Source: Laetmonice hystrix (taxonomy: Eukaryota). From it: DNA of 64,000 nucleotides. The stretch covers positions 30,876,001 to 30,940,000 of the forward strand of contig OZ249436.1 of the NCBI GenBank assembly GCA_965235115.1, in the 5' to 3' direction. The notes under the pieces are model-generated. The model ran no database searches and was not told the origin of the DNA. It saw only the letters and a program-made list of their open reading frames with translations. The translations under genes were made by a program, and so were the position numbers. How positions within the stretch are numbered: the stretch's first letter is position 1; every line of letters starts with the position of its first letter. Positions 1 through 64,000 of the stretch are shown piece by piece.

Positions 1-238
1 TGTGAAAAGGGTGCAAAACACAGCCAGCTGCAAATCCCGGGGTCTCGGGATTTAAGTGTGTCATTTTCAGTGACTGAATTAAGAATTGGCGATTCTTTTT
101 ACAAAATACTGGCCAAAGCTACATAAACAGGTAAGGGACCTTTGGGGCATATCGGAGAACCGCAATGCAGACATATTATTGCTGAAACACAACGTATTAT
201 TTGAAATTCATGACATATTACCTTTAAGTCCGACTTAC

Positions 239-338
239 CAAAGCTGGCCACCATGGCATGCGATTCAGCTTGACCCACACAGGATCCCCTGGCTTGAAGT
301 AGGGAATCATCCTAACAGCTACCTTTAGTGGATCACAT
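239..338 (-). CDS. Exon encoding the N-terminal part of a PWWP domain (chromatin reader); gene continues left of the window
   Basis: Minus strand reads ctaacctttttttattacag | exon | gtaagt (branch-like CTAAC, polypyrimidine tract, AG acceptor, consensus donor). The open frame CDPLKVAVRMIPYFKPGDPVWVKLNRMPWWPAL contains the literal PWWP motif and the F.PGD.VW.K pattern. The internal ATG (MIPYFKPGD) could be the start codon. Confidence 0.85.
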
Positions 339-671
339 CTGTAATAAAAAAAGGTTAGATCTTATCGAATTCTGAATAGTTAAGGGCAATAATTGGATAG
401 TGTGCGGAAATACTAAAACAGAAGGCAGAAAAGATGTGGTTCAATAACCATCTCATCTTTATGTCCCCCACCCCCTGTTCTTCTCAACATTGCTTCCCTT
501 TACCTCAACTTGTCCATACTTTACACGACTAGAGATAAAATGGAGATCAATTTAAGATTATAATCTTTTTTTGTACCCGGATACCATTTGTGTTGTTTAC
601 GATTGTGTTCTATGGAAGTGCCATTTCCATTCAGTTCTAGATAAACAACCGTATAAACTCCTCAATAACTA

Positions 672-834
672 GCCTACCCACTGATATCCAAGTTGACCTG
701 TCCTATATCCCTAACCGGCATGATGGCCGGTAATTTTGCCTCCTGAGGAAGTGACTCATCATTTATTCATCTGACCAAACATTGCCGACCAGGCCTCGAG
801 TGCATGGCTGGGGGATCTCTACCGCCCCGCCCCC
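672..834 (-). promoter_or_regulatory. Candidate non-coding first exon and GC-box promoter of the PWWP gene
   Basis: Possible donor TGG|gtaggc (plus strand gcctac at 672-677) and a GC box ccgccccgcccc at 822-834 upstream on the minus strand. No transcript evidence. Confidence 0.3.
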
Positions 835-1898
835 TCTCCATTTTTATACAATTCTGGTAACTATACTAGTGCCTTATAAAAACCCTAAACACACTAAATC
901 TTTGCGTAAAACTACGTTACATTCACTGCCTGGAAAAATACTGATATTGTTATCAACGATGAAGTTAGTCCAGGTATCAAATTTCGGTTTCTACATTCCA
1001 GGTAACTAATTGATCTGTCCACCACATAATTTCCCTGTGTGTACCTAAGTGCACTCCTGTTGGGGTGTCTGCCTTATCAGAGCACAAACACACTCAACTC
1101 GACAGAATAAAAAAAAAGTCAGTAAGAGAAAAGTAAGAGACAGGTAGTCAGTTGTATGCGGCTAGGATGGCTAAGAATATTCCTTCTCCTTCTGTAGATT
1201 TTTTTGTGATGTTGTCATAGTGATGTGTACACACTATCAACAACACACTGATAGAATTATGTCCGAAGGACTGTAACCCTTGCTTTAGTTATGGTGCTAG
1301 AAGCAAATAAACCATGAGTGTTGACACAATCGTTTATATTGTAACATGGACTAATCGTTCATTCTATAGTACAATCGTTCATTTTGCTCTAGGAAGGCAA
1401 ACAGAGATCCCCGCTGCCGTTGCAGGCTGGTAGGATGGCTGCCATACAATACGCCGTTTGGTAGCTGGTTGGCCCTTCCAATCAATACCTTGGTTGGTAG
1501 GTAGGTGTTGGGTGAAGCTGGTGGCACTGGGTTCGATCCCTGCCTGCCTTGCCGCCAACAGTTACAGTACATCCCACATGTTACTTTGCCCTACCAGCAT
1601 CGGTCTACATACACATTAAAGCCTTAATAAAACTGGCAAACATCAGCCGGTCTGCGTAAATAGTCCTGTAGTATTCCCAAGCAGGGAGGTGGAAAATGTT
1701 GCCTACCAATGCTGCCTGGTTGCTATAGGCGCCAGACTGGAGTGTGTTGTGTGTGAGTGTGGGCAGTGACCCACTCCCTCCCCGACTAACATGGCAGTAC
1801 AGAATGGATGCATTTACCGTTCCCCACCCACCCCCTCACGCACATCAGCAACTTCCCCTCCTCCTACACCGCAAATAACATTTGGACAGATTTCTCAG

Positions 1899-3174
1899 CA
1901 CCTGCTGGTCTGATAAGCATAGGACCTGCACCAAAATGTGGCTAGATCTTTCTTCTATCACGGCTTGTGGAAAGCTGCTGGAGATGCAAGAACAGATGCA
2001 AGAATATCTCGAGAAAGCTGGTACGTTATGATAATCAGTTGGCAGCGGGTGTGTGGTAATACCAGTCAGGCATGCTATATAAGCGGCCTGGTATCCCTAT
2101 ACTTATGGGAGGTCCGTGGCCACTTGCAAACCAATATGCTTCTATGGATTCACTCTCTATGTGATTACTCTAATAGTAATTCATAGTGCACTGTTATAGA
2201 ATACTTGGTACATGTATGTGCTCATCCGGCAATGGCGATCTTGACCTCCTTTTGTTAACATTTGTAATTTTGATGATTAAAGTCAACCCTTGTACATGTA
2301 TACTATATGCAATTTGACGTTTTATTTTGGTATTTTGTAACATAATTTACTTAACTACTTAACTGTAACAGTTCAAACCAAGCTATCCCAAGTCAAAAAA
2401 ATTAAATAACCTTACTTCTTTTTACATCTTCTGCAGTAATTTTTATGACATGCCTGCAGTTTTACAGCCCCAGGAATTCTACATTTATTGGAGAAAGCGT
2501 ACTGTACATTGTTAACACCTCGAACTCCTGTTCCACTATATCCGGCCCCTAACATCTCTGCTCACACCTCAGTCATGGAAAAAAATACGGGACCCTTGAA
2601 TCTGCCGGTGCTTCTGCTCAGCGAGTATCTGATGATGACTCCAAGAGGATGGGAGCGAGCACCAGTCAACAACTGCACCCATTCTCCTGCAGCCCACGCG
2701 TTAGCTTAGTGACTGTTTTTAAGACACCAGAGTCTCTTACACATTCTGCCACAAGCTGTTATTTGTGCTTTGATCATACCGGGGGGGGGGGGGGGGGGGC
2801 TGACAAGAAGTCGCTGAAACACTTTTCATTTAGAACTCTTTTTTCTCACACAGTTAAATATGACCCCTATACCGCTAAAAGGTTGTCTCACCTGTCGCTG
2901 TCGCTGTATTAATATGTCGGTCATGATGTGTTGAAATACTACGATCAAGTTTTATAATAGAGTTTAACGCTCAAAACACAATCTCAATATGCAACATAAT
3001 ACATCCTCTTCCCAAGCACATACTGGTACTGCTATTTCGTTTCTTGTCAAAACTTCCTTTAAGAAATTTCAAAGGTTGCAAGTTATATAATTACAGCCCA
3101 GCTTCGATCTTCTAACTTGTGTAAGGTTACCCCTGTGCCCCGTACATAAGGCGCTGGAAAACACACCACAGGAA
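1899..3174 (+). CDS. Candidate multi-exon coding gene of unknown product (exons 1899-2020, 2468-2498, 2573-2699, 3097-3174)
   Basis: Four AG/GT-bounded segments chain in frame with compatible phases: TCWSDKHRTCTKMWLDLSSITACGKLLEMQEQMQEYLEKA, APGILHLLEKA, HGKKYGTLESAGASAQRVSDDDSKRMGASTSQQLHPFSCSPR, PSFDLLTCVRLPLCPVHKALENTPQE. The acceptor at 2572 has CTAAC plus a pyrimidine tract. Two donors (gtactg, gttagc) are weak and no domain is recognised. Confidence 0.35.
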
Positions 3175-3889
3175 GTAAGACTTGCCTTTGGTCTGACCCT
3201 GTGGGAAGTCTGGGGGTGCAGGTCACCAGACGTGTAGGAATCACATGCCTGCACAGCGTTTGGAAGAAACTCATGTTATGACAACCATAAGTGACAGACC
3301 CCGACGGTCCGAACCGATTCTTCACATGCCCAGTATCATAATTCATAACACCTCAGATAGCGGAGAGTGAGGGCAACTGACCAACAGAAATCCCTCACTA
3401 GTAATTCTGGAAAATCTCTTTTTAACAAGTATGCCCATCTGAATCGGCCACATTTCATGGTAATGGACTGAATGGTAATCTGAAGTTGGTGCTGACAATT
3501 TTTAAAAACCGATGTGAAAACTGTACAAAGATGGGTTTTAAATATTTTGTACTCTCTAGATGCATTGCAGCTGAAATAACATCCTGTTAAAAATATGTAG
3601 GAATCCCGAGTCGAATGATGTACCATACCAAGCAAGGGTACAAAGACTTATAATGTAACTATTTTTCAAACCCAACCCAAGCACCCCAAACATGTAATAG
3701 AACTGGGATTTTGAGCAGAGAAAAACATTATATTAATGCTATCCCGACATTCAATCCAGCATGCAGACGTGCATGCCATTATAAGACACCTTTTCTTACA
3801 TTCCAACTTATTTGACTGATAAAAGCTACAGAAGAAGCTCCTTTTTCCACATAGCGACAAAAAACAAGTCTTTTGTAAAATATGTAAAT

Positions 3890-3895
3890 TTTATT
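3890..3895 (-). terminator. Candidate polyadenylation signal (AATAAA) of the P4HA-like gene
   Basis: Plus-strand tttatt equals AATAAA on the minus strand, about 380 nt after the stop codon at 4278. Confidence 0.45.
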
Positions 3896-4277
3896 TCATT
3901 TCATGACAAAAAAACTTTATCAGACCAATACTGCAGTTTATATACTATTAAGGCTCTCATGGTGTTGGAATGTATACAACATCATCATTACAGTGTGTAT
4001 AATGTAATCTAACCGTACCAAGTCCCCTTATACTAGTTATAGTTAATGCCGTGCCGTGCTGTGGAACCACATAACTATTCCTCTCCTGTCCAGTTCCTAT
4101 CATGAAACTACTTAGACTCAGTTATGCACACCCAGCCAACTTTGACTTCTGAGTTCAGTTAGCAGTGTCTCAAGCTTAGTAAGCACGGAGTCAGCCAGGT
4201 TTCTGTCACATTGAGACATGAAACAAGTCCTCGTAGTACCTTTTTACTGCTGTTATTCATCCAACTAGCACCAACCT

Positions 4278-6074
4278 TCAGTCGTCAGGAAGCAATGCAC
4301 AAGGTCTGTGGAGCTCCTGCCCAACTTCATGAAACCACTTGTTAGCCACCCACTTTGAGCCAACTATTACGGGGCAGGCAGCGTGCCTACTACGGTAATC
4401 TTTACTTCCAGATCTCCTCAGGTTGAACCAGAGAACACAGGCGCCTTCCTCTGGCTGTACTGTCACCCCTACCTCAGTAAACACAGTGGCTCCCCCTGAC
4501 GGCACGTCAGAGAGGTAACACAGGACAGTGGCCAGTCGGTTCCCGGTGTCCCAAAGGGAGGCGCTGTCCTCCACAAAATCAAAATGTGGGTTGTAATGGC
4601 CCCCTATACCATAATTCAAAACCTGTAGGTCCTCTGCTGTAGTTGTACTGAGGTTGGCTATGGCTGCCATTTTGTATGAGCTTTTGGCTATCAAAGGGTG
4701 GTCAGTGTCACTCAACCATGCTGATTTACTTGTTCTTTCAGCTGACCGACTGAAGGTTTCTGATGAGTACACCAGAGACGTTCCCAAATGTGGTTCAGCA
4801 GTTAATCTGATTGCCAGGACTTCAGAACCAGAGAGGGCGTTATGGTAGAGGAGGATTGGTGGATTGGCACTGCTAATGGTTTCTTCCTTCAATGGTGCCA
4901 ATATAAACCAGTCCGGATGGCAGCGGAATCGACAGGTCTGACTGGACACCTGAGACACCAATGGTGCGCGTCCACTCAGGCCACCACGACACAGCTCTTC
5001 ATAAGTCTGCCTTTCTTCAATAACTTCAGATCTGTCTTGAGCTTCAGCGAAGTCTGTCAGTGTCACCCCATCAAAAGCTTCCGTCACATCCCTGTTTTCA
5101 CCATATATTTGGCCAGGTTTATAAGACTTAGCTGCAGCATCTTCGGATGGCTTCACTCTACCAGACAGCTGCAACCTTTCTTGTTTCAATCTCCTCTTAT
5201 AATATTTATGAGCTGATTTCGCCTCAGCATGGCTTGGACATGCCACGACCCAGGCTTTGGTCAGTGACAAAGCCTCTGCCGTGTGTCCTTGAAGATACAG
5301 TGAATCTGCTAAGTATTTGAACAACATTCCTTGATTGATGACTTGAGCCATGGGCTTGAGTTCTTCACCAGGGGTCCGACTGGTATCACACGAGGTAGAT
5401 GCTGGGTTCTCCGTCTCTTCATGTCCAATAGGACGACCAACTGTTCCACCCTTCTGCAGTTGCTGCATCACTTCATAAAGCCAGAGAGTGCTCTGGAAAT
5501 ATTTTTTATGTTCATAAGCCACGGAGCCTATGTCAAAACAGTCATTTACAGAGAGTGACAATGTCTGCCCCATGTTTCCGGGCAAGTTTCCTAACAACAT
5601 GTCACTAACTGACAAGTCATAGGTCTCCTGTAGCCGTAAGAGGCCAAGCGCAGCGCCCCTTACGTCCGTCTCCACGGGGTATGACCTCAAGATGGATCCA
5701 AGGGAATCCACCAGGTTGGGGCCTCCCTCCTCCTCCAGTATCAAAGTCCGGGCCTGCCGCCAGTGACTCACCAGGTCTTTGATCACAAGGTAATTATTCA
5801 CGGGGTGGTGAAGAAATCTGTTGTCAGTCCTTTCCAAGTACATCAGGCTGTTTTCTTCCAATGAGTCTGCTATCCGTTTGAAAGCCTCCGCCCGCCTGCT
5901 TCCCCCAGGCGTCCCGTGCCGTGCGTGTTGTCTGAGCTCGGCGACGAGGGAGAGACCCTCTCGGAGTGCCTTCTCTACACCGGCAACCGAGGTAAACACC
6001 TCGGGTAATGCCGACGGCGGCAGGCACACGAGGAGCAGCAAGGATGAGGAGGCAAGGGAGAAGACAGCGTCCAT
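4278..6074 (-). CDS. P4HA: Prolyl 4-hydroxylase alpha subunit-like (collagen P4H alpha family), 598 aa, whole CDS in one exon
   Basis: Signal-peptide-like N-terminus (MDAVFSLASSSLLLLVCLPPSALP) and P4Ha_N motifs (HPVNNYLVIK, GAALGLLRLQETYDL). TPR-like region (DCFDIGSVAY, YLADSLYLQG), YEELCRG. Intact 2OG-Fe(II) oxygenase motifs: NYGIGGHYNPHFD (HxD), GNRLAT, GGATVF, RHAACPV (distal His), KWVANKW (2OG-binding Lys). A splice acceptor (ctcctctaccatcaacag) lies 7 nt before the ATG. Confidence 0.95.
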   Translation of the reverse strand: MDAVFSLASSSLLLLVCLPPSALPEVFTSVAGVEKALREGLSLVAELRQHARHGTPGGSRRAEAFKRIADSLEENSLMYLERTDNRFLHHPVNNYLVIKDLVSHWRQARTLILEEEGGPNLVDSLGSILRSYPVETDVRGAALGLLRLQETYDLSVSDMLLGNLPGNMGQTLSLSVNDCFDIGSVAYEHKKYFQSTLWLYEVMQQLQKGGTVGRPIGHEETENPASTSCDTSRTPGEELKPMAQVINQGMLFKYLADSLYLQGHTAEALSLTKAWVVACPSHAEAKSAHKYYKRRLKQERLQLSGRVKPSEDAAAKSYKPGQIYGENRDVTEAFDGVTLTDFAEAQDRSEVIEERQTYEELCRGGLSGRAPLVSQVSSQTCRFRCHPDWFILAPLKEETISSANPPILLYHNALSGSEVLAIRLTAEPHLGTSLVYSSETFSRSAERTSKSAWLSDTDHPLIAKSSYKMAAIANLSTTTAEDLQVLNYGIGGHYNPHFDFVEDSASLWDTGNRLATVLCYLSDVPSGGATVFTEVGVTVQPEEGACVLWFNLRRSGSKDYRSRHAACPVIVGSKWVANKWFHEVGQELHRPCALLPDD

Positions 6075-6532
6075 GGCTTGCCTGTTGATGGTAGAGGAGC
6101 ACTTTAATACACACAGCCGGCCACTTGGGATCCATTATAACCATTCTTCCTTAAAAACGCTACGTCTACCTGTCACCTACTGTTACCGATCAGTTATTGT
6201 ATTTTCATTTTTATCATAAAACGTGTACCCCCTACATTTTTCAAAGATAGTAGTTTGTCCTGATGTTATTTTGTATAGATTGCACTCAATATATAGTAGC
6301 ATATTTATAACAAAAGTAGAGCATTCCTATGTGCAAAATAAGATTTACATAAATAATCCGGAAAGTTATTGCGTAAGTCTCTCATATATAATAGGTGTCC
6401 ACGCTTTACTATCTATAATCCGCTCTAAGTACTTTTCTCTGTCAGAAAACTAAACTTTCAATGTTCTTATACCTTTTGGCATCTTTGCAAACAGGTGCCA
6501 GCACAATCACTTAGTCTTAGTGTCGAACATTT

Positions 6533-6548
6533 ACGCTAGGGGGCAGCA
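6533..6548 (+). promoter_or_regulatory. CTCF-like motif
   Basis: acgctagggggcagca matches the CTCF core CCRCYAGRKGGCRS except at the 5' edge. Confidence 0.5.
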
Positions 6549-6561
6549 CCTTGGCGTATTG

Positions 6562-6571
6562 TGCCACGTCA
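6562..6571 (+). promoter_or_regulatory. CREB3/XBP1/ATF6-type UPRE (TGCCACGTCA, i.e. TGACGTGGCA on the minus strand), containing an HRE core
   Basis: Exact TGCCACGTCA in the 5'-UTR intron of the P4HA-like gene, with a near-copy TGCCACATCA just downstream at 6580-6589. Confidence 0.45.
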
Positions 6572-8194
6572 GACACATTTGCCACATCACGCTGAGGTGT
6601 TTTGATACGCATTCCTTCAGAGTAGAGTTCGATGGAACAAAGCCCTCTTGACCATTCTCTATCTCTCCCCATCGACTAAAAAAAGTTCAAAATCCTACTT
6701 CTGATCTAGGTCACAGACTGGCATAGATGACAAGTGATAATAACGTGAAGAAGCATGATAATAAACAGTTGATGATAACACAAAAGAAAATGAAAGTAGG
6801 CCTACTTAAAATGCTGCTATTGATTTGACAGGCTCACTTCCAGAAAATGTCAGCTCTTGGTCTATAACTATTTATATTCTCCTAACAATTACGTTTGTGT
6901 TAAAATCTTGTCCTCTAGAACTTATTTTTATTGGGAATCACTGGAAAAAATTCTCTTCGATTACTATCATCAATTTACATTAACATGTAAACAAACATTT
7001 GTTAAGACTTGTAAATCACATGTTATCGTCCAACGTTTTTGATCCAGTCACAAGTGTTGTAACTAACGGCATCTTTATGTTTCCTAATGCCAGGATAAAA
7101 ACTATTTCAGAACAGATACTATGTTCCATTGACAAAAACGTTCCTCACTCCGCGATTTTTTCCCTCACATGAACATTTGAAGAATCTTTCATCCAAGACA
7201 GTGGATTCAACCTTGGTAAACCAAAGCGATCCTTCATTCAGATCCATTTCTTTCAATTTTGTCCCCTTTCATTTCTGGCAAGGTTTTTCCTATTTGTCTT
7301 CAGACACGCTTTGCTCCATCCGGTTAAAATAAGCCTATTACCTTTTGCTTTCTGACTTTAGGTTGCTGAAGTCACAAAGCCACAAGCCCTTTTTTTTAAA
7401 TTGTGACCGTCACAGTTTTTCTTTGCCTCCTTTATTTCTTTGTGGAGCAGTCTGCATACACCTGGCTGCTATGAGTTTTTATTACCTACTACATGTACCT
7501 GTTTTTACGAACTTGCTAATTTCCTTATTTCCCTTGAAGGCATCAGAAGACTTTCCCACCTAACCTTCAAGTTGTCTTTTTTTCTTTTTTCAGAAAGCAA
7601 TACGAGGTACATACGACAAAGAAAATTTAGTAAGGATCTGAGAACTTTCTGAGAGTGAGACAAAAACTGCAATTTCAATACCAATATCTCCATTCTTTGG
7701 TAGCCCTACTACTTTAAAAAGTTAAAAAAGTTAAACATTTAGTTTAGCATTAATTTGTTTGTAAATGGTATTCTAGTCAGTACACATGTACCCACAATTT
7801 TTATCATATTATACAATACGGTAACTTTGTTTGAGACACAGCAGTCTCACACGATCTTTCAACAAGTGACCTCAACATGTTCTATAAAAAATATTCCCTA
7901 TGAGTATGACTTTTGGTATTTTAAAATGGTAGAGACGAATTGAAATGGTCAAAATCTACGAGCAGCATTGCTTTCTTTCTTATCGAGAATGTTCAATATC
8001 ATTGATCACTGTGGTTATTTCCGATTCCCGATCGCCGCATACCGCTACATGTACGTACTAGTTTTCTTTCTTCCTGAGCTCTCAGGGAAGTGGTTCTAAT
8101 CCTATGCAGCTACGTTGTATAAATCTGCACAAAACTCAGATCAGAAACATTTCATAAATTGGCAGATTAACCACAGACAAGTGCACCTTGCTAA

Positions 8195-8335
8195 ACTTAC
8201 AGCAGTGGTCGATTTCACATGGTCCTCGGTAGGCAGAAATAAAGCGAGGTAAACCATCATTGGGCGGGACTCTCGTTTTGTTTATATTTAGAACTAACTT
8301 TCTGGTACTCTGCAATCTTCTAACTGTGATTGGCT
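8195..8335 (-). promoter_or_regulatory. Candidate alternative promoter and short first exon of the P4HA-like gene
   Basis: On the minus strand, in order: CCAAT box (AGCCAATC, 8328-8335), ATATAAA (about 8281-8287), GC-box/CCAAT element (gtcccgcccaat, about 8259-8270), then a consensus donor GTAAGT at 8195-8200. Confidence 0.4.
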
Positions 8336-9303
8336 AAATCAAATTTTGACACAGAACTGTCGTGGTCTGTGGCAGACTTCATCACGTTCCCCCTGCTAAG
8401 TATAGGTGTTCTATTTATAAATTCTATATAAAGTTAGGATGATTGTTGACTAAACTTGTTTCAAAATTCTGCTCCTGCAGTTAAATAAAAGCCAGGGGTT
8501 CTGTCCAACATAAAATCCATTTGTTTACAATCAAATGTCATCTAGCTGTTTAGGACAGGTAGTTGGTATTTGGTACAATCAGCTCAATCGACCAGTTTGA
8601 ACATGAGAATATCAACTCCAACATGGTACAAAATTAGCAATTTTGAAGCTATAATGTCCTGAACATATTTTTCAATTTGAGCCATTTTTGCATACTGGTG
8701 AAGTTGAAATTTAGTCAGTGTAACTAAGGGAAGCCATCATTTGGAAGTTCTAAACCTTATGTAAGATACAAAACGATATCAGTTCCCAGGCCTCTTATCT
8801 AGATGTAAGAGAACTGTGAAGCAACAAAAAAACAATGTCAACATTCTCATGGAATTGCCCAGGTTCCGCAGGACAAAGCTCTGGACGCTCTATAACTGGC
8901 TATATCTGTAAACGTTTCCTCATTTGAACCAAATTATTTAGGTACATCACATGATGTTTTTGTCAGGTTTGGGGCCATTATAAATCAGACCAGTCAAGAA
9001 ACACATAGATCTCTGTTACATAATCATATATGACTGATGATCAATAATTCTGAAAGCTGATCATATTCTAAGCAAAGTCCCGTTTCTTGACACTACTGAT
9101 GATTGCATTCACAGAGATCAGGACTAGCTTTATATCTTAAACATCCCGGAACATGTTCAAAATAAATATTTCATTTCATTTATAATTATTCCCGCGAAAA
9201 ATCAAGACACAACAAGACACAACTCACAAAATGCATGTTAATGAAAGCAAGGCTTTATCCTGATATTTTTCCCTTTTGACTCACCAATTCATCAAGATAA
9301 CGT

Positions 9304-9746
9304 CAGGGGTCGATTTCGACGGGAGTCCGTGAGTCCGAGACTGCCAAAAATCAGGACGGACTCCTCGCAGCCACCTGACCATGAGTCCGACTGTCTCCTA
9401 CATATTTACACATAGATTGATGCGGTTTTTAACCCAGGATAAGATAACCCAGTCTCAGTCAACCCAATATCTGCTACTCAGCAGGGGTCACAAGACTGAT
9501 ATGTTTCACCCAGCCCCCCCTCCCCCCCCCCCCCATCGTGGCTTGATTACTCAAATGCCAAATTATTATGGCATTTATAACAGTTAACACCATCTGTAAA
9601 ATAGTCAGTTCTTTCTACATCCAGTGGCGTTGTATTCCCCATATACATAGGATAGTGAACTCCCACATTTCTTTGGCGGACTCCTAAATTTTGTAACTTG
9701 GGAGTCCTGCTGACTCCTAAATCATCACGCACAAAATCTACCCCTG
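9304..9746. mobile_element. Non-autonomous TIR DNA transposon, hAT-like
   Basis: Terminal inverted repeats CAGGGGTCGATTTCG and CAGGGGTAGATTTTG (13/15). Several subterminal GAGTCC/GGACTC motifs at both ends. No intact TSD seen. Confidence 0.6.
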
Positions 9747-10019
9747 TAAGGCCAGACTTAATTAATATTTCGGTTTATGCAAATTTTTGGACAGAGGACA
9801 AGGTCGGTAGTGAGAAAAAAAAGGGCAATTGACTATTTTTAATCAACGTCTTATTTACATTGACAATTTAAGGTCGGTAGGTGGTAAAAACAAAATGTAT
9901 GAATGGGAAGAGTTTCTTGTTCACAATAGAACAAACAAATCAAGTCATTTGCAAAAATTAGCACAAGATCTCGTGTCTGTGACTGAAGAGTTCTAAGGTA
10001 CCCAAATAGTGCCAAATAG

Positions 10020-10152
10020 CAGGGCGTGGCATCCTGCCTAAGTTACAAACCACTGCCCTGCCCTTTAGAACAGTGTCATTACTGTTATTCCGTTTTGAAG
10101 AATGCCCTGCCCCTGTCAGACAGCGCCCTGCCTCTGTTAGCAGTGCCCTGTC
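10020..10152. mobile_element. Probable truncated end of a hAT-like element
   Basis: Begins CAGGGCGTGGCA and is followed by four copies of (T/C)GCCCTG(C/T)C, as in subterminal repeats. The other end was not found. Confidence 0.35.
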
Positions 10153-10333
10153 AACCCCATTAAGTACTATAAAGTTTCCAGGAAATGACCCAGCTGTTAC
10201 AGAGACCTCAAAGAAACAGTTCAGTCATTTCCGGGTCTATCTGACCTGCATCTACCATACAAGCTATCAAAACCCTTGTGAGTTATGCCAATGAATTTGA
10301 TATCAAATTCAATGAATCAAAAAGTAATACATG

Positions 10334-10491
10334 CAGGGTCGTAGCCTGGGGGGCCCCTCTGGGATTTCCAGGTTTTTTTTACCCACACCCCATCTCAACC
10401 GGCAAAATGACACACTATCACGTGGTAGGCCTATCTGGTAATGTTCAGGGGACAATGTCCCCCTGGGATTTTCGGCCTGGCTATGGCCCCG
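10334..10491. mobile_element. Short TIR element (MITE-like)
   Basis: Imperfect inverted termini cagggtcgtagcctgg ... cctggctatggccccg (about 12/16) with G/C-run interior. Confidence 0.45.
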
Positions 10492-11240
10492 CCGTCATGG
10501 TCTTTAATTAATAACTTTAGACCATAATATTATACGTGTATTACTAATTTAAAGTTTGAAGGAAGAAACTTAATGTGCCTGGGTGTGATATTTGAATTTA
10601 ATAGTTACTTTTACAGAGGGGGGGGGTCGAAAAGAACAATATATATATTATTATATAGTTTCCTCAAGGAGTCCAGCGCTTGCCCAGCTAGGCTATTATG
10701 GCGATGTCTTAGCCAGGCACGCTCCTCCCATGCAAAACTCCTGAGGGAAGCACTGTAACTATAAGGCAGGCGCGGATCATGTTGGGGGCCCAGGGGGGCA
10801 TCCGTGATTGAGGCTGAGCCTGAGGCAGTGAGGCTGAGGGAGGAATGAAGAAAAGATTTTTTGTGTGTCCTCTGGCTGCTCTAATTAGACCCGAACTGTG
10901 TAATATAAATCTCCCCCCAGCTGCCCGATGGCCTAGTCTAAGAGTAGTACCCCAATTGGGCCTAACTCCAGTACAAGTAGGCCGGCCAGTACTAAGACTA
11001 AGAGTACACTGTACAACAGTCTGCCAAAAAGCAACTGAAGTCTGAACTGGCCCCGGCTTTGCCGTTGCACGGAACGGGCCTACCGTCACCGTGGCCGTGC
11101 CGTGGCGTTACTCGTCGGCAAGTTTTAAAGTTATGCTATCTTATTCAACTTCAAGGGCCATAAATAGGCCGGCATTATAAACCTATATGTCAATATATGC
11201 GGTATTGATGTCACTGAGTACCTAGGACATAACGTCTTAC

Positions 11241-11320
11241 CAAAGAAAGCCGCACTTCACCGTTTGAAGGCCCTGGATAGTGGATTGGCTTGACCTACAC
11301 CTACACCTCCACGCCACCAT
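11241..11320 (-). other. Candidate first exon of the P4HA-like gene (5' UTR or in-frame N-terminal extension)
   Basis: Starts just downstream of the NRF1 site on the minus strand and ends in a good donor TTTG|gtaaga (11235-11240). The ATG at 11320 is open to the donor and joins the 6081 acceptor in frame. Confidence 0.5.
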
Positions 11321-11333
11321 TTGTCTCGCACAG

Positions 11334-11413
11334 TGCGCATGCGCAGTTTGTTTTGTTTACTTCCGCCATGCGTAAAGATGACATCAGCCACGCTGCGTTG
11401 AGTCACGGTGAGT
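11334..11413. promoter_or_regulatory. Compact bidirectional housekeeping-type promoter and first exon of the BCL-2-family gene
   Basis: Perfect NRF1 palindrome TGCGCATGCGCA (11334-11345), forkhead TGTTTAC (11354-11360), ETS ACTTCCG (11359-11365) overlapping YY1-like CCGCCAT, AP-1 TGAGTCA (11399-11405). Plus-strand donor CG|gtgagt at 11408 and minus-strand donor at 11240 point outward on either side. Confidence 0.7.
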
Positions 11414-11817
11414 TTAACCAGTGGAGTGATCTGTGATGGTTGGCAGGATCGAGTAGACCTGTAAACGTTGAACGCATGATCCCATATTGGTCAGTTCTTC
11501 ATCGGCGATTGAACGGGAATCACTTCAAATGGCGCGAACGGGTGCACGGTGACATACGCTAATCGACAGCACGGTGGAGAAGTTTGCAGTTGTATGGATG
11601 GAGCCCTGACCCGGACTTGCGTTTTGATCCCCGCATGCAGTGGGAAATTATCTGTAAATCCTACTCATACCGTTGCGTAATCAAGTCTGAAACTTATCAA
11701 GCTAGCTTCTTTGTGAAGGAACTCGTCCTTCCGTATCATAACAATAGTGAATGTGGACACGCGGTGCTACAGACTGAGAGTGGTGATTGGTGTGGGACCG
11801 CTGATCGAACAACCGCG

Positions 11818-12158
11818 ATGATGTACGGGAATGCAGCAGAGCCAGAGGCCACCGGGCAACAACCGTCGCCGCCGCCGCCGCCCGAGAGTAGGCTCCGTAG
11901 GAGACGTGGGTCGTCGTGTAGTTTGGCGCCGCTGGACATTGACGCGGCTCGGCGACACTCGATAGACCTCGGCCAGGAGTGCATTAACCTCTTCCTAGCA
12001 TCCTCCGACAATGATGTAGCAGACAGTGAGCATGGTGACCACGGTCCCTCAATACGAGAGGTTCAGGAGGAAGGACAAACGCTGTTTGCAGATTTTCTAA
12101 AAGAGCAGATAGCAAGTGAGGGGCTGCAAGAGCCTCCGGTATTAACACCGTTAAGCAG
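11818..12158 (+). CDS. BCL-2-family apoptosis regulator, first coding exon
   Basis: MMYGNAAEPEATGQQPSPPPPPESRLRRRRGSSCSLAPLDIDAARRHSIDLGQECINLFLASSDNDVADSEHGDHGPSIREVQEEGQTLFADFLKEQIASEGLQEPPVLTPLS. Ends at consensus donor AG|gtgagt (phase 2) and joins the BH3 exon in frame. The last segment resembles helix alpha1 of BAK/BAX-type proteins. The start codon is inferred; the acceptor ctacag at 11772 precedes it. Confidence 0.75.
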
Positions 12159-13348
12159 GTGAGTTGGCGTCTAAAACTTTAATTCAGTTTCATTATTAGA
12201 ATTCATGGCTATGCTTGGGATTTCAGTGTGGCCTTTCCGAGCTAAATCCACAGGAATTAGCTTTGACATGATCATAATCCACTGTGTCCGTAAATGGCAA
12301 TTCAGCATCCAAGCACAAGGTTCTATGCACTGCTGGTCAACTTTAGAGATACATTACAGAAAATATCCATACCCACACAAACGAGAAAAGTATCAGTCAA
12401 AGTTTTATTTTGGAAAAGGTGGCAGATTGTTGGTTCTTCAGCCACAACTCAGAGAAGAAGGGAACTTAACATGTATGGATGTATAACATTACCAGACATT
12501 TGAAAAGATTTGGATTTTCATTATTTCGACCAGTTTAGATTAGAAAAGGAACTATTGCTCAGTACAGAGCTACCAGCAGATCAATATGTCATGACCAAGA
12601 CAATCACAAACATGATGGAGCCCTATGATTAAAACTTTAGTTTTACTGTGGGGTTGGTTCAGTGACATGTAATGACCGTGTCTTTAAGCCAGCCCCTGCA
12701 TGAAGGAGAGAGAACTGAATACTGCCCCACAACCATAGAAATGCCAGGAACAGGCATTGGTTCAGGGAATGTAAACTTGTAATGCTTGGTTCTTAGATCA
12801 GCACAACTTAGAAGGTTCTAGTCTGGTGGATAATAGATATAGCAATACACACAACTGTATAACACCAAGAAGCCAATGTCTGTCTGCTATAAATGCTCAG
12901 ATTATGTAATCAGAAAGATGTGAGACAAAATATATATTGGTGTAGTGGAATTTGCTTTAATCCCGCATCATCACCGCAGGTGCAAACAAAATAGAAATGG
13001 CTGTACCAGTTGAGGGGATCTCGACATATAAAACTCTGATATGTAAAATTCTCTTATAATTATGTATACTCAGAAAGAGGGGAAATGCGTTTAAGTGTCT
13101 CTGGCATACCATACTGATGAGTGTACTAATCAGTAAATATCTAATTACAAAATACACATCTTTAGATATTTTACTGTTTTACATATAGATTGCAAATCCC
13201 AGTCTTTCAATAGATTTACTTGATGAGGATTATATCAAATTCATCAAGGTTGTGCACATCAGTAAGGTAGTTTGGGAGAATGCATACACACATGGGGCGT
13301 GAAGATAGTACATGTATTTCAAGACTGACAGCAACTCCATCCTGTCGA

Positions 13349-13368
13349 GAGCATGTCCAGACATGCTC
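13349..13368. promoter_or_regulatory. p53/p63/p73-family response element
   Basis: GAGCATGTCC-AGACATGCTC is two RRRCWWGYYY half-sites, 20/20 match, zero spacer, both with CATG cores. It lies about 1.2 kb into the intron after the first coding exon of the BH3 gene. Confidence 0.8.
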
Positions 13369-15689
13369 ACATGTATAACCATGCACTTCCCAGTTCCAGG
13401 CTTCAATGTTAAATTATTCTGGTGGTAACCATCTCTAGGTCACTAAAAAGTCTCATATATCAGAGTCAGGTTGTTACTGGTGGGAAAGTGTGACTTAGTA
13501 TTGCACCCTCAGTGCCTCTTTCTCTTCAGTTTCTCAATTATTTAATTATAAAATCTATGTGTTGATCTTCTTGAATTTTTATATTAGCAAAAGTTATGCT
13601 AAAAATGGCGATGATCAAATCGACAATTCATAATGTATGAAGCCTTCCCAAATTTTTATTTCTCAAATTCTCAAGGTGTAATGGTAAATATATGATTTTC
13701 AACCATGAATATGAAACTCGAGTAAACGTAGTTTGTCAATATATTTTACAGCTATTTTAGGGCGTTATCATCCGTTATCTTGAGTTAAAATGTAGCACAA
13801 GTCCGACACCTATCATACTCATAGGTCGGTTGTGTATCAAGTGTTAACTGTGCCATATGATATCCTCCAGAGTCCAGTCTTACACCTAGCCGTGATGATC
13901 TCACTGTTTGGTCAGAGGGAGAGAGTGACAACCATAGCCTGCCTTATCTACTCAGGGCCTAAGTGTGGTCCAAAGTAAAAGACCCAATGTTTGTTTTCCT
14001 ATGAGATAGGACATGTTCAGGAGACGTAAACCCAATTAAGTTCTGGCATTTGTGCCAGCCATTGCCAAGAGTTTGGCTGGTAAACTGTTGTTGCTGACCT
14101 GGAAGCTGTCTTTAAACACAGACATTTAAGAACATAAGTCCCTTTTCAGATCTAGTATAAGAGATGCACTGTTAGAGAATTTTGAAAGCTGTTACTTTAA
14201 ATGAAAGTAAAGATGTGAGTTAAAATAAAAGACAGGCATGCATGTTAGTACCATCTTCTAAAACATAATCATTATCCTAAATCTAGTTTACAGAGTGGAA
14301 GATCGTAAATATTAACGGTCATTACCACCATAGTAGCTGACACCATAATGTGGAAATCCCATAAATCTATTTTTATTGACCAGGCTCAGAGTTCAAAAAC
14401 TAGATTGGTTTATATCCAACAACCACCATTATCTTAGAATATGATCTTACAGTAGATGCAGTTCATTTCTGGAACAGATCCTTATTCGGACGAATAGGAA
14501 GGGGGGGATGGCAAGGATTCTTAAATTTTGCACTGCGGGAAGAAGTGAACTATAGCCTCTGCATGCTAAGTGCAGCAATCACATGATTACCGTATTACAT
14601 GGGGAGACCGAGAAGATTCTACTTTCTGTCAATTTATATTTCAATCACAGTAGTAAAGTCACCAGTGGCAATGTGATTGCAATATGTTAACGATTGGTCA
14701 ATTCTTAATATTAGATCCTCTCCGTGTTCTTTCCGAGAATTTCCGACCTGGAATATTGAGTCGAGTTGTTAAAAGATCAACCGAGGCCAGCCACTCAAGG
14801 CGCCTGACCCAAAGAAGTCACCGGTAGTGTATAACACCAGAACTTCACCCGTACGCTGTTAGCACTTGGCTCTTGACGTTACCCGGTACACAAATCTGGG
14901 TAAACTTCACACTCAGTTCACTCCATTCGGCAGTCAGATGGCACGTTCTGGTAGATGGATTAACGAATTGAATACATGTTGTAAACATAACGATTAGTTT
15001 AATCCTTTAGTTATGTACCGTTGTATTATAGTGGCGGTAAGTTCTGGTACTCGGAGTTAAGGAGTCCAGAAATAGAACATTAGGACAGTTTGTGTTCCAC
15101 ATCTTTATCTGATGTTATAAAAAATGGATGTGATAGCAAAACAAAGATAGTTGACGTTTTTATAACGGCGTAATGGAATTAATATTTCCAGGGTAGAAGC
15201 CATGGAACAAAGAATTCATAATAATAATTGTAAAGTAGCTTCAATTTTCTCGTTTTTTATTCAATGAAAGAAAAAACCTAATAGTTTTGAAGTGATTCCC
15301 TCATCATTTTGGGAGTTTGACAGTCCCAATAATCGGCAAGTTAGGCTTGGCTTCTTCTTGTCGTTAACGTGTCAATTTTTAAACTGATCCAAATAAAGCT
15401 GCTGTGTCGGAAGTCATCAAAAATGATTCATCAGACTCCAGACAGTTGCGGTATCTTTGGATCATTGGTGCCGTGTCTGTCTGCTTGCCTGTCTGATTCT
15501 TGGCGCCAAGTCGAGCATGGCGAAGGTCAGAGAGTTGGCACTCTCCACGCAAAAGGCCAGCAGACTCTCCAGAGAACCCTTGCCTTAACAACCCCCAAGT
15601 CTGGCGGGCTCGGAGTGCAAGTGTTTGGCACCAGTCCCACCTGCCCCGCCACACACCGAGTGACACCTGTAACAACAGAGGGCGCTGCT

Positions 15690-15900
15690 GATGAGGAGCG
15701 CGCCCGTCGCCGCCGCTGACGCCGGGCCACGGGACGAGTCAGTGGACCGGGCCGCGACCCCGGCCTCCCGGGATCCCGGCCCCTCGGCCCCGGGATCCCG
15801 GCCCCTCGGCCCCGGGATCACGGCGGCTCGCCCGAGAGCAGGCAGCGGGGGCCGAGTACCGGGTAACTCGCGGTCATGCTTCGCTGGACCAATTCAGGTG
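15690..15900. repeat. CpG-rich island with a 22-bp tandem repeat built on the palindrome CCGGGATCCCGG
   Basis: Very GC-rich stretch in AT-rich intron. Unit ccgggatcccggcccctcggcc repeated about 2.4 times near 15768-15822. Confidence 0.7.
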
Positions 15901-16804
15901 TAGCCTGATTGATGGAACTGTTGCGGGAAGATGACTCAGTTGAGTTTAATAATAATAAAAATTAGCTTTCCTCCGGAGATACTTGCAGCCTTCCGTTAGG
16001 CCTAAATTGACAACTTATTGTCATAATATTAAACTCATATCTTGCCATAAGGCCTTAATGACACTTTAGATAGCGGATCAGAACTTGTAACTAATTACAT
16101 GGAGACGACTTGCATGACAACTGTTGCCATGCCCCGACACGTGTGAGAATGGACAACCCCCTTTCACTCCCGATCCCTGATATTGCCACAGCTGTGAGGT
16201 TTAACCCTCACATATACACAATGCTATTTGACCGTATCCATGAGGGACACTAATTACTCGGTGCCAATTAGCCAGTGCCAGTTTGCTGAGCGTGTGCAGG
16301 CAGCTGTAACACTAGACTCCCGGCTTGAGACAATACCATGCTCATCCGGTCTCTCTGCTGGAACCTTTCCAATCCCTAATCTACGGGTTATTATCAGATC
16401 AATTAAGAGGTCTTGACTGAGTTCATCAATGCCGTAGGAGGGCGGGGGTTCAGGTTGTTTTGTTACTGTCAAACAGTGGAACATCTACAATATATAAAAT
16501 GGTTGTATAGAGGTGGATTCAAGTGTGTGAAATATTTACCCCTGCCCCTTTACTGTTAATTAGGAGTTGACCGACGACTTGAGTGGGCTGTAAATATGCG
16601 GTTCGTTACATGGGGTAAGGTGTTCGGGTTAAGTTTAGGGTCGTAGATACAGTACACTGGCTTAGACCGCGGTGTCTCACCTTAGAATCGGTGACACCCG
16701 GAACAAAAGGGCGTGGCTGGTTAATCACTCGACGCAGATGGTCAGTACCCTAGGCCCGTGTCTCTGCCAGCCCCCCCCCTCCCGCACTATTGTTCCTTTG
16801 TTGG

Positions 16805-16821
16805 TGGCCGCCAGGGGGCTC
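16805..16821 (+). promoter_or_regulatory. CTCF-like motif inside a Sox/TCF-site cluster
   Basis: tggccgccagggggctc is near-consensus CTCF. Flanked by AACAAAAGG (twice), CTATTGTT, CCTTTGTT and CTATTGTG within about 16700-16915. Confidence 0.55.
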
Positions 16822-17720
16822 TCCCTGTGTGTCCTGGTGGCTGACAAGACTCGATGGCTGGCACTATTGTGTTGTGTTCTCATCACTCTCAAAGGGTCTC
16901 CTAACAAAAGGTCGCCTATTGGGAAGCAATGCAGTGAAAAGGTCAATTATTGCATGTTGGTCTGCGTGGGTGAGGTGCTGGGGTTGGTCAAGTTGGCGGT
17001 GTATGGAGTGCCGACGAGACAGTTAATCAGTGTTCCTAGAAGTGATGAGGTGCGGAACATTTCTGTCTTAGATGATTTTGCGGTGCTTTCTTCTCTGAGC
17101 AATGCAATTTGATTTAGTTGGATAGATCAACAGATCATTTGCTATTTGTTCTCACCCAATTTATCTTAAAATTAAAATAAAAAATATTGTACAATGGCTA
17201 TGAATGGATTGGATTAGATAAATTATCTGTTACCTATAGTTCCAGGTGAACACAGAAGTATCTCTTACAAAAGCATCTTCACACAATTTATAACCTTATG
17301 GCATTCCATAGAAACGTGGGTCAGTTCCTCCAGCAACATCAAGGTTAATTGCCGTGAAGGTGTTGGAGAGTATTTACATTGTACATGATATGTTGTGATA
17401 GGAAATGAGACCCAGATTACAATCGCATATATTGCCTGGCACATGCAGACCGGACTAGATTTGCCACTTTCTCTGCAGCCTGCCGTTGGTGTTGATGAAC
17501 AGTTAATACAAATGTATATTTGCGGCGAACCATTTGGTCTCGCTTTGGTATGCGCAATTGATTGTCAGTTAGTAGTTTGCCTTGCTTTATTAAAGATTAA
17601 AACAACGTTTGAATTTTAAATCACTATTGCATTATCTGAATGAGTAGTTTCAATGAGTGATTAACCTTGCAGATTCGTCCCATGTATTGATCTTTTCTTG
17701 TAATTTGTATGTTTTCATAG

Positions 17721-17838
17721 TTCACTGAATCAATACAAAAATCCATTATGGGCCAAGGCGGGACGGGAGCTCCGAGAAATGGCAGACGAATTCTCCAGAA
17801 CACACAAACGCCGCCAGATACAACATAGAGCACAATCT
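17721..17838 (+). CDS. BCL-2-family apoptosis regulator, BH3-encoding exon
   Basis: Acceptor gttttcatag| and donor |gtaagt, 118 nt, phase 2 in (matching the upstream exon) and phase 0 out. Translates SSLNQYKNPLWAKAGRELREMADEFSRTHKRRQIQHRAQS, containing the BH3 pattern L-x-x-x-(G/A/S)-D-E-F. Confidence 0.88.
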
Positions 17839-20800
17839 GTAAGTTACTTTTTATTATACCCCTCTGTGGTGTATTCTTTGCTTGTTTCTTTTGTAGCCTT
17901 AGCAGATTCCTCCGTTCGACAGCTTCATTCAGAGGTCGCTTTTTTTGCATGGCTACTTGTTGCAACAGTAGAATGAAACACGGTAGAGCTCGGTCAGGTG
18001 GCGGAAAGTTAGCTTTAAGGAGGGAATAGGAATGTGTGTCTTCATTAGTAGCTGGGCTACAAATATAGGTATTGATATTGGTAGGTATTCATCTGCTAAC
18101 ATTTTCTGTCTTGTTTAAAACTGTTATAAAGGTGATTAAAAATTATAGCCTTCAATTGATTGAGCCGTATAATATGGCACATTCTCCAGAAAATGTGTAC
18201 CGTAGACGGTGGGCTTCTATAGATTAACTTCTGTCTTAGAGTCGGTGGCACAAAAGAAGGATGCAAGGTTCTTATCATGTATTAGTATATAATTTAACTT
18301 GCCCATTGTTGTATTCGATTACTTTATCATTCATAACAACTAAGATACATCATACCCTAAATAAATCTAAAAATAACCAGTGATAATAAACAAGAAAATG
18401 GACATTTATAACTAAAAATGGTCATTGTCGGTTTAGGCATATTCAGCCGTGTTCTTTCATTAGTCACAATTCAAGTTTGATATCAGCACAAAGAGTGCAT
18501 TATGCATATATAATAGTCCCGCATGGTGCACATCTATACGGTCAAACCGCAAGTAGAATCTATCCATATTAATGTCCCAATTAATGCCTTAAACATAATT
18601 GTTTGTTATATGATCTCAGCAAGTAGTCAACATAAAGTAAGCCCGAGTAGTTTATTCCGCGGTATGTTGTCCGACAGATCGCACAACATTTGTATACAGA
18701 ATGGGACGTGGGAAGTGTTGTGCTAGGAAGATCAACCCTCTATCAGGAGTGCTGGTGTGGTAGATCTCTATGTCTTCTCGGGGCCGACTTTGTTTATTAT
18801 CGTTTCCAACCAAGCATCCCTGTCTCACTACCTTGGCTGGCACCCTGTTGAGAGGAGTTTGGGTTTGGACCTTCTTAACTTTCCTCCACTGTCCAGGCCC
18901 TGGGAATACCGCGGCCATCGGGGCCCTTATCGTGGCTTAAACGGCAGCGACCGGCCGCCAGATCGGCTGCCGAGAGGGCGGGGGGCGTTAATAAGGGCTG
19001 CCTCTAAAGTTCCTCGGCGATGCTCATGTCAGCATTTCAGCTGTCTGGATGGCCAGAATATGGATGGCCTGGGCTGAGTCATCCACCCGGACAGACAGGC
19101 TGAAGGGATCGTGAAGAGACGAGGCCGAGTTTTTCTACACCAGGGTGCCAAGGAGGGTCTAAATACCTTGGGGCACGGTGACCCCAGAGCCATGACACTG
19201 CTTATACTTGGAGAGGCTGATAAGTTGGAGTTAGCCACTATCATCACGGGGCTACTCTTCACTGTATAAAGAATGGCAGTGATGCCTGGGCACGGGGGAC
19301 GTTGTGTAAACTATAGTTCTTTGTCTGGATATATGCTGAGGACAGTTGTTATAGGTTTGAACATTGATGAATTATTTTGTACGGAAGCTGTTAAAAATTA
19401 TGTAAATTGATACATCACAGAAATAAACATATTGCCCGACGAGGAAGAAAGGAAGACAGGATGTCGTCAAGGACCACTAAAGACATCTCATGTGTGTAGA
19501 ACTTAGTTAAGAATACACAGATGATGAAACCCAGATTTATCCGCGTTTTTACTTCTATCAAGGCTTTATTTTTGAATGTAAAAACGTTACATAAGTTTAG
19601 GCTTTTACAGCTCTAGGATTGGCATTGACAAAAACAAGGTTTAGTTGACGTGTTTTAATTTAAGGCCATTGGATGTTGTTGTATCGCTATCTAAAGACGC
19701 TTAGTATCAATCAATGACCCTGAAAGGACGTGCAAGACACAAGGAAAACTAAGTGTCAAACATTGAAGCACCAAAAGTTAAAAACAACGAACTTTGCAAA
19801 AATGTACAACGGGACACGTTGCAGTGGGTCGATGAAGTAGAGAGGGTTTTCGAGTAGGGGAGGGGGCAGGGGGTGTTCACCCAGGGTTTGTGAGGGGGCA
19901 GTCCAGGGTGTAGACCTGGCTGTATCCAGTAACCCTCTACCATGTTTTAACATGGTGTAGTCCACTCTCTAGTGCTGACGGACCCTGGACCGGACCCTCG
20001 ACAGACAGATGGCCAGGGTTAGAACGATAAAGTCACGGTGGGGAAGTCTCACTTCGGGATTGCAGATGGTAGACACGGTGTCTTATCTGGAGGATTTAAA
20101 GTGTGTGACCAATTAGCTCTTCAACAAGACCGTTTACTTCTTGCTAAATGAAAAAGGCCGTTTCTAACAAATATTTTTATAAAGTTGTAAACAGTGAAAT
20201 GGTTATATGTATACCGTACGTTAATTTGGGAGCGTTCGATTCTTGACGATAATTTAGTGTTCAGGTAACATCTGGTTGAAATAATCACTTGTAAAACGCA
20301 TGCACCACCAACACATGGCAAGTATCGCCGAGTAAACAGATTGTGTGTTTGGTGGGTACGTTGCCTTCCTCATTCATTTTAGATCCCGCAGAGTTTACTG
20401 GCGCTAAACAGTGGCTTGAAAGGCTATGTGCAATAGTTATATAATGCTTGGACCAGCATTCAACAATATTGAGGCCACCTTTATTGTTGACGGCCAAGCA
20501 ATAAGGCCGATTGACCAACTTTAACTAAGCTTTCGTAACAGGTTATCCGTGCATATATATAGAGCAATCGATTTTCCTTCCTGGGGTTCGGTTGTAAATC
20601 TGAATGTTAAAAGATATATTAGATAGCCCAGAATTAAGTGTTTGTTAAAACCTATGGCACAATATCGTGGTATTATGCTACGTACTAACAAAGCCAAAGG
20701 AGCAAACCAGGAAACGTGGAATGCTGTTGCTGGACTTTAGCCCAGTTTGAACTCTTGGACCCTTATCAAAGGTAAAACCGTAGCGAGATCTGAACGGATC

Positions 20801-21558
20801 GGATGCCTTTGAAGGTTTGGTGCCATTCATCATGTGATCGTCAAGAACTGCCCCCATTACTCTAGTGATTTGTATGCTTGTCAATGCCCCTAAGGCAGTT
20901 TCCAAGGTTAGACAAAGAATCTAACTTCCCTCTTCGGGCTGTGATTACATGGTTATCGCCAACCAAACGGCTTCAGGTTTCACACAGGTAACATATGAGA
21001 AGTTTATCGGAGCAGAGCCAAGACTTGCATAGTTACGTACGGAAACGTCATCGGTGAATTCACGTCCCTCCTCAACCAATATTGGCAATCGCTGTCATTC
21101 CATAATAACGTCACGCACATTTAAAGAAGCGAGTGAAAAAAGCGACCCCAAGGTGGTGTTATTTTGAAATATGACGCCGCCGAATGAGACGGGCGGCAGG
21201 TGTTGAGTGCCGTCCTTCTCCGATAAAGTTAGATGAGATCCATTCTTTGGGGGGATGGAGAAATATTGATGGCAATTATTGGGAGGGGGGTCAAGTAGCA
21301 GGTTTGTGGCTGGGGGCTGACTTGCTGTGTCATGGAAGGCCGGTTGTTGTGGTTCACAACATCATGGCCCGCCACTGTTGTGGAGTGCTGGTCATACGTC
21401 ACTGTCGCCACCGAGGATGAAAAAGTAAATAGCCCCTGGATGGGCGGTGACGGAGAGTCTGCGCTTGGCAACACGGTTCGGCTTCAGACGGACGCGCATC
21501 GAGCGCCACCACGAGCTCAGAGCGTTTGCATGCTGCATGTGTATAGTCCTGCCTGTAT

Positions 21559-21574
21559 CTGACCCCTAGTGGCC
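21559..21574 (-). promoter_or_regulatory. CTCF-like motif (reverse orientation)
   Basis: Minus strand GGCCACTAGGGGTCAG, one mismatch from CCACTAGGGGGCAG. Confidence 0.5.
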
Positions 21575-23043
21575 TCTTTTTAGTTTGTAGCTAAGTGCTG
21601 CCAGGACTTAGGCTAGAACCGGGGGTGTCGGTACTAAAGCCAGTGTTTTGATTTGTTTGAAATCCACTGGGACTGCTCTGCCAGTGGCGGGAATGGTGAT
21701 TCAGGGAATATAAGTAGGATGGCTGGTTAATGGTTCATTAAGAAAGGGGGGATACATGTCATAACCTTCTCTGTATTAAAAAAGGGCTTCCAATCGTAAT
21801 CCATATAAGGTTTCGGGTTGGGTCTTTAGCATCCATATGGATACTTCCTTGTTGGTTCCCAGCCTTGTATACGCGTAGAGAAAACTGGCACTGGTTTCAG
21901 CGGAATAACATTGATGTTGTAGATACTGCATGGTTAAATAGAAAATGTATCCAGAATGTTTATTGCCGCCATGAGTCCAGCTTCTTTGAAGAATTACACG
22001 CAGGGGGAAAAAACTACATGGGAGATTGTCTTCATGAATGTCAGTTCTCAATCAAAAGTTTCGCTGTTTTCAGTATGCGCTCCGAGAATGGTTTCTTCAC
22101 AAACGGAAAAATGAACTTTGCCATTTCTTCAAAGCATGGACTCTTTTTTTTAATGTGTCTGTTTGACAAATGATTGAAAAACAAAATGGTTACCTTCTTA
22201 AATAATGAACCTGCATCGGTTCCCTCATTTGTTTGAAAACAGTGCAGATTTGCGTGTTTTCAGGTGGATACCTTGACAGTGTGCCAGCACAGATGATTAA
22301 ACTCGTGGTTTTCTCCCACATGTAGAGAACAGAAACTTTCCAAACTTAGTGCAAGCAATTTTTCACGCTTTCTCCAGAAACCAATCTCATGTTTTTTATA
22401 CTTTTTTTTGCTTAATATGGTATTAAATTATAAGCTTTCACTTCATAGTGGAATAAGAATCGCATGTCATTGTTAGTCGTGAACACTTTTTACCTATTGC
22501 AAATACTTACCGAACAACCCGGTTTTTTTTCTCAAACTTTGCAAATGACAAATCTATTTGTGATGGTCGCATTGAATAGTAATCAGTTTGATTCGAAAGA
22601 ATGGTGAGGTTTCTTTTACTTAAAGATGATCTATATGACAAGTTTCATGAATCACGGTTTGATCCACCATTAGATTTGAACGTAAACATGTATGTATATA
22701 GATATTCTTTGTGACGCAGTACGCGCTCATGAAGTTCCCAAGTTTTCCTGTTGGCAAAGTGTCAAAGTTATATCTGATATCTTGGATTTCCTGGTGGCTG
22801 TGGTCATGGCATGTAATATCTGTATAGAGCCTTTGTTAGATGTCTTCCTCTTCTCAGAAAAACTCGGCGCAACTGAATGTTTATTGACCCATGTTCTGGT
22901 TCACCATGCATGCCGTGCCGTCTGGCCGCGTGTCAGTTTACTCTTAAAACCATGAAGTATAATAGTGCGGTGATTCACAGGCAGAAGTTTCTAGGAGGAA
23001 AGGCCCAGTTAGTGCCACTTATAGAAGTGATGTGGTTCGGCAA

Positions 23044-23183
23044 AGGGCGGATCCAGGATTATGTCAGAATGGGGGGCACCCGAACACAAACATGTTTTAG
23101 AATGCATCTTTGGGTCCTCTACACAAGCAAAAAAAGCTGAAGAGGAGCGCGCCCCCTGCCCCCCCCCCCCTGGATCGGCCACT
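23044..23183. mobile_element. Short TIR element (MITE-like, GGCGGATCCAGG type)
   Basis: Termini agggcggatccagg ... cctggatcggccact (about 12/15 inverted match) with an internal G-run and C-run. Confidence 0.55.
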
Positions 23184-24837
23184 TCATGAGAAATTCATCC
23201 GAGTCTCATGTTGAAACAAAGGCATGCTGCCATAGGAAACCAGCCCAGTATGTTTGTGCCTGCTCCACCTTACATAGAGTCGGGGGTTTCTCTCGGACAG
23301 CGTCGTCTCACTCGCTTATCTCTGAACGAGGTATAGAATGTCTTGAAGATTGAAGCAGATGATGAGAAAACTGTCACTGGCGGCCGTAGAGAGACGAGTT
23401 GATGGCACTTTGTTGGTAGTGCGTGTGCCAGCTCGGCGGGGAAGAGGCGGGATACCTGAGCAGGTTTCTGAAAGCCCTAGGTGGTCGCCAACTGAATATG
23501 TCCAGATGCGGCACACCAGATGTTATCTTCCACTGACAATTCGATGAGATCCACACTGAAACGTCGACCTTCCCAGCAGGAATATTGAAGGGAAGTCTAG
23601 AATATCATCCATTGATGAATCCAACCGTATGGGGGGGTCTTCTTCTAATTCTGAATATGGCAAAGGAATTCATAGGGACCATGTCCAATGGATGATCCTG
23701 GAGGGAGTTTTACATGCAATGTTGGGTTTACCTTTTCCTTTACCTTATATTATCTACAGAAATGTTTTGGTATGCATGGTTTCACATCAGCGAGTTCCAC
23801 TGCAAGCGATGAAGGTGATTAATCGTATAATCAACCCTGTCAGTGCCACATTAGCAGTATTTGCCCGGAGGGTTTGGCCGCTGTCAGGAGGCTATCATCA
23901 TCCAGGTAGATCACAGGGTTCCTCCAGCACGTAATCCTCCAGCTGACTCCTGTATGTCCGTGCCGAGCCGTTTTCCTTTGGGAGCAGACGAATACCTGAG
24001 CAGGAGTTCGGGCAAGGTCCAGCAGATGGCGTTGATTTATGCCCCGGTGGGGTGAGGGCCACGAGCCGTGTTGGACTGATAAAGCCCTGGCCGGGCCGGA
24101 GAGGCCTGCCGCCCGGCGCCTGACAGCCTCACCCCCACCCCCACCCCGGCCGTGTTACAGGACAAGGCCCTACGACCTGCCAGTGGTCAGCGACGGACCA
24201 TGGCAAACTGCTCAAGTCACAAAGAACATACTAAGGCAATGTATACTCTTCAGTGCCAGATCTGGACTCGGCATACTTATTGGATAGATAAATACCCCGC
24301 CAGGGGCACTCAAACCTACCCCCTCCCCCCTCCAACCCCACACCGATACTACAGCAGCAGATCACTGGACGGGACAAAGATGTTATTCATAGCCAAGAAT
24401 CTGTCAGGTAGTTATGCCACAGATAACGCCAACCTACGACGCAGAATGCTACCGAAAGAGCGGTGATGACTTATAATCATGTATGTTTTTTAACTTCAAC
24501 TAATGTGTAACATGTTGTCGATGATCATTTTTTCACGCTGATTATTGGTTACTAGTACTCCTTGTGTGGGCATGCAATACACATGTTTGGGTGGTTATAG
24601 TAGCACATGTTACGTTATAGCTTTTTAAAGAGATCCCGTATTTATCAGTACTCATAAGACAGACACAGTTGTTGGCAATTTGTTAGGATCTTGTGTGACA
24701 GTTTGAAGATGGTAAACAACAGAAACATAACTTTGTGAAGATTCTTTTCGCTGGATTTTTGGTTTTCCATCAAGCGCAATTATGTGTCACACATGCTCAC
24801 CATAGCACATGCAGGTTAGATATGTGGATGTCGCAGT

Positions 24838-27144
24838 CACGTGATGCACGTGAATGTCCGTCACAGCCGTATTGCTCTTGGTACCCCCTTCAGTAGAATC
24901 GTTACGTAAGGACAAAATTGACAGGACTATGAAACAAAAATAAAAGTTTTCCACGTGAAGACTGTAAACGTTAAATTCAATTAATATGTACCAAAGCGTC
25001 TGATAAGATAAGAAATAAAAAAAAGGACAATTAGCGTGCGATTTGCATCGTATTCGCCTCCTTTGTCTTGTACATCCGAGCATCCACAGATGAGCCCTAA
25101 AGCGGAATATCCATCGTGAAATAAAGTATGTGAACAACGACCTTTCCCCCTGTGTCTCCACAGATCTACAACGATAAATTTTGAAAGATGACATGTTAAT
25201 GAAAAGGATCATAATGGTCTCCCTCTTTAAGAAAACAATTTTAATTCCCTGCTGTAACCCGGACGGCTGATTCAACAGTTAATTGTAGTGTTTAACTGAT
25301 TGCCGGGAGAACAAGGCCGAGCAGAGTTTACAACTTCAGCAGGTCTGGTGCCAGATGGGAACAAAGGCTGTTACAGACGGCCTAGGGCTTATGTAAGGTA
25401 GGTGGAATGTATACAGGGTCTGGGTTAACTTGGGACAGTCTGGGCTCGGGCTGGGTGATGGGCCCGATGTTTGGGTGTTGGGGGGAGGGGGGGGGTGTCT
25501 GGAGCCAGATAAGGGGGGAAGTTTGATAAATTAACTGTTGACAGCTGACAGAATGAAATCACCCTATGGTTCTAATGGTCGCAGAGAGACGAGCGGGCAC
25601 GCTCAGGGGGACTGTGTGAGAAACTTTCAATCTGGATCTTCTGGATGTGTGCTATCTTTTAACTATTTTCTCCTCGGTTTGGACCCGGTAATTTTCGTTG
25701 AGAGGGGTTTCCTGTATTACCCGATCATGTGTGCGGTGGTCCTTGTATCATTCTGCATTGGTTTCCTGCTAACATATTTGCCACTATATATACAGCTGAC
25801 TGAGAAATAAAAATTGTGACGCTGAATGTGAGATGACTAATATTGTTGAAGAAAGGGTCCTATAACATATTTATTTATATGAGTTCATAGTTATAAGAAT
25901 AACTTTTGATGATTTTACTGACCCATAGAAAACGGCAATGAAGATGATCTGACAGATCAGATATAAGCGGGAATATGAACGAAACCAATGATCCAAGGTT
26001 AAAATGAACTGTCGCGCCAAACTTTGATCAGTTGGACATCTTAGAAAACTTATTTTAAAATTATATTCCATATAGATGTCCCACCTATTTCTCTGCCCAA
26101 CAATCAGATGGGCCAGACTAGAAATCTTATTATTTGACACACTGCCCAACGAAAACAACTTTAACAATCCTAGAACAAGTCAATATTTGTGGACTTGTGG
26201 TAATATATATCCAAGTTCATGAGTCACACTTAGTTGTGACACATGCCGGAAGGCAAGCGTCTGTGTATGTGTTGGGAGGGGGTTATTAGGTGCCTAAACC
26301 CTTTACAAGTACATGTATAGTGTAGGCAAAGGGAACAATTTTGTAACATGAATTATGATGACTGTATATGTATTACTCTTTTGACTGTACCTTGGCCCCT
26401 TTCCAAGTATATATCTTGACCCTGGATGGGTCCGCCCTATGCGTATTTCATTTTTTATTAGTCACATATACTTGGTGTTCTAGGAGTGCATGGGACAATT
26501 TGGCTCGTAGACAAAGTGGGCGTGGCACGTGCCTGGAAAAAGCGGCCATCATATGTCAGCGGGTGAGGGGTGGGGCGGGGAACGGGGTAACAGGGGTTGG
26601 GGTGACCCAGAGCAGAAGTCTGGGTTTCTCATCATGCTAACTACCTATCCCTACCCCTTGACCACAGCTGGAATATGGTAAGGTATTGACCCTCAGATCA
26701 TTGGGCACAAATCTTGGGTCAGGTTTCACAGCAGAAATTCGACCTTTCCATGCAGACACCTCTACCTACAGAACTTCAGCTGTATGGCGACAAAAAAATT
26801 TAAGTACAAAAAAAAAGTTTGCCTTAGGATCCGAATGGTATTTGTCTGAAGCGTCAATTGAAATAATATTATGATTAGGGCAAGCAGGTGTCCCGCGGCG
26901 GTGTCGGGTGTAATCACAACCACGTGCAGGAGTAGGGGTGCGAGTATATGGGGCCAGGAGAAAGTGGGGTGCTTGGAGGGTTGATGGGGACAATGGAGCG
27001 TGAAGAGTAAGAAGGGGCGCGAATATCATCTGCGTCATTGCCATCCAACCAGTAGTGCTTGTTTACCCAGCACTCCATGGTAGATAGTGACTTACTGGTC
27101 GTGGTTGAGGCACACGTGCAAAGTATGACATCACTGGACACGTG
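24838..27144. promoter_or_regulatory. Cluster of seven canonical E-boxes (CACGTG) and a PAR-bZIP D-box
   Basis: CACGTG at 24838, 24847, 24952, 26526, 26921, 27113 and 27139. TTACGTAA at 24902-24909. Confidence 0.55.
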
Positions 27145-27299
27145 TCCCGAGTGTGCCAGGGTTATAGCAGTCTCGAGTTGCACCTAGAAGGAGAGAAATC
27201 ATGCGTTGACCGTCGTGCACTAATGGTGCAGTGTGCACCACCAACTTATGTGGTGCACGCCCGCATCCCGTTGAGGCGGTGCTGGGATGTTGGGCGGCG

Positions 27300-27791
27300 T
27301 GATGTGCGGTTAATAGCTCAGACAATAGGATGCGGGAGCATTACGGGACGAGCCTAGGCATGTCGACTGGAGGACGCGCGCGAGGGACGCATGTCGCTCT
27401 GTTTACAGGCCGTCGTGACCTGATTACGTCATCACCGCGGGTCGGGCAGTTATCCTGGATGTTACGGACTCAAGGGTCAGTGCCATGAAATTCACGCTGC
27501 GCAGTTCTCAATCTATCTCCCGACAGACGTACGAATCGGGACACTCATCGCTGTCTTTGTTCAGGAACACCCGACGTTTTTGTCGACCTTTGGGAAAATA
27601 AGTATCATGCAGTGATACCCAATAAAAGAAAAGTGCCTTCTTATATTTCCGTTACTTTTTTTTCACTTAAATAATAACTCTCCCCATGTCTGTGCTTTTT
27701 GAGGGAACTTCCCTTTCCCATTTTGAATTCGTCGGCGTAATATGAATCCATTCTGAAATTCCGAAGAGAGTTTTCAAAGTGAAAGGTAATA
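27300..27791 (+). promoter_or_regulatory. Orphan CpG-rich promoter-like segment with candidate non-coding first exon
   Basis: CpG-dense stretch (cgcgcgcg, ccgcggg), TGTTTAC, TTACGTCA (27424-27431), Inr-like TCAGT (27477-27481), and donor AAG|gtaata at 27786. Confidence 0.4.
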
Positions 27792-29471
27792 TTTTTTCAC
27801 ATAGAAAAATCTGGGAAGTTGCTGAGGGTTGACAAGAATGTGGAGGTTGATATTAGCTAAGATATGTTAATATGAGGCCATCTAAAACTAACATGCTTTG
27901 TTCACTTCCTATATAAAAAAACTAACAAAAACTTCCACCTCGACAGTAGTCTCACCGCAAATCTGAGACAGCATTGGAATAAATAAATAGAGGCCCAAGA
28001 ACGATTTGGATTCGGGCCAGTCGTAGCTGAGCGAATTGTTGCCTGTAGCTGTGTGTATAGGTGATTTAAAAAAACATACGTAACCTGTCAGCAGATCTTT
28101 TCACGGGAATAAAAAGAAATCCTTTTAAAAAAAGGAACGAAGAAGGAAATTTCCAGGACCGTTGGCCCGTCGACAGGCGCACACTTAGCGAAGGTTGAGG
28201 TTGTGTAACCTGAGAAAGGATAGACACCTCAGAGTGTGGCGATATGCCATAGATCGTGGCGCCCCTGGTAGCGAACTCGTCATACACCATGAACCATCAA
28301 AATCTGGGCGTGATTCAGCAACAATCCGCTGTACATGAGGCAGGACTCCTAAAAAATATACAATAAAAGATATCCCCCCCCTTCCCCAACCTAGACACGG
28401 TGTAATACGGTATATAATGGTAAAGTGTTGTTAACTATATGCGGAGTAGTAGTTGAGGGAACAGAAGGATTTTTTGAAAGGGTCATAACAAAGACAAGAT
28501 AGAACCTGTCGTTTCATGTGCAGCTGTTGCAGGGTGTTTTCCATCTAAATTTTTAAATAGTTGTATGTATAGATCTTAGACTTTTTTTTCACAGATAGGC
28601 ATTTTAACTCCAGCACGTACATGGTTGATGACATGGCTATGTTTCATTCGCCAAGTCTTGGGCCTATATACATTCTGATTGACAGATGCAAACTGAGCCA
28701 CCTGCTGCTGAACTAGTCAGATGGTGTAAGCGCCACACGATTCGGGGCTGGGTGGCATGATGTTACAAACTGGCAGTAGCAATGTTGTTGTGGTTTTTTT
28801 TTTGTTTTTTTTTTTGGTTTTTTTTTTTGGGGGGGGGGTTAGCTCCTCTGTCCTCTATATTCGTAGATTCGGTTGTTTCCAAGGCACAGTTTCAAGTATT
28901 TTCCTCACTGTCACATGAGGACTACGGTATAGTGGGTTGGTTGCTCGAGGGCTGCTCTTCAAAAAGGGTGTCCCTGCCATGAATGTCAATTCATAACTGG
29001 ATTTCTACGGACTAACTTAGACGTGTACACTTGTACATGGTCCAGAACATATGAAAACCTATAAAAGAGTAAATGGAGCCTAGGAACTACTGTAGAATTA
29101 ACCTTTTGGTATGCTTACTTGGTACTTGGACTCGTTGCTTGTTAGTACTGATATAGTGGTGTTAGTGGTGTTTACCCATATTATTGGGAACTGCGTAGAA
29201 ATGCTGTGCACAGTGTGTTTGTCGTCCACTCACTAATTTCCTAGGGTTTGCATGGCCACTTCCCGACGCTGTTGTAGGTTGTAGTAGATTGTTGTGTCAT
29301 TTCTCGTGTTCTTGTGTGATATTCAACTAAAGGTGTGATGGGTTCGGGAATCTTAAGAATATTGACGCAAAATTTCAGGCATTCATTGACACTAGCGTCA
29401 TTTTAATATGAAGTTTTAAAATTAGTATGATGGAATGGGAAATTTTGTATCATTAAGAAAGTGCTGAGAGT

Positions 29472-29500
29472 CTGCCTGCCTGCCTGTCTGCCTGCCTGCC
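29472..29500. repeat. (CTGC)n microsatellite
   Basis: ctgcctgcctgcctgtctgcctgcctgcc. Confidence 0.85.
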
Positions 29501-29622
29501 ATGAAAATAAAAACTTTTTTTTAGTTACTGGGGTACGTAATGTTAATGCCTTTGATTACCGTAAAAGTAAATCAGAAACTTATAGCCCGTGATAAAGACG
29601 CCAAAAGTAATTACTAGTCCTG

Positions 29623-29729
29623 GGGTGCGTTTCACAACCTGTCGTTAGCTTGTCTTATCGTTAACACCAATGTATTTTCAATGGGGATGGTAACGCACGA
29701 CAGGATAACGATGGTTGTGAAACGCACCC
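29623..29729. mobile_element. Palindromic MITE, PIF/Harbinger-like, with CTG target-site duplication
   Basis: Perfect 17-bp TIR GGGTGCGTTTCACAACC ... GGTTGTGAAACGCACCC with further imperfect pairing inside. Flanked on both sides by CTG (29620-29622 and 29730-29732). Confidence 0.8.
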
Positions 29730-32700
29730 CTGATTCTATATACTCCTGTTAATATTGACGTTACGTACCTCTTTTTTTATTCCAGTTTTCGATTTATCTC
29801 TTTTTGCGTGGCTGGCTGGAGTCGATGCCATTCCTGTATTGGATGGTAAAGTTACCAGTAGGCGAGGGTGTCGGTGGACATGGCGACGGTGACGGCCAAA
29901 ACACGTCGGCAGACGGATGCGCGACGTTACAACCTAGGCTTTTTACTGACGTCAATAACAATATGTTGTAAGGCACTGCAGGAACGCGTGCTGATATCTT
30001 CATCTATAGATGGGTCTATGGTCCATGCTTCTGCAATGACAGTGTTAGGGTTGGTCCAGTATTTAACAAGGATGAGAGAGGGCTCAATGAAAATCCTCTG
30101 GTGTCATCCCTATTGTAATGACAAGGAGTCATGTCCTACTTATACTTCAGCTGACACTTTTGATGCCAAATTCGCTGAGCTGTTCAATTTTGCTTGAAGA
30201 ATGACGAGGTCATTGTGCGACACAGATGTACATATACTTACATATATACTTTAATGCTGGTCTGCCGTGGATAATCAATTTTCATGTTTTCATCTTCATC
30301 ATTAAATGCATGACATGTCTGTTTCAGTTCAGAACTTTAATTTGTTCTTATAGACCATAAATTAACCATTAACAACATTTCATAATTTCCGTGTGTAATT
30401 TGTGATTTTTTCCAAGGACCGGTATGTAATTGTTGCCATGCACGGAGTAACACCTTTTGCTAAAGGGTTAGATATTTTTATTTTCACACGTAGCTAAGAT
30501 CATACAGGTCTGGCATATTAGCCTTTAGTCAATGTACGATCAGTTTAGGGTAAGCACTCCAAAAGCTGACAAAATATCGATGCCCGCACACTCTAGCTTT
30601 GGCACACTTCAATATTTGAAGTATTTATTACTGGACAGATTGATAACACGAAACTTACCTTTGTGAGATGTGCCCTAGTGTCTCAAACGGTAGAGAGGAG
30701 GAAGAAGATGACAGAAAGTTCACTAGTCATGAGGGCAACCACGATGTATGGTGTTTGCAGAAGTGCATTTTGAATATATATAGGTAGAGTAATTTGTTAA
30801 CTGCTGGGTCAATTCATGTAAGAAATAAAAGCACAAATTAATATTGAGATGATGTCAGTAGAGTAGATCTGTATAGGATATGGGTACGAGGTTGATAAGG
30901 CTTACTGCTTTAGATCTATTTGCATCACTTATAGAAATGTGTTTGATATCAGCACCGAACAATAACAGCATTTTGTTCCTTGTAGAAAATATTTTTCTTT
31001 TTTCAATGAATCCAAAGAAGTAGAACATAAGTACATGTCTTGTTTTGTAATTACACATGTAGTCTTCTTGCTTGTTTTGCTGCATTCTTTGGTGTGGCCA
31101 TTGTAAAAACGGTGAACAATGGATGTCTGGTCATCTTTGACGAGGAGGTTTACTTTTCCTCGTCATTCACGTTGTCGAGTGGTCTGGATCTCATGATATC
31201 TTGTTTGCTACAGGTGATAATACTTAGCTTTACTGGCAGATTGATCAGCAGGACCTGTTATCAGTTCGATCAAACTTGTCTCTATCTCAGTCAATGCCGG
31301 AGGTAGAAACAGTCGAGTAACAACTGCCATTATAAATACAGTTATTGTGACTGAAAGATTTGTGTCATGTAAATTGATAATCACAGAGAGGGTAGATGTG
31401 AACCCAGAGCTGGGTGACAAGACATTTGCTCATGACGTAATGGGATGCCCTTCCTGAGAGCCTAGGGCTATCATGTTAAGGCGCATTCCGTCTCATTGAG
31501 TGTCATTTCCCGTGCTCCCCTGAAGATGTGCAGAAACCCCTGTATATAAGTGTTCAATAGTAGTATTACAGTTACTTATTTCATTTTGATTGATTAGATT
31601 TTAGGCTTTGGTAATCATAACGTGTCTACATGATCTAGTTTGTTTTTTGGTGGTTTAGCATTTAAGACGTTGTTTATTTTTGTGTGTACCATAAGTAGAG
31701 TGTATTGAACTGGTCACAGTTGAAAGTGTTCAGATTTATCTACGTGAGTTTTTTTGACTTGTGCCAGAATTGTGTTCCCCGTCATAGAGTGGTGGGGTAC
31801 AAGTAGTTGACCCGGACAACGACTGAGATGTTTTTGAGAGGATTTTTTTTTACCTGGATGAGATTTGGAAGGCAAAGCTGTGACAATCGATTCAGTTTTA
31901 TACTGGATTAAGAAATATGTGACATTGTTTTCGCTGTAACTAAGTGAAACCAATGTATTCTGTTAATGAGAGCTCAGTGCTATATCTGCCACATTCTGTC
32001 ACCGGTTGGAGGTCAGTTATGGAATGGGCAGTCTCATCAGTAGGTTAGGATAACAGTAAAGAAAGTCCGTGTAGTCCTTTAAAGGGACCTACTAAGACGG
32101 AAATCAAAGATTTGATATGATGAAAAAAGAAAGAGCACAATCAGTAAAAAGAGGAAGTGATGGCATATTTTATTATCCTGCCAGTGGTTTGCTTTTTTCA
32201 TTTTTATCTGAATTAATAATTTTGGTCGATTAATGCCATACATTGTGAAGAAACTGTTGTCTCAGTCATAACACCGTAATTATGACAACAGTGATATTTA
32301 GCCTATATAGGATCGTTTTGAAACAGTCTTTAACAAGTCAAATCACGGTTACACAATCGACGTGATTGACAAGTGTTCAGCTACAGTTTTGTAGTGAAAG
32401 TCCATGGAAGGATAAAAATCTATTTTTTCACTCTAGGAAGATGTGGTCTTTTAGACGGAAGATGTATATGGCAGTAGTACGCATGGTCAGTGCTGCACAA
32501 AATGCAAATGTTTATATTTGCGCGATCTGAGTGCCTTCCCTGTAAGGTTTTGTGCATGTTTTTTTATGCATTATCTGACCTGTCTGACTAATCTCAGTCG
32601 GTGCGCCCTTTTCAGGAGTTGTACTAGAATTATACATACCTATTCGTACTAGTAAAAAGCCAGTAGTCTCTATTCTTCATTTTTTATAAGGCTTACAATA

Positions 32701-33087
32701 ACCCTGGCCTCCTGCCTTACAGCAAAAATTTCAAAAAAGAACATAGATAAATCTTGAAGTTGAATACAATTGTTAATTTAATTTAATAAATCGTCCTTGA
32801 TTGAGTGTCCACATATTAACCAGTAATTGGCTCGCTCAACCCAAAAGTAATCAATCGGAAAATACTTGAGTGGTTCCATTACGTCCAAAAATGAAATTGT
32901 TGTTCTTATCACCGGTATTACAAATAAAAGCAATTCTGATTCTGAATGTAATGATGCAAGACATATCATATTCGATATACAAAGTTCCTTTGATGAGCAG
33001 GGCCCTTTTTATAGGATTTGTCAGTGTTTTGTACGATGATACTTAGGGGCTGTCCGAAAAGATGTGTCGCTATACCTATATAAAATG

Positions 33088-33289
33088 GGTATATCCCCCA
33101 TGGTAACTTAAAACCCACGAAATTTGGTCAGAAGTAAAGATCCCGAACCCTGACCTTATCCTTAACCCCTAACCCCGGTCCCTAGACATCCCAAAAACAT
33201 ATTCCTATCCTATCCCTATCCCTATCCTTGACCTTAACCCGAACCCCTACCCAAAAGATTTGTCTGGAAGTTACCACGGGGGAATAACC
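33088..33289. mobile_element. Non-autonomous TIR element with 8-bp TSD and GG termini (Merlin-like), internal TAACCC-like repeats
   Basis: 22-bp TIRs ggtatatcccccatggtaactt and aagttaccacgggggaataacc (18/22). Exact direct repeat ATAAAATG at 33080-33087 and 33290-33297. Interior rich in cctaaccc, ccttaaccc and cctatccc. Confidence 0.75.
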
Positions 33290-36200
33290 ATAAAATGACC
33301 CTTGCTTGTCTTCTGATGCAAATTTCACATTTCTGTACGTTTTATACGTTTATACGTTTTTTTCTCACTTAGAAAGTAAAATAACAACCTTTTCGTGCAG
33401 TAATGTGTGCGTGTGGCTACATTTGTTGCATGGTTTGAGTAACAATAATGTCGATGGGAACAACAACAATAGCTGTACGCTACAGACATATTTTCATGAC
33501 ATAGTCAGTTTGGTGAGTCCAAGAGCAACAGGAACCGGTAGTTGACCAATACAAGGGTCAGCCAAAAGATTGAGTAGTTAGTTGACATGTGAGATTTGAA
33601 CACGAGGCAAGCGTTTGATATTTTTTGCGTTGACCTTGTATTGTTTTTGTATGGTACATATAAACTATCACAACAAATGCTAATATTGGAATCACATATA
33701 TTCAATATTTTGTAATTAATACAAGCAATACCCATCTTGTAGTATATATTTTCTACATATCACAGAGATCTACGTACAGGTTTTTTGTATATTCTCTCTC
33801 CATTAGGACCAGCATATCTGTATTTGTCAAGTTATCTTTGATTTGTTGCCCTCTGAGGCGCTATATTTATATGGGAATATTCTCAAGTGAGTTTTGATTC
33901 TTTGAGAAAAAATTGTCACTACAGATTTTTGCAGAGTATAATAAAGACTTTTAAAAACATAACGATGTGAACGTTTTTCTTGATGTCCTCTGTAAACATT
34001 GTATTTTTCTTGCAATATACAATTATATGAAAATATTGGTAACTTTCTCAATAATTTATGACCAAAGCTTATAAACACTGCAGTATTGAGTGGATATGTA
34101 TTGCGTAACTGCGCCATGCAGGTCAAGACGGTATTATGCCCTGTATACCCTTGGCGAATTCACTTTTGGATCGCTAAGAGTGCTTTATGCTTTAATAATG
34201 TAACTTTTATTAGCGCATTATGTAGCTTTTATGACGGAATGGAGGTCACTGTATATCATGAATAGAATTTGACAATCGTTTCTAATCATCCTGAGATTAC
34301 ACATGAATGCTTTCATCATACGTATCTATAGATAAGGCTCGTTCTGACGTGTGGAATGCCGCTTACGCAAGACTAGTGTCCCATCTTACCATGTCACTTT
34401 CGAAATTGGTTAAATATACTATCTAATCCTAAAAAACATACCGGGGTATATGCCAATAATATTAGTAGAGGTCAGCGGATGTGTGCTAAATGTGAGTTTT
34501 AGCCGAATAATCAAACCTCAATACAGTAAAGGATGACGTTTTGCTGGAAGACATTCATGGCAGGATATATTTACTGTCCTGTCTGGTCATAAATTTAAGT
34601 ACATGTATACAATATTATATATTAAGGAACTATTTTCCACAAGACATTTGATAAGGACTTCCTGTCATGCCATATATTGGTCCTAATAAATGTTTCATCG
34701 ATGTTTTGATTCCCTTTCTCGAATAATCTCAACCACGAAAACAATCATGCTTTAAATAGTCTTCAGTATGTCTATATTTTAGTGTTTATTTAGAAGAAAC
34801 TGTCCCAGTGAGCTGTACTTTTTAACCTTTGTGATCAACTAATGATCAAACGAATCGTTTTGAAACCAGTGAGATGCCCATTTGTAATACCCGTCTGGCA
34901 TACACACAATTCAGCAGAACACACAAGACTGTTTGACACAGTAGGGCTCGGCATGACCATAGCCACGATCAAAGATATTTAAGGGTTCCATTGCATTATA
35001 CAGTTTTCTAAATTATAGATCAAGGCTTTGTGCTTTGTAATAATTCAAGGTTGTCGCTCATGAAAAGAGTGTACGCCAGCAGTATACCCTGCCACATTGA
35101 GCGTAGGAATGACCCCCAAGATCATGACACCGTGAAGTCAGTGTGCTTATTGTCCCCCAACCCCAACAGGTGTGCCGAGATTCAGTGCATCCTTGTCATG
35201 CAAAACACAGATAACAACATCCAACCCTGCCCGAGTCAGGCCCGACAGGGTCACCCTATAACATTTTGTCCATGACCTTTCTGCTCTGGTTCCCCAACAC
35301 TGACCCGCGTCTTTTCAAAGGTTTCTGCCAGTGAGGCGCCTTTTTTTGACCTGTCAACGTTTGTAGTCGCAAGCAGCTGATACAATTGAAGGAGTAATCA
35401 TCAAATCCGTGCGGGGAAATTAACCCATCCGGAACGGTGTATCGGGTTTGATCAAATGGCCTCTTTGCCATTAAAGAACGGTAATGTTTCACCGCCGTTT
35501 TCATTGGGTTCGGGTCGCCGTACTCGTAAACATGCGACGGAAATTATCGATCACAAAGATCCTTGATCTTTTCAAAATATTATTCCATGCTCGCATGAAT
35601 GAAATGACCAAGAGTTGGTTTTATCATGGATGTAGGCCTAATTTGTTACTGGTAGTTGGGGTCAGTGTCGAGGTCCGTCCCGGGAGTAAGGGTCAAAGAG
35701 CCCTATACGAGGAAACATAATTGGTCAAGGCAATAACGTGTGTGTTTCCATTTCGGAGATAATTGAACACACGTAATTGAGCGTAGGTATTGTTGGGAAA
35801 TTGGGCTAAGTCTTCGCTGATATATGACAAAAACAGACAGAAATGGCCAATCGCAGACTCTCATGGTCATGTTGTGTTCAGATGCCGAGGGACCAGCTGG
35901 CGCATTAAAGAAGTCATGGTGTTCTCTAAGGAAGTCCTGTGATAATTTGCCACAGGGGTCCATATCGCGAACAGGAGCCAAGTAAATGCTAATTAGCACA
36001 TTTCTACTTCACCATAAATAGCTAGGGTTAGTGTGTGACCCGGGCCAAGATACTAACACTAATAACCTAACTAAACGCTTTTGGTGTAGGAAAGATAAAG
36101 AGCTAGTTTTGTTAACCCATGCACTGTTTGATGTCTTGCCGCGAGCCTTGTAATCTGATCTCGCATCATTAAAGGAAACATTGTTGAATGGTGAAAAGGT

Positions 36201-36909
36201 AATCTTTTCAACCACAATTATACATCTGATTATCAAAGTCACATCAGGACCGGACAATGAGACACTTTGAGGTGGAACCCCTTGTCCACCCGGAGTTCCT
36301 TTGTTCCTCTTTGATCCTCAAGTAACAGCCGCAGTATCGCCGCCGCTGACCCCAAGAGATGTGTGCATTGAGGGGCTCCTTGACGGTGTGGCCCAACCCA
36401 GCTGCATATCGTGCTCAAATGTCCAATTTCCATGTTTGCACTCAATGAATTCGTCTGTTCAGTGTGCGATTCAATTACGTTAATGATTCGCATCTTACCA
36501 GACAACAAAAGTGTAGCATTTGAGGTTGACCCTTGTCGTGGCTTGAGGTCATCCTTTACGGAGCCACCTGGTGGGGCCAAGGGCACTGGTGACACCTGAT
36601 TGGCTAATATATCCACACATGCTGCGACTGCCACGGACTTTACGAGATATGCATTCTTGTATGCGTCCTCTTTTAAAATTAACATTAGTCAAGAGTTAGA
36701 AGAAAACTGAAGTTTTACCTCACAGGACAGTGGTGGTTAACGTTTTGCTGTATCATGAGTTTCCTAACCATGACAAAATGTCTATACACGATATCATAGA
36801 AGGTCCCGAAAGGCGATATGACAAATTTATCACAACTGGTCAGTCAACTGATGGTATTCGTGATCAATATTGGGTACATACAAATTGATAATGACGGGGG
36901 TCCGGTTGG

Positions 36910-37125
36910 CACCTGTGACGTCGAGCGTGCCAGACGTCTGCCCGATCACCTTCCTCCTGACCGGCTCTCCTGATTGGTTAGAACGTCGCCCCCAAAGTCA
37001 GCTGTGGTGCTGATTTTTCACGTGCCACGTATCTGTTTTTTTTCTGTTCACAAGTGAAGGTAACCATGCGCGTCATTTCAACAGGTTTGACACAAGCAAC
37101 TCACCTGTGCTAACATAAGGTAACG
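36910..37125. promoter_or_regulatory. Second orphan promoter-like segment
   Basis: CACCTG, TGACGTC, CCAAT box (GATTGG, from 36972), CAGCTG and CACGTG (37019) within about 115 bp. Followed by two plus-strand donors AG|gtaac (37060, 37120) and a minus-strand donor CAG|gtgagt (37104). Confidence 0.35.
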
Positions 37126-38621
37126 GCCCTCTGAATCACTGGCGTGTTCACTGAGCGGTGGAGAGTACAATCAAATTACCCCCTACCTTCGGGGGTTTGC
37201 GAGTGGAGAAAGAAACACTCGAGTCGGTGAATGCTAATGTCAACACACAACAAAAGATTTCATCAAGCAAGACTAATATGCGCTTCAGCAGACGCTGTGT
37301 TGTGAATTATGAAGGAATATGTGTTTTGCCCACACTCGACCGTTTTAAAGCACACACACATAGATCTAGACCTTAAAAAAAAGTAAAAAAAGTAAGTAAG
37401 ATTTCCGTACATCGTTCATTGGAAATTTTATGTAAATAAAACTGCAGCAAAGCTTATGACAAGTACTATGATTCATTTACTTTATACTAAGGAAACCAGT
37501 AATGGGTAAAAGTTCCATCAATTCAGTATTTTGTTTTCCGTTAGCAGTCTTAAATTTAGAAACCTACGTCAGACTAGGACAATAAGAGTAATACACTTTG
37601 CAGTGAAGTACCTTGGACGTTGATTTTCTTTGATGCCTTTTGGAAGTCAGCAGAGCAAAACAGCATTAAAAAAGTCATAATCAAGGGTGCGCATTGGCTG
37701 CGGGTCGTGCCAAACATGCATGATGGCGGTGACCCTTGCTGGCCCGCACTGAACCATGACTGGTTCTCTTGACCTGGCCAATAAAGCCTGACATGGCAGG
37801 GGCGGGGTAAGGTCTCTATGCCGGCAGCGGAATCTGGTAGACTGCCATGCATCCGAGTGCAACAATATGATTCTCGGTTCAGCAGGTGCTACTTTGCCGG
37901 TGGCAGTGCCAGCCAACACGGCTTTAAGGGTAGGTGATTAGTTGGGGGCACGTCTATAGCCTTTTGTCGCCCACGTCTTGGGCAAAAAGACGCACACGTT
38001 TCCGGTGGGGGATCGAAGTGTCCTGGTGTAATAAAAAAACAAATTGCGTGTCTGATATTTAGAATTTTAACCAAGAAGTGTTTTTGCTTTAATAGTTTTG
38101 TATATATGAAAATATAAAAAAAAATTAATATAATAAATTCCGCTTTAAGATTTTGGTGACTAGGTATGAGGTATTTAATTATTGATGAACACACGGGTGT
38201 CAGTGTATAGCGGTAATTTTTTTAAGGTGAGCAAGTACAGACACATTTTTGGGCTACTGATGGGGAACTTGGAAACATTTTTGTCTTTTATTGGCCACAG
38301 ACATGCGGATCATTACCCTACAGCCGGATCTGTACAGATAATTTTAAGATTTTTGGTCGCAGTTTTCAAAAAGCTGTTCTTTTCGAAGATATAAATTCAC
38401 AACAACGAAAAAAAGGTTGATGTTCAAGGTTAGGTTTATGCATTGATGGAAAATACTTATGAATGCAGTAGAAGTTTTGTCGGTAAGATTGTCCAGAACT
38501 TGATCCTTTGTTTGGCCATGACCTTAATCATAGGTCAAGTCGAAGTCCGAGTCTCGCCAGCCGACCAACAATTTGGTGAGATATAATCAGGCAGATGGAC
38601 AGGGCCTCATTATTTGGCATG

Positions 38622-38638
38622 TGACCCCTTGATGACCT
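38622..38638 (-). promoter_or_regulatory. DR5 nuclear-receptor element (RARE-type)
   Basis: TGACCC-cttga-TGACCT, i.e. AGGTCA-N5-GGGTCA on the minus strand; both half-sites fit RGKTCA. Confidence 0.5.
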
Positions 38639-39610
38639 GTCACGTCGGGTCAATTCTGCCCCAAAATGATAGACTCAACTTAAGCCTGGCTGCATGGTTA
38701 TAGGAACATACGATGATGTATGACCTACTCAGTGCGTACTTTTTGCAACAGGTGGATCTTTAAGGTTTTGTTTCTATCAATTTACACTTTCATGTCGATA
38801 CCGCGATGTAAACAAATGATTGTCTTCTCTTCCTGTAGTTTTGAGAGAATACGTTAGGGAATTTGGAATTCTTGTTAAGGCCAACTCACCTCACTTCCTA
38901 TTTAGTCTTACACTTTAGACTTGGAGGTGCAAAGGTTATTGCACCTTATGCTGCGCTCTACTATACTTGAAGATGGTAACACTTCCGTGAATAGGTAGCT
39001 TATAGAATATAGCTTGGACATGTCCATCAAAAATGTTATCAAATCTGTCATCGTCAGAATGAAGTGATTAGAAACATTCCCATGTTGTTAAGACTTTACA
39101 CGTGTAAAATGAATTCCCTGTTTGATACAGTTGTCATTGTTCTGGTAAGGCAAGCGGTGAGGCATGGATGAGGCCGTATCTCTGTCTGAGGGACATGGTC
39201 CTGCTGATTCCTGGCATCGATTCGTAACAGTAGTTCCTGAATGAGCGTCAGCACTAACGTAACCTCCCCCCTCCTCCTCGCAGATTAACAATAGCAGAAT
39301 ACCCTGCATGAAATTTGTCAATCAATCAAACATACTTGTCATGACACTCGTGATAGCAGTCCCTGAACAGGCCAACTGCTAACTCGACCCCATCGTGACC
39401 GTATCATTTCAGTTCATTCTACAAGGGAATGATAAATTTTTGATGGTATTGTTGCATTATTCTCAATAGTCCGGGTGACTAAGGTTCATATCAGAATAAA
39501 TGTCCTTACGTGGGTGCAAGTACCGGATGTTACTAATTGAGGGGTTTTTATAGCACGTTTCTTGTTTTTGCTCTCACAGGGGGTTTTTAAAGGTCTCCTT
39601 GGGGTATACG

Positions 39611-39697
39611 TTTTCTTGCAAGAGTTATTTCAGAGATACACTTTTCTTGCAAGAGTTATTTCAGAGATACACTTTTCTTGCAAGAGTTATTTCAGAA
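39611..39697. repeat. 31-bp tandem repeat, about 2.8 copies
   Basis: Unit ttttcttgcaagagttatttcagagatacac. Confidence 0.85.
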
Positions 39698-42600
39698 AAT
39701 ACCACTAATGCTTCTACCGCTAAGGATCAGTCCTAACAATCCAGCAGAATGACAACTAATTGATATTACGCAGATTTTGTGTTTGTAGTGTAGTGTATTA
39801 GATTGTATAAAAAAAACGCTATAGGGTATTGTTACTGAGAGAACTGTAGCGTTTTTAATCTTGGAAGATGCGGGCGCAACTGTTATACCGTGTATATGTA
39901 GTAGATGAAATATTGCTCAAGTTAAGTTGACTAGAATGGATGTTTCAGCTGCCGTCAGCCAATCATAAACTCAATCCTGTTCAATACAGTATAATAAGAA
40001 AAGTAAGAAAAAAACTTTTTACCAACTGACCACCAACAATATAAATTGGCGTAGTTATCGGATCACAGAAAGAGCCTTTTGATGTTCCCATTTACGGCAA
40101 TTGACGACACTTACTGGCCAGCCGTCTAAGGTCAGTGACACAAATTGTCACATCTGTGGTCACACGGAACCAAAGAACTACAGGTTGGACGTAATTTTAT
40201 AATTACTCCAATTGTATGGTATTGTTAATGTCACTGAGATTCAAAGAGAGAGGTGACCCTTAGATGTCATTGTTTATGAGACCTGACGTTGTCATATGAT
40301 AGATAGTAAACATCGCCACGTGTGTAATACATGGCTTCAAAGGGATTACACGAAATACATTCATGATCTGCAAACAAAGTCATAACGCAGCCCAAATCGT
40401 GCCCGGGGAATGCTACCTACCGTATTTGGCCTGTGAAAACACCCCTCAACGTACATTAGCACTTACTTTCTGTAGGTATCGTTATGTTAAGGTCATTAGG
40501 ATTGTCACAGCAGACCTAGGGATAGATTGCCCGTCATTATCCTAGGACTGGTCCGGAACACATCACGTATTTCAGGTAGAGCAAAGGACATTGTAGCGTC
40601 AATTCAGTCGGATCTTAATGGTGTCAGTGAGAAACTTAGAATGGTATTATAGAGTGTCACAAAACCTTAGAGGAATAGAAAGCTAGGCTTGTTGAAGTTA
40701 CCAGATGGTCAAATAACATACACGATTCTAACAAAGAGTCGGACTACTGGCGTGGTTTCCATGAGAAACCGCTGGAGTAAATATAACGTTTTCATGTGGT
40801 GCTAACTCTGTGAGAGTCCGCGGTGGGAGCCATGTTGTTATGTTGGGGTAGCAACACAATGGACGTACAAGGTGATGAGGCTATTACACTAACTGCTCAG
40901 TATCGATACTGACAGACTGGGTTTCACCTGTCCTAACGGCAAGCATTCGGCCTAGTGTGAAAAATAACAGTTATTACGACCTCAGCACTCCACTCGCAGC
41001 CATTAACCTCTTTCGATGATAAAGGCCAAGTACATACCACAAAATACTTGTCATTCTCTTCTTTTGGGTGCACTTAATTAACTGTAGGATATATATTTAT
41101 TCACGAATCCACTACAAAAGGAGGGACATCATTGTATGAGTCTTTACTTTACCTTATCTTAACCATGACGTCCATCTTTTCAGTGGGTTGGATCTCCAAA
41201 CCTCGGAAAGATAACCTTAATTTTATTTCACTTTTTTTACATGTGAAGAGTACGGCATTATGTTGTTAACCTTACGCGATCGTGGATGAAAAGCATCAGT
41301 TTAACGGAAGAATACGACAGGAGGTTTATTTGCTCTTTGGTAGCTGGCCCGGGATTCCCAAATGTTAGAAATGTTACCTAGCGCAGTATATTGATATTTA
41401 GCTTTGATTTGTTGTTTACTTTGTTTATTTACGTTACACTAGAACTGGCGTTCTCCCTACTTTCAAATATATATCTGACAGAAATATTCAGTTCGAGAAA
41501 ACAGTAAATTGGTACCGTTTGTCGCTATGGAGAATTGGACTAGAAGTGAATGATTCTCAGAGTCGTAAATACTCGAATTTAAAAAAATAGGTTTCTAAAC
41601 TGAGATGCTCTGTCAGGAGTTATAAATAAGTTATGCCGTATGCTTACGTCATGATTCCGGTGGACCAATAGAAATCAACCAGTGATAGAAATATGAGACA
41701 ATACGAGTCACGCTTGAGTGATTTGAGTTTACAGAACCTTCCTTCACAACCGAATATAACCCTGACCTTTATGTGCCAGCTGTAGCTCATCTACAAATAT
41801 TCCCGAATGGATCATTGTTCAACCCCAGTAAATTGACCAACCCACCTTTTTGAACCGCGCCTCTATCTAGAGAAATACAGCTGCGTGAAAGGTCAGTTTG
41901 CTCCTTTGTCCTACACAGGGAAATCACCCGTTTCCTCGTGACTCCACCCAATTTTTTCCCTAATCCCTAATGTCAGGCACAGACGAGACCCCCACCCCAC
42001 CTCCCTCCGTTTTCGCGGGATCCCTGAGTAACGCCCCCCCCCCCCTTCACCCCCAAGCAACTCTTGGGCCACCGTGGCTGGGTCCTGGTCCCAAGGATGG
42101 CACGAAGCCAAGTCCTCAATACGCAGACGTTAAGAGCGTTTGAGAGTCAGAGGCTTGGTGGGTTTTAGTCATAATGCAATAACCGGCCACTCAAAGATGT
42201 CGTTTATATGATACTCCGGGATAACTTTGACCGTGTGCAGGAAATCGGCAGTGAAAATTACCTGAACCTCATGTGCTATATTTGCATGGTGAAATTATGT
42301 AACCCATATTTTTGGTCCCGCGCTCGAACTTTATAAATTATTTTATTGTGGTGGTGTTTATTTTCAACGATTATCAGTGTTAAGCGGCGCGTGCGCAAAG
42401 TCGAAATCCCTCACTTAGTTTTGAGCGTCCCTTCTACCCCCAACACACAAATATATAGTGTGTCCATAATCTAGGACAGAAGGAGAATAAAATATCGCCA
42501 GGAATTCTTGCTGATTCTTGGTGAAGGTATGTGAATGGCAAAGATGCCTTCCTATGTCGGGTACGTAGGCCTACTAGAAGAGGGACGGGCAGTCATATGA

Positions 42601-45600
42601 CTTCCCGTAACTAACTTGGTAACAGTTTTTCTGGCAAAACATCGAGTCCCGTTAGCATCCAGTTTACTGCGTCACATCACTGTGAGTGACTAAAACACTT
42701 ACGGCATTTCTAGGACACCTTCAGTGTGAAAACAGACTTTTTCTCACTGGTTTTGCCGTTGATGATGGGATTTATTTTTCGCCACCATCCACGGGATGAT
42801 GATAATGACGATGATAAAAGAAAAGAAAAGAAAGAAATTTCTTTCTTATCAAGTTGGTTCATCATTGTTTTGAAATGAAAAGTATAAACCCAAGTTGATT
42901 TTGTTAACCCAGTCAGGGTTTTATTTAAAAAATTCGCGGATTCCTGTCTATGAAGGCATGTAGGTAGCTACCTCATTTTGGTCAATTATAAATGATATGC
43001 TATTTTGTTTTAACATATTAACAAATGTTGTTATCCAGCACATCTAGGAGAAGACCCTGGATTTGAGTTAATGTTCAGTATTAAAATGTTTTCGTGTTTT
43101 GAAGTGATTGTTTAGGAGGTTGGTAATGCCTAAGGTTATTGACGTGTGCGACCATCTGACTGTTGACTGGGCTGGTAACAGGTGGGCCAAGTCGAAGAAC
43201 CAGGTCGGACGTGCTTAGAGAAAACATTCAAGGTGTGTTTCTGGGGAATGTGTTCCTAGGTCATTCATATTGATGAGATTATCATGAGAGGGATGACTAC
43301 CTCCTCGTCTACAAGCCTGCGGCTCAAACATTATTCTGAAAGCATACAGTTCAGGTTGTTGATTTCCATTCTGTGAACGGAATGGAAAGCTGAGGAGGTA
43401 GCGAAGAGAGATTGACATATCCCAAGGTGACCCACGGTTTGCTATTGGCAGGCCACCTGTTGCCTGATTTTGGCCGAGGGAGACCACGGCAGCGGCTTCC
43501 GTCAGCCAAAAAGGGGAAAAACCGGACATGTTCACCTGACAAACTGGACCTTGTAATGAGGAAGTTTGGCCTGTCAGCTGTCGCCAATCCGCCCAGGATA
43601 TAGCCGATCAGATTATATCAGGATATATATGCGAGGCCAAGGGGATTACCCCAACTCATGGCACACATGTCACCTGACCCATACACACCTAATGATTATC
43701 TTTTCATCGATCCACTGATCAGCAGTAAATTACCAGCTAATTATATTTTTAACTGGAAGACACCTGTGTTTTTTTTAATTTTGTATCGATTACAGTTATA
43801 TCTTTGAATTATAATTTAAGTATCATACGGTTATATATGTGTCGTCACTTATCGTTTTTATCTTATCTTTGCGTTTTGGATGACTATGTGGAATGGATTT
43901 CTTGAACAGTTTGCTTATTAAATGGTTATGACGTGATATGATGCATTGTGAAAAACTTAGTCACTGTTCTTACCGTAAAACATTTCCGATTCCTTCCGAC
44001 AACACCGAATACTTGAAGAAAGCATACGGTAGCGCCAGATCTCATGTACAGGTTCTAGGAAACTACTGTATCCTAGATAATCTTTCCTTGATTAAAGAAG
44101 TTAGTTATAAGCACTTTTCATCCAGGTTCAAAATGAAATAAGGACTCTCAAAAGGGCAGTTTCACATGAAGAAATGCAGTCCGTTTAGCAAAGCGAGATA
44201 TCGGGAATTCAGGCCCCTTTCATATTAGCACTGTTTGAAGTCGAGTGCTTTGTCTTTGTCTAGACAGAGGGAACGAACTGTCCAGGCCACGAGGAATTAC
44301 CCAAATCAGTGGCCAGGTCTGAAAAGACGTAATGTTGGTTCGACTTGCGTTTTTTCACCGAAAATTAGTCCACAGTGATTCTTAATGTAGGAAAATATCG
44401 CGACAATGTTTTACTTTGTTTTACTGAACACCGAGATCAGTTAACAGCCTCATTTTGTAAAAATAACTTTCTTTAGAATTTCTATGGAACCGCTCAGGCA
44501 CTTTGTATAAGAGGTTTCTCAAAAGTCAAAAAAAGATAGTAATTTAAATATCAAGGATATCAGTAGTTGTATTCTCAAACACTTTCACTGTTTAGCAATA
44601 TCAAGTGAACCCATATAAAATATACAAAATACAAGTCGATTATGGTTTTGGAAATAACTGTTCTCTAAAAAAAAATGTTTATGATGTTATCTCAGTAACT
44701 ATGGCCACGCGACGATATTTCAGACCGTTGAGAATTGTTTCCGAGAAACCACTAATTATAGGTGGCCTACTGAGTTTTTCCTTGAGACTGACCCAGTCTT
44801 CACAATTTTAGCTCACATTTTACGAGTCTGCTTCTTGTTTGACACGACTTAGCAGCCTTCAGGTAGCTTTACTAAACTTGGGATGTTTGGGATACGTTTC
44901 CAATATCAGATCTTTGTTTTGGTGTATTAGGCCTTTTGTATAGCACAGATATTTTACTAGATTGTTGGCATAAGTTAGTATAAATAACGGGTAAAGGAAT
45001 ATGCCGCATCATGAATGGTCTGCTTGCGTCTTAAGATCAGGTGAGAGATCATGGTTTTCCTCTTTGATCCAAACATTGCATGATCCAAGCAGTCCCAGAG
45101 GTTAACGTGCCAGAAGCACAGTCCAACCGCACAGAATACCACGGATGAAAAATGTATGGCTTTCCTGAACGATGGACAAAACATTTGGTCAAGGACTTGG
45201 CATTGCAAGCATCGTGACTAAGGCAAACAAAACTGATTGAGATCTGATGCCGTTAACTGAAAGGTAGTGTTGTCCAGACGTTCACTGACAACCGGCAATA
45301 AAATACGGGCGTTGACATGCAAAGAAATACAGAGTTGAAAACTTTGTGAAAGTTAACAAAAACAATACAATTAAAATTAAATAGCATGGGATGACCACAT
45401 TGAAGGATATATGCTAGGCTTCCAAGAAGGAAGTACGAAGTATCGCAGGCAGGGGTTGTTTTGTTAGGGGGCCGGGGGGGGGCTCAGCCTCCTAGATAAA
45501 AATATATTGAGTGTTTAAAATGATCCTGTCCATTGGTTGGAAATGTTGTAGATGTGTACCTGTTTGTTAAAAGCTAAAATTGTCTATTTAACAGGACGGA

Positions 45601-46089
45601 AAGTACTGGTGTAGATGGTACATACAATCACACAAGTACTGGTTTAGATGGTACATACAAGCACACAAGTACTGGTGTAGATGGTACATACAATCACACA
45701 AGTACTGGTTTAGATGGTACATACAATCACACAAGTACTGGTGTAGATGGTACATACAATCACACAAGTACTGGTGTAGATGGTACATACAATCACACAA
45801 GTACTGGTGTAGATGGTACATACAATCACACAAGTACTGGTGTAGATGGTACATACAATCACACAAGTATTGGTGTAGATGGTACATACAATCACACAAG
45901 TACTGGTGCAGATGGTACATACAAGCACACAAATACTGGTGTAGATGGTACATACAATCACACAAGTACTGGTGTAGATGGTACATACAATAACACAAGT
46001 ACTGGTGTAGATGGTACATACAATCACACAAGTACTGGTGTAGATGGTACATACAATCACACAAGTACTGGTGTAGATACAATCACACA
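45601..46089. repeat. 33-bp minisatellite, about 15 copies
   Basis: Unit aagtactggtgtagatggtacatacaatcacac with few substitutions. It explains the periodic ORFs 45588-46082 and 45710-46090. Confidence 0.97.
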
Positions 46090-49087
46090 TTAAAGCGCGA
46101 AATTAAAATAAACATGATTTATCGAGTGTTTGGCGTATCATGAAAAAGACGCAGGCGGTTGTTCCAAAGCAAACCTAACGTTCAGACTTTCGCTGAGAAT
46201 TACTGAAGTGAGTCAAGTTGCATCGTTACGACCGTGTTGCTAAGGTTTGCTCAGTACCAATATTATTATCTTACAAATATCATTTATATTCTTGAGTGTA
46301 TGGCCTAGTTTTGATGTTTTGATTCTAAATCATGTAATAACCTCCACCCGACGAATCCACCTAATCTACCGTATCAGTAATTGTTATTTGAATTTAGGTA
46401 GTTGTCTTTCATACACACTTTTAATGAGTTTCAGGTTCGGTTTGCATGTTTTGATCATGACTTCTTTTTTTAAACTTGGCTGATCACACGCCTCAGCAGA
46501 ACTTGGTTCAGTCGGTAACTCGCAGAGCTGAGCTAATCGAGCACGATTTGAACAGAGCTTAGGTAATCGAAGTGATTTGGTACAAGTTGAAGGCAGTGAG
46601 CTGTGAGCGGTAAGGTGAAGGGTGGTGATTTCACCGCTAGCTCACTGCGTCAGTTTAATGACTGCATACTTCGCTGCCCTTAGAACACTCGCCATAGAGC
46701 CGTACCTGTTCACTCCCTGTTCAAGCCTGTAGTGTTCTTTCACCATCGCCGTTCAGGCGCCGATTACGGCGAATATGGCCTTAGCTAAGGTGATGGCGTT
46801 TTTAAAGCCGCTTTCGAAATCGATTTGTTCTTTATCGCTATAAAAAAATTGGTTTGATGCGGTGATTTTGAATAATTTAAACTTTAGAAAAAGCATTAAT
46901 AAGCCAGGGGGACCCCAGATGCCCCCACCCTTCCCCACCATAACAACATTGGTACATCGTTTAGTGCTAGACTTATAGACGTAGAAAGGTAAATCTTAGG
47001 AAAATATTGCGCATGTACTAACAAACGCGCCACTTGCCCACAATGTCTTCCAGTCACTGATACAAAAATATACGCAAAATATTTTTATGTCACTATAGAT
47101 CCAATTTGCTTCAAAATTATTGAAAGCTCTTCCAAGTGACGGCCAAAGTAAACGTGTTTTTGTGGAGAATAATCCGTGGATATTTCTCTTATATCCCTAA
47201 TTTTTCATTAATCTCATATCAACGCCCGTATTGGAATCCACGTGACAAGCTTCCCATTGTCCAATGACTAGAACTCCGTAAACTAGAACAAAGCTACTTA
47301 AAAGATGGAACACTTTTGTTCTTTTATAAAAGTTTCTACACAGCTATCCAACAATACGACCTTAATTCTCATTCCCATTGAGATGAATCCATAATTTCTA
47401 TATCACTCTGGGAATGCCCATCTAAACTGAGTCATTACGGACTGGCTATACTTGCAGCGACCTATTGTTTGATCAGCTGTTGTAGGGCGGTGGAGATTGG
47501 GAATTCCATGGTGATGTCGGAACCGCTAGGTCAGTTTCAGTCATGCTCGGTTCGCCACTGAGTCACACTTGGGTGGAGTCGACATTTCCAGCCTTGCTCG
47601 TTCCGGCCCGCCCGCCACCAGCCTGCATGGTTGACCACATGGTGGTGGTCGCCCAGTGGCCACCCTGGCTGGCTCCTGTCCGTTTCCACCGGACCCTGTC
47701 AATTATTCATCTTAATGACACCTCGTGTCACGCCGGTCTCGTGGCCGCGGCATTCCTGCAGTCCGGCGACACGCTCTGAACATGCTCCTCATTACAGGTG
47801 GCGCTGCACGACGGATTCCAACTCTCCCTGCATGGGCCTCGAATCTGTCAAATCCCTTTTAAGATCTTCGAGGGAGTTCATTCAACCTTGAGGCGGTGCT
47901 CCCGGGGACTGTATAAAATGTCTAAAGCGTGGGTCTTTAAATTATCGAATAGTTTGAGGTATGACTGTTGAATGATCTAAATTCTTACCACTTTCTTCAT
48001 CGTGTATTAATTCTGTTTTTTAAGATAGAAAAGAGGATTGTTATATTCGTGCAGGAACGTTTATACATGTACATTACAGGCCTACCATATCGAGGACAAT
48101 GGATGACTTGCGTTCCTCATCAATTAGCAGCGAGTGATTTTTTTAGGGTAGCTTAGCTACAACGACGGTATCGCTACTGTGGACGGGCAAAGTAACCGAG
48201 TTCCCTTTCAGCCTGATTTCAGTCATATTCACAGCGATAGGAACCATTTAGGGCCCTATGTTACCCCCGAGTCCCAGGGGGTGGGTGAGTGATGAGGAGG
48301 ATGAAGTGAGAAAGAAACCTGCCACCGGGAGGCAATCCCCTACTCTTTTCGAAAAACTGTAAGTGTACTTATATAGGGCCATTCGCACAGACACGGTTGT
48401 ACATAAGCCTTTGATGACCTAGTTGTGGAGCACTGGGGAGGGCCAGTGAGAAAAAAATCCTTTAAGATTAAATAACACATAAACTTGCAACAACATAAAA
48501 GGTTCTATTTAGAGAACATTTTTATCATTTATTGTAGGGACTATTTAATGTGCCTGTGAACAGGCCGTATTCCGTGTTTCCCACAATGCACTGGAAACAA
48601 CATGGCGGCTAAAACGCCAGTGAATTTATGTCTGTTGGATGTTGTTGCTGTTTGCACGAAAAACCGTGGCGGGGCAGCCCAGTTGGTGTTAGGAAATGGG
48701 AGGGTATAACCTCAGCAGCAAATCTATGTGAGAAGGTGTTGTCATCGACCACGACATGAAAACAGCAGAGAAATCTGCAACCTGCTTGAGGATTTGTGTG
48801 GTACCTTTCTCTAGTCCTTTCTGCATCGTAAGCAAGGTGGGGCGCTGAGAGGTGGGGAAACGATGCTTTTTCCATATCCTGTCGGTAAACTATCAATCAT
48901 TTCTGTGTCACTCTCCCACAAAGCTTGCAATATACACTTCTGTGTTTCTTTTAACGTTAGAGAGGGGGCAAACGTAGCCAGAACCTGTTCTAGTGATGCT
49001 TCAAAACTTTCAAACGATCCGCTGTCCGCTATTTTGACTGTTGGTTATTTGGTACTTTTTAATATTTTTCGCAAAGGGTCCCTTTAA

Positions 49088-49590
49088 AGAGGCATATTAT
49101 GAGGAAACGTGAAAAATCTGTATTTCAAAGAACTTTGGCTGTTTTCATAAAGAGATCCTTCATTACAGTTGCTTGGTAAACAAGGACAGACTTATCAGTT
49201 TCATTTTGCGTGAGAAATCGAAGTTTATGAAGCTCCCTTGCCCGCTTCTCTGCCGATTTCATAAAATATTTTTTGGGTGGCATTCTGATGCCAGACGATC
49301 AAGTGCAACTGCTGAATTGTTTCGAAGCACGCGACTACGCACATGCAGAGAGTGCACACGCAGGATGTGACGCAGTATGACGGGTTGATGTCTACCAAAT
49401 TATGGCGGGAGATGTGCTATCGGGAGAAATCTATGCGTTTAGTCGTATAGAACCTACTTGTGCTGCATACGCAGCGAAACACGTCAGAGGACGAAATGCT
49501 GTGGTAGAATTATTTACTTGGATCCCTAGTACACAGTCATGTTGGATAACTGCCGGAAATCCTCCAAAACGTGTTTCATAGTATGCCCCT
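49088..49590. mobile_element. Non-autonomous Kolobok-like DNA transposon
   Basis: TTAA on both flanks (49084-49087 and 49591-49594). TIRs AGAGGCATATTATGA and AGGGGCATACTATGA (13/15) with purine-purine termini, the Kolobok pattern rather than piggyBac CC termini. Confidence 0.75.
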
Positions 49591-50040
49591 TTAAGAGAAA
49601 GATGAACAGAAAAAAGTGGCCGTCAGATGATTCAAGCATGAGAATCGGAAATCGACGAAGACCAGACTGGCTTCCTGGAGGTCTCGATGTCCAGTGAAGC
49701 ATGGCCTTTCACTGGAGAGCCGTTCATAAACGTGTCTGATGTCACGTTTATTTGGCAGCGTGTCTCGCCACCACTGGTCGTGCCGCGGTGATTACTCTGG
49801 ACCATACAAAATTGAACAGCAGGATTCTATATTACTCTGCGTAAACAACTTGAGAGAAAAAGTACTTCAGTAGACCCTACAATCCGTATCAGTTACTGTA
49901 ATGTTAAATTAGTCGAGTGGTTGGAAAATAGAGAATTGGTTGGGAGAGAAACCTTTAGCTAGGTCTGTATAGGCTGGGGGTCTGATAACGGAACAAAATT
50001 ATGAAACATTTGATAAAGACGCAACCAGTGTTAGGTAGCT

Positions 50041-50155
50041 CTGGGGCCCGTCTCACAAAAGGCTGGTTAATAACAAGATCGTTAAGTTAACATAGGAGTG
50101 AATGGAAGGCTGCTGGTACGGGTTATTAACCAGCCTTTAGTGAGACGGGCCCCAG
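50041..50155. mobile_element. Palindromic MITE, PIF/Harbinger-like
   Basis: About 34-bp near-perfect inverted repeat ctggggcccgtctcacaaaaggctggttaataac ... gttattaaccagcctttagtgagacgggccccag. Same architecture as the 29623-29729 element. Confidence 0.8.
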
Positions 50156-52232
50156 AAAGGCAATAATATGCATGTACAAAATGTATTGTAATGGTTTGTC
50201 AAGTCCCCACGACAGAAAACCTTTCATTGAAAAATGTTTCTGTATAATTAAGTTTATTGATAGGGTACAATTAATTCATTTTGACATAAAATTATCGTTG
50301 GTTGCAGTGAAATAACTTCCACTAATCGTGTTTAGGAATGTCAGAATGACTGCACATCCGTAGTGTAAAGTTTGTGTACAACCGCCGAGCCCACATAAAG
50401 CCAAGATGTCCTGAGGCGAGTGACTTGTTGAGCTTACCCCTTGTGCTCAGCTCATCCATCTGCACTTGAAAACGGGTATTCGAACCAATGACAACTTTGG
50501 TGTGGATCGAAAAAAGTTCTATGTCCTCCGACCAGTATAGTGGAAATTGTAAAAGTTGCGGTGAACTTTCAGAGCGTGGAGCATTTTTTTGTCGTTAAAT
50601 GACGAGGCCCGCGGTGAAACGGCCTCAGCAGACCGTCTGCTCCGTGGCGCGCTGTGAGGGTTGCCATGGAACCCGAGCAGACGACCGTGAATTTCAATTG
50701 TTGGCGGGCTTTTACACGGGGATTTTCCTTCATGTGGTAACAGCTGTAAAGTCAGTAATTTAGCGCCAATCGTCGATGTATGTTAATCATACCCTTAGGC
50801 CCAGACCCATCGTCGACATGGAAACAATTTTGTGTGATATGGGCGTGTTTTGAAAATAATTCTGATGAGATTTGGTGTGAACTGTTAGCGGTTATGACGG
50901 GCATTAGGAATTCCATTAGCTTGTTACATTTTGTTAGGGGTTGTCTGCACTCCCGGACCTTCGACTCTCAATTGCACTCTGGCAGTTCACAGTGAATGGG
51001 TCTCCTGAAGCTTGCAGAAATTTCCATGAGTTCACTGGGTTTGGAGGCAGAGGGTGTGAACTGTACTTAAGAGCATCACCCGGTGCATTCTGGGTGCTCT
51101 TATTGTTGGCAAGTCCTTAATGGTATTCCTGCCTATTGAACACCGTGAACATAAGTCTTTTCTCTCCCCATCCCACTGCTGGAATGGCTTAACATCGCAA
51201 TAGCTTCACATTCGTATAGGTAATTAGCCCTTTAAAAAGTTGATAGTTTTCTATGGCGTATTGATTATCTATGTGGGTACAACACATACATGCAAACTTT
51301 CAAATAATTATATCAATACATGCACATTTCTATGTACTGCATGTGTATGTAGGGGTAAGAAAACTCCTGAAAGGTTTAAGGGCCAGAATGATTTTATAGC
51401 AATTCTTTGTATTCAGAAGTGTCAATGTCACCTCAAATATGGCAATTCCAGTATGCTCGTGGGATATCTTACGATTATTGGCCCTTTATTATTGGAATCT
51501 GTCACCAAGTGAAACTTACAGTGCGCTATGCTGCTGCCATGATGGCATGTTGATCTCTCAGTTGGGTAAATGCTGTTATCTGGATAATGTCTGTTGTAGG
51601 TAACAAATGTATCAACAATGGTTTCTTGGGGTTTCAAAGCCGCCTGTTTATTATTGTAAGGCAGGAGTGAGACAAAGGTTGGAATGGCTAAGGTAGTGCT
51701 GGACATCCTAGTGCGGTGCCAACCGTCTGGCTTGATATCAACATTAGCCGCCGCAAGAACACCACTCTCAGATCCAGGGGCCTCGACTTGCCTTCGTGAC
51801 TCATGGCGCGAGCTGGAAATCCTCCACTTTTTGCCACCACCTTCTGCCATTGTTATCGCAATATTCTTGAAATTGTATACCACTGAAAGTAAATGTCAGC
51901 ATTTCGAGGAGGTATTTTGTAGTATTCTCATGCAACTGCGGTAAAATAATGTTATTGTAACAATGAGAATGACTATTTAAGATATTTTTCTTCCTCAAGG
52001 CCATAGCGATTTATTTACTGCATAGAAATTGGCGCCCGTGCCATGCGGGTTTTCTCCTAGAACATTCCCTGGCCCGAGGATCCAGACCTGCCCATGACAA
52101 CACAGTTAACACAACAACATCGAACTTTATAGCCAAACAATATTTATAGTTTGACACTTGTCTTAGTTCATGTCCAATTAAAGTTTATTGATACTTGCAA
52201 AATACTTGAGGCCCGTGCCGCAGGGCATGCGC

Positions 52233-52270
52233 TGACCTATGACCCCTGGGCTGGAGAGGTCAGGAGGTCA
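52233..52270. promoter_or_regulatory. Paired DR1 and perfect DR2 nuclear-receptor elements
   Basis: TGACCT-a-TGACCC (DR1, 52233-52245) and AGGTCA-gg-AGGTCA (DR2, 52257-52270), 11 bp apart in a GC-rich block. Confidence 0.6.
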
Positions 52271-53563
52271 TTGTCTGGGAGGGAGGTACACGTGTCAGCC
52301 ACACTCTGGGAGCTCGGTGACCTCAGTGGTAGGAAACCCGAGGACGGCTCCCTGAGGGCCCGGCGGCCTGTCGGTGACAATCAGCCGCTGGCCGTGTAGG
52401 AAACCAGCCGTCCGACGGCCCGGGCCCAGGTGACCACCATCTTGATAGCCCCCTCCCCCACCAACCAACCCAACACCGTCTGGCCGCCTCGGAAACTGAT
52501 TGACGCGTTATCAGATAGCACAGTCTCCATTTCAACTATTGTTGGTGGATCAGAACTGTCTGGACGGAAGAGTATGTTGTAGGGATTTTTTTCCCCAGTA
52601 TCATTTGCACATTTTGTAAAATTTATAAGTTTGGATGTCGCATATCGTCCAGGTTTGCCCGGTTTAGTCTCTTCTGGCTTTTAGTTTTTTACTTATAGCT
52701 ACCTAAAAAAATAAAATCAATAGGATAATTTAATATAAGTATGGTTTCAGATTTTGTCTTCCTGTTCAGTAACCCAAAATGGAAAGTCGACGCAGAATTT
52801 TACTTTTTCCATTACACCCAAGATAAGAAAACCATTATGTCACAATTCACTTTTATTTATGTGTGAGCCATACAAGTTTCAAGGAACTTGGATGGAAATT
52901 TTTAAATGGAGCACCATCACATAAATTGGCCGAAATATAGCATAGTAACTCTTTCATAAATACAAGCTCTAGCTACTTTAACTCGAAACATACATCCATT
53001 TGACATGTGCAGCCAACCATTTTGAGCGGCCATTATTTCTAGGAGGATGGCCAGGAAATCGAGTGTAGTATTCTAGGAAGGTGAGTCAGCGCAGGGTGAC
53101 AAGTAGATGAAAGATACCATATGTTGATCAGTGTGACAAGGGGAGGTATGGGGGTATAGGAAGGTAGGTAATGCCCACACGTCGGCTGACTTCATGTTGG
53201 CAGGGAGCAGACCATAGCTATATTACCAATAGGACCTTTTGTTGCACTCAGCATGGTCCCTCACTCAGCCATGCTGGCAACTTCCGAATCTATCTGCATG
53301 TAAGCGTGCTGACACCACACGGGACAAAGGGTCACGGTCAACCCCAGACTGGAGAGGCTGCAAGATCATCAGCTGGTGCCAATTCTCTATTCAAATAAGT
53401 CGGATTTCTGTAAATCATTATAGACGTACTTGATAAAGCCGCACTATTCACAACAGAATCATGTCAATCAGACTGGGCTCAGTTAGTTGAAGGCCTAATG
53501 GACCAGTTAGTAGATAGTGGCCGCCTGCTTTCTTCAGGCAATATTTACACCCACCTGAACCCG

Positions 53564-53972
53564 TTCTAAAAATTACTGTGATAACCTCATCTCTCGATTA
53601 TTCTAAAAATTACTGTGATAACCTCATCTCTCTATTATTCTAAAAATTACTGTGATAACCGCATCTCTCTATTATTCTAAAAATTACTGTGATAACCTCA
53701 TCTCTCTATTATTCTAAAAATTACTGTGATAACCTCATCTCTCTATTATTCTAAAAATTACTGTGATAACCTCATCTCTCTATTATTCTAAAAATTACTG
53801 TGATAACCTCATCTCTCTATTATTCTAAAAATTACTGTGATAACCTCATCTCTCTATTATTCTAAAAATTACTGTGATAACCTCATCTCTCTATTATTCT
53901 AAAAATTACTGTGAAAACCTCATCTCTCTATTATTCTAAAAATTACTGTGATAACCTCATCTCTCTATTATT
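53564..53972. repeat. 37-bp minisatellite, about 11 copies
   Basis: Unit ttctaaaaattactgtgataacctcatctctctatta, nearly invariant. Confidence 0.97.
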
Positions 53973-55304
53973 ATTATGAATATGACGGTGACCACTATTA
54001 CCAAATGTCTTTTACATGTTTTAATCACTTGTACAATCATGGTGGCATGGTATCGATGACCAGATTACGGTTACATTTTGGGGAATCTTGGAAAAATGAG
54101 ATTATTATAAGGTAAATCAGAGCAGAGAAGAGTAGGGAGACAAACATGACTAGTAATATACGAGTCAGCTGGATTATCGGCGAAATCCATGCATGCATGC
54201 ATTAACAAAACATGACAATATGTTCTCTAAATTCCAAGAAAGTGACCATACCGTGGTCCCGTTTGGGGACAGAACTTGTGACAGCCAGGTGTGCATTGAC
54301 GGATGTGAGAAAAAGTTTGATTGAGTTTGTTAATGGATGTGTCCATAAAGAAGGTAACAGTCGTAGCAGAGATCCAGGACAAGGTGAGAGATGGTTGTTT
54401 ATATTGCTGTCTCTAATCTATGCCACACATTGATATGTTTCATCGGGATAGCTCTATCTGTTTTCATGCAGGGAGATATTTGAGTATAGAAATCGTTTTG
54501 TGTCAAGGTTGGTTTTCCGAGATGTTTAGATTAATAGTTTAATTAAAGTGCAACTGACATCACATAGGTAACTTTACTGATCTAGATAGATCACTTTGAG
54601 TTGTAGCTGTATCCCTGATAGGTTTTCTGAGAAGTCCTCTCAATTTAGAAAAATATTGAAAATTCGAATCTTGCGCCTCATCACAGTCTCACTCCTGCCT
54701 ATTCTTTACCATTGCGCCTGATGACGTCACTAGGGGAATTGGTCTTTAAAACGGGTTACACACAGACTGATCTAGAGGGATGCGTCCAAGGGAAATGCTT
54801 GAAGGCATGAAAAAAAACAACGCATTGGAGAAACTTTGAAGAAATTAGAAAATACAGACAAGATGAAAGAAAAGAAGCTAAAAGTTTGCTGGGTCAGTCA
54901 GTTGAGAGATCACTTACATGCAAGTTTAATGACCTCCCTCCCTTAGAACACACAACTCTCGGACAATGAGATGACCTGGAATTTGTAATTTGGGAAGATC
55001 GTTATCACTGAGGTTAACGTTTCAGTTCAAGCACGCCCCAAAAAAAGAGAAAAATTGATATTGAAATCAGACGGCTATATGAACACGCCTTTCTGATAAG
55101 TTGTGCCAATTAGTGAGTACTCGTATATCGGGATGTAATTGGACGGACTTGCTCGGATTCCTCCAATGATACTCTGTCTCAATAACGTCAGTTCCAGCCA
55201 AAACTTGAACAAAGTGGCTCATACACGTAGATGAGTCCATACAGAACGTGAGCTCGGACTGTTTGGTCATGGCCTGGCACTAACTCGAGAATAGAAACTG
55301 CCAA

Positions 55305-56522
55305 ACATTGACAGTAACTTGGTATAGATGAGAATGGGATCTTCTAAACTGACAGTAACTCGGTATAGATGAGAATGGGATCTTCTACACTGACAGTAAC
55401 TTGGTATAGATGAGAATGGGATCTTCTACAATGACAGTAACTTGGTATAGATGAGAATGGGATCTTCTACACTGACAGTAACTCGGTATCGATGAGAGTG
55501 GGATCTTCTACACTGACAGTAACTCGGTATAGATGAGAATGGGATCTTCTACACTGACAGTAACTCGGTATAGATGAGAATGGGATCTTCTACACTGACA
55601 GTAACTCGGTATAGATGAGAATGGGATCTTCTACACTGACAGTAACTCGGTATAGATGAGAATGGGATCTTCTACACTGACAGTAACTCGGTATAGATGA
55701 GAATGGGATCTTCTACACTGACAGTAACTCGGTATAGATGAGAATGGGATCTTCTACACTGACAGTAACTCGGTATAGATGAGAATGGGATCTTCTACAC
55801 TGACACTAACTCGGTATAGATGAGAATGGGATCTTCTACACTGACAGTAACTCGGTATAGATGAGAATGGGATCTTCTACACTGACAGTAACTCGGTATA
55901 GATGAGAATGGGATCTTCTACACTGACAGTAACTCGGTATAGATGAGAATGGGATCTTCTACACTGACAGTAACTTGGTATAGATGAGAATGGGATCTTT
56001 TACACTGACAGTAACTCGGTATAGATGAGAATGGGATCTTCTACACTGACAGTAACTTGGTATAGATGAGAATGGGATCTTCTACACTGACAGTAACTTG
56101 GTATAGATGAGAATGGGATCTTCTACACTGACAGTAACTCGGTATAGATGAGAATGGGATCTTTTACACTGACAGTAACTCGGTATAGATGAGAATGGGA
56201 TCTTCTACACTGACAGTAACTCGGTATAGATGAGAATGGGATCTTCTACACTGACAGTAACTCGGTATAGATGAGAATGGGATCTTCTACACTGACAGTA
56301 ACTCGGTATAGATGAGAATGGGATCTTCTACACTGACAGTAACTCGGTATAGATGAGAATGGGATCTTCTACACTGACAGTAACTCGGTATAGATGAGAA
56401 TGGGATCTTCTACACTGACAGTAACTCGGTATAGATGAGAATGGGATCTTCTACACTGACAGTAACTTGGTATAGATGAGAATGGGATCTTCTACACTGA
56501 CAGTAACTCGGTATAGATGAGA
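55305..56522. repeat. 41-bp minisatellite, about 30 copies
   Basis: Unit actgacagtaactcggtatagatgagaatgggatcttctac, head-to-tail with no spacers. Variants are mainly C/T (actcgg/acttgg, ttctac/ttttac). Confidence 0.98.
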
Positions 56523-57720
56523 CTAACTACACTAACTTGGTATCAGAATGACTGGAGGTAACCGGAGAAATGGCTGAGAGAGAATCGGATTGACTTTACG
56601 AGTGCCCAGGTGTTTATATTTGTGTAGGAGAACATCATATTGGTGGTGGCCATTGACACCACTCTTACACGCATATCAATTTGGCACGAATTCATCAGAA
56701 ATTGTCAGAATAAGTGTTGGGTGACTGATAATAGTTCTCACTTTCCCTCATATTCAGGACGATTGATTAATTAGAAAGATTAATATGTGGCTTACATTAA
56801 GTTTTAAAGGAGTATACTAACTCCTCTCCCCCCCCCCCCCCCAAAAAAAGTGTTTGATTTATAGGTTTTCCTTGCCTTGTCATTCCATCACACGTTCAAC
56901 CATGTAAAGTAAAACTATGATCGGGTAAGCAGATGTGTACTATTCCTTCTATAAATATCCCCCTTGTCGTTGTGGTCTCCAGATTCTATTTATTTTCTGT
57001 GGCCAAACCTTGATCAGCCGTCTCAATTAGCGGCTTGCCACCGACGTGACTAATCGATCGTGTACGGTCGACGTCCCACACGGAAAGTGTCAATGAACTC
57101 GTCACCTGGGCGGTAGCGGCAGCAGCTGTCAGAACGTCACACCCAGAGTCTGGGGCTGACCACTGAGGTGGAGAGGGTGGTGGGACGATTGGGTACCAGC
57201 CTGGGGACGTTGTTATGATGGCAACATCAGGGGAGGGAAGCCAGACCCGGTCGTCAATGTCGGTGTTAATACGTCACTGGGCACAAGTCAAGTGTCATAT
57301 CGCGTCCAGTCGTACCTCCTCATTCATACACGGGGACGATCTGCCATGGTGTCAGACTGTGATGTAGGGAAGTTCATTTAGTTTGGTTCATGTGCTCCTG
57401 CTGCGGCTCACGTGTATAGCCTGCTGTATACGGGCTTGGATAAGTTACAAAAAATGTGAATTACAAACATTTGTGTTTTAATTATTACAGATATAAATAC
57501 TGGCGTTATAACTTATTATACATGTATAGTGGCGTAATCAATGAATTCTCATTTGAAGGTAAGAAAAGTGTACGGCTATAGGAGACCGATCTCTCATGGG
57601 ACATAAAAAGTGTTTTTATAATTTTTTTTATATAAATATTTTTTGCCCCCTCCCATGCTGCAGCGATTTCATTTCGCCAGTCACCAGATGAACATGATTT
57701 GATTCCACCCGACTTGATCA

Positions 57721-57801
57721 TTTGATTCCTTGTGAGCGAGGCGGGATTGTTTGATACCCAGAGATCAAACCAGGGACGTGAGGCGGCACCGGTCTTTGAT
57801 C
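57721..57801. promoter_or_regulatory. TCF/LEF-like site cluster
   Basis: Four TTTGAT/ATCAAA cores within about 80 bp, including CTTTGATC at 57794. Homeodomain-type TAATTA and TTAATTG sites follow at about 57870-57900. Confidence 0.45.
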
Positions 57802-60763
57802 ACCAACCGTGTATTGTATACAGATGACCACTGAGAAAGGGGTCCCTCTCAGGTAGCTCTGTGACTTTCCTAATTAGAGCCGTCAATTGCATTAATTGAT
57901 TCCGTGACTATAAACGTGAATGGTAGGGCAGTGGGTGGATGGGTTACGGAGCAGGAGGGGGGGGGTTGGGGTGAGGGGGGGTATAATTTGCAGGGGGTAG
58001 GGGAATGACCGGAGGGACGGGGGGTAAATCAGTCGTGTACGTGAGATCCACCTGAGCGTGAACGCTCAACCGCTCGACCTGCTATTTTTTGGAACCCCCA
58101 ACCCCCACCCCCACTTGTCTCGCATCACCCCCACTTGTCTGGTACCGGCGCCCCATTAAGAATTCCCGTTAAATCCATGGCCAACTGTATGACATCTGGT
58201 CAGGCCGTCAGCCTGATTAACCTCATTCCTTTCATGAATGATTGTCTGGCCAGCAAATTGCCTCGTCTATTTTAAGGGTTCCCTTATCTTTTACTTCGAT
58301 ATCAGGAGAGAAAACTAGCAGGCACTGCACTTAGCTGACCTGTGCACTTGAAGCCAATCTGAGATCAAGTTGACAATCAGTTACAGTAGCGTGGTAGATA
58401 CAAGGTAATTACCGTAACTGAGCTTTTCAAGTCATGTTCCCTTTACAGGTGTAACGGTACAATAATTAGGTTATTTACTCGCTTACTTGTTTTTTACCTG
58501 ATTAGCTCTCCTTGATGTCGGTTTGAGGGTGGTCAGTTCCATACAGGTGACCACAGCTGTTCAGCTGACCAGGGACTGACCAAAGGGCACGTGTCCGAAC
58601 AATCGGTCTGTGGTCAGTGACCAGGGACCGTGAGAACCAATCATCACGCACTGTCCGCCGAATCCGGTCGGGTAGTTCCGTTAATTAATAACTCCACACC
58701 TCAGACCCACACCTAGCCATTCCCGACTTATTGATGACACGCTAAGTATGTTCTATTGTTGGCCTCGCTTTCTTGGCAGTTTTTTATTTTGTTAAATGAA
58801 GTTCCGAATCTCCCACGGGTTTAGAAAAAAAGTTTAGAGGACGTGATAGTTGACCTTCAAGACGAAAGTTAAACCACTTTGTGCAGCTTTTTGTTTCATC
58901 ACCGTGAAAACATTTTCTCTGTACAGACTTAAGTAGCGTTCTGCGCTCAAGGAGTGAACATAAATGGTCGTTTCGGTCGATTATAGATTCTGTAATTGTA
59001 ACAGGCACCCTGACAAAAGTCCATCAGTTCATCGATTTCTGGGAAGTTCGCTCGGTTAAATTTCAGACTGATCGATAAAAGGGAAATCCGATTCAATTTG
59101 TCTGTAGCTGATCAACCAGCTATCTATAGACGGGCTGGTTAATAATTAAGCACCTGTGAAAAGTACATGATCTTTACACATTTCAGGGGTTCATTATCAT
59201 CACTCATTATCGTCGCTGCCATTAATGACGTCATCATCATTATCATCATCTATCGTCATCATCAATGTCAAGCCCTTGAGGCTCGAGGAACAATATGGTA
59301 TGTTATACCTACTTACCTGTAGGTGGAGTATAGAGCCTGTGAAAACATGTGAAAAGTTTGCAATATATAGAACATTATATATAATACTAATCAGCTAAAG
59401 TGAAAAGACTGTAAATGTATCAAATGACATAGGGAGCTGACAATTTAGTGTATTTGGTCACTGTTGAAAACCTCCGATTATATTCGTTACACTTCTGTTT
59501 CATATGAAGATTGAACACGTGGCCATACTTGATGGGCATTGGGTGTGAAGGTGGGATGACTGGGGTGGAAGTCGGTGCTGTTCAGGTGTTCCGGGACAGA
59601 CACTTGGTGCCTATAGCCGGGGGCAGTCAGGGAACATCTGGTTTGTGGTGAGAATATCAGACTGATTAGACGGCTAGTCACCTGGAGTCATCCTTTAAGA
59701 GTGAGAGTGGTAACTGGCACGTGTCAATCAGCTCATGCTACCTGTAGTACGCGTGCTGGTGTGTGGAAGCTACCCAAGGATTACTACCCTGTGGTAGGAG
59801 TCCAAATTGATTAATGACCTTAATGATGGATTGTAATTATAGGACTCGAGTCGCAGATGATTACATAGGGAGTGATTACACCTCATATGACTGTAATTAT
59901 TGAGATTATTGCGTCACGGTGCTCTTGTCTTGCAGACCAGCAAATGGCAAAATTAGGAAACATACCGTCCTTTTAACAAGACTGGTCACACATAATGTTC
60001 TCAAGAATTCTGTTTCACAGAAAAAGAGAGCATTTATTTTGTAAAAGGCGGCTGGTCTGAGAGATATGTCCATTGGAGTGTTGTCGTCATGCGGCTGATG
60101 TTATTAATATGATAAGATTATACCAATTAGAAACACTTCTTTGATTAGCAGCGTTTTAATTTGACTACAAGTACTGATACCAGGATAATGAAGGCTGTCT
60201 TAATTACTCGCCTCACTGAAGATAATTACACAATAGTGCCAAGTATTTATTATGATAATTTTTCTGGTTATTTCATCTTTCTTTGTCCCAGTATAATGTT
60301 TAGTACTAGATGGGATTCACGTCCAATTCTGTCATGAAGGTGTCCACAAAATACGGTCCTACTTTGAATGAAACTAGATCTGAAATAAATAATGGGTTCC
60401 ACTGATTAAAGTCACACCCTGCACTTTCATTATTTTTACCCAGTAATAGGCATAAAATCATATTTGTAGCCATACAAAGTGTGGTTCAGTGAGGTTTGTT
60501 ATAACAAGGTTGTAAAGGTTCTGCTTAATTTCACATTGCCAATCCCTCACCGCTGTGAAGGTCCCTGAGGGAAAAGATCATTTCAGGTGGTATTCCCATC
60601 TGAAATGATCGCCGCACGATCGTTAAGGATTGAAAATGTAATCTGTGCTAGCAGGTCGGATCGGTTTCACCTCCATTCGGTTCATTGTGGCCTGGAGGAG
60701 ACAGTATTAGTGTAGTTTGGCGATAAGATGAGCTCTTGAACGTGGCTCGGGCGGAGTGGACGC

Positions 60764-60794
60764 TGACCATGGTCAGAGGTCATGTCAAAGGTCA
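60764..60794. promoter_or_regulatory. Cluster of overlapping nuclear-receptor half-sites
   Basis: TGACCA-TGGTCA-g-AGGTCA-tgtcaa-AGGTCA: two perfect AGGTCA, DR1-like pairs and a CAAAGGTCA core in 31 bp. Confidence 0.45.
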
Positions 60795-63700
60795 TCGGTT
60801 TTAAATCATAAACCGCCGAACCGATTCGCCCAGGGCGGACATTATTCGGCGATCGTAGCTCGGTTACACGCGATTAATTACGTGAACGGACAGTGTTACG
60901 GACAACGATCTCTTGTTAATCGACGGGATTCATTTATGCTCATTTTAGCTGACAAACATTGAAAGTGGAGAAAACAGTTGAGAGGAGTATCTCAAAATTA
61001 TTATACCGGACACTTCTTCCAGGCGTACGAAGGATATAATAAACAGGTGATATCAGTTTTGGTTTGTGCGGACATGTCAATATGACGTGTCGTGGATATT
61101 GTACGGTCAGACCGGCGGCGGCGGTGATTCGCTCTGTCGTCTCCATGACAACCACAGTTTGATCATTGCGTCTCGTCGTCACCTCCTCCTGTTGTGGTCA
61201 GTCTGCCCAAAGGCTCCAGGAATCTGATTTAAATGCCTTCTCTGACCCCTTCATGTGAACCCCAGTCAGAGGAATACCAGCGCCATAGCTGTGCCGTGTT
61301 CAGTTTCCCGACGCTCGCATTTGGCAATATTCGCAGGTAATTGATGACGGGGCCCAATCCGGGCGGGGTCCGCCCTTACCCTTAGAGCATGGCAGGCGGT
61401 GAAGATGATGAATGTCGGCACATCTTACTCTTATCTTTGACTCCCAGGGGGAATTTCACCGCGGGAATGCCAGAACTGTGCCCCCACGGCCAGGTCAGGT
61501 GGACCAGGCATGTTAAAGAACCCTCGGGTGACCTTGAAACGACCACTGACGATATACCGGCGTTGATAAGAGAAACAAGATTCACAGAACATCATGAGCT
61601 TAAGATCTTCTTACACAGCCATCAGGTCAAATAATCCTTTGTAATGATTCAGATGGTAAGATCAAATGAAGCGGTTTGATTAATTGAATTAGACTTAATT
61701 ACATCCTAATTTGTTATTTTGCCCCTCTGTAGAAAAATACAAAATTTTCTTCCTCACTTCTCTTCTATTTCTTTTATTCATTCAAATTGCATTAATCTTG
61801 CCTCGTAACAAAGTGTAAGAAATATGGAGAATACAGTTTTCTTTCCAATCTTTTTCTTTAAGAATAATTTGAAATGATATTAATTTTCTGTTTGACGAAT
61901 ACAAAAACCATAAATTCAATTTCCTTTTTCCACAGATTCATTACCTTACCGTAATTTTTATTGCCATTTTGTCCAGCGAGTCGTTTTCTCGAATTCCCAA
62001 AAGTTACATTTCTGTAAATATAGTTAGCAAACCAATAACTGAGCCATTTAGTTTGTTTCTCAGTTATTCTAAACAATTCATCTATTAGCTGGTCTGTCGT
62101 TATGTCACAGAGCAACGCGTTATACAGAAGCAATAGAAATACTTTATAGCGCACGAAGCCAATATTTTGTGCACGCCTTGCCTTATTCAAATTATCTTTT
62201 TGAGGAACCTGGTAAGTACCTCTTCCCTAAATTGAACTTTTTCCGAAAAAAAGAGAGAAAAAGCACGATGTCATTTACTTTTTCTTAACTTCTCATCAGG
62301 AGTTCATTTTGATAACGAGAACCCCAAAGTTCAAGAAATCAGGTTAGTGGCTCGCTGGATTGCTGCAAATGACCATTAAATACGTCCATTCATATAATTG
62401 CCCATTATGCCAAATTAAACAATGTCAACAATGCATTATATATGTGTGTGTGGGGGGGGAGCAAACTAAAAAAAAATCAATATTTGATCTAGTTTATTTG
62501 AAATGACGTTAATTCTCCTATGAAATACAGAATTTACAACTTAAAATCGCCGATGGTGGGCAGGGGTTATGAAGAAAACGTTCTATGTAATGCTCAGTTA
62601 CAGCTTGCTGTGATTCTATTCTCAGTAGTTTCACGTTTAATTGATTTTCTAATTAGCTAAAAGCTGATATCAGACCCCTCAACTCTTTGCAGGTGGTGTG
62701 GCCACATGCAGCACAAGCATTATGTATGCCAGCCATTATTCCATGCTCGATGATGCCATGACTAAAGTAAAACTGATATTGGTTTTTATGGTGTCGCGTC
62801 ACCAGCAGAATGTTGCATGTTAAAATCCCCCATCCATGTCATATTAATCTCTTGACCTTATCAGGGAGGGGCCCACGTCGTGAAACCTGGGAGTGCTGTG
62901 AACATGGCTTGAGCTCGAGCTGAGATCAGAGTTATGGTGGGTGATCGTGGCAGATAACCGTCATGGCAATGACTGTACATGCCGGCTATACCACCAGGCC
63001 ACCGCTTCCAGGTTGCTGCTCCATACCAGCTTACTGCGCAGTTACCTTCCGCAAACCACATGTGACCTGAGCAGGAAGGTCAAGGACCATTGCGGTAACA
63101 GACGTCTTGATTAATTGCGTCTCATCTCTTTTGTGTTTGCATGCAGCTTACCGCATTGGACCCTCCTCCCCCTCCCTCCCTCCCTGCCCCCCCCCCTGCC
63201 CCCCCCCTCCCTCCCTCCCAACAAGCCGGACGTTATACTTTGCCAACTTTCCCAGGGACCAAAGGCAAGATTCTGAGGTGGGCGCGTTGCTCTATAACAT
63301 TGTATTGTCCATCGTATCGATGTATAGCAGCGCCAGATCGTAGACGTGGTTGTGTGGAGCTAGAACCAGACAGTGTGCAAACAATGCTTGAGTCATGAGA
63401 TAAACTTCCATCGCCAATACAGAGATAGATAAACTTTCCCTTTCTTTGTCTTTGTATGGGTACTCGATCAGGTAATTTTAAACTTTCGGTATGGAACAGG
63501 AAGATTATCCGTGTGGTCATGATCTTTCGGATAGCCAGCTGACTGAGTGATTCAGCTTTGAACGTTGCCTTTATTCATGTTTTTACTCGTAATACGTATG
63601 TAATCAGACACAATATGTCGTTCAGATATCGATGGCTGAGGCAAGAGTGTGTTTACATAACCCGTGAACGATCCCATATAAAAGGCCAAGCTGTGATCAC

Positions 63701-64000
63701 TCACAAATACCAAAATCTTCACTCAAATTCGTCCCTACCAAGGTGGACTGAAGTGGAATCGAACTGTTTTATTTCCATCCGGGTTACATGTCACTCAATA
63801 TATATATATCCAAACAATATCTTTTGCTATAGCGGTTTTAATATGGGATTCGTGTGTCACCATTATTCCAGACCTTTCCTCGGGTCGTGTTTTAACGTGT
63901 CCATTACAGAAACCACTAACCGCATTGACGACCATGAATAACCACAAACCTTTCTGGAAACCTGTTTGAAATTATGATCTGTCATTACAGTGACGATAAA

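What the first reader, a model, noticed from the sequence alone, without database searches (positions are those of the whole stretch)
13349..13368. Perfect p53 response element in the intron of the BH3 gene
Seen: GAGCATGTCCAGACATGCTC, a 20/20 match to 2x RRRCWWGYYY with no spacer. My hand estimate at 40% GC is about 0.003 expected perfect sites per 64 kb. Known: mammalian PUMA (BBC3) and BAX carry functional p53 elements in their first intron or promoter. Inference: this locus is a direct p53-family target, a candidate DNA-damage-to-apoptosis switch in an invertebrate where PUMA/NOXA orthologues are not obvious.
Basis: partly seen in the sequence, partly recalled or inferred. Interest (0 to 1): 0.88.

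Follow-up and report, generated by a model that had tools for sequence, protein, structure and literature searches.

The report
Perfect p53 site in annelid death-gene intron
A flawless 20-base docking site for the p53 family sits in the first intron of a cell-death (BH3) gene of a marine worm; it could link DNA damage to cell death in this animal group, but binding, induction and conservation are all untested.

Summary
GAGCATGTCCAGACATGCTC lies at 13349-13368. It is the only perfect, spacer-less match to the p53 consensus in the window, and its flanks are single-copy in the 627-Mb genome.

The host gene is real. Exon 1 (11818-12158) has a relative in another assembly. It splices in frame to a 118-nt exon (17721-17838) carrying a BAD-like BH3 helix. 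That helix is modelled into the groove of the animal's own Bcl-2-like protein: score 0.74, best of 3 controls 0.02. The site lies 1.19 kb into the intron between these exons.

The genome shows one p53-family locus. Its DNA-binding domain is about 85% identical to the Alvinella pompejana domain, so the animal is an annelid. The DNA-contact residues checked are kept, and the Alvinella domain binds a near-identical consensus by gel shift.

Two cautions apply:
- The genome holds 31 perfect sites against about 34 expected and 31 for a reversed control, so the site could arise by chance.
- No RNA run and no relative's DNA could be read, so induction and conservation are untested.

The gene may not be BH3-only. 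BAX-like exons 58.7 kb downstream are phase-compatible with the BH3 exon.

My odds: real p53-family element about 0.55, chance match about 0.33. If real, it is a new member of a known kind.

The parts
13349..13368 (.). Perfect spacer-less p53-family consensus: two RRRCWWGYYY decamers, both with CATG cores, forming an 18/20 palindrome
   Evidence: Single-copy flanks. One of 5 loci of this class in the genome. Unchanged on the alternative haplotype contig of run X2.
10950..12150 (+). CpG-rich island (observed/expected about 1.0); inferred promoter plus exon 1 of the BH3 gene
   Evidence: The transcription start is not mapped because no RNA was found.
11818..12158 (+). Coding exon 1: ATG at 11818, donor gtgagt at 12159, ends in phase 2. 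It carries two RRxS basophilic kinase-type motifs and a conserved VQEEG..LF..FL...I.S.GLQEP block.
   Evidence: One relative, P0001, at E 6.7e-8 (46% by phmmer, 44% in the pairwise alignment). Single copy in the genome.
12159..17720 (+). Intron 1 (5562 nt) holding the site. CpG-depleted from 12150 to 14550. No Pfam or Rfam feature inside.
13291..13383 (.). CATG-dense patch around the site: 6 CATG in 93 bp, the densest in the window. The extra CATG have poor p53 flanks.
14700..16050 (.). Second CpG-rich, GC-rich island inside the intron, with 22-nt tandem units at 15751-15832. Role unknown; it could be an alternative promoter.
   Evidence: Its ORFs have no Pfam match.
17721..17838 (+). BH3 exon: acceptor ag at 17719-17720, donor gtaagt at 17839. 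One base completes the split codon from exon 1; the exon ends in phase 0.
   Evidence: Pfam BAD E 0.03 and BMF E 0.046, both under cut-off. Nearest Atlas clusters are BH3 families. Best PDB matches are BAD BH3 peptides. Complex model 0.74 against 0.02.
17770..17790 (+). BH3 core L-R-E-M-A-D-E within LWAKAGRELREMADEF
   Evidence: In the model the Asp touches the Arg of the KWGR (BH1) motif of the native Bcl-2-like protein.
9139..9158 (.). Near-consensus p53 site with 2 mismatches and a perfect second half GAACATGTTC, 2.7 kb upstream of the ATG. It is within chance expectation.
   Evidence: 4 sites at up to 2 mismatches in the window against 1.84 expected

Best explanation
The 20-mer is most likely a real response element for the animal's p53/p63-type protein, placed 1.19 kb into the first intron of a pro-apoptotic BH3 gene, 1.53 kb downstream of its start codon.

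Proposed mechanism:
1. DNA damage activates the p53-family tetramer.
2. The tetramer binds the two abutting CATG-core half-sites.
3. This raises transcription from the CpG-island promoter about 1.2-2.4 kb upstream.
4. The induced protein inserts its BH3 helix into the groove of pro-survival Bcl-2-like proteins, or acts as a BAX-type effector if the distant exons belong to it. Either way the cell tips towards mitochondrial apoptosis.

Shown: the site, that it is single-copy, the exon structure with frame continuity, conservation of exon 1 in one relative, and a p53-family gene with the checked contact residues intact.

Supported only by a model: the BH3-groove fit.

Inferred: binding of the native protein to this site, inducibility of the gene, and which promoter is used.
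For: - Perfect zero-spacer site with two CATG cores, and not a repeat.
- Only 26 distinct loci (31 sites) of this quality exist in 627 Mb, and only 5 loci have CATG cores. A chance hit inside the roughly 6-kb 5' part of one particular gene has probability about 3e-4 (rate).
- Of 20 other perfect loci fetched, none lay within 5 kb of a recognisable death or DNA-damage gene. They sit by LINE or LTR elements, CHGN, TALPID3 or unknown ORFs.
- The host gene bears a BH3. Splice sites and phase fit. BAD BH3 peptides are the best PDB matches. The nearest Atlas clusters are BH3 families, score 0.87 with 183 shared features.
- Complex with the native Bcl-2-like exon: ipSAE 0.74 against a best control of 0.02. 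The mark was reached by 51 of 78 solved complexes and 2 of 108 mismatched pairs. The runs agree in at least 92% of contacts and the partner's pLDDT is at least 62.
- One p53-family locus was found. The equivalents of human R248/R249 and the R273-C275-A276-C277-R280-R282 segment are kept.
- Its DNA-binding domain is about 85% identical to the Alvinella pompejana domain, which shifts the consensus GGGCATGTCC x2 as a tetramer (PMC8901663).
- Precedent from cited literature: the human and mouse bax intronic element, and p53 up-regulation of Bad (titles confirmed).
Against: - The genome shows no excess of such sites. Perfect sites: 31 against 31 for the control and about 34 expected. CATG-core sites: 6 against 7. 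At up to 1 mismatch: 121 against 93, with 11 of the 121 in one tandem array. Most such sites here must therefore be chance-born.
- No expression data: the only runs holding the gene are DNA.
- Conservation could not be tested.
- The site lies in the CpG-depleted part of the intron, not in either CpG island.
- The SNP-free stretch around it on the second haplotype (378 bp) is no longer than others nearby, so polymorphism shows no constraint.
- The BH3 is BAD-like, and BAD is mainly controlled by phosphorylation.
- The link between site and gene was noticed after the fact.
Confidence: 0.55

Rival explanations
1. Chance match: the 20-mer arose by neutral drift and has no regulatory role. It may still bind p53 in vitro, but nothing depends on it.
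For: - Genome-wide counts equal expectation and the reversed control.
- Sites with up to 1 mismatch barely exceed the control once a tandem array is removed.
- Other perfect sites sit beside transposons and unrelated genes.
- The site lies in CpG-depleted, AT-rich intron sequence, with no sign of constraint from the second haplotype.
- The upstream neighbour, a prolyl 4-hydroxylase, also belongs to a family with a reported p53 target (title confirmed). This shows how easily a story can be fitted to any neighbour.
Against: - With about 5e-8 sites per base, a perfect site within about 6 kb of the start of one of perhaps ten pro-apoptotic Bcl-2-family genes has a genome-wide probability of a few in a thousand.
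- The position, early in intron 1, is typical of real elements.
- Both cores are the high-affinity CATG type.
Confidence: 0.33
2. A real p53-family element that serves another transcription unit. Candidates are the divergently oriented prolyl 4-hydroxylase gene (4278-6074, minus strand, 7.3 kb away) or an unannotated transcript from the intronic CpG island at 14700-16050.
For: - The P4H gene is intact and single-exon, and a human family member is a reported p53 target (title confirmed).
- A second CpG-rich island lies 1.3-2.7 kb downstream of the site.
Against: - The site is inside the BH3 gene and much closer to its start than to the P4H gene.
- The island's ORFs have no family match, and no RNA family lies nearby.
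Confidence: 0.06
3. The near-palindrome (9-nt arms, 2-nt centre) inside a CATG-rich 93-bp patch is a binding site for a different dimeric factor, or a relic of local duplication or an old mobile-element end. On this reading it meets the p53 consensus by accident.
For: - 18/20 palindrome. Only about 3.5% of consensus-matching sites would be this symmetric.
- 6 CATG in 93 bp, the densest patch in the window, with ACATGTAT occurring twice.
Against: - The flanks are single-copy and no longer inverted repeat includes the site.
- p53 elements are palindromic by nature.
- With 26 loci, about one such symmetric site is expected anyway.
Confidence: 0.06

Closest known systems
Intron-1 p53 response element of mammalian BAX, and the p53 sites of PUMA/BBC3
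   Same: A p53 consensus element in the 5' intron of a pro-apoptotic Bcl-2-family gene. The proposed logic, DNA damage to p53 to a death gene, is the same. If the distant BAX-like exons belong to this gene, the parallel with BAX is close.
   Different: - This is a perfect 20/20 spacer-less site, and neither binding nor induction has been tested.
- The animal is an annelid whose factor is of the p63/p73 type.
- The gene has no detectable orthology to PUMA, and its BH3 resembles BAD.
Invertebrate p53-to-death-gene links: C. elegans CEP-1 to egl-1/ced-13, and the Drosophila p53 element upstream of reaper (recalled from the literature)
   Same: A single p53-family protein directly switching on a small death activator through a consensus-like site near the gene.
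   Different: - Those are ecdysozoans and have genetic and biochemical proof.
- The fly target is an IAP antagonist, not a BH3 protein.
- In the papers I searched I found no such link reported for annelids or other lophotrochozoans.
BAD (Pfam PF10514), the phospho-regulated BH3-only protein
   Same: - The BH3 LWA..GRELR.M.DEF aligns with BAD peptides.
- Basophilic RRxS motifs upstream of it are conserved in the relative.
- The model places the helix in a Bcl-2-like groove.
   Different: - The Pfam score of 15.2 bits is under the 28.2 cut-off.
- The Ser inside BAD's BH3 is Ala here.
- Exon 1 has no detectable similarity to BAD.
- The protein may continue into BAX-like domains.
Con1 synthetic p53/p63 consensus (GGGCATGTCC x2), bound by the Alvinella pompejana domain (PMC8901663)
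   Same: Same architecture: two abutting CATG-core decamers. The first half-site differs at one position and the second at three, and all the differences stay within the consensus.
   Different: Con1 is synthetic and was tested with the Alvinella protein. Neither this site nor this species' protein has been tested.

Membership tests
p53-family response element | Two RRRCWWGYYY decamers with a 0-13 bp spacer | tested here: met
   20/20 match with zero spacer and CATG cores
p53-family response element | Occurrence beyond chance | tested here: inconclusive
   Locally rare: 0.01 in shuffles. Genome-wide 31 sites against 31 for the control and about 34 expected; CATG-core sites 6 against 7.
p53-family response element | A cognate p53-family protein with intact DNA-contact residues in the same genome | tested here: met
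   One locus found at G000:C30:17687745-17688454. The NRRP loop and the VRICACPGRDRR segment are kept. The domain is about 85% identical to the Alvinella domain 7PC6.
p53-family response element | Bound by the native protein (EMSA or ChIP) | not testable with these tools
   Only indirect evidence: the Alvinella domain binds Con1 by EMSA (PMC8901663).
p53-family response element | Confers damage- and p53-dependent induction on the linked gene | not testable with these tools
   No RNA run holds the gene. The four holding runs are DNA contigs that cover the intron.
p53-family response element | Conserved in related species | not testable with these tools
   The one relative (ENA ERZ26222911) is listed without DNA. 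The metagenome scan found nothing. The genome collection holds no relatives of this genome.
p53-family response element | Not merely a copy of a dispersed repeat | tested here: met
   The 411-base flank matches only itself in the genome.
BH3-only protein (BAD-like) | Family profile over the curated cut-off | tested here: not met
   PF10514 BAD scores 15.2 bits against a 28.2 cut-off; PF15185 BMF scores 13.5 against 27.
BH3-only protein (BAD-like) | BH3 core with four hydrophobic positions, a small residue and an invariant Asp | tested here: met
   LWAKAGRELREMADEF. Best PDB matches are BAD and BIM BH3 peptides. Nearest Atlas clusters are BH3 families.
BH3-only protein (BAD-like) | The helix binds the groove of a pro-survival Bcl-2 protein | tested here: met
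   In silico only. Score 0.74 against a best control of 0.02; the mark was reached by 51 of 78 solved complexes and 2 of 108 mismatched pairs; runs agree in at least 92% of contacts; partner pLDDT at least 62; the Asp touches the BH1 Arg. The result may partly reflect memory of solved BH3 complexes.
BH3-only protein (BAD-like) | No BH1/BH2 domains in the same protein | tested here: inconclusive
   None within the window. BAX-like BH1/BH2 and tail-anchor exons lie 58.7 kb downstream on the same strand and are phase-compatible.
BAX-type multi-domain effector | BH1/BH2 core most similar to BAX, plus a C-terminal anchor | tested here: met
   This holds for the downstream exons only. L014:1513-1740 has BAX as best PDB match at E 2.3e-10. 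A tail-anchor exon follows 183 nt later.
BAX-type multi-domain effector | The BH3 exon and the BH1/BH2 exon are on one transcript | not testable with these tools
   No RNA is available. For: phase 0 to phase 0, a 34-residue DEF-to-ELF spacing equal to that of the native Bcl-2-like gene, and no other good BH3 exon in between. Against: a 58.7-kb intron containing several CpG-rich patches.

The most novel reading that the evidence does not exclude
Exons 1-2 and the BAX-like exons 58.7 kb downstream form one gene. This would be a BAX-type effector carrying a BAD-type, kinase-regulated N-terminus and a BAD-like BH3, switched on directly by the p53/p63-type protein through the intron-1 site. Survival-kinase sensing, p53 input and membrane permeabilisation would then be merged in one protein. 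It would also place the p53-to-BAX intronic link at least as far back as the protostome-deuterostome ancestor.
Probability: 0.18. Interest if true: 0.72.

Novelty: new member of a known kind. Interest (0 to 1): 0.5.

Why it matters
Direct p53 control of death genes is documented in vertebrates, nematodes and flies. In the papers I searched I found no report of it for annelids, molluscs or their allies, and BH3-only proteins were described there only as 'potentially present' (PMC8998228). A verified element here would give that third large branch of animals a concrete, testable link from DNA damage to apoptosis. It would also name a new BH3 gene and help decide whether the p53-to-Bcl-2-family link is ancestral or evolved repeatedly. 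As it stands this is a well-anatomised prediction, not a demonstration.

Tried and rejected
- **Repeat origin:** rejected. The flanks are single-copy.
- **Genome-wide enrichment of p53 sites:** none found.
- **Neighbourhoods of 20 other perfect sites:** no death or damage genes recognised. This was a crude screen using only ORFs of at least 110 aa within 5 kb either side.
- **RNA evidence:** the four runs found are DNA contigs from one sample. They show no splice joints or transcript ends.
- **Second haplotype:** the site is identical on the X2 contig, but the SNP-free gap around it is unremarkable, so this is uninformative. Most X3-only differences are not listed, so X3 is undecided.
- **Homologues of exon 1:** the word-index searches were blank, or returned only P0001. 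The full HMMER search gave one relative, whose contigs are listed without DNA. The metagenome scan was blank.
- **Homologues of the BH3 exon:** the word search was blank.
- **Paralogues in the genome:** none.
- **Genes or RNAs inside the intron:** none recognised.
- **The 15.4-15.9 kb island as a duplicate of exon 1:** only low-complexity matches. Its ORF ends in phase 0 and cannot splice in frame to the BH3 exon.
- **Alternative BH3 exon for the BAX-like gene at window-equivalent 75889:** rejected for poor hydrophobic register and lack of usable splice sites.
- **Similarity of the exon-1 helix to BAX/BAK helix 1:** no PDB match at E up to 10.
- **C-terminus of the short gene model:** left undecided between a 58-nt mini-intron giving ...AQSP-stop and a read-through hydrophobic tail.

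Full report
**1. The observation**

The 20-mer GAGCATGTCCAGACATGCTC is at 13349-13368. It is the only zero-mismatch match to two abutting RRRCWWGYYY decamers in the window. Dinucleotide-preserving shuffles give a mean of 0.01. Both cores are CATG, and the 20-mer is an 18/20 palindrome.

Composition gives 0.0035.

The 411 bases around the site match nothing else in the 627-Mb genome. The 'high-copy repeat' refutation therefore fails.

The site sits in the densest CATG patch of the window, with 6 CATG in 93 bp. The extra CATG have poor p53 flanks.

**2. How rare it is in this genome**

| Site class | Observed | Reversed control | Expected from composition |
|---|---|---|---|
| Perfect RRRCWWGYYY x2 | 31 (26 distinct loci) | 31 | about 34 |
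| Perfect, CATG cores | 6 (5 loci) | 7 | 2.1 (4.6 using the window's own CATG frequency) |
| CATG cores, up to 1 mismatch | 121 (11 in one tandem array) | 93 | not computed |

Sources.

Perfect sites as a class are therefore not visibly maintained by selection here. A handful of selected sites could hide within the noise.

I fetched 5 kb either side of 20 other perfect loci. Their long ORFs were LINE and LTR elements, a chondroitin GalNAc-transferase, TALPID3 or unknowns. None was a recognisable death or damage gene.

**3. The host gene**

- A motif search of all six frames found one convincing BH3, LWAKAGRELREMADEF, at 17770-17790 on the plus strand.
- It lies in a 118-nt exon (17721-17838) with an ag acceptor and a gtaagt donor.
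- Upstream, an open frame with ATG at 11818 ends at a gtgagt donor at 12159.
- Exon 1 ends in phase 2 and the BH3 exon supplies the missing base, so direct splicing keeps the frame.
- Exon 1 has one relative among 1.84 billion representative proteins: P0001, 99 aa, E 6.7e-8, 46% identity by phmmer, from a 636-kb contig of ENA assembly ERZ26222911. The shared blocks are SC.L.PLDIDAA, two RRxS motifs and VQEEG..LF..FL...I.S.GLQEP, and both end at the same exon boundary.
- The gene is single-copy.
- Pfam gives only sub-threshold hits for the BH3 exon: BAD E 0.03 and BMF E 0.046.
- The best PDB matches are BAD BH3 peptides at E 0.14-0.3, then BIM.
- The nearest Atlas clusters are all BH3-only families, with score 0.87 and 183 shared features.
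- A complex model of the 39-residue exon with the 149-residue first exon of the animal's own Bcl-2-like gene (L008:1351-1797) scored 0.74 against a best control of 0.02. That mark was reached by 51 of 78 solved complexes and 2 of 108 mismatched pairs. The runs agree in at least 92% of contacts and the partner's pLDDT is at least 62.
- In the model the peptide's Asp touches the Arg of the KWGR motif. This supports a BH3-like fit but does not show binding, and it may lean on memory of solved BH3 complexes.

The site therefore lies 1.19 kb into intron 1 (12159-17720) and 1.53 kb downstream of the ATG.

**4. Local landscape**

- A CpG-rich island (observed/expected about 1) spans 10950-12150. I infer that it holds the promoter and exon 1.
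- The intron is CpG-depleted from 12150 to 14550. The site lies in this stretch.
- A second CpG- and GC-rich island spans 14700-16050, with 22-nt tandem units.
- No Pfam or Rfam feature lies in the intron.
- The upstream neighbour is a single-exon prolyl 4-hydroxylase alpha gene on the minus strand.

**5. The factor**

The search found one p53-family locus in the genome, at C30:17.69 Mb. Its DNA-binding domain is about 85% identical to PDB 7PC6, the Alvinella pompejana domain. The animal is therefore an annelid.

The loop carrying the equivalents of human R248/R249 is kept, as is the VRICACPGRDRR segment (R273, C275-C277, R280, R282).

The Alvinella domain shifts the consensus GGGCATGTCC x2 as a tetramer, although more weakly than human p53 (PMC8901663). 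The site here differs from that probe only at positions the consensus leaves free.

**6. What could not be tested**

- *Expression.* The only runs holding the gene are DNA contigs of one sample. They cover the intron without joints.
- *Conservation.* The relative's contigs are listed without DNA, a metagenome scan was blank, and the genome collection holds no relatives of this genome.
- *Polymorphism.* The second haplotype (run X2) has the site unchanged. However, the 378-bp SNP-free stretch around it is no longer than others nearby, so this says nothing about constraint.

**7. A fork in the gene model**

The strong donor at 17839 implies a further exon. There are two models.

(A) A BH3-only, BAD-like protein ending nearby. 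Either a 58-nt mini-intron gives ...AQSP-stop, or read-through gives a hydrophobic tail.

(B) Just beyond the window, on the same strand, lie two more exons. One is a BH1/BH2 exon (L014:1513-1740, window-equivalent 76531-76758) whose best PDB matches are BAX at E 2.3e-10. The other, 183 nt further on, is a tail-anchor exon.

For model B:
- The BAX-like exon starts in phase 0 and the BH3 exon ends in phase 0.
- The DEF-to-ELF spacing would be 34 residues, the same as in the native Bcl-2-like gene.
- I found no other credible BH3 exon in the 58.7 kb between them.
- The ten longest ORFs in that interval have no family match.

Against model B:
- The intron would be 58.7 kb long and would contain several CpG-rich patches.
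- The BH3 is BAD-like, not BAX-like.
- The relative shows no Bcl-2-domain ORF within 10 kb downstream of its exon 1.

I put A at about 0.55 and B at about 0.3. In either case the site is in the first intron of a pro-apoptotic BH3-bearing gene.

**8. Weighing**

The genome-wide null shows that a perfect site can arise by chance. It does not show that this one did.

At about 5e-8 per base, a chance site within the roughly 6-kb 5' part of a given gene has probability about 3e-4. For any of perhaps ten pro-apoptotic Bcl-2-family genes it is a few in a thousand. Death genes of this class are p53 targets in vertebrates (BAX, PUMA, NOXA, BAD; titles confirmed), and from my own knowledge also in nematodes.

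Several points pull the other way:
- The link was noticed after the fact.
- The neighbouring P4H gene could also be given a p53 story.
- The BH3 identification rests on a short motif and a model.
- Nothing about binding, induction or conservation is known.

My odds are 0.55 for a working p53-family element acting on this gene, 0.33 for chance, and about 0.06 each for another target and another factor.

**9. Novelty**

If real, this is a new member of a known kind: a p53 element in a death gene, in a lineage where I found none reported. Reviews describe BH3-only proteins as only 'potentially present' in lophotrochozoans (PMC8998228, PMC11463336).

I score interest at 0.5. The site is a clean, directly testable prediction, but the decisive evidence is missing.

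Noticed in passing
L014:1513-1740 and L014:1924-2022 (G000:C1:30952531-30952758 and 30952942-30953040; 12.5 kb beyond the window end): BAX-like BH1/BH2 exon (BH1 degenerate, TAER in place of NWGR) followed after a 183-nt intron by a tail-anchor exon. No 5' exons of its own were found. It is phase-compatible with the BH3 exon at 17721-17838.
   Followed up: partly
window 11895-11915 and 11950-11965 (exon 1): Two basophilic RRxS motifs (RRRRGSS and RRHS) are conserved as RRAS and RRQS in the relative P0001. This resembles the kinase and 14-3-3 sites of BAD.
   Followed up: partly
window 4278-6074 (-): Intact single-exon prolyl 4-hydroxylase alpha-subunit gene (P4Ha_N, TPR_P4H and 2OG-FeII_Oxy_3 domains), divergent from the BH3 gene.
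   Followed up: partly
window 14700-16050, tandem units at 15751-15832: A second CpG-rich island, up to 72% GC, inside intron 1, with 22-nt CCCGGGATCCCGGCCCCTCGGC repeats. It has no family match. It could be an alternative promoter or an unannotated transcript.
   Followed up: partly
window 17839-17896: A possible 58-nt mini-intron (gtaagt ... ttttgtag) directly after the BH3 exon. If used, the protein ends one codon later; if not, read-through adds a hydrophobic tail.
   Followed up: no
window 45578-46102: About 500 bp of tandem repeat that is open in several frames (HQYLCDCMY units).
   Followed up: no
G000:C3:15866329-15866844; G000:C3:40640369-40640610; G000:C20:10420579-10420608: Tandem arrays whose units are p53-consensus or near-consensus 20-mers: 11 copies at about 46-bp spacing, 4 copies, and overlapping GAACATGTCT repeats. 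They inflate the genome-wide site counts.
   Followed up: no
G000:C30:17687745-17688158: Positions 25-164 of the 193-position p53 domain profile lie in one uninterrupted 230-codon open frame, an unusually intron-poor layout.
   Followed up: no
L008, L009, L010, L011: At least four Bcl-2-family genes have BH3, BH1 and BH2 up to the conserved GGW intron in a single exon. L008 is a clear Bcl-2/Bcl-xL-like pro-survival gene with a BH4.
   Followed up: partly

What the first reader, a model, noticed from the sequence alone, without database searches (positions are those of the whole stretch)
17839..18400. No BH1/BH2 exons found downstream; read-through gives a BH3-only protein with a hydrophobic tail
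Seen: I scanned acceptors and BH1/BH2-like words (NWGR, TRERI, GGW) over 17.9-64 kb by eye and found no in-frame candidate. Ignoring the 17839 donor extends the frame 45 aa (VSYFLLYPSVVYSLLVSFVALADSSVRQLHSEVAFFAWLLVATVE-stop at 17976), with AATAAA near 18385, giving a ~198-aa protein. Inference: either a >46-kb intron spanning other promoters, or a truncated or alternatively polyadenylated BH3-only isoform with a membrane anchor. Caveat: T-rich introns often translate as hydrophobic by chance.
Basis: partly seen in the sequence, partly recalled or inferred. Interest (0 to 1): 0.7.

Follow-up and report, generated by a model that had tools for sequence, protein, structure and literature searches.

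The report
Intron start of a BAX-like gene
The flagged stretch is the start of an unusually long (58.7 kb) intron in an ordinary BAX-like cell-death gene; the BH1/BH2 and membrane-anchor exons lie 12.5 kb past the window's end, so the "BH3-only protein with a hydrophobic tail" is most likely translated intron.

Summary
There is no BH1/BH2 exon between 17.9 and 64 kb. Reading through the 17838|17839 donor gives 45 aa with a stop at 17974-17976. AATAAA sits at 18385.

The headline reading does not hold. A Pfam Bcl-2 scan of the whole genome found a same-strand BH1-BH2 exon at C1:30952531-30952758, which is window-equivalent 76531-76758. A tail-anchor exon follows 183 nt later. Splicing 17838 to that exon is in frame (phase 0 to phase 0).

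A profile built from 18 homologues hits the 94 kb around the locus at four collinear places only: exon 1, the BH3 exon, the BH1-BH2 exon and the anchor exon. The joined 261-aa model scores 263.6 bits end to end. The read-through tail scores -2.2 bits.

Five mollusc and nemertean orthologues have the same four exons and the same phase-0 intron after the BH3 exon. Their read-through tails are 7-70 aa and unrelated in sequence. The family profile's best solved match is BAX (E 8.7e-23).

No RNA run exists for this organism, so a minor truncated isoform is untested. This is an ordinary gene, and interest is low.

The parts
11818..12158 (+). Coding exon 1 (ATG at 11818; 341 nt; donor CAG|GTGAGT). 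It encodes the N-terminal extension with the RRRRGSSCSLAPL motif and helix 1 (EEGQTLFADFL).
   Evidence: Family HMM hit at 11875-12135, HMM positions 11-83, E 6.6e-8. Aligns with the RR.S..L..L and EEG..LF..F blocks of 18 homologues. Sequence read.
12159..17720 (+). Intron 1 (5,562 nt). It contains the perfect p53-type site at 13349-13368.
   Evidence: Exon 1 supplies two bases (AG) and exon 2 one base (T) of a split Ser codon, so the join is in frame. The p53 pattern occurs once in the window against 0.01 expected.
17721..17838 (+). Coding exon 2, the BH3 exon (118 nt). It encodes ..YKNPLWAKAGRELREMADEFSRTHKRRQIQHRAQS and ends in phase 0.
   Evidence: Family HMM hit with E 8.8e-16, HMM positions 91-133. 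Mean identity to homologues is 45%. It is the only copy in the genome. It aligns to the BAX BH3 helix in the profile-to-PDB alignment.
17839..17976 (+). The finding itself: a 45-codon open frame plus TGA obtained by reading through the GTAAGT donor. Interpreted here as translated intron, not coding sequence.
   Evidence: The tail scores -2.2 bits against the family HMM. The stretch has 42% T. Chance estimates are 8.4% for length and 2.7-6.3% for hydrophobicity. Orthologue read-throughs are 70, 23, 19, 9 and 7 aa with unrelated sequences.
18385..18390 (+). No evidence that it is used.
   Evidence: Present. Background is one AATAAA per about 1.6 kb on this strand. No RNA data exist.
17839..64000 (+). 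In-window part of intron 2. The intron continues to window-equivalent 76530 (58,692 nt in all). Exon 3 (BH1-BH2, ends ..DHGGW|GTGCGT) is at L003:2531-2758 = C1:30952531-30952758 = window-equivalent 76531-76758. Exon 4 (tail anchor plus TAA) is at L003:2942-3040 = window-equivalent 76942-77040.
   Evidence: Pfam Bcl-2 hit in the genome scan. Exon 3 scores 52 bits against a cut-off of 31.4. Acceptors tttcag|ATT and ttccag|GCT were read directly. HMM hits are E 3.7e-36 for exon 3 and 0.02 for exon 4. The 94-kb stretch contains no N. Intron content: four tandem arrays, no Pfam domain, no Rfam family.

Best explanation
Positions 17839-18400 are the first few hundred bases of intron 2 of a four-exon, BAX-like, multi-BH-motif gene.

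The pre-mRNA is spliced from the strong donor at 17838|17839 (TCT|GTAAGT, phase 0) across 58,692 nt. The acceptor is tttcag|ATT at C1:30952530|531, which is 12.5 kb past the window's end. The exon there encodes helices 4-8: a degenerate BH1 (ITAER in place of NWGR) and BH2 ending in GGW. After a 183-nt intron at the position classic for the Bcl-2 family, right after GGW, a last exon encodes a tail anchor, ALMLATIAISVYCIY followed by RWIR.

The product is a 261-aa protein in which the BH3 exon forms helix 2 of a globular Bcl-2 fold. The 45-aa hydrophobic 'tail' is what a T-rich intron start yields when translated.

Shown here: the exons, their phases, their collinearity with the family, the conserved intron positions, and the BAX affinity. 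Inferred: that this junction is the one actually used in this animal, and that the protein permeabilises mitochondria as BAX does.
For: (1) A whole-genome Pfam PF00452 scan finds a same-strand hit at C1:30952519-30952758 covering only profile positions 21-100, so it lacks its BH3 part.

(2) That exon starts in phase 0 after tttcag and ends GGW|GT. Exon 2 ends in phase 0. Joined, exons 1-4 give an open 261-aa frame.

(3) Exon 3 has 240 homologues. Every full-length one inspected carries Y.NP.WAKAGRELR.MAD.F..T.ER..V...A directly before the BH1-BH2 part, with EEG..LF..F and RR.S..L..L further upstream. These match our exons 2 and 1.

(4) An HMM of 18 homologues, built without our sequence, hits the 94 kb at four collinear + strand places only. 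They tile HMM positions 11-239 of 241 with E 6.6e-8, 8.8e-16, 3.7e-36 and 0.02; the next hit is a 16-residue match at E 0.039.

(5) The joined model scores 263.6 bits (E 3e-82) as a single end-to-end domain. Exons 1-2 alone score 94.7 bits and the read-through tail scores -2.2 bits.

(6) All 17 residues invariant in the homologues, and 16 of 17 near-invariant ones, are kept across all four exons.

(7) Lottia, Tubulanus, Liolophura, Aplysia and Bradybaena orthologues have the same four exons and the same phase-0 intron after the BH3 exon.

(8) Two relatives' proteins are encoded as uninterrupted ORFs on short Logan contigs of 1.6 and 3.0 kb. These look like cDNA, so in relatives BH3 and BH1-BH2 appear to be joined in mRNA.

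(9) The BH3 exon is unique in the genome. The family profile finds exons 1, 2 and 3 together only at this locus.

(10) The family profile's best solved match is BAX, E 8.7e-23, from helix 1 to the anchor. Exon 3 alone also matches BAX best, E 5e-10.
Against: There is no transcript evidence from this animal. The only public runs that hold the locus are DNA of one sample, and three word-indexed protein searches found no same-species or near-identical protein.

The 58.7-kb intron is 7 to 43 times longer than intron 2 in the five orthologues, which ranges from 1.4 to 8.1 kb. Very long introns are places where premature polyadenylation can occur.

The read-through frame is longer and more hydrophobic than most mock read-throughs. 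The Tubulanus read-through also happens to contain a hydrophobic stretch.
Confidence: 0.9

Rival explanations
1. Dual output. The gene mainly makes the 261-aa BAX-like protein. In addition, intron retention or intronic polyadenylation near 18.4 kb yields a functional 198-aa BH3-only isoform with its own hydrophobic anchor.
For: The read-through frame stays open for 45 codons, which 8.4% of mock starts do. It is more hydrophobic than 97% of long mock frames. AATAAA is at 18385. A 58.7-kb intron gives time for premature cleavage. Short BH3-containing isoforms of multi-motif Bcl-2 genes are known in mammals (own knowledge, not tested here).
Against: The donor is a full GTAAGT consensus. Tails in five orthologues are 7-70 aa with no shared sequence. 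The tail adds no family score. AATAAA occurs once per 1.6 kb by chance. The hydrophobicity follows from 42% T. There are no RNA data either way.
Confidence: 0.06
2. Two separate genes: an upstream BH3-only gene (exons 1-2, ending in the read-through or in an unseen last exon), and a downstream Bcl-2-family gene (exons 3-4) with its own undetected 5' exons.
For: The two halves are 58.7 kb apart. Pfam matches the BH3 exon only weakly, to BMF and BAD (E 0.018-0.12, below the cut-offs).
Against: No other N-terminal or BH3 exon for exons 3-4 exists in the 94 kb or elsewhere in the genome. The four pieces tile the family profile without gap or overlap, and their phases match. Every full-length homologue has both halves in one protein, and five orthologues have an intron at exactly this point.
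Confidence: 0.03
3. The long gap is an assembly artefact (a mis-join or collapsed insertion), and the true intron is short.
For: Intron 2 is an outlier in length among orthologues. It holds several tandem arrays and a repeat at 18.4-19.0 kb that is covered 4-8 times deeper than its flanks.
Against: The 94-kb stretch has no N. All exons lie on one strand in the right order. Independent Logan contigs of the DNA runs cover 15.0-21.0 kb, with a single contig across 17216-18673 and no joint at the exon-intron border. Even if the gap were an artefact, the conclusion that 17839 onward is intron would stand.
Confidence: 0.02

Closest known systems
Lophotrochozoan 'apoptosis regulator BAX / BAX-like' proteins (Aplysia californica XP_005100743.1, Liolophura sinensis XP_064608718.1, Tubulanus polymorphus XP_074650102.1, Lottia gigantea XP_009062684.1; names as given by the sources)
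   Same: Collinear over the whole length: the RR.S..L..L motif, the EEG..LF..F helix, the WAKAGRELR.MAD.F BH3, T(K/A)ER in place of NWGR, GGW, and the tail anchor. Identity is 45% in exon 2 and 50% in exon 3. The four exons and intron positions are the same.
   Different: Intron 2 is 58.7 kb here against 1.4-8.1 kb in the orthologues. Exons 1 and 4 are only 21-27% identical.
Vertebrate BAX (PDB 1f16, 5w63 and others)
   Same: It is the best solved match of the family profile, from helix 1 through BH3, BH1 and BH2 to the C-terminal anchor (E 8.7e-23 to 4e-19). It is also the best match of exon 3 alone. The intron sits right after GGW (that this position is conserved across the Bcl-2 family is own knowledge).
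   Different: The BH1 signature NWGR is ITAER here, with only the R kept. There is an N-terminal extension of about 80 aa with a basophilic RRRRGSS motif that BAX lacks. Pore-forming activity is untested.
BH3-only proteins BAD, BMF, PUMA
   Same: The BH3 wording (GRELREMADEF followed by a basic stretch) resembles BAD and BMF enough for weak Pfam hits (E 0.018-0.12).
   Different: Both hits are far below the curated cut-offs: 13-15 bits against 27-28. The gene goes on to BH1, BH2 and anchor exons, so it is not BH3-only.
Short BH3-containing splice isoforms of multi-motif Bcl-2 genes (for example N-Bak, Mcl-1S, Bcl-xS; own knowledge)
   Same: This is the kind of product the read-through would give: BH3 kept, BH1/BH2 lost.
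   Different: Those isoforms are documented by transcripts. Here no transcript supports one, and the tail is not conserved.

Membership tests
Multi-motif Bcl-2 family (Pfam PF00452) | Bcl-2 domain match above Pfam's gathering score | tested here: met
   Exon 3 alone scores 52 bits (E 1.1e-13) against a cut-off of 31.4. The genome scan gives 52.6 bits.
Multi-motif Bcl-2 family (Pfam PF00452) | BH2 with GGW, and an intron directly after the Trp codon | tested here: met
   The exon ends ..DHGGW|GTGCGT. The next exon starts 183 nt later after ttccag. The four other Bcl-2 loci of this genome that were read out show the same feature.
BAX-like effectors | BH3 motif L-x3-[GA]-D-[DE] on helix 2, in one polypeptide with BH1/BH2 | tested here: met
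   LREMADE is in exon 2, which joins in frame to exon 3. It aligns to the BAX BH3 in the profile alignment. That the junction is used in this species is inferred, not observed.
BAX-like effectors | BH1 signature NWGR | tested here: not met
   ITAER stands at that place, and T(K/A/R)ER in the homologues; only the Arg is kept. This is a trait of the whole lophotrochozoan clade, not a defect of this gene.
BAX-like effectors | C-terminal tail anchor | tested here: met
   Exon 4 encodes AAVLSKTVQHVRTALMLATIAISVYCIYRWIR. Its best 17-residue hydropathy is 1.84 and it has basic flanks. It aligns with the homologues' anchors (HMM E 0.02).
BAX-like effectors | Closer to BAX than to other Bcl-2 family members | tested here: met
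   For the family profile, BAX scores E 8.7e-23 and the next, Bcl-xL, 8e-16. For exon 3 alone, BAX scores 5e-10 and the next, Bfl-1, 5e-6. No tree was built.
BAX-like effectors | Permeabilises the mitochondrial outer membrane | not testable with these tools
   Needs an experiment.
BH3-only proteins (BAD / BMF) | Family profile match above the cut-off | tested here: not met
   BMF scores 14.9 bits against 27. BAD scores 13.2-15.2 bits against 28.2.
BH3-only proteins (BAD / BMF) | No BH1/BH2 and no Bcl-2 fold in the gene product | tested here: not met
   BH1-BH2 and anchor exons lie downstream, in phase and collinear with the family.

The most novel reading that the evidence does not exclude
Besides the full-length BAX-like protein, the 58.7-kb intron allows regulated premature termination near 18.4 kb. 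This would give a 198-aa tail-anchored BH3-only isoform, so that one locus supplies both an effector and an activator of cell death in an annelid.
Probability: 0.05. Interest if true: 0.5.

Novelty: new member of a known kind. Interest (0 to 1): 0.15.

Why it matters
The main value is as a correction. The locus should be annotated as one four-exon BAX-like gene spanning about 65 kb, not as a BH3-only gene.

BH3-only genes are hard to find in invertebrates and would have been notable. A BAX-like gene is expected, because a published survey reports BAX, BAK and BOK clades in annelids and molluscs (PMC11463336).

The case also shows how a fixed window can cut a gene in two: here the missing exons lay 12.5 kb past the window's edge.

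One side effect is that the perfect p53-type site at 13349-13368 now sits in intron 1 of a BAX-like gene. This recalls the intronic p53 element of mammalian BAX (own knowledge) and slightly sharpens that separate finding.

Tried and rejected
RNA evidence. The look-up of sequencing runs returned only three runs of one sample. When laid on 15000-20999 they behave as DNA: even depth of about 30-60 across exon and intron, a single contig across 17216-18673, and no joint at 17838. Expression, splicing and poly(A) use therefore could not be tested.

Word-indexed protein searches. Three searches all came back empty: exon 1 alone; exon 1 inside its 199-aa open frame, so that proteins of 110-348 aa qualified; and exon 3 inside its 112-aa frame. 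Because of the word and length limits these blanks say little. The exhaustive HMMER search with exon 3 found 240 relatives.

Pfam on the BH3 exon gave only sub-threshold BMF and BAD hits. The BH3-only family reading was rejected once the downstream exons were found.

Genes inside the intron. The ten longest intronic ORFs have no Pfam domain, and there is no Rfam family in 84 kb. 'Other promoters' could be neither confirmed nor excluded.

A conserved read-through tail was considered after the Tubulanus read-through (70 aa) also showed a hydrophobic stretch. It was rejected because Liolophura, Aplysia, Bradybaena and Lottia give 23, 19, 7 and 9 aa and no sequence is shared.

One orthologue look-up, for Nucella (P0007), found no record.

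No structure was predicted, because a spliced protein cannot be handed over by reference and the profile match to BAX was already decisive.

Full report
**What is at the coordinates**

The exon before the finding runs from 17721 to 17838. Its acceptor AG is at 17719-17720. It encodes ..YKNPLWAKAGRELREMADEFSRTHKRRQIQHRAQS and ends at a codon boundary in front of a full-consensus donor, TCT|GTAAGT.

Reading on through the donor gives 45 further residues (VSYFLL...VATVE) and a TGA at 17974-17976. AATAAA stands at 18385-18390.

Exon 1 (ATG at 11818, donor after 12158) joins this exon in frame through a split Ser codon, giving 153 aa.

**Is the tail more than chance?**

I started a mock read-through at each of the 3959 GT dinucleotides inside the same intron.
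- 8.4% stay open for 45 codons or more.
- Of the long ones, 2.7% are as hydrophobic overall (GRAVY 1.2).
- 6.3% have as good a 19-residue window.

So the tail is somewhat unusual. But it was selected after the fact, and the first 138 nt of the intron are 42% T, which explains the F/L/V/S-rich translation. AATAAA occurs about once per 1.6 kb on this strand.

**Where the missing exons are**

The window is G000:C1:30876001-30940000. A scan of the whole genome with Pfam Bcl-2 (PF00452) gave 13 matches. One is on the same contig and strand at C1:30952519-30952758, 12.5 kb past the window's end. It covers profile positions 21-100 only, so it is a Bcl-2 domain that lacks its first, BH3-bearing part.

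I fetched 30 kb downstream and found the following.
- **Exon 3.** It starts after tttcag at L003:2531 in phase 0. It encodes IDISNVTQEKFRQLLAELFPRAYITAERIM...NWVRDHGGW and ends GGW|GTGCGT at L003:2758. It scores 52 bits against Pfam Bcl-2, where the cut-off is 31.4.
- **Exon 4.** It begins 183 nt further on, after ttccag. It encodes AAVLSKTVQHVRTALMLATIAISVYCIYRWIR followed by a stop, which is a typical tail anchor.
- **The join.** Exon 2 ends in phase 0 and exon 3 starts in phase 0, so the four exons give an open 261-aa frame.
- **The intron.** Intron 2 is 58,692 nt. The 94 kb examined contains no N.

**Do the two halves belong together?**

An exhaustive HMMER search with exon 3 found 240 relatives. 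Every full-length one that I read has three blocks upstream of the BH1-BH2 part:
- directly before it, Y.NP.WAKAGRELR.MAD.F..T.ER..V...A, which corresponds to our exon 2;
- further upstream, an EEG..LF..F helix, which corresponds to our exon 1;
- an RR.S..L..L motif, also corresponding to our exon 1.

I built an HMM from 18 of these homologues, leaving our sequence out, and ran it against all 4983 six-frame open segments of the 94 kb. It hits four places, all on the + strand and in order:

| Piece | HMM positions | E-value |
|---|---|---|
| Exon 1 | 11-83 | 6.6e-8 |
| Exon 2 | 91-133 | 8.8e-16 |
| Exon 3 | 130-208 | 3.7e-36 |
| Exon 4 | 209-239 | 0.02 |

The next best hit is a 16-residue match at E 0.039.

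Further checks point the same way.
- The joined model matches the profile end to end as one domain, at 263.6 bits (E 3e-82). Exons 1-2 alone score 94.7 bits, and the read-through tail alone scores -2.2 bits.
- All 17 residues invariant in the homologues are kept, and they are spread over exons 1-4. So are 16 of the 17 near-invariant ones. This argues against a decayed or split gene.
- The BH3 exon has no second copy in the genome.
- The family profile finds exons 1, 2 and 3 together only at this locus.

**Gene structure in relatives**

I mapped five orthologues onto their genomic loci: Lottia, Tubulanus, Liolophura, Aplysia and Bradybaena. All have four coding exons with introns at the same places. 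Each has a phase-0 intron right after the BH3 exon, with a GTA donor, and an intron right after GGW.

Intron 2 lengths and read-through tails compare as follows:

| Species | Intron 2 | Read-through after the donor |
|---|---|---|
| This genome | 58.7 kb | 45 aa |
| Tubulanus | 5.8 kb | 70 aa |
| Liolophura | 8.1 kb | 23 aa |
| Aplysia | 1.4 kb | 19 aa |
| Lottia | 1.9 kb | 9 aa |
| Bradybaena | 1.95 kb | 7 aa |

The tails share no sequence.

Two further relatives (P0010, P0022) are encoded as uninterrupted ORFs on Logan contigs of 3.0 and 1.6 kb. Since every genomic orthologue has three introns, these contigs look like assembled cDNA. That would mean the BH3 and BH1-BH2 parts are joined in mRNA in those species. 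This is an inference, because the run type was not checked.

**What the gene is**

The family profile's best solved match is BAX, aligned from helix 1 through BH3, BH1 and BH2 to the anchor (E 8.7e-23 to 4e-19). Bcl-xL follows at about 1e-15. Exon 3 alone also matches BAX best, at 5e-10, with Bfl-1 next at 5e-6.

NCBI names the Aplysia, Liolophura and Tubulanus members 'apoptosis regulator BAX' or 'BAX-like'. A published survey reports BAX, BAK and BOK clades in annelids, molluscs and brachiopods (PMC11463336).

The clade differs from vertebrate BAX in two ways. It has T(K/A)ER where BAX has NWGR in BH1. It also has a long N-terminal extension carrying a basophilic RR.S motif.

The weak BMF and BAD Pfam hits of the BH3 exon are far below the cut-offs. 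They reflect only the wording of the BH3 motif.

**What could not be tested**

No RNA run of this organism is available. The three runs that hold the locus come from one sample and behave as DNA: even depth over exon and intron, one contig across 17216-18673, and no joint at 17838. Three word-indexed protein searches found no same-species or near-identical protein.

So the use of the 17838 to C1:30952531 junction in this animal is inferred from homology, reading phase and conserved gene structure. It has not been observed. A minor intron-retained or prematurely polyadenylated transcript cannot be excluded.

The intron holds four tandem arrays and a repeat at 18.4-19.0 kb. It has no Pfam domain in its ten longest ORFs and no Rfam family. 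I found no sign of nested genes, but small-exon genes would escape these checks.

**Verdict**

The finding's stretch is the start of a very long intron of a BAX-like gene.
- Its first alternative, a >46-kb intron, is correct.
- Its headline, a BH3-only protein with a hydrophobic tail, is not supported.

Confidence in the four-exon model is about 0.9. This is an ordinary gene with an unusually long intron, and interest is low.

Noticed in passing
window 13349-13368: The perfect p53-type site GAGCATGTCCAGACATGCTC occurs once in the window, against 0.01 expected. It now lies in intron 1 of a BAX-like gene rather than a BH3-only gene. Mammalian BAX also has an intronic p53 element (own knowledge).
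   Followed up: partly
window 18400-19000: DNA contig depth rises from about 50 to 160-385, roughly 4-8 times, in all three runs. There is a 119-nt skip (18524-18644) in two of them. This looks like a dispersed repeat just downstream of the AATAAA at 18385.
   Followed up: no
window 39611-39696, 45601-46078, 53564-53972, 55305-56522: Four tandem arrays lie inside intron 2, with periods of 31, 33, 37 and 41 nt. The largest has 29.7 copies at 97% identity.
   Followed up: no
L002:9549 to L003:1459 (window-equivalent 73549-75459), - strand: A 1.9-kb stretch is open in several frames and translates as a Pro/Ser-rich repeat (..PSPISTPVS..PPQSVPRSV..). It is probably a minisatellite and sits 1 kb upstream of exon 3.
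   Followed up: no
window 4278-6074, - strand: An uninterrupted 598-aa ORF has a C-terminal part that reads like a prolyl 4-hydroxylase alpha subunit. This is my reading of the translation; no search was run.
   Followed up: no
L005:4538-4660 (Lottia gigantea gene model P0002): The deposited model leaves exon 2 at GAG|GTGAGA. The frame, however, continues with the family-typical VRQRAQE up to a GTAACA donor. The Lottia protein therefore probably lacks 7 residues through a mis-called donor.
   Followed up: partly
protein P0001 (273 aa, best hit of exon 3): It carries the BH1-BH2 part twice in tandem, nearly identical. This is probably a tandem exon duplication or a prediction artefact in its unnamed source.
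   Followed up: no
homologue alignment: The whole lophotrochozoan BAX-like clade shares three traits: an N-terminal RR.S..L..L motif, T(K/A/R)ER in place of the BH1 NWGR, and an FFFCSD core. The first looks like a conserved basophilic kinase site.
   Followed up: partly
G000: C12:18.24 Mb, C1:4.82 Mb, C10:5.53 Mb, C11:24.32 Mb and others: About ten further Bcl-2-family loci are present. The four that were read out have canonical BH1 motifs (KWGR, NWGR, TWGK, NWSR) and a GGW|GT exon end.
   Followed up: partly
window 17328-18162: No haplotype differences appear in the three DNA runs over 835 nt around exon 2 and the read-through frame. The flanks show about one difference per 50-150 nt. This may be chance.
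   Followed up: no
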